Shown here one piece after another: positions 1 to 26,824 of a DNA stretch of 26,824 nt. How positions within the stretch are numbered: the first letter of the stretch is position 1; every line of letters begins with the position of its first letter. The DNA comes from an uncultured Bdellovibrio sp. (GTDB taxonomy: Bacteria > Bdellovibrionota > Bdellovibrionia > Bdellovibrionales > Bdellovibrionaceae), in NCBI GenBank assembly GCA_963932905.1, contig CAWVRN010000039.1, positions 1-26,824 on the forward strand. The letters are read 5' to 3'. Below the pieces are notes generated by a model. That model was not told the DNA's origin and did not search any database. It saw only the letters and a list, made by a program, of their open reading frames with translations. The position numbers were made by a program, and so were the translations under genes.

Positions 1-26
1 CTTGATTTGACGATATTTTACTTGGC

Positions 27-53
27 CTTAGCCGCAGGCTAAGGGGCCAGTTC
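27..53 (-). repeat. 27-bp hairpin-containing repeat, copy 1 (GAACTGGCCCCTTAGCCTGCGGCTAAG on minus strand)
   Basis: Reverse complement of 27-53 matches 26648-26674 at 25/27 positions. It contains the stem CCTTAGCC-GCA-GGCTAAGG (26-44). Confidence 0.8.
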
Positions 54-90
54 AAAAACAGAATAGCCGGGGCACAAGGCACCCCGACTA
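54..90 (-). terminator. Intrinsic terminator of the 109..522 gene
   Basis: Minus strand reads TAGTCGGGGTGC-CTT-GTGCCCCGGCTA (stem with G-U pairs) followed by TTCTGTTTTT, 18 nt after the stop codon. Confidence 0.7.
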
Positions 91-108
91 AGATTAAGAT
101 AATTTAAA

Positions 109-522
109 TTAACGAACCACAGTACCTTTCGGTGCTTCTGGTGAAACGGAAGTTCCTGGTTCCTGCACTCCAGCAGGTTGCGACGGTAACATTTTAATAG
201 TTTGATCCGCGTTTACGCCTTCATTACTAATGGTATCCGTCTGTGGTGAAATCACTGTGCTGTCTGGCGAACTCATCATTGAGTTTGTCGGGGTAGAATC
301 CATCGCGGGCGCTTTATCCATGGCGGCTGGAGTTCTTTCCACAGGAGTTGTTACTGGCGCATTCACTTGATCCGCTGGAGTAACGACACTTTCCGTTTTA
401 TTTGTACTGAACGCAAAAATTAAGAGTACGGCTAACGCCGCAGCAATGGCCCAGTAAATCCATTTGTTGTATTCTTTTGGTGTCACATCGGGGGTTGTTT
501 GTCCCATTGTTGTAGTTGCCAT
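109..522 (-). CDS. Single-pass membrane protein with a P/T/S-rich disordered extracytoplasmic tail
   Basis: TM helix WIYWAIAAALAVLLIFAF, low-complexity C-terminus, SD-like AAGGA about 7 nt upstream of ATG, downstream terminator. Confidence 0.8.
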   Translation of the reverse strand: MATTTMGQTTPDVTPKEYNKWIYWAIAAALAVLLIFAFSTNKTESVVTPADQVNAPVTTPVERTPAAMDKAPAMDSTPTNSMMSSPDSTVISPQTDTISNEGVNADQTIKMLPSQPAGVQEPGTSVSPEAPKGTVVR

Positions 523-666
523 AGCACATCCTTTCGAGTTGTGGGTTATTAGGATTCACATGCAGATAGATTTGCAAGATTAGGGCTACTTGCTATATGG
601 CATGTATGACCTGTGTAGATTGATAGATTGCATTTCAGTGTAACCGAATATTTATAGATGCGATTG

Positions 667-716
667 AGTGGGTCAAATCTCAGCAGGTCGTGCACCGAGA
701 TGACCCACTTGTTTTT
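667..716 (+). terminator. Terminator-like hairpin in a divergent intergenic region
   Basis: AGTGGGTCA (667-675) pairs with TGACCCACT (701-709), with inner TCTC/GAGA and GCA/TGC pairs, followed by TGTTTTT. Confidence 0.45.
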
Positions 717-849
717 GGTAATAACTTCGTGCTTGTCAGATTTAAGAACATCCAGAAATGACTCAAACTGTTTTAGCACCAGGTAGAATGGGCATCGGGG
801 CTGCAATGGATTTACGCCTTAACCCCCAACTTGCCGAGGTAAAACATTT

Positions 850-1812
850 GTGACTTATAAAGGTTGGTCTATTTTCACTATTGCCATGATGATTATTCCA
901 TTGAGGTCTTATTCATTGGGATTCGCTGATATTGTGGATCAAACCGCTGTAGGTCCTATGCTAAAATATAAACCTAAGCACGAGTACACACCGGCATTAG
1001 GGATCGGTCAGCGTATCACTGGTTTAGAAATTAACGGCACTGGTTCGATGACTACGACGAATCGAAATAGTTATTTGATTGGATTAGATGTCGATGGCAG
1101 TAGTTCAACGATCAGTGTTCCATTCCGAGATCCTAAAAGTTCCACGGATAGCCGAGTCGATTCTAAGTTAATCTACGCCGGTGTTAGTTTAGTGATTAAT
1201 CCAAATATTCGTTTTGATGCGAACTATGATTATACGAAGGGATTCTTGATCGAGGACAGCACGCCAGATAGAAACCCGTTGTATACATTTCCTAAATTAA
1301 GCTACGAGAAAATCGATTTCTCGTTGAGCTATCTAACTAACCCAAAACATACATCGTTTTTGTTTTCGCCGATTTTATTCCGCCGTTCTGAAAGTTCAAC
1401 ATCATGGATTATTAGCGCGAATTTGACTCGTTACCATATTGCCAATATTGATTCGATTCAACAGTATGATCTATTTAGAAAAGATTCAGATTTAACATTC
1501 TCGTCTATTTACACATTCACCCCAGGGATTGCCTATAGTTCGAACTATTTCTACCAGCACTTCTTTATGGGCGGAGTTCTAGGTATAGCTTATGATTTTA
1601 ACTACCTTGAAAAAAATTATCAGAACAAGGTGACTGCGGGCGAACAACAAACGACGGCTTCAGCAATTATTAATTTAGCATGCGGTTACACATGGAATCA
1701 GCTGACAACGGGTGTTTATATTACATCTCGAAGTTGGTATGTGGATATCGATAAAAACCATATACAAAACAGTCACGGTAAGTCGGGTTGGTATTTTTCT
1801 TATATGTTCTAG
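850..1812 (+). CDS. Putative outer-membrane beta-barrel protein, DUF4421-like
   Basis: N-terminal signal-like segment, many amphipathic beta-strand patterns, FDANYDYTKGF segment resembling DUF4421 proteins, C-terminal aromatic beta-signal WYFSYMF. Start codon (GTG 850) uncertain. Confidence 0.6.
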   Translation: MTYKGWSIFTIAMMIIPLRSYSLGFADIVDQTAVGPMLKYKPKHEYTPALGIGQRITGLEINGTGSMTTTNRNSYLIGLDVDGSSSTISVPFRDPKSSTDSRVDSKLIYAGVSLVINPNIRFDANYDYTKGFLIEDSTPDRNPLYTFPKLSYEKIDFSLSYLTNPKHTSFLFSPILFRRSESSTSWIISANLTRYHIANIDSIQQYDLFRKDSDLTFSSIYTFTPGIAYSSNYFYQHFFMGGVLGIAYDFNYLEKNYQNKVTAGEQQTTASAIINLACGYTWNQLTTGVYITSRSWYVDIDKNHIQNSHGKSGWYFSYMF

Positions 1813-1876
1813 ATCTGGCTGAAAAAAATCACTGTAGGCGTGTTTTTGTTCAGCTCAGTAACTCCGCATTCTTCAG

Positions 1877-2422
1877 TCATGCGAGTTTGATTGTTTTAAT
1901 AAACAATTCGATGCGGTCTTTTAAATCGTCCGCAGTTAGCAGATTTAATTCTAGTGCAATTCCGTTATGAAACGACATGATCATACTAGCAACAGTTTCT
2001 GGATTGCTCTTTGTGTTGCCTTTTAAGTTTTTAACTAAGGCCTCTCTTAGGTTATCCATGTGGTTTGTTAATGCTTGTCGTGCGGGGGTTGGTAGAATTT
2101 TAGATTCGCGGATAGAATTTGTGGCAAAACAGCCTTTGTTGCCTTGGCAGGTTAGGGGGAGCATTAGGAACTTTTCGATGTTCGCCCAGCCTGGAGGCTC
2201 GGTGTTGAAGATGTCGCGAACATCTGTTCGTCCTAAATATTGTTTTAGGGCGCAGGCGTACAGATCATCTTTGTCTTTGAACTCAGAATACAGGCCTGAT
2301 TTGTTTACTCCCGTAATCTTTTCAAGGTCTTGGACGGACGTTTCCGCAAAACCCTTCTTCCAAAATAGGCTTAATGCTTTATCTAATACATCTTCACGTT
2401 CGAAGTTCTTTTTCCGGCCCAT
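1877..2422 (-). CDS. TetR/AcrR family transcriptional regulator
   Basis: N-terminal MGRKKNF...ALSLFWKKGFAETSVQDLEKITGVNKSGLYSEFKDK HTH. C-terminal GC motif (KGCFATN) as in NemR/ComR-like TetRs. Divergent from an SDR. Confidence 0.95.
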   Translation of the reverse strand: MGRKKNFEREDVLDKALSLFWKKGFAETSVQDLEKITGVNKSGLYSEFKDKDDLYACALKQYLGRTDVRDIFNTEPPGWANIEKFLMLPLTCQGNKGCFATNSIRESKILPTPARQALTNHMDNLREALVKNLKGNTKSNPETVASMIMSFHNGIALELNLLTADDLKDRIELFIKTIKLA

Positions 2423-2440
2423 AGGACGAGTGTACCATAA

Positions 2441-2460
2441 AAAACCGAACGGTTCAATAT
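2441..2460. promoter_or_regulatory. Secondary TetR operator (AAAC-CGAACG-GTTCAATA)
   Basis: Degenerate copy of the 2488-2513 palindrome, 18 nt upstream of the TetR start. Confidence 0.65.
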
Positions 2461-2487
2461 TTTATTTGCAAAACTTCAATAGTTTGC

Positions 2488-2513
2488 TATTTTGAACTGA
2501 ACGGTTCAAAATA
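2488..2513. promoter_or_regulatory. Primary TetR operator TATTTTGAAC-N6-GTTCAAAATA
   Basis: Perfect 10-bp inverted repeat directly upstream of the SDR ribosome-binding site (AAGGAG 2515-2520). Confidence 0.8.
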
Positions 2514-2527
2514 AAAGGAGAATCAAA

Positions 2528-3277
2528 ATGAGAAAAATCGAAAACAAAATCGCACTAGTGACGGGTGGTAATTCAGGAATTGGTTTAGCTACCGCTCAAC
2601 TCTTCAAGGAAGAGGGTGCTAAAGTGATTATAACGGCTCGCTCTAAGGCGACCTTTGAAAAAGCTCAAAAGGAACTGGGCGACCAATTTGACATTGTACA
2701 AACGGACGTAAGTCAGCTGACTGATCTAGATCGTTTGTATAACCATATTAAAACTAAGTACGGTAAGTTAGACATCCTGTTTGCAAATGCGGGGATCGCT
2801 AATTTCAGACCAACATCAGATGTAGATGCTGCTCACTTTGATGCTCAGTTTAATACGAATGTTAAGGGTTTGTATTTCACAGTTGCGAAAGCTCTTCCTC
2901 TTTTGAACGACGGTAGTTCTGTGATTTTAAATGCTTCTGTAGCAGCTCAAAAGGGTATTCCGGGTTCATCGGTGTACTCAGCGACTAAGGCAGCCGTGCG
3001 CAGCTTCGCTAGAAGTTGGACCGCTGAAATTCCGGCCAGCCGCGCGCGCTTTAATGTCTTGTCCCCAGGGCCTATCGAAACACCTATCTTTGACAAGATG
3101 GGAATGTCTACTGAACAGGTTGATGCGTTCTCTAGCGGAATCAAAGCCACGATTCCAGCGCGTCGCTTTGGGAAACCGCGTGAAATGGCCACCGTGGCCC
3201 TTTTTCTGGCAAGCTCTGATTCTAGCTTCCTACATGGCGCTGATATTTTAGCGGACGGCGGACTAGGACAGATCTAA
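2528..3277 (+). CDS. Short-chain dehydrogenase/reductase (classical SDR)
   Basis: TGGNSGIG Rossmann motif, ANAG, catalytic YSATK (YxxxK), SPGPIET, DGG. Strong SD. Confidence 0.95.
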   Translation: MRKIENKIALVTGGNSGIGLATAQLFKEEGAKVIITARSKATFEKAQKELGDQFDIVQTDVSQLTDLDRLYNHIKTKYGKLDILFANAGIANFRPTSDVDAAHFDAQFNTNVKGLYFTVAKALPLLNDGSSVILNASVAAQKGIPGSSVYSATKAAVRSFARSWTAEIPASRARFNVLSPGPIETPIFDKMGMSTEQVDAFSSGIKATIPARRFGKPREMATVALFLASSDSSFLHGADILADGGLGQI

Positions 3278-3332
3278 TTTTCTACAAGTCTCTTCGGGCG
3301 GCCCCTTACGCTCCTTCTGCCGCCTGTCTCTT

Positions 3333-3368
3333 GGCCCTTCATCGTCCGGTGAAGGGCCTTCTTTTTCT
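3333..3368 (+). terminator. Intrinsic terminator after the SDR
   Basis: GGCCCTTCA-N8-TGAAGGGCC perfect 9-bp stem followed by TTCTTTTTC. Confidence 0.8.
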
Positions 3369-3461
3369 TCAAAAAAACTCCACACCGGGCCTCGCAGATT
3401 GGATCGCTCGGTGAGCTGATTTTGAATACGCTACAGCTTTTAAAAATTCTTTTTGTAAAAT

Positions 3462-4604
3462 CTAGAGATCGAGTTTTCTAGATAACCACTGATCTAGGTC
3501 CTTAACTTGGTGAAAAAATAGGTCAGTTCCGGCCTGTATCAGTGGGTTTTTCGTTGCGTGCGGGTCCCATAACGCCGAGGCAGAAATGGCTCCAATGTTT
3601 TTAGCGCCATGCACATCGGAGGGACTATCACCGATGACGATGGCTTTGTTTTTTGCGACTTTTTTCCAGTCAAACTTCAGACTCTGGGCGTGGGGTTTTG
3701 AATCAACTTCGTTCGCAAAGCTTAGAGTGGTAAAGAAATGCTCGATGCTGTGTTCTTTTAAAATTTTTCGTGCCGAAAACTCATCACGTGCGGTCCATAA
3801 ATGTAGACGAGCATTTTTTTCATACAGGCGATGAAGCAGTTTCAAAATATCTTCGAATAATTCATACGAGAATTGCGAAGAAACTGTGCCCCAGGATTCT
3901 ATCGCTTTTTGTTTTCGCTTTGAACACACTACCCCAAAAGCTTCAAATAGTTTTGAAAACTCAGTGTGGAATTTGCTTTTTGATTCTTCATGTGAAATTT
4001 CGCGTTCCGTGGCGGCGCTAAAAACGATTCGGTTAATTTCGTATATATTTTCGCGGGACTGAATAATAGTTCCATCAAAATCAAAGATAATATCTGTTAA
4101 ATCTGCATTTTCGATTTCAATGACTCGATTCAGTGGTTGATGGTGAAATTTGACTTGCTTGGTTCCGATTTTTAAAATCAATTCAGGATTTAGAATTGGA
4201 TTGCCCGACACTTTAAAATCTAAATTAGGGTGTAGAGTCGAAAAACTTTCGAAACTTTCATTTAGAACAAATTCAGCGTGTTCGAAACCAGTGTCATAGT
4301 CAGTTCCTGGCTTTGGGTAAGGTAGCTCGACCAAATGTACCGTGTGGTTGTTTGTCGTGAACGGTTCGTTCATATCGAATGTGCAAATCGGGCGTCCATT
4401 TACTGGTGCTTCTGTTAGCAGGCGTCCGTTCGCAAGCAAAGCCGATTTATAAAATTCGTACTCACTGGGCGTGCAAACTCGAAAACAAAGATGATCACAG
4501 GGCATAGACAGCACGGGAAGCCCGTTCTTAACTAGGTCGGCAACTAATGCATTGAGAAAATTTTCGCCATCGATTTTGAATTGCATAAAATTGAAATTTA
4601 ACAT
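3462..4604 (-). CDS. Fusion of a YecM-like (VOC/glyoxalase fold) domain and a HAD-superfamily phosphatase
   Basis: N-half DHLCFRV, NGRPI, VELPYPK, GFEHAEFV, VKFHHQPL resemble YecM. C-half has HAD motifs DFDGT, WTAR, SKPH and GDSPSD. Confidence 0.85.
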   Translation of the reverse strand: MLNFNFMQFKIDGENFLNALVADLVKNGLPVLSMPCDHLCFRVCTPSEYEFYKSALLANGRLLTEAPVNGRPICTFDMNEPFTTNNHTVHLVELPYPKPGTDYDTGFEHAEFVLNESFESFSTLHPNLDFKVSGNPILNPELILKIGTKQVKFHHQPLNRVIEIENADLTDIIFDFDGTIIQSRENIYEINRIVFSAATEREISHEESKSKFHTEFSKLFEAFGVVCSKRKQKAIESWGTVSSQFSYELFEDILKLLHRLYEKNARLHLWTARDEFSARKILKEHSIEHFFTTLSFANEVDSKPHAQSLKFDWKKVAKNKAIVIGDSPSDVHGAKNIGAISASALWDPHATKNPLIQAGTDLFFHQVKDLDQWLSRKLDL

Positions 4605-4660
4605 GCGGTCTAACTATCATGATGAAGCGGAAATTGAAATTAGATTATTTTGACTTATTA

Positions 4661-4677
4661 AGTAAGATATTTTTACT
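4661..4677. promoter_or_regulatory. LysR-type T-N11-A box (AGTAA-N7-TTACT)
   Basis: Palindrome about 57 nt upstream of the YecM-HAD start, preceded by an AT-rich tract. Confidence 0.35.
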
Positions 4678-4769
4678 AGTGACATTAACTAGCCACCGTT
4701 ATTGGGGAAGACGTACATTATGACGTCGGTGACGGTAACATTTTGAAATGTGCGTGTGTCGCAGCTTGA

Positions 4770-5195
4770 TTATTCTTGCCCTTCAAGATCGATATAGGCT
4801 TTTAAAATATCTCGTCGAGCAATGATGCCGACGACGTGTTGGTTATCGTCCATCACCAAAAGTTGGCGAAGATTATTATCTAAAAACAAACGGAAAATAT
4901 CGACGAAATGAGTATCAGGTTTCACACTTAAAATTTCAGATTTTTTAGCCAGGCGATTTCTAGATTCATTTAACGTGACACCGGTTCCGTCCAAGGCACC
5001 GATTTGCATCAGGTCTAATTCACTGACTAGACTTACAAGTTGTCCCAAGTGATCAACAAGCGGGGCTCCGCTTAATTTGTAGACCATCAAAAATCGAATA
5101 GCATCGCGAACAGTCATCGTCAGCGTCATAATTTTTACTGGTGATGACATAATCTCGTGAGCTTGTTTATGTTTGACCGAAATCTTGTTTTTCAT
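4770..5195 (-). CDS. Stand-alone CBS-pair (Bateman) domain protein
   Basis: EIMSSPV, SGAPLVD...VSELDL, LLVMD...VVGIIARRDIL give two CBS motifs. Confidence 0.9.
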   Translation of the reverse strand: MKNKISVKHKQAHEIMSSPVKIMTLTMTVRDAIRFLMVYKLSGAPLVDHLGQLVSLVSELDLMQIGALDGTGVTLNESRNRLAKKSEILSVKPDTHFVDIFRLFLDNNLRQLLVMDDNQHVVGIIARRDILKAYIDLEGQE

Positions 5196-5349
5196 ACTGT
5201 ATTGTATTCAGTATACCGCTTACAGACACAAATACAAAAAGCTCTGTCTCGTTTTGAGAATGAGTATGTTGTTTATCAGTGCATTCGACTAGGAGAGAAG
5301 CTGTTCTGTGTAAATTCTCTATATGTTTTAAATAGTTACCACCTTCTTA

Positions 5350-5387
5350 AATATTCATTTGTGAGAATATTCCAATTAAGGTATATT
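5350..5387. promoter_or_regulatory. Tandem ArsR-type operators AATATTC-N8-G(A/T)ATATT
   Basis: AATATTC-atttgtga-GAATATT (5350-5371) and AATATTCC-aattaa-GGTATATT (5366-5387), offset by 16 bp, upstream of the ArsR gene. Confidence 0.65.
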
Positions 5388-5421
5388 GTATGTATAGTCG
5401 GGGGATACACTGGTTGTAGCG

Positions 5422-5832
5422 ATGAATATAGGCGATACACGGACATTAAGCGCATTAGGCGAACCTAATCGTATGGCGATTGTTGAATTGCTTCGTGAAG
5501 GCGAGTTAACGGTAGGCGAGATCGCAGGGCGATTGAAAATTCGTCAACCACAGGCTTCAAAGCATTTAAAAGTTTTGTCTGACAATGGAATTTTGGAAAT
5601 GAAAGCCGAGGCCAATCGCCGCATTTATAAATTGCGAGCGGAGCCATTTCAATCGCTAGAAACGTGGGTTAAATCGTTCGAAAAAATTATGGGCGAACGT
5701 TATGACAAATTAGATGATTATCTACAGGAAATTCAAAAAAATAGAAAAAGAAATCTAAAAAAGCTAAAAATAAATAAAAAAAAGGAGAGAAACAATGCCA
5801 AATCCAAATATGACTTCAAGAATAGAAAATGA
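5422..5832 (+). CDS. ArsR/SmtB family transcriptional regulator (SRPBCC-associated type)
   Basis: ALGEPNRMAIVELL, TVGEIA...QPQASKHLKVL winged HTH. Followed by an SRPBCC gene. Confidence 0.92.
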   Translation: MNIGDTRTLSALGEPNRMAIVELLREGELTVGEIAGRLKIRQPQASKHLKVLSDNGILEMKAEANRRIYKLRAEPFQSLETWVKSFEKIMGERYDKLDDYLQEIQKNRKRNLKKLKINKKKERNNAKSKYDFKNRK

Positions 5833-6310
5833 ACGTACGCTTGTTTTAGAAAGAATCTTCAACGCGCCTCCAGCCGTTGTTTTTCAGGCTTACACGAAAG
5901 CTGAACATTTAAAAAAATGGTGGGGACCTCGTGGCTGGGATGTCACACATTGTACGGTCGATTTCCGTCCAGGTGGTATTTGGCATTACTGCATGAAGTG
6001 TGTTGATAAAAACCAAGGTCAATATTTCGGTATGGAATCTTGGGGCAAAGCAATTTACAAAAGCATGTCAGCGCCGAAAAGTCTTTCATACACAGATTTC
6101 TTTTCTGATGCCGAAGGAAATTCTAATATGGAATTGCCCTCTACAGATGTAGAAGTCGAGTTCGTTGATGTGGATGGCAAAACTAAAATGATCACTCGCG
6201 GACAATATGCAACGAAAGAAGCTTTGAAAACTGTAATGGATATGGGAATGTTGGAAGGTATTTCGCAAACATGGGATCGCCTAGATGAACACTTGGTTAC
6301 GATGAAATAA
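5795..6310 (+). CDS. SRPBCC/AHSA1-like (START-fold) ligand-binding protein
   Basis: LVLERIFNAP..VFQAYT..EHLKKWWGP, DFRPGG.WHY, C-terminal helix GISQTWDRL. SD AAGGAG at 5782-5787. Confidence 0.92.
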   Translation: MPNPNMTSRIENERTLVLERIFNAPPAVVFQAYTKAEHLKKWWGPRGWDVTHCTVDFRPGGIWHYCMKCVDKNQGQYFGMESWGKAIYKSMSAPKSLSYTDFFSDAEGNSNMELPSTDVEVEFVDVDGKTKMITRGQYATKEALKTVMDMGMLEGISQTWDRLDEHLVTMK

Positions 6311-6487
6311 GGAACTATTGCATTTCTGGTTATTTCTCATGGACCACCAATTGCATTTCAAATTGAAATACTCTTTTGAGGGAGGAGAATTGGTGGAGCA
6401 TGCCGTGGTTACCCTCGTCGGTGCGTGTTGTAAGTTTAACAAATCAGTGGCGTTGCCAAACACCACAGGTTTAACCGAACGTTATCC

Positions 6488-7054
6488 TTAAGCATTTCCT
6501 GGTTTGTGACTTAGAATTATGAAATGACGGAATAGTCGCAGGGAAAATGGCATGTAGGCGGCCCATATAATGGCTACGATCGGATAGAAATCAGGTGCCA
6601 TAATATATACCTGAGTATCGAGTCCTCGATAGTAAGCCAAGGTACCGCCCGTAGCGCCCAGCATCGCCGATATCCAAATTGGAAAATCTAACATTTTTCT
6701 AAATACATCTCCGTAATAACCCAGGAACAATAACCATAAACACGAAATGTAAAGTGGCGGCCATTTGGTTCCAAAATCGATTTTTCCAAAATAAATCAAA
6801 ATAGAATCCTGAATAAAACCGGATACGTAGAAAAGCAGCATCACGGCTAGGTAATACTTAAACTGGATAAGTCTTCGTACGACAACGTAATTAATTAAAA
6901 GTATACCGACAGAAATCGCTGTCATAACAATTGGATCCATTGCAGGACCGTGTTTGACCATTAAGTTAAACAAAATTTGCATGACTATAATTTTACCTAC
7001 TAAAAACGGCCATGGTCGTTTTGGTAGCGATGACAGAGTTGCCTTTCTATCCAT
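6488..7054 (-). CDS. DUF2878-like multi-pass membrane protein
   Basis: About six hydrophobic helices with G..QDS.L...G...F, PPLYISCLWLLF and LGATGGTLAYY motifs. Start moved to ATG 7054 (MDRK) because the 7105 start overlaps the P450. Confidence 0.7.
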   Translation of the reverse strand: MDRKATLSSLPKRPWPFLVGKIIVMQILFNLMVKHGPAMDPIVMTAISVGILLINYVVVRRLIQFKYYLAVMLLFYVSGFIQDSILIYFGKIDFGTKWPPLYISCLWLLFLGYYGDVFRKMLDFPIWISAMLGATGGTLAYYRGLDTQVYIMAPDFYPIVAIIWAAYMPFSLRLFRHFIILSHKPGNA

Positions 7055-7073
7055 ATAAAAATATACTAAACCC

Positions 7074-8378
7074 ATGAATCCACAACAGGGAAGACCAATT
7101 CGCAAAGTGCCATTTTTGCAAATTCTATTGCACTTCTTTTCGATTAAGAGCCACTTACTGGTCCAGCTCGAGAAGTTTCACGGCCAATATGGTGATGTCT
7201 TTGCTATCCAAGCTGACAATTTGAAGTGTTTCATCAAACGTCCGGATATGATTAAGCGTGTGTTGATGGATAATCATATGAACTATGAAAAAAGTGTCGG
7301 TTTTAAAAACTTCCATGTTTTATTGGGAAAAGGTTTGCTGACCAGTGACGGCGCCAAGTGGATGGGTGATCGTAAAGTTTTAAATACAGAATTTAGCGGT
7401 ATTAGTCGGGCAGACAATATAAAAATCGCCAATGAAGAATACCAATCGATGCGATCAAAATGGGTCGTTGGACAAGAAATTAACTTTTCCAAGGCCGTCT
7501 ATGAACTGGTGGTTCATACGGTATGTCGCGAAATATTTCGCATTAAGTTTCCATCCTCTTTGGATGAATTCAAAGTGGCATTCATCGATTTTGATCGTTA
7601 TTTAAGTTACCAACAGCGATCGTTAATTAAATTTCCTTTTTGGTTTCCTCATCCCGTTCTGATTCGTGCTAATCGCGCTAAAAACAAATTAAGAAAAATT
7701 GCAGAAGACATTGTAAATGCCGCTTTGGATGAACCTACACCTAATATGATCAAAACAATGTTGCAAAATAATTTTCCTCGCGAAAATATTTTGGATCATA
7801 TCCTGACATTTTTCATTGCGGGACATGAAACGACAGTGAATTCGTTGCTGTTCACAATGTTGCTGCTGAGAGACAATCCGGTCGCTTGGACTAAATTAAA
7901 AAATGAGATTGATCAGGCACCTGCAAATCCGGATCCTGATACATTAGACAAGTTAGAATATTTAGACTGTGTTATTAAAGAAAGCTTGAGGTTGTTTCCA
8001 ACTATTCCGTTATTTCCACGGGTGGCCAAAGAAGACGATCAACTAGGCGAGTTTCAAATTCGTAAAGGTGATACCGTCGCGTTGTCGCCATGGTTAGTTC
8101 ATAGGTCAGAAAATTTATGGCCAGACGCTTTGAAATTTAAACCAGAACGATTTATTGGTAAACGCTATGAACAGGAATATATTTATTTTCCGTTCGCTTT
8201 AGGGCCGCGTAAATGCATTGGTGCCGCTTTATCTTCGTTAAATATGAAAATATTCATTTTCTTACTATTTAAAAATAATGATTTTAAAATCACGGGACCA
8301 AAAACAGAAGACTACATTCACAATGTTTCTTTGGCGCCGGCCAGCGATTTAAACCTTTTCTTGAATTCTAACCAATAG
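7074..8378 (+). CDS. Cytochrome P450
   Basis: GLLTSDG, I-helix AGHETT, ExxR (ESLR), PERF, heme-thiolate FALGPRKCIG. Confidence 0.97.
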   Translation: MNPQQGRPIRKVPFLQILLHFFSIKSHLLVQLEKFHGQYGDVFAIQADNLKCFIKRPDMIKRVLMDNHMNYEKSVGFKNFHVLLGKGLLTSDGAKWMGDRKVLNTEFSGISRADNIKIANEEYQSMRSKWVVGQEINFSKAVYELVVHTVCREIFRIKFPSSLDEFKVAFIDFDRYLSYQQRSLIKFPFWFPHPVLIRANRAKNKLRKIAEDIVNAALDEPTPNMIKTMLQNNFPRENILDHILTFFIAGHETTVNSLLFTMLLLRDNPVAWTKLKNEIDQAPANPDPDTLDKLEYLDCVIKESLRLFPTIPLFPRVAKEDDQLGEFQIRKGDTVALSPWLVHRSENLWPDALKFKPERFIGKRYEQEYIYFPFALGPRKCIGAALSSLNMKIFIFLLFKNNDFKITGPKTEDYIHNVSLAPASDLNLFLNSNQ

Positions 8379-8917
8379 TAAAACAACACTAAGAATTTAT
8401 TCAGGATGCTGATCTTAAATTTTGGATAGACAAACAGCTGCGACGGCAAACCAAAAATAGAAGGACCTATGTATAAATTAGTGGGACCAACTATACTGTA
8501 GTACTGGCTTAATTTTGTCGATTGATTGTGTCCAAGTAAATATTGGCTTTTTGAGCTTAAAAACAATTCGAAAATATGAATCCATACATTTTGAACCATT
8601 TCAAAACGAGTGATGCAGGGTTCTTTCCACATGCAGACGATTTCGCAGCATTGGTCCCATTTGAAGGAAGGGGATATTTTGATTTCTGCGTTTTTAGGTA
8701 CAAACTCAAGAAGGCGAAACGGTGAAGTGAATCCTAGAATGAAACCTGCGACCATGTGGTTGTTTTGGTTAAAGACCGCATAGACTTGGCAACGTTTCAT
8801 ATATTCTAGAGTCAATGGAACTGTATTTTCCGGTTTGGTGCTTTTTAAACTTTTACTGAAGTTCTGCTGGTAACGGATCAATTCTTCATCAGAGAATAAT
8901 TTTTTTAGTTTAAGCAT
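8318..8917 (-). CDS. Hypothetical protein, possibly a GNAT-fold (LuxI/FeeM/OlsB-like) acyltransferase
   Basis: Start overlaps the PlsC stop by 8 nt. Pattern VYAVF....MVAGFIL ... CEIVCMW recalls GNAT beta-strands 2-4. The fold call is inference only. Confidence 0.55.
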   Translation of the reverse strand: MLKLKKLFSDEELIRYQQNFSKSLKSTKPENTVPLTLEYMKRCQVYAVFNQNNHMVAGFILGFTSPFRLLEFVPKNAEIKISPSFKWDQCCEIVCMWKEPCITRFEMVQNVWIHIFELFLSSKSQYLLGHNQSTKLSQYYSIVGPTNLYIGPSIFGLPSQLFVYPKFKISILNKFLVLFYYWLEFKKRFKSLAGAKETL

Positions 8918-10085
8918 GGGACTTCCTTTGGCTTAATATAAATTCTAAAAGATTCACAAACTGAGCTCGGCTGTCTTGAGTGATTTCCAGCGCCCAGCGG
9001 TTGGTTTTTGTTTTTAAAATTATAACCTCGCCCCAGTCTTGTGTATGAGATTGAATATCAGAATAAGGAATGGATAAACTACCAATAGTTAAGGAGTCTG
9101 CACCAAGAATTAAAAGGTCTGGTATTTGGGCTATCCAAGACCCTTTTGAAATATCGTACGGTTGTATAGAATGCGTGGACCTGATTTCTTTTTGCCTAAG
9201 CCACTTACTGGTTGTGGTTTCGAAAGATTTTATAAATAGATCTTTTACTTTTTTGTCTTTCGAATGGATCACTGTATTGTCTGCGCCAATTTCCCAAACG
9301 TCGCGGCAGCGGTTGCAATTTAGTTTGTAACCATTTTCAACAAGGCTGTTGTCTTGACTACATGTCGGACAGTAGACCAATGTTTTGGCCAAGCCTTGGG
9401 CCGTGTGGGCGCAATAGCTTGCAAATTTTGTATTGGGTTTATCCAAGCTAAATAGTTTTTCAGTGATAATTGAAAGAATTGGATCTTCTTTTCTAAATGT
9501 TTGTGCCGGATGAATAGTAATTTTTATTTTTGTTTTACGCATCGCTGTCGCCCACAACGGTTTTACGCGATCGCCATTAGATAAGTGAACGATAACAACG
9601 GGCAGGTTAAGAAAACGGATCAATTGATCTATTCCCGGCATTAGTGGGGACGGTTCACCGTATAGGGAAAAAACGCCTTCAGGGAACAAGGCAATGTGGG
9701 CACCACAATCAGACCAGCGTTTTAATAGTTGAATCGATCCAGGGTCCAAATCCAATTTTCGTTTTGCCACATGACCAAATAACGAAATCACTTTTGAAAC
9801 TAATCGGGGTCGCATAAAGGATTCGGAAATTAAAAATTGCAAAGGGCGTTCACCAAAAAAATTAACTAACAATGGATCCAGTGCGCAGGAATGATTCATC
9901 AAAACTAAATAAGGCCCACCACGCAAATTTTCTTTGCCGACAACTTCAATTCCTAAAAACAATCGCGATAATAAAAAGCGAAACAGCGGACCTAACAGTA
10001 CGAATAACCAGCGATACAAAGCGTATTTGTACTTTGAAGGCTTGGTAGATGTTAAAATTTCGAACGAGCTGTTTAGATTTTCCAT
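8910..10085 (-). CDS. PlsC/LPLAT-family acyltransferase with a C-terminal zinc ribbon and extra domain
   Basis: Catalytic NHSCALD (HX4D), FPEG, LPVV. C-terminal CPTC...CNRC. Confidence 0.9.
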   Translation of the reverse strand: MENLNSSFEILTSTKPSKYKYALYRWLFVLLGPLFRFLLSRLFLGIEVVGKENLRGGPYLVLMNHSCALDPLLVNFFGERPLQFLISESFMRPRLVSKVISLFGHVAKRKLDLDPGSIQLLKRWSDCGAHIALFPEGVFSLYGEPSPLMPGIDQLIRFLNLPVVIVHLSNGDRVKPLWATAMRKTKIKITIHPAQTFRKEDPILSIITEKLFSLDKPNTKFASYCAHTAQGLAKTLVYCPTCSQDNSLVENGYKLNCNRCRDVWEIGADNTVIHSKDKKVKDLFIKSFETTTSKWLRQKEIRSTHSIQPYDISKGSWIAQIPDLLILGADSLTIGSLSIPYSDIQSHTQDWGEVIILKTKTNRWALEITQDSRAQFVNLLEFILSQRKSHA

Positions 10086-10097
10086 AGTTTGTATCTG

Positions 10098-11162
10098 CTA
10101 TTTAAAATGGGGAATTACATCTTCCCCAATTGTGCGGATAGATTCCATGATGAGTTCATGTGGAATGGTTCCTGATTGAATTACAAAAATCAATTCATCG
10201 ACACCAACGTCGACAAATCGACGGATAGTTTCGCGTGCAGACACAGGGTCGCCAAAAATAGCGGATAGCTGGGTTCCCGGGCGATTGCGATGCTTTTCAA
10301 AAAGATCGACTTCATTATCAGACGGAAGTTCACGTGGACTTCGAACAGGCCCTACATGGCGGTTTTGAGTCCAATAGTAATGGGCCATAGATCGCGTAAA
10401 GAATTTTGAACCGCGAATTCCGTAACGTAATGCTTTTTTATCGTCTTTCAAAACAAGAGTCGAAGGGTTGCAACAAAAGTGGTTGGTCACGACACCCGTG
10501 ATGGGGGTTGATTCGTTAATGGCGGCTCGATAGTTATCGACTTTTGCCTTTAGTTGTTCATCGTGATAGATGGCAAAGTTCAGTGCACCTAAACCTAATT
10601 TTCCAACGCTGATCGCATTTTCAGGACGACTGCACGATGCAAATGCCGGCGGTTGTTGGGTTGGCTTGGGGACGACATGTATGGGTGGAATGTCGTAGAA
10701 TTTTCCTTTCCATGAGAACGCTTCGTTACGCCACATTTTAGGAATCATTTCCAAAGCTTCAAGCCACTGATCATTTAATTCTTTGGGGTCGATTTCAAAA
10801 GCCCCTTGTTCCATTACAGTCCCGGATTTGGCGCTGCCCCAGTAGACTCGGCCATGGCTTAGTATATCCAAGGTAGCAATTCGTTCAGCAATACGAATCG
10901 GGTGATTGTAATTTTTCGGCAGCAACGTCGATCCGTGACAAATATTAATTCGTTTTGTTTTTGCCGCAACGAAAGAAAGAAAAATCTCAGGAGCCGAACT
11001 GTGGGCATATTCATACAGACCATGATGTTCAACGGCCCAAATTCCATCAAATCCAACGGCGTCAGCCAATACAGCTTGCTCTACGCAATCGTGAAACAAC
11101 TGTTGTTCACTTTGCGCGGTAGGATCAGAAATCTGCATTTCGTAGAAAAGTGAAAATCGCAT
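10098..11162 (-). CDS. LLM-class (luciferase-like) flavin-dependent monooxygenase
   Basis: LADAVGFDGIWAVEHH, SAPEIFL...AAKTKRI, HPIRIAERIATLDILSHGR, VVPKPTQQPP. Confidence 0.95.
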   Translation of the reverse strand: MRFSLFYEMQISDPTAQSEQQLFHDCVEQAVLADAVGFDGIWAVEHHGLYEYAHSSAPEIFLSFVAAKTKRINICHGSTLLPKNYNHPIRIAERIATLDILSHGRVYWGSAKSGTVMEQGAFEIDPKELNDQWLEALEMIPKMWRNEAFSWKGKFYDIPPIHVVPKPTQQPPAFASCSRPENAISVGKLGLGALNFAIYHDEQLKAKVDNYRAAINESTPITGVVTNHFCCNPSTLVLKDDKKALRYGIRGSKFFTRSMAHYYWTQNRHVGPVRSPRELPSDNEVDLFEKHRNRPGTQLSAIFGDPVSARETIRRFVDVGVDELIFVIQSGTIPHELIMESIRTIGEDVIPHFK

Positions 11163-12337
11163 TAACTTTTGCCTCCACTTTCACGTAGGTCAGCAGATAA
11201 ACGAATCGCGCTATCGGCAATCAGTAATTTTTGTACCGCTTCGGTACCTTCATAGATTTGCAAAAGTTTTGTATCGCGAACCAGTTTTTCGATGCGATTT
11301 TCTTCTATATAGCCAGCGCCACCGTGAAGTTCTAAACAGTCGTTAGTAATTTCACAAGCAATCTGCGCGGCAAGTAGTTTTAAACCGCTTGAATATTTTG
11401 TGCCGTGATTGCCATTTTCTAATTCCCAGGCCGCATTGTATAAATAGGCTCTAAGCATATCTATTTTCGCTTCCATCGTTGCAAATTTAAATTGAATGTC
11501 TTGTTCAAAAATAATCGGGCTGCCTGAACCCGTTTTTCTACTATGACAATGAATTTTGGCCAGATCACGTGCCCGGCGAGACACACCCAAGGCCATGGCA
11601 CCAACACCGATACGGCTTGAGCGAAGTGACATTAAAGCGATCTGTGGGCCCTGACCGATTTTACCGATTAAGTTTTCCGTAGGAACAAAGGTATCAAAGA
11701 ATTTCATTCCCGCCGTGTCGGCGGCTCGTTGTCCCATCTTTTTCAAAGGAGGTGTAAGCTCGATCCCTTTGGCAGTGCTAGGAACGATGAAACAGGAAAA
11801 GCCGCGTTCCTGATTTGCCTGCCGTGCGAACACGGCATAGAATTGCGCCACACTTGCGTTAGATATTGTTGATTTTTCGCCGCGAATTTTAAAACCGCCG
11901 TCGACGATTTCAAATTCAGTCGTCGCAGGTCTAGATCCCAGATTGGTGCTGCCCTCCGGTTCTGTGAATCCAAAGGAAGCGAAGCCGAGTTTTTGAGTCA
12001 GTGGGGTTAGCCATTGTTGCTTTTGATTTTCCGATCCAAACAACAGTAGCGGGCCTAGTGCCAAACGGCTAACAAAAGCGGATGTTGTAAAGCCTAAATC
12101 CCCATATGCACTTTCTTCAACGGCAAGCAATGTATCTATAAATGATTTTCCCTGGCCACCGTAGGCTTTGGGGATGGCCGTTGTCATAATTCCAGACTCG
12201 AACGCCTTCTGATACAGATCCATAGGGAAATGCCCATGCACATCCAAATCAGTTCTTGAAAGAACGTTAGCTTTTACAAAGTTTTTAACGTGATCTCTCC
12301 AAGCTAAACTTTCAGGCGCCAGTTTGAAATTGATCAT
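11162..12337 (-). CDS. Acyl-CoA/acyl-ACP dehydrogenase (ACAD family)
   Basis: IPKAYGGQG, FTEPEGS, KMGQRA.DT, LHGGAGY, RDTKLLQIYEGT with the MCAD-type catalytic Glu. Confidence 0.95.
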   Translation of the reverse strand: MINFKLAPESLAWRDHVKNFVKANVLSRTDLDVHGHFPMDLYQKAFESGIMTTAIPKAYGGQGKSFIDTLLAVEESAYGDLGFTTSAFVSRLALGPLLLFGSENQKQQWLTPLTQKLGFASFGFTEPEGSTNLGSRPATTEFEIVDGGFKIRGEKSTISNASVAQFYAVFARQANQERGFSCFIVPSTAKGIELTPPLKKMGQRAADTAGMKFFDTFVPTENLIGKIGQGPQIALMSLRSSRIGVGAMALGVSRRARDLAKIHCHSRKTGSGSPIIFEQDIQFKFATMEAKIDMLRAYLYNAAWELENGNHGTKYSSGLKLLAAQIACEITNDCLELHGGAGYIEENRIEKLVRDTKLLQIYEGTEAVQKLLIADSAIRLSADLRESGGKS

Positions 12338-12621
12338 TGGATTAAACCATGGACCTTGTCACACAAATCATTTACGTCATTGATTTCAAAAAATGAGATG
12401 CTCGATGTATCGATTTTTAATTCATTGTCGAATTGAACCATGATCCAAATCATAGTGATGGAATCAAGTCCAATCGCACTTAGAGGTGTATCGATCAAAA
12501 CCCGCTGATCTACAGAATTCGCAATGGTGCCCAGTTCATCGGAGCTTAAATTAGGATTGTTGTTTAGATGACTTTTTACAACGTTAGATTTGAAAAAATC
12601 AAATATTTGTTCTTTTGTCAT
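12334..12621 (-). CDS. Acyl carrier protein
   Basis: 95 aa, acidic, phosphopantetheine site GLDSI. Lies between FAAL and ACAD with overlapping start/stop codons. Confidence 0.88.
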   Translation of the reverse strand: MTKEQIFDFFKSNVVKSHLNNNPNLSSDELGTIANSVDQRVLIDTPLSAIGLDSITMIWIMVQFDNELKIDTSSISFFEINDVNDLCDKVHGLIQ

Positions 12622-14389
12622 TGGAAATCCTTCGTGTTAAAAATGTTAAAATATTCGTAAATGAATTCGTTGAGGCCGCTTTTGAAAGGCGTCCGTCTTT
12701 CCATAGTTGAATGTTCAAGCGCCGTTGAATTTTACCTGAACTTGTTTTTCTTAAAGTTCCTGGCGGCAGGACTTCAACTTTATACAAAGGCAAACCGGCT
12801 TTCTGAATAACTTTGGCAATTTCAGATTCAAGATTTAGTTTCTTCTGTGCATCTATGGCTTTACTAGTAGATTCTGCCAAAACGACAATTTGATCCGAAT
12901 CAAATTCTGGTAATTTGATTGATGATACCAAAGCTTTTCCTTTGCGGATATCAGCTATTGATGATAGTTTTTCTTCATACAATACCGGGTAATGATTTTT
13001 ACCATTGACGATAATGATGTCTTTCAATCGGCCACATATATAGAGTTCATCGTGAAATAGAAATCCTTCATCACCAGTTTTTAGCCAGCCATCGCTGCTT
13101 AGAAGTTCACTATTTAGTTTCTTGTTTCTAAAGTAGCCGCTTGTTACACAAGGGCCCTTAATGTGTATTTGGCCGACTTGACCTTGAGAAAGAGATTTAC
13201 CGGCAGAGTTTACTATTTTTAATTCGAACGTCGGTAAAATGCGTCCCACGCTACAGATTTCAATTCCATTTTCATCTAATGATACAATGCCGTTTTCTAA
13301 TAAATCAGAATTTAACTTTAGGATTTGTAACTCTTTTTTCGGACCGGTAAAGCTAACGGCTAGCGAAGCTTCCGCTAGTCCATAAACAGGAAGGAAACTC
13401 TCGGCAGGATACTGGGCAGGTTTCATATGTTCGATAAAATTTTTGGCTGTTTCAGCACTTACATTTTCGGCACCACACAATGTGCCCTTTAGACATGATA
13501 AATCTAAATTTTGAATTTGGCTTTGAGGAACGCGTTTACGAACTAATCCATAGGCAAAGTTAGGAGCCGTAGTAATTGTCGCGCGGAAGTCATGCATAGC
13601 CTTGAGCCAAAGAAAGGGGTTAACCAAAAAATCGTGAGGATTAAACAGCAGCAGCGGCGTTCCATTGACGATCGAAAGCAGCAAACAACCAACAAGACCC
13701 ATATCATGGTATAAAGGTAACCAACACACGATCGCGACATTTTCTTTTTCTAAAGGCAGAGAACTTGCGATAACGTTCGTATTTGTAATTACATTTTTGT
13801 GAGTGATCATTACGGCTTTGGGACGGCCGGTGGTTCCGGAACTTAATTGAAGAAAACTAATTTCATTTTCAGAATACGAATTGGCATCAAATGGTAGGTT
13901 TAGTATAGCCGCTAATTCCGACCCAGATTTATTTTTTGAAAAATTGGAAGCATACTTGGACAAATTAATAATATGAATTTCTGAATCCGTATTTAGCTTA
14001 TTTAAAATTTTTGCGCAACGATCATCAGTGATGATCGTTGCGCAGTTTAATTCAGATAAGGTATTGGCTATGCTATTGAACCAGTCGTTTATATCCGTCA
14101 GCGCTGTTGGAGATGCAAATGAAAAGGGAATGGCGTGTATATACTGGCAGCCGAAAAAACTCATAAGGAATTCTTCTTGCGTGGGCAGGATGATAGCGAC
14201 CACTTCGCCGTTTTTAACGTCGGCTTCTTTCAATAGATCACTTACGTGTACAATATCAAGCCACAGGTTTTGGTAGGAATAATGACGGTAAGACCCCTGT
14301 CTATCCAAGAATTGAATGTTCGACAAAGCGCTTTTTGCGCGCTCGTTGAGTATAGGGATCAGGTGATAGCCTTGTTTTGAGCTTTCCAT
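12599..14389 (-). CDS. Fatty acyl-AMP ligase (FAAL)
   Basis: QLSSGTTGRPK, WLPLYHDMGL, APNFAY, YGLAEASL followed by a FAAL-type insertion, TGD, GRLKDIIIVNGKNHYP, KTSSGKIQR. Confidence 0.93.
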   Translation of the reverse strand: MESSKQGYHLIPILNERAKSALSNIQFLDRQGSYRHYSYQNLWLDIVHVSDLLKEADVKNGEVVAIILPTQEEFLMSFFGCQYIHAIPFSFASPTALTDINDWFNSIANTLSELNCATIITDDRCAKILNKLNTDSEIHIINLSKYASNFSKNKSGSELAAILNLPFDANSYSENEISFLQLSSGTTGRPKAVMITHKNVITNTNVIASSLPLEKENVAIVCWLPLYHDMGLVGCLLLSIVNGTPLLLFNPHDFLVNPFLWLKAMHDFRATITTAPNFAYGLVRKRVPQSQIQNLDLSCLKGTLCGAENVSAETAKNFIEHMKPAQYPAESFLPVYGLAEASLAVSFTGPKKELQILKLNSDLLENGIVSLDENGIEICSVGRILPTFELKIVNSAGKSLSQGQVGQIHIKGPCVTSGYFRNKKLNSELLSSDGWLKTGDEGFLFHDELYICGRLKDIIIVNGKNHYPVLYEEKLSSIADIRKGKALVSSIKLPEFDSDQIVVLAESTSKAIDAQKKLNLESEIAKVIQKAGLPLYKVEVLPPGTLRKTSSGKIQRRLNIQLWKDGRLSKAASTNSFTNILTFLTRRISNDKRTNI

Positions 14390-14404
14390 GGTACATGGGA
14401 GGAT

Positions 14405-14420
14405 TGCTAGAAATATGCCA
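14405..14420 (-). promoter_or_regulatory. Sigma54-type -24/-12 promoter of the FAAL operon
   Basis: Minus strand TGGCATATTTCTAGCA fits GG-N10-GC and ends 15 nt upstream of the FAAL ATG. Confidence 0.55.
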
Positions 14421-14457
14421 TTTTTATGAAATATAGTTCGATTTGCGCAAAGTAAAA

Positions 14458-14474
14458 TGTCTTCAAGTTAGACA
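14458..14474. promoter_or_regulatory. TGTCT-N7-AGACA palindrome (candidate activator site)
   Basis: TGTCTTCAAGTTAGACA lies about 40 bp upstream of the sigma54-type element. Confidence 0.4.
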
Positions 14475-14507
14475 GTTTAGCAAGCTCGTTTAAGAAGTAG
14501 ACGGTGA

Positions 14508-15824
14508 TTAGGAGTGAGTCAGGCAGTCGACTGCCGATTTTTTAATGGTTCCTTTAGCGCTAAAATAGGACGCAATAAGGCCCAACACGATTAACATCAA
14601 AGCTAGGAAGAGTAAACTGGTGACGTTAGGATTTATTTGCAGAACGACTTTTTCTGAAATCATACCGGCCTTGTAGTAGAACTGAATTGAATTTACGACA
14701 CCTAAAAACAGGTAACCCATCACAAGACCAGTTAAGACGCCGAAAGCGCATAGAATTGCACTTTCGAATAGAAAAATAGTTAAAATTTTTTCGGGAACAA
14801 AACCAAGACTCTTTAGTAAACCAATTTCCTTAGTCCGTTCCTTTACATTTTTAGAAAATGTCATACTGATAGAAAATCCGGAAACACATACCAACACGAA
14901 AATTAAAAAATTTCTAAAAATTTTCAATAGGTTGATAGTGCGATTGTAAGAGTCTCCGACAGGATGTTTTTGCCAACGCAAGATTTGAATATTGGGATCG
15001 TTGAGGTTGGTATTGAACTCGTCGATAAATTTATCAATAGCAGCGGAATCGAACAAAAGAACGGTGTAATAGCCAATTCGATCCGTATTTACCAAAATTT
15101 GCGCATCTTTTAAATCGGCAAGCACATAACGAGCATCAATATTACGAATGCCGGCGTCAGTGAGTCCCGAAACGATCATCGATAACGAATTAACTTGGCC
15201 AGATGCGGTTGTTGTAGTCAGTTGAAAATCGTTTGTGTCGCAGTTAAATTCTCGGTTGCCTTCTTTGAAACCGCCAGCAACATTGACAGCGTTTTGTTTC
15301 ACCTTGGCTTTGCAGCCCAATGTTCGCGCTAAGGACTGGCCCAGCAGAATTTTTTGTCCGGGTTCGCCGACGTGCAGTGGTTCGCCATATAGAGCATTCC
15401 AAGCCCAATCCGTGCCTCTTAATTTCAATCCGCCAGGCTGATCAAAGGCCCTTGCCGTGAAGATAGTTGAAATGCGTCCGTTGCTGATCGTTCCAGAGAA
15501 ATCCAAATTTTTAACGTACGCTAGAACATCCGTGGGGCGAGAGGATAGGTAGGTTTCAATTTTATATTGTTGCTCTTGAGTAAGTGAGTACGCAATTGGT
15601 TCTGCTTTACCTTCTTTCTGTTTAAGCTTTGGATTTTGAATAATCAGATCACCATACATCAAACGGTAGCGATGAACATTGGCATAAAGACCGGTTACAT
15701 TTTTAATGTATCCGTCGAAAATCAAAATCGAGAAAAAAGCCATCGCCACAGATAACAAAGCGGCCATCGAGGGCCGCAAGTTAGCATGCACATTTCTGTA
15801 AGCGATCAGGAACAGATACTTCAT
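14508..15824 (-). CDS. ABC transporter permease, LolC/E-FtsX-MacB type
   Basis: N-terminal IAYRNV + TM, large periplasmic domain, ERTKEIGLLKSLGF...IFLFES motif, three C-terminal TMs. Confidence 0.9.
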   Translation of the reverse strand: MKYLFLIAYRNVHANLRPSMAALLSVAMAFFSILIFDGYIKNVTGLYANVHRYRLMYGDLIIQNPKLKQKEGKAEPIAYSLTQEQQYKIETYLSSRPTDVLAYVKNLDFSGTISNGRISTIFTARAFDQPGGLKLRGTDWAWNALYGEPLHVGEPGQKILLGQSLARTLGCKAKVKQNAVNVAGGFKEGNREFNCDTNDFQLTTTTASGQVNSLSMIVSGLTDAGIRNIDARYVLADLKDAQILVNTDRIGYYTVLLFDSAAIDKFIDEFNTNLNDPNIQILRWQKHPVGDSYNRTINLLKIFRNFLIFVLVCVSGFSISMTFSKNVKERTKEIGLLKSLGFVPEKILTIFLFESAILCAFGVLTGLVMGYLFLGVVNSIQFYYKAGMISEKVVLQINPNVTSLLFLALMLIVLGLIASYFSAKGTIKKSAVDCLTHS

Positions 15825-15830
15825 ATTTTA

Positions 15831-17078
15831 TTATTGAGCACTATTAGCATCCAAAACTTGGATGCGTACACGGTACTCTGGATCTGAACACTCAATAGCA
15901 TGGCTACCTAAAAAGTATCCTTTACCAATATTGCATCCTCTGACAGAAGGAGGATCTAGTGGAGAAAGCAAGATACGTAAAGAGGATCTAGGGATGTCTG
16001 AATAGTATTTCGCAATTATTTTTTGCGTTTCGAAATTAATTGCTTTTAACCAGGCCGCCTTAGTTAAGGCGATTTTTGCGGAATCGCCTTTTTTTAAACC
16101 TTCTACTGAACCTTGCGTAAATCCATAGTCTAATGCCAACTCACCAGTATCGTCTTTGAAATCAAGCGTGTATGTTTTGTTGGGTTTCAATTCTAGACCG
16201 AAAGAAAACGAGCTTACGCTTGAAAAAATATATTTTTGTGTGCTGTCGGTTGTTTTTTTCGAAACGGGAGGCATATCACCCGTGGTAGTAGTTATGTTAA
16301 TTGTTCTTTGAATTTTACTGATGGAATAATTAATAGCTTCTTTGGGCTGAAAAAAGTTACGCGAACCAGAGTGTCTTACGGATTCGAAGTGATATTCTGT
16401 GGTACTCAAGATTTTTTCTTTTGGAACAACAACGATCGGTTTTGGCTCTAATGAAGACATGTAGGACATAATAACGTCGGTTGCTTCTGCAAATAATTCT
16501 AAAGCAACCTCTTTTAGTTTTAATTGAACACGTTTTAATGTTTCTTGGTCTTGTAGGTTGTTAGCGCGGCATTCTTGTTTTGAGCGTTGGACAACCCAAT
16601 TCAAACTGCCGGAAGTGATTTCGCTTTCTTCAGCCTTCAGTTGATGAGTGTATTCGGTTACCTTTTGAATTAAGCATTCTTCTGTTGGCTGTGCGACCTG
16701 CGGCTTTGCGTCCTGCTTAGCTGGTGCTGAGGAAGCCTCCGGAGCCGGCGCGCCAGAGCTTGGAGCTGGCGGAACAGTTACTTTGGCAGGTTGACCTTTG
16801 TTAGCGTCGTCGCCATTGGATGTCAGGGCTGACGTGTCAGCGTCTGGAGTTGAGACTTCATTATCATTTTTTTTAGTCGGGTTTGAGTCGGCAGGATTAT
16901 CGTTTCTTGGAGCAGCGGGAGGGGGCACCTTTTGGTCTTTGTTTTTGCCGTCAGAAGTATCCGCAGCCCCTTCGGCCTTCGGTTTTGTTTTTTCGTAAGT
17001 AAGTGGGTCTGGCTTTTTCGCACACGCGGCAAACATGATCGAACTTAAGAGTACTAATGATAGTTTTGAAATATGCAT
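15831..17078 (-). CDS. Lipoprotein with a long P/A/D/K-rich disordered linker and an unknown C-terminal domain
   Basis: Lipobox FAAC after a hydrophobic signal. About 110-aa low-complexity tether. Only 6 bp from the permease. Confidence 0.8.
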   Translation of the reverse strand: MHISKLSLVLLSSIMFAACAKKPDPLTYEKTKPKAEGAADTSDGKNKDQKVPPPAAPRNDNPADSNPTKKNDNEVSTPDADTSALTSNGDDANKGQPAKVTVPPAPSSGAPAPEASSAPAKQDAKPQVAQPTEECLIQKVTEYTHQLKAEESEITSGSLNWVVQRSKQECRANNLQDQETLKRVQLKLKEVALELFAEATDVIMSYMSSLEPKPIVVVPKEKILSTTEYHFESVRHSGSRNFFQPKEAINYSISKIQRTINITTTTGDMPPVSKKTTDSTQKYIFSSVSSFSFGLELKPNKTYTLDFKDDTGELALDYGFTQGSVEGLKKGDSAKIALTKAAWLKAINFETQKIIAKYYSDIPRSSLRILLSPLDPPSVRGCNIGKGYFLGSHAIECSDPEYRVRIQVLDANSAQ

Positions 17079-17128
17079 AGGACCGCCTCACAGAGTCTGG
17101 ACATGAGTGCCCAAACATAAGAGAGAAT

Positions 17129-17144
17129 TGCAACCTCTGCGCCC
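17129..17144 (-). promoter_or_regulatory. Sigma54-type promoter of the lipoprotein-permease pair
   Basis: Minus strand GGGCGCAGAGGTTGCA fits GG-N10-GC with TTGCA, 50 nt upstream of ATG 17078. Confidence 0.5.
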
Positions 17145-17237
17145 GTGGGAAGCGTATTTAACTATAATAGACGGGCTTTAAGAGGGCACAGTGACCATTT
17201 TTGCAGGCGGAGGCAGGTGTTAGTCATAAAAACTATC

Positions 17238-17483
17238 TCAATCTAAGAAAAGTACGAGGCAACCTTCGTTAGGTTTTCCGTTAGATTGCTTTTCATAGGC
17301 CCAATGATAACCACCGAGTTTAAGATATTTTATGACGATGGCTTTAACGATACCAGTACCTTTACCTGTCATGATACGGGCGCGTTTTAAATTTGATTTT
17401 GAAATTTGAACTAAAAATTTATCGACAGCATCTTCAACAGTGTCCGCTTTGTAGCCATGCAAGTCTAATAAATCTTTGGCCAT
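17238..17483 (-). CDS. Stand-alone Smr (small MutS-related) domain protein
   Basis: LDLHG, IMTGKGTG and C-terminal NEG.LV motifs. Confidence 0.92.
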   Translation of the reverse strand: MAKDLLDLHGYKADTVEDAVDKFLVQISKSNLKRARIMTGKGTGIVKAIVIKYLKLGGYHWAYEKQSNGKPNEGCLVLFLD

Positions 17484-17488
17484 ATTTT

Positions 17489-18127
17489 TTATCCTTCGGT
17501 CGCTAGTTTTTTAAAAACATCCGCAAATGCTTGAGGTGGTTGGGCCCCAGAAATAGCGTATTTTCTATTAAATACAAAAAATGGAACTCCAGAAATACCA
17601 CCTTCATGAGCCATTTCTTCATCCTCGCGAACTTCAGCAGTGTAGGCATCGGATTTTAACATATCCATCACATCATCTTTTGGTAATCCAATAGACGTTG
17701 CTACCTCGATAAGTACATCGTGGTTTGATAAGTCTTTACCGTCTGTAAAATACGCAGCAAATAGTTTTTCTAAAATCAAGTTTTGCTTTTCGTGCTTTAG
17801 CGCCAAGTGCGATAGGCGGTGAGCATCAAATGAATTGGTAGGAATAACTTTGTCCATATTAAATTTTAAACCGACCGCCGCGGCGGTATTTACTACAGAC
17901 TTATTGGCCTCCTGTGCCCATTCAATCGATTTTCCATATTTCTTGGCAAGCACTTCATAAATTGATTTCTTTTGGTCTTTTGCCGCCGACGGGTCTAATT
18001 CGAAACTACGGTATGAAATAGTCACTCCCTCTAGACGGGGCAGCTGACTAAGAGCGTTTTCAAAATTACGTTTGCCAATATAACAAAACGGACAAACCAT
18101 ATCGGACCAAATCTCGACGTCAATCAT
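17489..18127 (-). CDS. DsbA-family FrnE-like thiol-disulfide oxidoreductase
   Basis: WSDMVCPFCYIG, SFELDP, NSFDAHRL, GISGVPFF, ISGAQP. SD CAGGAG. Confidence 0.93.
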   Translation of the reverse strand: MIDVEIWSDMVCPFCYIGKRNFENALSQLPRLEGVTISYRSFELDPSAAKDQKKSIYEVLAKKYGKSIEWAQEANKSVVNTAAAVGLKFNMDKVIPTNSFDAHRLSHLALKHEKQNLILEKLFAAYFTDGKDLSNHDVLIEVATSIGLPKDDVMDMLKSDAYTAEVREDEEMAHEGGISGVPFFVFNRKYAISGAQPPQAFADVFKKLATEG

Positions 18128-18159
18128 TTCAGAGCTCCTGGTTAAAAATCTTATTTGGC

Positions 18160-18175
18160 TGACAGGAACCTGTCA
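18160..18175. promoter_or_regulatory. Palindrome TGACAGG-AA-CCTGTCA upstream of the frnE-smr pair
   Basis: Perfect 7-bp inverted repeat 32 nt upstream of ATG 18127. Confidence 0.6.
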
Positions 18176-18263
18176 TGTTAAAATTTTGGAAATTCATCGT
18201 GGTAAATATGAAAAGTGAATTTGATTATAAATTTTCTTTGAAATGCTTAAAAGAAGCAATAGA

Positions 18264-19733
18264 CTATCGAGTGGCGAGCCAAGTTTCAATTTCGACCAAT
18301 GTCATTTGACTGATTTGTGCGTGCGGTGGGCTGCCTGGCCAGAATGTTTTATCGACGTGATGATCTAAATGATAAATCAGTTTTTGAATGAACGAGATGA
18401 CGTCGTTGGATGCTTTCTTTTTAATGGCTTCATTCATCGTTTCTTTTATTTTGTCTTCGACCACTATGTTTAGAGCGCGGTAGCCGCGTCCCAACCAAAG
18501 TTTCGCATCGTTTTCTTTTTCCATCAGTAGGAAAGCGGAAAAAAGGACACCGTAAGGATACCAGTAATGACATTCTCCCGCTCGTTCTGCGGCCAAAGCC
18601 ATCAAGCAAATATCGCGAAGTAGTGCGGGCTGAATTTGGCCTGCTGGTATGGATTCGACGGATTTAATTAGGTATTCGGTGGCGTGACTTAGATAGCTAA
18701 TGTCGTCTGAAAACAATTTCCAATTTCTTAAATAATGACTTTTGATTTCTTCACGTAGTGCTTGGGCCTGTTCGGGCAAACAAGAGTTATCGAATAGCAC
18801 GGCTCGTTTTTCTTTTACTTGAGCGATATAAACGTAAATCAAAGAAAACGCACCCGGTTGTTTCAACGCCCTGCTGAACAAAGACTCAGCGACTAACAAA
18901 AAATCGTCCCGTTTAAATCTGGCTCCTTCTGTTGAAAAGGTATGGCCTGCAGTAATCAGATCAAATTTTTCTTCGCTTGTCGCACATAGGGTAGCGGCTT
19001 CAAGCATTCTTAAAATCTCGAGTTCAATTTCAGGTGATGTCGGTAGTTCACGGTCGGTCAGCCAACGATGAAATTCAGTTCCCATTTTCAAAGCAAAAAT
19101 AGGATCTTCGATTGCTTTTTCATAACACTCGGCGAAGAATGCACGACGTTGGTTTTGAAATCGTTCCACCAAATGTGCTGGAATATTATCTTGGTACAAA
19201 AGGTATAAATTAGATAAATAGAATCCATCAGCGGTCGCATTAAACCTTTCGGCGACTAAATCTAATGCTTTTACCAAAAATATTTCAGATTCTAGTGGGT
19301 CGTTTGTTGGGAAATATTGGTAGGTGTAGATTAAATTAGAATACGCGACACCGTTGTCAGGATTTTCATGAATGAATGGTTTTAATATTGTTTCACTTTG
19401 TTTGTAATACTCTTGAGCCTGGGCTAAATCATTCTCTCTTTTTCTGAAATCACCACATATTAAAATATATTCCACGCGGTCGATAGTTTTATCAGAATCA
19501 CTTAGAATTTGCAGCGCATCGATTCCCTCGGCATAGGGATAGTCTGTTGGATCGCCGCCCTTACCGCAATGAAAGTCATACATCCACACTTGCAAAATGC
19601 CTTCAATGGCGTCGAGCAAGTGTGTGCGATCGTCTTCATTGCGAGTCGCAACGACTTGTGGGACCAGTTCGCACAGTCCTGGAACATTGTTTTCCTGTTT
19701 ATACTTTTCAATTTCTGCGGTTATTGAGCTCAT
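18264..19733 (-). CDS. Hypothetical alpha-helical (TPR-like) cytoplasmic protein
   Basis: 489-aa ORF with no signal peptide and helical-repeat-like segments (AQAQEYYKQS...NPDNGVAYSNL). No recognisable catalytic motif. Confidence 0.75.
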   Translation of the reverse strand: MSSITAEIEKYKQENNVPGLCELVPQVVATRNEDDRTHLLDAIEGILQVWMYDFHCGKGGDPTDYPYAEGIDALQILSDSDKTIDRVEYILICGDFRKRENDLAQAQEYYKQSETILKPFIHENPDNGVAYSNLIYTYQYFPTNDPLESEIFLVKALDLVAERFNATADGFYLSNLYLLYQDNIPAHLVERFQNQRRAFFAECYEKAIEDPIFALKMGTEFHRWLTDRELPTSPEIELEILRMLEAATLCATSEEKFDLITAGHTFSTEGARFKRDDFLLVAESLFSRALKQPGAFSLIYVYIAQVKEKRAVLFDNSCLPEQAQALREEIKSHYLRNWKLFSDDISYLSHATEYLIKSVESIPAGQIQPALLRDICLMALAAERAGECHYWYPYGVLFSAFLLMEKENDAKLWLGRGYRALNIVVEDKIKETMNEAIKKKASNDVISFIQKLIYHLDHHVDKTFWPGSPPHAQISQMTLVEIETWLATR

Positions 19734-19962
19734 GACCTAATTGTGCCTTGGGCTAATTCTATTTCCAAGAACTTTAAGTCTTTGCGTGGCATAAAAACCA
19801 CGACATCCTTATGAGCGTGATATCTTTGTCCGATCGACTAGGGAACAGTCACACATCGATGTAAATTTTCTACGTATTTTTAAGAAATGTGGTGTTAAAA
19901 AAATATCAATTTTCACTAGCGGCAAATAGCGGGTATATAAGGACTTATAAATAGGGGGTTCC

Positions 19963-21405
19963 ATGAAAACATCACTTTTTATGTTTTTCGCTTTGATTGT
20001 TTTTTCGGTGGTTGGATCTGCTCAAACTAGTTCCCAGATTCTTTCAAAGAACGCTCAAATTCAGAGCCTCATGTTAACAAATGAAAACTGCGCCGCGGAA
20101 TTATTAACAGTAAAATCATTTTTCCAAGATTTTAAACCTGTTTCTTTAAATGCCAATGAAACTCCCGGCCTTCTAAGATCGATGTTTACAGCTCGTGTTT
20201 CTTTGCACGATCAGTTATCGCATTTGTCTGAAAAATGTGCGGCGACAATGCGTGGAGTTTTCCGGGTGATGCGTGAGGCTGAAGACAGCATCGGTGTTCA
20301 TGGTTATCGGGACACGCAATTGAATGCGGCAGATTTAAAATTCAATCATCAACCTGTCCCTTTGATAGAATATAAAAAATATCGTCCTTACCAATTAAAT
20401 GTACGTACTTTCCAGTTTCAAAAAGGCGATATCATGATCACCAAAGGTGTCAGTATGATTTCATCAACGATTTCTGGTTTGCCAAAAGAGCCGTCGTTGT
20501 TTAGCCACATTGCATTTGTATACCAAAATGATGAAACCGGTGCGTTTGGTACGATTGAATCTTATATTGGCGTCGGGGTTAGATTATACACCATGAACGA
20601 AGCGCTGCTAAATGAAAATGCACGCATTTTGGTTTTACGTCCGAAAGATCAAGCACTCGCTCTGGCTAGCCATGATTATATGTATAACCGAGTGAAGACT
20701 TCGATCGAAAAAAATCAGTACATTCATTACGATTACAAACAAAATTTTTCAGACAATGTGACACTAAGCTGCGAAGAAATTGCGTACGATGCCTTCTTGC
20801 AAGGAAGTCGCGGTCAGATGAAAATTCCCTATAGCCAATCGGTCGTTGATCTGAAAGACGAAAAATTTTTGAACAGTGCCGGTCTTGTTAGGGGCGAAAA
20901 CATGTTACCTGCCGACATGGAAGTTGATCCCAGATTTGAAATCGTATTGGATTGGACGGACTACCGCATCATGCGCGATAGCGCTCGAAAAGACGCTATT
21001 ATGCGCGAATCCTTGCGTTGGATTAACGAAAAGAATTACGTAATGTACAACACATTTCAAGCTGTGCTGGGAAAGATTCTTTGGGGGACTCGCGAAATTG
21101 ATTTCTTGTGGCCGATGTCTTCGAAATTAATGGGCGTTCCTATAGATTATGAAAAAGATGTTCCAGGGTCAGGTGTTGCGATGATGGCTAACCTTAGAGT
21201 CTTGGGCGCCTATCTGCTGCCGGCTCTGGCTAAACAAGATCAAAATTTCTTCTCAGAAAATAATCGCTGGATGAGCATGATGGAATTACGATCGGCAGTA
21301 GATAATTTAAGAGCCGACGACGAGGACCATTACATCCAAAATCGCAGTAGTAAGTTTCATTATTTTTTTAGAAATCCAAAAACTGTGCAGAAGCCAAATA
21401 ACTAA
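19963..21405 (+). CDS. Secreted permuted papain-like NlpC/P60 (YiiX/YebB-like) hydrolase
   Basis: Signal peptide, then QKGDIMI, FSHIAFV (His), IES, YDY..F and LSCEEI (Cys after His, the permuted order). Confidence 0.82.
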   Translation: MKTSLFMFFALIVFSVVGSAQTSSQILSKNAQIQSLMLTNENCAAELLTVKSFFQDFKPVSLNANETPGLLRSMFTARVSLHDQLSHLSEKCAATMRGVFRVMREAEDSIGVHGYRDTQLNAADLKFNHQPVPLIEYKKYRPYQLNVRTFQFQKGDIMITKGVSMISSTISGLPKEPSLFSHIAFVYQNDETGAFGTIESYIGVGVRLYTMNEALLNENARILVLRPKDQALALASHDYMYNRVKTSIEKNQYIHYDYKQNFSDNVTLSCEEIAYDAFLQGSRGQMKIPYSQSVVDLKDEKFLNSAGLVRGENMLPADMEVDPRFEIVLDWTDYRIMRDSARKDAIMRESLRWINEKNYVMYNTFQAVLGKILWGTREIDFLWPMSSKLMGVPIDYEKDVPGSGVAMMANLRVLGAYLLPALAKQDQNFFSENNRWMSMMELRSAVDNLRADDEDHYIQNRSSKFHYFFRNPKTVQKPNN

Positions 21406-21569
21406 GTCTTTAGTTTTTGGTACATAGGATTGCAGTGAACAATAAGTCATAAGGCCTATATCGTTCGTAGGTGTACGATTTAGCGAGGAAATTTCATAGT
21501 CCATTTGACTAATTTACCAAAATGCAAATTAGGTTTAGGTTCCTGTCACTTCATTGAAAGGGAGGTACT

Positions 21570-21905
21570 ATGAAAAAAGGGTTAGTTTTGGTTCTGATGA
21601 CATCGGTTTCATTTTGGGCATCGTCTGGTTTAGCTCAAGAAGTAAATGGAAACTCGCTCAACGATATGAACAGCTGCGCTGTTGTCTATGTTAAGAATGA
21701 CAACAGCCTGCCGAATTTGACTATAGCGTGCGATGGCGAACGAGTACTCAGTCATACTGTTAGAACAGAAAAGCAGCTAGAAGATGCGAAACAATTTAAA
21801 GCAGATTTGTATGCAGCTTTTCAAAATATGGTGAACTCGGATCAGAAGAAAAAATGCGATCAATACGACTTGGATGGAATTTGGTGGGCTATCTGTTTCA
21901 GATAG
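21570..21905 (+). CDS. Small secreted hypothetical protein with four Cys
   Basis: SD GGAGG, MKK + hydrophobic signal ending GLA-Q, followed by a terminator. Confidence 0.8.
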   Translation: MKKGLVLVLMTSVSFWASSGLAQEVNGNSLNDMNSCAVVYVKNDNSLPNLTIACDGERVLSHTVRTEKQLEDAKQFKADLYAAFQNMVNSDQKKKCDQYDLDGIWWAICFR

Positions 21906-21917
21906 TAACCAGATTGG

Positions 21918-21951
21918 GAAAAGCTTTGTGACGAGAGTCACAAAGCTTTTC
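21918..21951. terminator. Probable bidirectional intrinsic terminator
   Basis: GAAAAGCTTTGTGAC-GAGA-GTCACAAAGCTTTTC, a perfect 15-bp stem with a GNRA loop between convergent genes. Confidence 0.85.
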
Positions 21952-22058
21952 ATTTCATCTATTGATCTTCCTGGATAACAATTCGTTCATACCTATTCCT
22001 GATTTGAAACTATATTAAATACAGTCGCTCGTCATAGTAGACTTTTTCCCCAGGGATT

Positions 22059-22313
22059 CTAAACTCCATGAATAATCTCTTTCCAAAGATTCTTAAAAGC
22101 TTCGAAAGTTTCCGAAGGCGCAATCGGAGTTTCACGCACTGGACAAATCACTTCGGGCTGTTGAGCTTCGAGTTGAACATCGAAACGTTGCGGTTGCCGA
22201 TGCAAATCCAAGATTGATTCCCTATCTGAATTTTCGTTCCAATCTGTGTTGTTAATAAATCCCAAAATTGCAGTCCATATTCCGAGAAGTGTAAATGATA
22301 TGATTGCTAGCAT
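22059..22313 (-). CDS. Small membrane-anchored hypothetical protein
   Basis: SD GGAG, N-terminal hydrophobic helix, 14 bp downstream of the cytochrome b gene. Confidence 0.65.
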   Translation of the reverse strand: MLAIISFTLLGIWTAILGFINNTDWNENSDRESILDLHRQPQRFDVQLEAQQPEVICPVRETPIAPSETFEAFKNLWKEIIHGV

Positions 22314-22327
22314 TTTTATTTCTCCGT

Positions 22328-23110
22328 TTAGTCATCGTCGCCATCGTCATCTTTTTTATTCATGGTAGACCCGGCTTCGTCTGTATTGCCTTTCTGGCGC
22401 TCTTCGCCTTCGCTGCCTTCATTTTCATTCTCGTTTTCCCCGAGCTGGAGTGATTGCCCGAAAATGCGTAGAGTCCGGTTTTGTGAATCAAAGTTTTTGA
22501 AAAGATAAAGTCCACCTGAAATTACAAGTGCTAGCAGCATGATTGCAGCCAATCGTCTTGAGGAAGGAATGGCGTCTGACTGTCCCGCGGCTACTTTTTT
22601 ACCGTCGACCATACTGAGTGCGATGGCGTCTTGATGTCTAATCGAATGAAGAATGACGCCGGCCACGTGCAGTATGACGACAACGATAAATGTGTTGGCC
22701 ATCAGTTCGTGAACGTCTTCAAAGGCCTCTTTGTTGCCGGTACTCATAAGATATCCCGTGATGGCTAACCCTAAAGCCAGTATGAACATCGCTGCGGCGG
22801 CCCAGCTTGAAGCCGGATTATGACCTAGCCAACGTTTTTTTGAACCCGAGAGCATACCTAAAAAGTAGTCTTTGAGATGTATTGGATTTAAATTAAATCC
22901 AGAAAATCGAGCGTGCTCAGTGCCTATAAATCCCCAACCTATCCGCCAGATAACCAGACCACCTAATAGGAGACCGGAAAGCATATGGTAGCTGAAGACC
23001 AAAGACTCATCGTCGACAGTTTCAGCAATGATAAAGGATAGTAAAAATAGGCCGGAAAAAAGCCAATGGAAAAGGCGAGTTGGTAGGTCGTATACTAATG
23101 TTGATCTCAT
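22328..23110 (-). CDS. Cytochrome b/b6-domain (Ni-hydrogenase cyt b-like) membrane protein with an acidic tail
   Basis: YDLPTRLFHW, YHMLSG, WRIGWGF.G..HARF, GHNP, EDVHE, LHVAGV heme-ligand pattern. SD GGAGG. Confidence 0.9.
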   Translation of the reverse strand: MRSTLVYDLPTRLFHWLFSGLFLLSFIIAETVDDESLVFSYHMLSGLLLGGLVIWRIGWGFIGTEHARFSGFNLNPIHLKDYFLGMLSGSKKRWLGHNPASSWAAAAMFILALGLAITGYLMSTGNKEAFEDVHELMANTFIVVVILHVAGVILHSIRHQDAIALSMVDGKKVAAGQSDAIPSSRRLAAIMLLALVISGGLYLFKNFDSQNRTLRIFGQSLQLGENENENEGSEGEERQKGNTDEAGSTMNKKDDDGDDD

Positions 23111-23232
23111 CTTGAGCCTCCTAGTGGTTAATTGGAAGTCTGGTCGTTCTTAGTCAAAGTGTCGGTGCGTTTGGATCGGTCGTCCATAGGCTAAATGACA
23201 TATATAAATTCTTTTCAGCTACTTAGACCGTT

Positions 23233-23261
23233 TGCCCAATTCCCAAAATTTGAATTGGGCA
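23233..23261. promoter_or_regulatory. Inverted repeat TGCCCAATTC-N9-GAATTGGGCA
   Basis: Perfect 10-bp arms between the divergent cyt b and PepSY genes. An extra half-site GAATTGGG lies at 23278-23285. Confidence 0.55.
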
Positions 23262-23313
23262 CGATAGTCAAAATTAAGAATTGGGAATTACCCCATCGAA
23301 AAGGAGACGCAAA

Positions 23314-23571
23314 ATGAAACATCTTGTTATGGTATTAGCGCTTTTAGGAGTTTCGACTTCAGTTTTTGCTAAAAAGAATTGCACAACTGAACCACAATCA
23401 AAATGGATGTCCGAGGCTGACTTTAAAAAGAAAATTGAAGCCGAAGGCTATAAAATTTCGAAGTTTAAGCAGCCTGGAACCTGCTATGAGATATACGGAA
23501 CGAATAAAGAGGGAAAGAAGGTTGAAATCTATTTCAATCCAGTCGACGGCTCGATTGTGAAAGAAAAATAG
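23314..23571 (+). CDS. Secreted PepSY_2-domain protein
   Basis: ATG 23314 with SD AAGGAG (23301-23306), signal peptide, C...P...W, GY.I, CYEIYG...G.KVEIYFNP.DG.IV. Confidence 0.88.
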   Translation: MKHLVMVLALLGVSTSVFAKKNCTTEPQSKWMSEADFKKKIEAEGYKISKFKQPGTCYEIYGTNKEGKKVEIYFNPVDGSIVKEK

Positions 23572-23591
23572 CTCGATCTTTAGGGGCTAAG

Positions 23592-23608
23592 TGCAACAAG
23601 GTGCTGCA
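23592..23608. promoter_or_regulatory. Candidate RegA-type box TGCAACA-AGG-TGCTGCA
   Basis: Imperfect 7-3-7 palindrome upstream of the regB-like gene. Same architecture as RegA/RegR/PrrA sites. Confidence 0.5.
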
Positions 23609-23692
23609 TGAGGCCTCTTTTCGGTGCCAGCATCAGCCGTTTGGGCTATATCGTTTATCGTGGAAGCCATTCATCGATTACAAAACTTTTGT

Positions 23693-25051
23693 ATGACCCT
23701 TCGAGATTCGAAACGCCATAAAGGCGTACTTTCAGTAATTATATTTGGAGTCGCCTACTTCTTTCGCTTTCCCAAAATTGAAGGTCATACCGAGAATGCA
23801 AAGCTCAGTTGGCTTGTTCGCCTTCGTTGGGGTGCCATCGCTCTATTCTTTTGTATGGCGGGACCCGGTTATGTTTTCGGAGCCTTGAATCGCTCGACGA
23901 TCATAGTCTTCGTCGGGATTATTGGCGTTCTTTTTATTTTTAACCTTTTAACTCACCTCATTTTTGTTGAGAGCAAAACTCCTGTTGGTCCGCTTTTTAT
24001 TGGGTTTCAGCTGGCATTTGATTTAGCCGTGTTGACGGCTTTGTTATTGATCTCGGGAAGCTTCGGGAATCCGTTTGTTGCTTTATTTCTGTTGAATGCA
24101 GGATTGGGTGGTGTGTTGATTCGAGGACGAAACTCATGGCCGTTTGTTGTTCTTTGTCATGCCTTCTTGATCGCTCTTCAAATTGAATTTGCGATGAGCA
24201 ACATGGAACTTAGTTCTCAAACGTTTTGGATTTTTATTTTTGTTGCGCACATTCTGCTGTTTTCAGTCTGGATGGTAATGCGTTCATTGGGAACCTATCT
24301 AGAGGGACATTTTGAAAGTCTAAGTCTATCTCGAATTCAGAACGAAAAACAGGATCGTTTGCGCGCCCTCGGAGCTTTGGCTGCAGGTTTTTCGCACGAG
24401 TTCGCAAGTCCCTTGAATGCAGCAAAACTTCGTTTGGATCGGCTCGATAGAGCTTTTGAAAAAATCGAACTAACCCAAAACTGGTTAACCTCAGCCAAAG
24501 AGAATTTATTCGAAGCTCGAGAAAGTATTAAAGTATGTGAATCGGTGATTCATTCTATGAATGCGTCACAACTTGATGTTCGGGACTACAATTTGAAACC
24601 TGTAAACCTTCATGAATTCATTCAGGATGTCACCGCGTGTTGGCTTGAGGAGCATCCCCAAGCTCGATTGAAGGTCGATAACCCAATTGCGATATCTCTT
24701 TTGGTGTCTCCGATTAATTTAGCTCAAGTGATTTTGAATCTTCTGGACAATGCGTTTGAAGCGAATCCAAAGGGCCAGGTGATTTTGAGGCTCAACGAGG
24801 TTTCGTCAAATATTGAGTTATCTGTTGAAGATGAAGGCCCAGGATTCAGTGATCGTGTCTTAGATCGGCAGGGTGAACCCTTTGTGACGACGAAGCCAAA
24901 TGGAACAGGGCTTGGCCTGTATGTGAGCGAAATTTTCGTCCAAAGTCTTGGCGGCAATCTTTCGATCATTAATAAAGCAAATTCATCAGGTGCCGTTGTT
25001 ACGCTTTGTTTTCCGCGTCCAAAAATTACTTTAGCTGGTACCGAAGTATGA
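23693..25051 (+). CDS. regB: RegB/PrrB/ActS-like redox sensor histidine kinase
   Basis: Multi-TM sensor starting WLVRLRW, GSFGNPF (variant of GGxxNPF), H-box LGALAAGFSHEFASPL, downstream Cys (KVCES), NLLDNA, DEGPG, EPFVTTK, GTGLGL. Start uncertain (ATG 23693 chosen). Confidence 0.85.
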   Translation: MTLRDSKRHKGVLSVIIFGVAYFFRFPKIEGHTENAKLSWLVRLRWGAIALFFCMAGPGYVFGALNRSTIIVFVGIIGVLFIFNLLTHLIFVESKTPVGPLFIGFQLAFDLAVLTALLLISGSFGNPFVALFLLNAGLGGVLIRGRNSWPFVVLCHAFLIALQIEFAMSNMELSSQTFWIFIFVAHILLFSVWMVMRSLGTYLEGHFESLSLSRIQNEKQDRLRALGALAAGFSHEFASPLNAAKLRLDRLDRAFEKIELTQNWLTSAKENLFEARESIKVCESVIHSMNASQLDVRDYNLKPVNLHEFIQDVTACWLEEHPQARLKVDNPIAISLLVSPINLAQVILNLLDNAFEANPKGQVILRLNEVSSNIELSVEDEGPGFSDRVLDRQGEPFVTTKPNGTGLGLYVSEIFVQSLGGNLSIINKANSSGAVVTLCFPRPKITLAGTEV

Positions 25052-25557
25052 AAAAGCATACGTTGATTTTAGAAGATGATGTCAGACTTGCTCGCGGACT
25101 GCAGCGAGATTTCGAAGACCACGATTACCATGTGACGATCGCGAATCGAATCGCCGATATTCCAAATGATCAAAATTTCACTCACGCCGTGATTGATCTT
25201 AGGCTTTCTGGCGGTGACTTCGGTCTTGATGTCATCGCAGAACTAAAAAATCAAAATTCAGAAATAAGAATCGTTGTTCTTTCGGGTTATGGCAGTATCA
25301 CGACGGCCGTGGAGGCTGTCAAACGCGGAGTCGTTGACTATCTGACAAAGCCGGCATCATTCACCGAAATTGAACTAGCTTTGAATGGCAAACGGGTAAA
25401 GCCTGAAGCCGAATTTAAACGACGGTCACTTTCAGAAGTTGAGCACGAATACATCGATTTTGTTTTAACTAAAAACGAAGGCAACATCAGCAAGACGGCG
25501 AAGGATCTGGGGCTTCACCGTCAGAGTTTGCAGAGGAAGTTAAAAAAATACACCTAA
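25048..25557 (+). CDS. regA: RegA/PrrA/ActR-like response regulator (receiver + Fis-type HTH)
   Basis: LEDD, VIDLRL, LSGYGSITTAVEAVK.G..DYLTKP, GNISKTAKDLGLHRQSLQRKL. ATGA overlap with the kinase stop. Confidence 0.9.
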   Translation: MKKHTLILEDDVRLARGLQRDFEDHDYHVTIANRIADIPNDQNFTHAVIDLRLSGGDFGLDVIAELKNQNSEIRIVVLSGYGSITTAVEAVKRGVVDYLTKPASFTEIELALNGKRVKPEAEFKRRSLSEVEHEYIDFVLTKNEGNISKTAKDLGLHRQSLQRKLKKYT

Positions 25558-25584
25558 GCGATGTCTTAAAAAGGAGAAACGATC

Positions 25585-25626
25585 ATGATCAAAACCAATA
25601 TGCTGATTGTAGGTTCAAGAACATGA
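25585..25626 (+). CDS. 13-codon mini-ORF MIKTNMLIVGSRT coupled to the SCO gene
   Basis: SD AAGGAG at 25571-25576, ATG 25585. The TGA (25624-25626) overlaps the SCO ATG (25623-25625). Confidence 0.5.
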   Translation: MIKTNMLIVGSRT

Positions 25627-26213
25627 ATATTCAAAAGGGTGCCTTGGTAGCTTTAAGGATTTTAACGACCATTGCCATTGCGTTGGTCATATTTTTTGGA
25701 TTTTGGATTTGGAAGACCATGAAAGGCCCAATTTTTGGTGGTGATTTTATATTAACATACAGAGGCCAGAATTGGACATTTTCGGCGGCACCTAAAAAAT
25801 TGAATCTACTTTATTTCGGATACACGAAATGCCCCGATGTGTGTCCGATGTCTTTAAGCTACGCTGGCGGAGCATTTAGAATGTTAAATAAAGAAGAACT
25901 TAAGGATATTCGATTTATTTTTTTAAGTGTTGATCAAGCGCACGACAAGCCCGACGAAGTTGCCGACTACGCGACAAATTTTTTCCCAAGTTTTATTGGT
26001 CTCAGTGGCAGCAAAGAGCAAATTGACAAAACGATTGGTCTATTTCCGGCAAGCTACATCCTTGAGGAGAACCCAAAGTCATACTTGGGATACTCGATTT
26101 CGCATACTGACAGAATTTTCTTTCTAGATTCTAAAGGAATCGTCATTGATTCAATACCTGGATCGAAAGAAGGCTCAGAGTCCATTTACAAAAAAATTAA
26201 GGAGAATTTATGA
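25623..26213 (+). CDS. SCO1/SenC family copper-binding protein
   Basis: N-terminal TM, YFGYTKCPDVCP (CxxxC), SVD..HD, ISHT (Cu-ligand His). Confidence 0.95.
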   Translation: MNIQKGALVALRILTTIAIALVIFFGFWIWKTMKGPIFGGDFILTYRGQNWTFSAAPKKLNLLYFGYTKCPDVCPMSLSYAGGAFRMLNKEELKDIRFIFLSVDQAHDKPDEVADYATNFFPSFIGLSGSKEQIDKTIGLFPASYILEENPKSYLGYSISHTDRIFFLDSKGIVIDSIPGSKEGSESIYKKIKENL

Positions 26214-26662
26214 AAAAAAATATTTTATTAGCGACGACCATACTAGCGTTCACATACACAGCTTCAGCCGATTGCGATTTAAAAGCAAAGGTCGAGTTTT
26301 CAGAATCGCGCATCTTTACGCCACTTAAAGGCTCAAATGCCACTGGTGGTTTTGCAAAAATAAAAAACAACTGCGCTGAAGAATTAGAGTTGGTATTTAA
26401 GAGTGCGGACGGTTTTAAAGCAGTCGAGTCCCATGTCACAGTTGAAGAAGATGGTCGAATGGCTATGAAGAAAACCGACTCTTTTAAAATCAAACCAGGC
26501 GAGACTCTTGAATTGGCTCCCGGTGGCAAGCATCTCATGTTTTTTGATCCTCAAACGGAAATCACGGAAGGCTCAGAAGTTAAACTTACTTTCATTTTTA
26601 ATAAAAAGGAACTTTCTGTTCCATTTAAGGTCGTCTCAAGAATTAAAGAACTGGCTCCTTAG
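26210..26662 (+). CDS. PCu(A)C copper chaperone
   Basis: Signal peptide, ESH-x10-M...APGGKHLM (H-x10-M-x21-HxM type). ATGA overlap with SCO, SD AAGGAG. Confidence 0.93.
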   Translation: MKKNILLATTILAFTYTASADCDLKAKVEFSESRIFTPLKGSNATGGFAKIKNNCAEELELVFKSADGFKAVESHVTVEEDGRMAMKKTDSFKIKPGETLELAPGGKHLMFFDPQTEITEGSEVKLTFIFNKKELSVPFKVVSRIKELAP

Positions 26663-26674
26663 CTTGCGGCTAAG
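26648..26674 (+). repeat. 27-bp hairpin-containing repeat, copy 2 (GAACTGGCTCCTTAGCTTGCGGCTAAG)
   Basis: 25/27 identical to the reverse complement of 27-53. Encodes the last codons (ELAP) and the TAG stop of PCu(A)C. Confidence 0.8.
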
Positions 26675-26824
26675 AAGCTAAATTCTATTGGAAAGACAGT
26701 TGTTTAGTTGAAATTTAAAAGCGCTGTCTTGAAACAGTTTTTCAAAAGAAAAATTATTATCCGAATTAACTCGTAATACATTCGAGTTTCGATCCCTCAA
26801 AAAAGCGAGCGTGTTGAATCTTTC

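Follow-up and report, generated by a model that had tools for sequence, protein, structure and literature searches.

A FAAL-fed gene cassette from Bdellovibrionota as a candidate two-acyltransferase route to an oxidised aminolipid

Given a gene cluster that unites the activation, oxidation and transfer of fatty acyl chains, we asked what such a set of enzymes might make and whether it belongs to any pathway described so far. The locus lies in the window, the whole 26,824-nucleotide stretch of uncultured Bdellovibrio sp. DNA that we analysed, and the original prediction had read it as an operon in which a chain is loaded onto a carrier, desaturated, oxygenated and handed to acyltransferases. 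The six minus-strand ORFs of this operon lie exactly where they had been placed, with junctions of −23 (FAAL/ACP), −4, −1, +12 and −8 nt, and every family assigned to the cassette of approximately 8 kb (6488-14389), namely, AMP-binding, PP-binding, acyl-CoA dehydrogenase, Bac_luciferase, PF01553, p450 and DUF2878, exceeds its Pfam cut-off (Table 1). No ketosynthase (KS) or condensation domain was found among the 31 window ORFs scanned.

Table 1. Features of the cassette and its flank in the window
Feature	Coordinates	Strand	Length or family	Place in the cassette
FAAL	12599..14389	-	596 aa	core
Dedicated ACP	12334..12621	-	95 aa	core
ACAD-fold enzyme	11162..12337	-	391 aa	core
Luciferase-like (class C flavin) monooxygenase (LLM)	10098..11162	-	354 aa	core, best-conserved gene
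LPLAT/PlsC-fold O-acyltransferase	8910..10085	-	391 aa	core
ORF199, GNAT-fold, FeeM-like putative carrier-dependent N-acyltransferase	8318..8917	-		near-core
Cytochrome P450	7074..8378	+	434 aa	accessory (subtype A)
DUF2878 membrane protein	6488..7054	-	~188 aa	accessory
FtsX/LolE-type ABC permease	14508..15824	-	PF02687	upstream of FAAL; not cassette-specific

The synteny on which the original prediction depended was found: 12 further loci, most of them in Bdellovibrionota and with GC contents of 31-69%, carry all or part of the order FAAL-ACP-ACAD-LLM-acyltransferase-ORF199. The ACAD and LLM genes share a stop/start overlap at 13 of 13 loci, and the acyltransferase and GNAT genes overlap at all nine loci that have both. 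Compared with the G006 locus, the window genes carry many synonymous and few amino acid changes (for the LLM, 149 codons with synonymous changes only and 12 amino acid changes in 354), and recurrent gene order combined with this pattern is more than chance. The cassette is rare, occurring in 5 of 401 genomes of the phylum and in one of nine of the same genus, and takes two forms, subtype A with a P450 and subtype B with a membrane desaturase and an MFS pump. Thus, the P450 and DUF2878 genes that had been counted as part of the cluster are both present, but as accessories whose place the desaturase and pump take in the second subtype. The acyltransferase is retained at 10 of 11 informative loci, and at L101 none was found within 515 nt after the LLM. 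ORF199 is present at eight of the nine other loci with sequence beyond the acyltransferase (9/10 counting the window); the one that lacks it is in genome G079 (97% complete), where the FAAL-ACP-ACAD-LLM-acyltransferase-desaturase-MFS cassette is complete and nothing homologous to ORF199 occurs in the whole genome. Genes for a hydratase, hydroxyacyl dehydrogenase, thiolase or flavin reductase were not seen in the cassettes.

By sequence, the ligase is nearer to fatty acyl-adenylate ligases (FAALs) than to acyl-CoA ligases. Its best PDB match is the FAAL 3PBK (E = 7e-74), all 18 PDB matches at E ≤1e-30 are FAALs or FAAL-type adenylation proteins, and the highest-scoring NCBIfam model, matched below its cut-off, describes a fatty acyl-AMP ligase. 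The adenylation motifs are intact in nine of nine aligned sequences, and the gene overlaps that of the ACP. The ligase thus matches FAALs only, as had been predicted, rather than enzymes that make acyl-CoA. FAAL and dedicated ACP each occur at 11 of the 12 other loci. The ACP (PF00550, E = 6.5e-7) carries Ser54 in an Asp-Ser motif, with no variation at D53 or S54 among 12 sequences, and FAAL chemistry predicts acyl transfer to its holo form; an Sfp-type PPTase gene adjoins the cassette of G308.

The ACAD-fold enzyme belongs to a subfamily of 55 proteins, 53 of which have glutamate at the catalytic position (Glu363), and among solved structures its best matches are ordinary acyl-CoA dehydrogenases. 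Residue 239 is basic or neutral throughout the subfamily (Arg/Lys in 40/55, Asp/Asn in 0/55), in contrast to the CoA-using relatives, where Asp or Asn occupies this position in 64 of the 65 next homologues and presumably binds the CoA adenine. This suggests that the enzyme is probably an acyl-ACP α,β-dehydrogenase rather than one confined to CoA esters and, together with the FAAL-only matches, supports the carrier-bound loading and desaturation originally proposed. ETF genes are present in all five of five hosts.

The LLM (PF00296, E = 6e-42) shares the luciferase-type Glu-His-His motif with all 13 cassette LLMs, which form a single clade (support, 100/99). The oxygenation of the chain proposed originally (LLM and/or P450) is supported. 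Against TIGR04020, the MupA/OocM family, the LLM scores 101 bits (cut-off, 244), and the window holds no KS. Dependence on F420 was rejected, since neither cofD nor cofG was found over cut-off in any of six hosts, four of which have a CofE-like gene alone. The nearest sister LLMs adjoin NRPSs or PKS-ACP-PlsC genes (the latter at loci L020, L021 and L024).

The 199-aa ORF, found at its predicted junction, matched no Pfam or NCBIfam family and now reads as a FeeM-like GNAT; as noted above, one complete cassette lacks it. Its structural model (pLDDT 94.8) has FeeM (2G0B) as the top match both in Foldseek (E = 3e-7) and in VIA-align (Z = 16.2, rmsd 3.1, 169 aligned; runner-up, 14.5), and the fold is related to that of LasI (Z = 13.9). 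G58, R68, E92 and W97 are conserved. The CoA P-loop motif is present in none of the 21 closest relatives and in 3 of 139 family members, and its absence is described in PMC11685415 as characteristic of carrier-dependent GNATs. By fold, ORF199 therefore falls in the FeeM/AHL-synthase branch of GNATs, and it lacks the CoA P-loop. None of the 139 members matched PF13444 at E ≤0.1, a model that finds three other genes in the genome; the FeeM family PF21926 did not match the window protein and matched one member (E = 0.007), and no member matched the MbtK-type Pfam family at E ≤0.1. A LuxI-type AHL synthase was rejected, with no member matching the autoinducer synthase family at E ≤0.1 and no LuxR-type regulator among the 31 window ORFs. 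Because ORF199 is a FeeM-like GNAT, an amide product is indicated; the reaction cannot be read from the fold, since 221 chains score Z ≥8 and the identity to FeeM is 11%. The family has 456 representatives at E ≤0.001. Elsewhere, its members adjoin, or are fused to, desaturases and lipid methyltransferases.

The predicted model of the O-acyltransferase (pLDDT 87.8) shows a four-Cys zinc-ribbon-like segment and a C-terminal PH-like domain (Z up to 11.6 against PH domains), and its closest solved fold is PlsC (TmPlsC, 5KYM; Z = 17.1, rmsd 2.7, 189 aligned). The HX4D dyad (H65, D70), the FPEG motif and the four cysteines are invariant in 14 of 14 sequences. However, K105 and R159, which bind the LPA phosphate in Thermotoga maritima PlsC as described in PMC6688108, are replaced by Ser/Thr and Phe in all 14, and a canonical PlsC was rejected on this loss. 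As controls, both residues are retained in a pair of canonical PlsC-like proteins encoded in this genome, and the Arg is kept in five of five distant homologues sharing the zinc-ribbon tail and in the PlsC proteins beside the sister LLMs (3/3). The genome's OlsA-like protein lacks both residues, as does the cassette enzyme, and further LPLATs encoded in this genome also lack the Arg. An invariant Lys-Arg-Lys patch (108-110) could substitute for the lost phosphate ligands. Taken together, the hand-over to acyltransferases in the original prediction is supported, with the qualification that a lysophospholipid is an improbable acceptor for the PlsC-type enzyme.

The P450 gene (PF00067, E = 9e-66) runs antisense between the operon and the DUF2878 gene, overlaps the 3' end of ORF199 by 61 nt and has intact I-helix, ExxR and heme-Cys motifs. 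Orthologues occur at four of six other subtype-A loci (the remaining two are cut short) and at none of six subtype-B loci. The DUF2878 gene (PF11086, E = 1e-14) most likely starts at ATG 7054 rather than TTG 7105, given that in the G006 orthologue an in-frame stop codon closely precedes this ATG; the gene then begins 19 nt from the P450 start, a head-to-head arrangement shared by G006 and L093 and not seen at other loci. The permease, a possible export aid, also lies upstream of the FAAL in G006, has homologues in same-genus genomes without the cassette, and has a 58% paralogue in an ABC/LolA-like operon with an OlsB-like and an OlsA-like gene at its end. An MFS pump is encoded at four of six subtype-B loci, RND and outer-membrane efflux genes lie beside L013, and the hosts already have OlsB/OlsA/OlsF-like genes.

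Our best reading, to which we give about an even chance, is that the cassette forms a stand-alone, FAAL-fed, two-acyltransferase route to a phosphorus-free acyloxyacyl amide (an aminolipid) with a 2,3-oxidised chain. The FAAL would adenylate a free fatty acid and load it onto the dedicated ACP; the ACAD, with its catalytic residue in place and a presumed specificity for ACP, would form trans-2-enoyl-ACP; and the LLM, with FMNH2 and O2, would by analogy most likely convert the ACP-bound chain to a 2,3-epoxide or a 2-/3-hydroxy derivative. MupA is an LLM described in PMC10952193 as acting only on ACP-bound chains with a reductase recruited from elsewhere. The GNAT would make an amide, whose hydroxyl is the presumed acceptor for a second acyl chain from the OlsA-like acyltransferase (dyad present), a pairing of N-acyltransferase and PlsC-like O-acyltransferase that PMC11631085 describes as the standard aminolipid plan. 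G079 keeps the esterification step and lacks the GNAT, which makes it more likely that the O-acyltransferase takes the oxidised chain off the ACP and that this becomes the ester-linked chain. The amide acceptor may come from the GNAT or, in G079, from a host OlsB-type enzyme, a rescue that carries little weight because PF13444 occurs in 109 of 151 genomes of the phylum. A further oxidation would be swappable tailoring, by the P450 in subtype A and by the membrane desaturase in subtype B, and Lol/FtsX-type or MFS transporters could export the product. In favour of this reading are the FAAL identity, the invariant ACP serine, the residue 239 signature of the ACAD, the FeeM-like fold without a P-loop, the lost phosphate ligands, the overlap of acyltransferase and GNAT genes, and the absence of condensation domains and IucA/IucC from six host genomes. 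Against it stand the β-keto substrate of MupA, which a cassette without a KS cannot make, and the low MupA-family score; the missing GNAT of G079 and, at L101, the acyltransferase not found in 515 nt after the LLM; the failure of ORF199 relatives to match aminolipid N-acyltransferase families, and a fold shared with many other chains; the basic patch and the other LPLATs without the Arg; and the company kept by the sister LLMs. It is tempting to speculate that this is the first FAAL-fed aminolipid pathway, in which a free, possibly prey-derived, fatty acid passes via a private carrier to a 2,3-epoxy/hydroxy chain, made by an ACAD-LLM pair possibly passing reduced flavin directly, and on to an outer-membrane acyloxyacyl amide through the GNAT and a PH-domain OlsA analogue; as a whole, this fuller version is doubtful.

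Alternatively, the product could be an N-acyl amide or ester that is small and exported (a signal, surfactant or antibacterial), as with fee, tyz or stieleriacine: an N-acyl amino acid would be formed by the GNAT, oxidised in its chain or amino-acid head by the LLM and P450, and capped or masked by the acyltransferase. We consider this unlikely but still a serious candidate: FeeM is the top fold, the MFS, RND and outer-membrane efflux genes and the Ols-like genes already in the hosts fit it, the rare, patchy distribution is typical of secondary metabolism, and precedents are described in PMC10404671 and PMC7293339, whereas G079 does without the GNAT and the membrane-type acyltransferase is widely kept, the window lacks a LuxR-type regulator, and a role in the envelope is suggested by the LolA-like and FtsX genes of other loci. 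The cassette of G079 favours a reading that we find rather unlikely, namely, that the core places the oxidised chain on a glycerolipid or other hydroxyl acceptor (lipid A, lysophospholipid) with the GNAT as a side branch. The PlsC fold, the basic patch and the PKS-ACP-PlsC neighbours of sister LLMs agree with this, but the cassette enzyme has neither of the LPA-phosphate ligands, whereas related enzymes retain the Arg, and the GNAT is kept, gene-overlapped, at nine of ten loci.

That the operon is catabolic, with the ligase making acyl-CoA and ACAD, LLM and P450 degrading or salvaging an unusual fatty acid, is very unlikely. The solved relatives of the ACAD and the ETF genes would suit it, but the ligase is a FAAL, a dedicated ACP accompanies it, the ACAD signature is unlike that of CoA enzymes, two acyltransferases are present and the β-oxidation partners listed above are missing from every cassette. 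Hardly credible is an acyl-donor module serving an NRPS or siderophore core from another part of the genome, like mycobactin mbt-2 (MbtK/L/M/N): although FAAL, ACP, ACAD and GNAT reproduce that gene content, condensation domains (PF00668) and IucA/IucC (PF04183) were found in none of six host genomes (93-99% complete), and the MbtM and MbtN models matched far below cut-off, so that genome searches largely refute it.

To our knowledge, almost nothing is known of the specialised lipids of such uncultured hosts. The cassette offers a first way into the function of an unnamed GNAT family, a distinct ACAD subfamily and an LLM clade, and a KS- and NRPS-free ACAD/LLM route to epoxy/hydroxy fatty acyl chains would, if true, be useful chemistry. 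As predicted, no close match to a characterised pathway emerged from literature and family searches, and the proposed route to a lipid was not found in the literature searched. A 2024 review lists as open points the FAAL feeding of aminolipid synthesis and the O-acylation of FeeM-type N-acyl amino acids to a mature lipid (PMC11631085). For both, the cassette offers candidate genes that can be expressed whole in E. coli.

Among known systems, mbt-2 and friulimicin LipA/B/D use FAAL, ACP and ACAD to load and desaturate a chain, as the cassette may, with the mbt-2 GNAT then passing it to an amine; the cassette shares this gene set but has an extra LLM, LPLAT and P450 or desaturase, and no acceptor NRPS/NIS core was found in its six hosts. 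HcmO of the CDA pathway is presumably a flavoprotein of another class than the class C LLMs. HxcO and HcmO, as described in PMC9136287, desaturate and then epoxidise acyl-ACP, as proposed here, but feed an NRPS. MupA and OocM are, like the cassette LLM, class C flavin monooxygenases, and act on ACP-bound chains with an external reductase, as the cassette enzyme may; but MupA, as PMC10952193 describes it, needs a β-keto thioester inside a PKS. The fee (FeeM/FeeL), tyz and stieleriacine systems, in the accounts of PMC10404671 and PMC7293339, share with the cassette a FeeM-like GNAT without the CoA P-loop, their own ACP, downstream oxidative enzymes and the absence of an NRPS; the cassette differs in its low identity to FeeM and lack of family HMM matches, has no nitroreductase-type oxidase or ThiF, and adds an ACAD, LLM and PlsC-type enzyme. 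In OlsB/OlsA, OlsF, GluB and GlsBA, as described in PMC11631085, a GNAT-fold N-acyltransferase likewise adjoins a PlsC-like HX4D O-acyltransferase. However, the OlsBA N-acyltransferase belongs to PF13444, unlike the cassette GNAT, the cassette chain would come from a FAAL and dedicated ACP rather than FAS II and meet an ACAD, LLM and P450 or desaturase, and zinc-ribbon and PH-like domains set its acyltransferase apart from OlsA-type systems. Functionally, the cassette resembles OlsBA and mycobactin mbt-2 and belongs to neither; it is a new variant of such pathways.

The six-gene minus-strand cassette stands as originally predicted: an ORF check of the window matched all gene and junction positions exactly, and Pfam bore out each assigned family, namely a FAAL-type ligase, an ACP, an acyl-CoA-dehydrogenase-fold enzyme (ACAD), a luciferase-like monooxygenase (LLM), a PF01553 acyltransferase and, beside them, a P450 and a DUF2878 protein. 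The predicted lack of KS and condensation domains likewise held for all 31 window ORFs in Pfam and NCBIfam scans. The window is a complete contig of a 4.55-Mb genome (G000) that is 98.6% complete. It gave no Rfam match, a promoter scan returned 22 sites vs 26.5 expected, and no insertion-boundary repeat was seen among the repeats listed. The P450 gene runs the other way, on the plus strand, and separates the operon from DUF2878. The operon transcript may extend through the P450 gene into DUF2878, as a noncontiguous operon, in which case this transcript and that of the P450 would be antisense over 1.3 kb.

Searches with the LLM as query returned 80 genome and 80 metagenome loci, to which a phylum search added further ones. 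Beyond the window, an LLM of the same clade (tree of 13 rows, support 100/99) occurs at 12 loci (L011 in the same-genus genome G006, L012, L013, L015, L018, L093, L014 in G094, L023 in G242, L102, L201 in G308, L212 in G079 and L101); two further loci do not count as independent, L091 being identical with the window and L092 nearly so with L011. The synteny on which the original prediction had been made to depend is conserved, with an ACAD at 12/12 of these loci, a FAAL and an ACP at 11/12 (the exception, L101, is a 2.8-kb contig that begins inside the ACAD), the acyltransferase at 10 of the 11 informative loci and the sixth gene, ORF199, at 8/9. Only the ACAD/LLM and acyltransferase/ORF199 junctions are gap-free wherever they occur, the former with an overlap of 1 or 4 nt at 13/13 loci. 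Two subtypes can be distinguished, and the split follows the LLM tree. Subtype A (the window plus six loci) has the FAAL upstream and carries the P450 at four of its six other loci, the remaining two being incomplete. In subtype B (six loci) the FAAL is a different one, just 25–27% identical, and lies downstream; 4/6 of these loci also carry genes for a desaturase and an MFS pump, and the cassette of G308 further holds LolA-like, FtsX-type and Sfp-type PPTase genes. The cassette is rare: it was found in 5/401 phylum genomes, G000 included and three of the five already in the query alignment of the search, and in one of nine other same-genus genomes, to which the flanking genes are nonetheless common. 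This patchy distribution, together with GC contents of 31–69% among the loci, suggests horizontal spread. A plasmid search returned LLM homologues only 38–40% identical among the best 15 of 28. The record of L014 (G094:C1) is titled Lysobacteraceae, yet the genome search places the same sequence in the window’s phylum, and the label may be wrong.

For the loading enzymes, every one of the 18 PDB entries that the ligase matched at E ≤ 1e-30 is FAAL-type, and the ACP serine is invariant (12/12); G000 gave one weak PPTase match. The ACAD belongs to a subfamily of 55 proteins that score at least 466 bits, against 379 or less for the next, a gap that in part reflects a profile made from cassette loci. 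The sources of these proteins are named as Bdellovibrionales, Legionellales, Myxococcaceae and Alphaproteobacteria MAGs. The Glu at the catalytic position is kept in 53/55 members. At position 239, presumably the residue contacting the CoA adenine, the subfamily has Arg or Lys in 40/55 and never Asp or Asn, compared with Asp or Asn in 64/65 of the next homologues and Asp or Glu in the five solved enzymes listed. A catabolic role was considered and rejected, since the ligase is FAAL-type and the position-239 signature is unlike that of CoA enzymes; we hold it to be improbable.

The LLM retains the luciferase-type Glu-His-His motif at 13/13 loci, and PuwE and luciferase alpha chains are among its best matches of known structure. 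Its dependence on F420 was rejected, as cofD and cofG were found in none of six hosts. All four subtype-B hosts (G079, G094, G242 and G308) carry a CofE-like gene but neither cofD nor cofG; G000 and G006 have no CofE-like gene. A flavin reductase gene was not evident in any cassette, nor was a PF01613 reductase found in G000, where four PF03358 matches lie elsewhere than the cassette. Sister LLMs (54–64% identical) have as neighbors NRPS genes or PKSs with an ACP-PlsC end, a setting that fits action of the LLM on carrier-bound chains and does not name the reaction. At three loci in Verrucomicrobia and Acidobacteria MAGs (L020, L021 and L024), a sister LLM is adjacent to highly reducing PKSs that end in an ACP and a PlsC domain, whose products are apparently off-loaded directly onto lipid.

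The predicted structure of the acyltransferase (pLDDT 87.8) matches PlsC in one domain (5KYM, Z 17.1) and also has a segment with four cysteines and a C-terminal PH-like domain (Z 11.6); its HX4D and FPEG motifs are invariant. In Thermotoga maritima PlsC, K105 and R159 bind the phosphate of lysophosphatidic acid (PMC6688108, partial text). Their positions are Ser/Thr and Phe in 14/14 sequences. In G000, two PlsC-like proteins have retained the pair and the OlsA-like protein encoded next to an OlsB-like gene has neither; the Arg is also present in five distant homologues with this architecture. This signature fits a nonphosphorylated acceptor. Counting against the argument from lost ligands, two more acyltransferase-fold proteins of G000 likewise lack the Arg, and an invariant Lys-Arg-Lys at 108–110 might serve in place of the lost residues.

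ORF199 had no match in Pfam, NCBIfam or the PDB, even with a 139-sequence profile, and its Atlas clusters are unnamed, GNATs making up 15% of the members of one. Its profile search gave 456 representatives at E ≤ 0.001 (20 at E ≤ 1e-30), and a structure predicted from 139 of them (pLDDT 94.8) has FeeM as top match both in Foldseek (E 3e-7) and in VIA-align (Z 16.2, rmsd 3.1, 169 aligned; next 14.5), where LasI (13.9) and SbzI (13.8) also appear; the best 50 contain no MbtK-type or OlsB-type fold, which does not count against either. Within the family, G58 is invariant, position 92 is Glu or Asp in 139/139, and R68 and W97 are kept in 129/139 and 134/139. The CoA P-loop motif occurs in 0/21 of the closest relatives and 3/139 members; carrier-dependent GNATs, FeeM and SbzI among them, typically have an altered P-loop (PMC11685415, partial text). 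The modeled fold alone does not fix the reaction, because identity to FeeM is 11% and none of the 139 members matches the OlsB or LuxI families; for the latter reason AHL synthesis was rejected. The cassette GNATs required two changes on a quick tree, which therefore does not establish a single clade. At 26 loci of distant members, a tandem-GNAT-like gene adjoins at 16, LolA-like genes at four and desaturases at three, and in some members the GNAT forms one protein with a desaturase or lipid methyltransferase. Distant relatives (L175–L200, L203–L207) occur in 22 of 100 genomes of one Bdellovibrionota family, mostly paired with an unnamed GNAT-like gene of ~390 aa and sometimes next to, or in one protein with, desaturases or PEMT-like methyltransferases; from gene context, these sets are a candidate second, undescribed acyl-transfer system.

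Further features of the window and its genome are listed below. The G006 orthologue of the FAAL palindrome differs in the codons of one arm, as template-switch mutation would give. By gene content, L242 is likely an aminolipid synthesis and export unit and L243 a possible sphingolipid-type cluster, while the contig-start repeat is a candidate interspersed repeat or mobile-element end.

Coordinates of features in the window and in genome G000
Feature	Position	Details
P450 antisense between ORF199 and DUF2878	window 6488-8917	P450 start to DUF2878 start, 19 nt; layout repeated in G006 and L093
DUF2878 start	window 7054 (probable)	
Contig-start sequence, ~55 nt	window 1-60	repeated at at least 30 genome places, many at contig ends
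Long ORF	window 850-1812	no Pfam or NCBIfam match
YecM (VOC-family) domain fused to HAD hydrolase domain	window 3462-4604	
Perfect 33-nt palindrome in FAAL gene	window 14012-14044	16-nt arms; one of 12 such in genome
Relative of second FtsX permease of L242	window 14508-15824	58%
Long ORF, probable lipoprotein	window 15831-17078	no Pfam or NCBIfam match; 6 nt upstream of FtsX permease gene
Long ORF	window 18264-19733	no Pfam or NCBIfam match
Long ORF	window 19963-21405	no Pfam or NCBIfam match
OlsF-like fusion	G000:C4:61295-63310	
L242 operon	G000:C13:29174-36156	ABC ATPase, FtsX permease, LolA-like, second FtsX permease, unknown ORF, OlsB-like, OlsA-like
L243	G000:C17:8143-13882	P450, SDR, AIRS-domain, diacylglycerol-kinase-like and thymidylate-kinase-like genes; further ORF resembling serine palmitoyltransferase/AONS (by eye)

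The analysis directly establishes which families and folds are present, that their catalytic residues are intact, that synteny is conserved and that the genes listed as absent are missing; building on this, the chain would be loaded, 2,3-desaturated and oxygenated, with N-acylation and O-acylation to follow. The known aminolipid plan pairs a GNAT with a PlsC-like enzyme (PMC11631085, partial text), and we put the chance that the product is an aminolipid at about even. Searches of six hosts for a condensation domain or an NIS synthetase found neither (6/6), so the cassette must finish its own product or use a host lipid. The same absence led us to reject an NRPS partner in trans, and it makes service as an mbt-2-like donor module the least probable reading of all, below even catabolism.

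The main result against an aminolipid comes from G079, whose cassette is complete although an ORF199 homologue is absent from the genome. Our reading is that the oxidized chain would leave via the O-acyltransferase and that the amide accepting it would come from the GNAT or from a host OlsB. PF13444, the OlsB-type family, is present in all five other hosts tested, but also in 109/151 phylum genomes, so that rescue by a host OlsB is possible and no more. Among the alternatives to an aminolipid, a small exported amide is a minority prospect worth keeping in mind, and transfer onto a glycerolipid or other acceptor seems somewhat less probable again.

In open PMC/bioRxiv text we found no report of FAAL, ACP, ACAD and LLM together, with or without the acyltransferase and GNAT, of a Bdellovibrionota FAAL gene cluster, of a Bacteriovorax/Bdellovibrio aminolipid, or of an NRPS-independent FAAL/N-acyltransferase lipoamide route; the related literature there holds analogues only. 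The cassette is real, conserved and apparently undescribed. New aminolipid routes are still emerging (PMC12493201, partial text), and N-acyl amino acid pathways offer comparisons in stieleriacine (PMC7293339, partial text) and tyz (PMC10404671, partial text). In CDA synthesis, HxcO/HcmO carry out acyl-ACP desaturation and then epoxidation (PMC9136287, partial text). MupA recruits its reductase from elsewhere, acts only on ACP-bound substrate and requires a beta-keto group (PMC10952193, partial text); the cassette LLM similarly has no reductase gene of its own nearby. The cassette also fails the defining tests of PlsC, LuxI and MupA. Its logic is that of OlsBA coupled to the loading module that the mycobactin mbt-2 locus reportedly supplies, but unlike OlsBA its GNAT is not PF13444, and unlike mbt-2 it has no NRPS or NIS in the six hosts searched.
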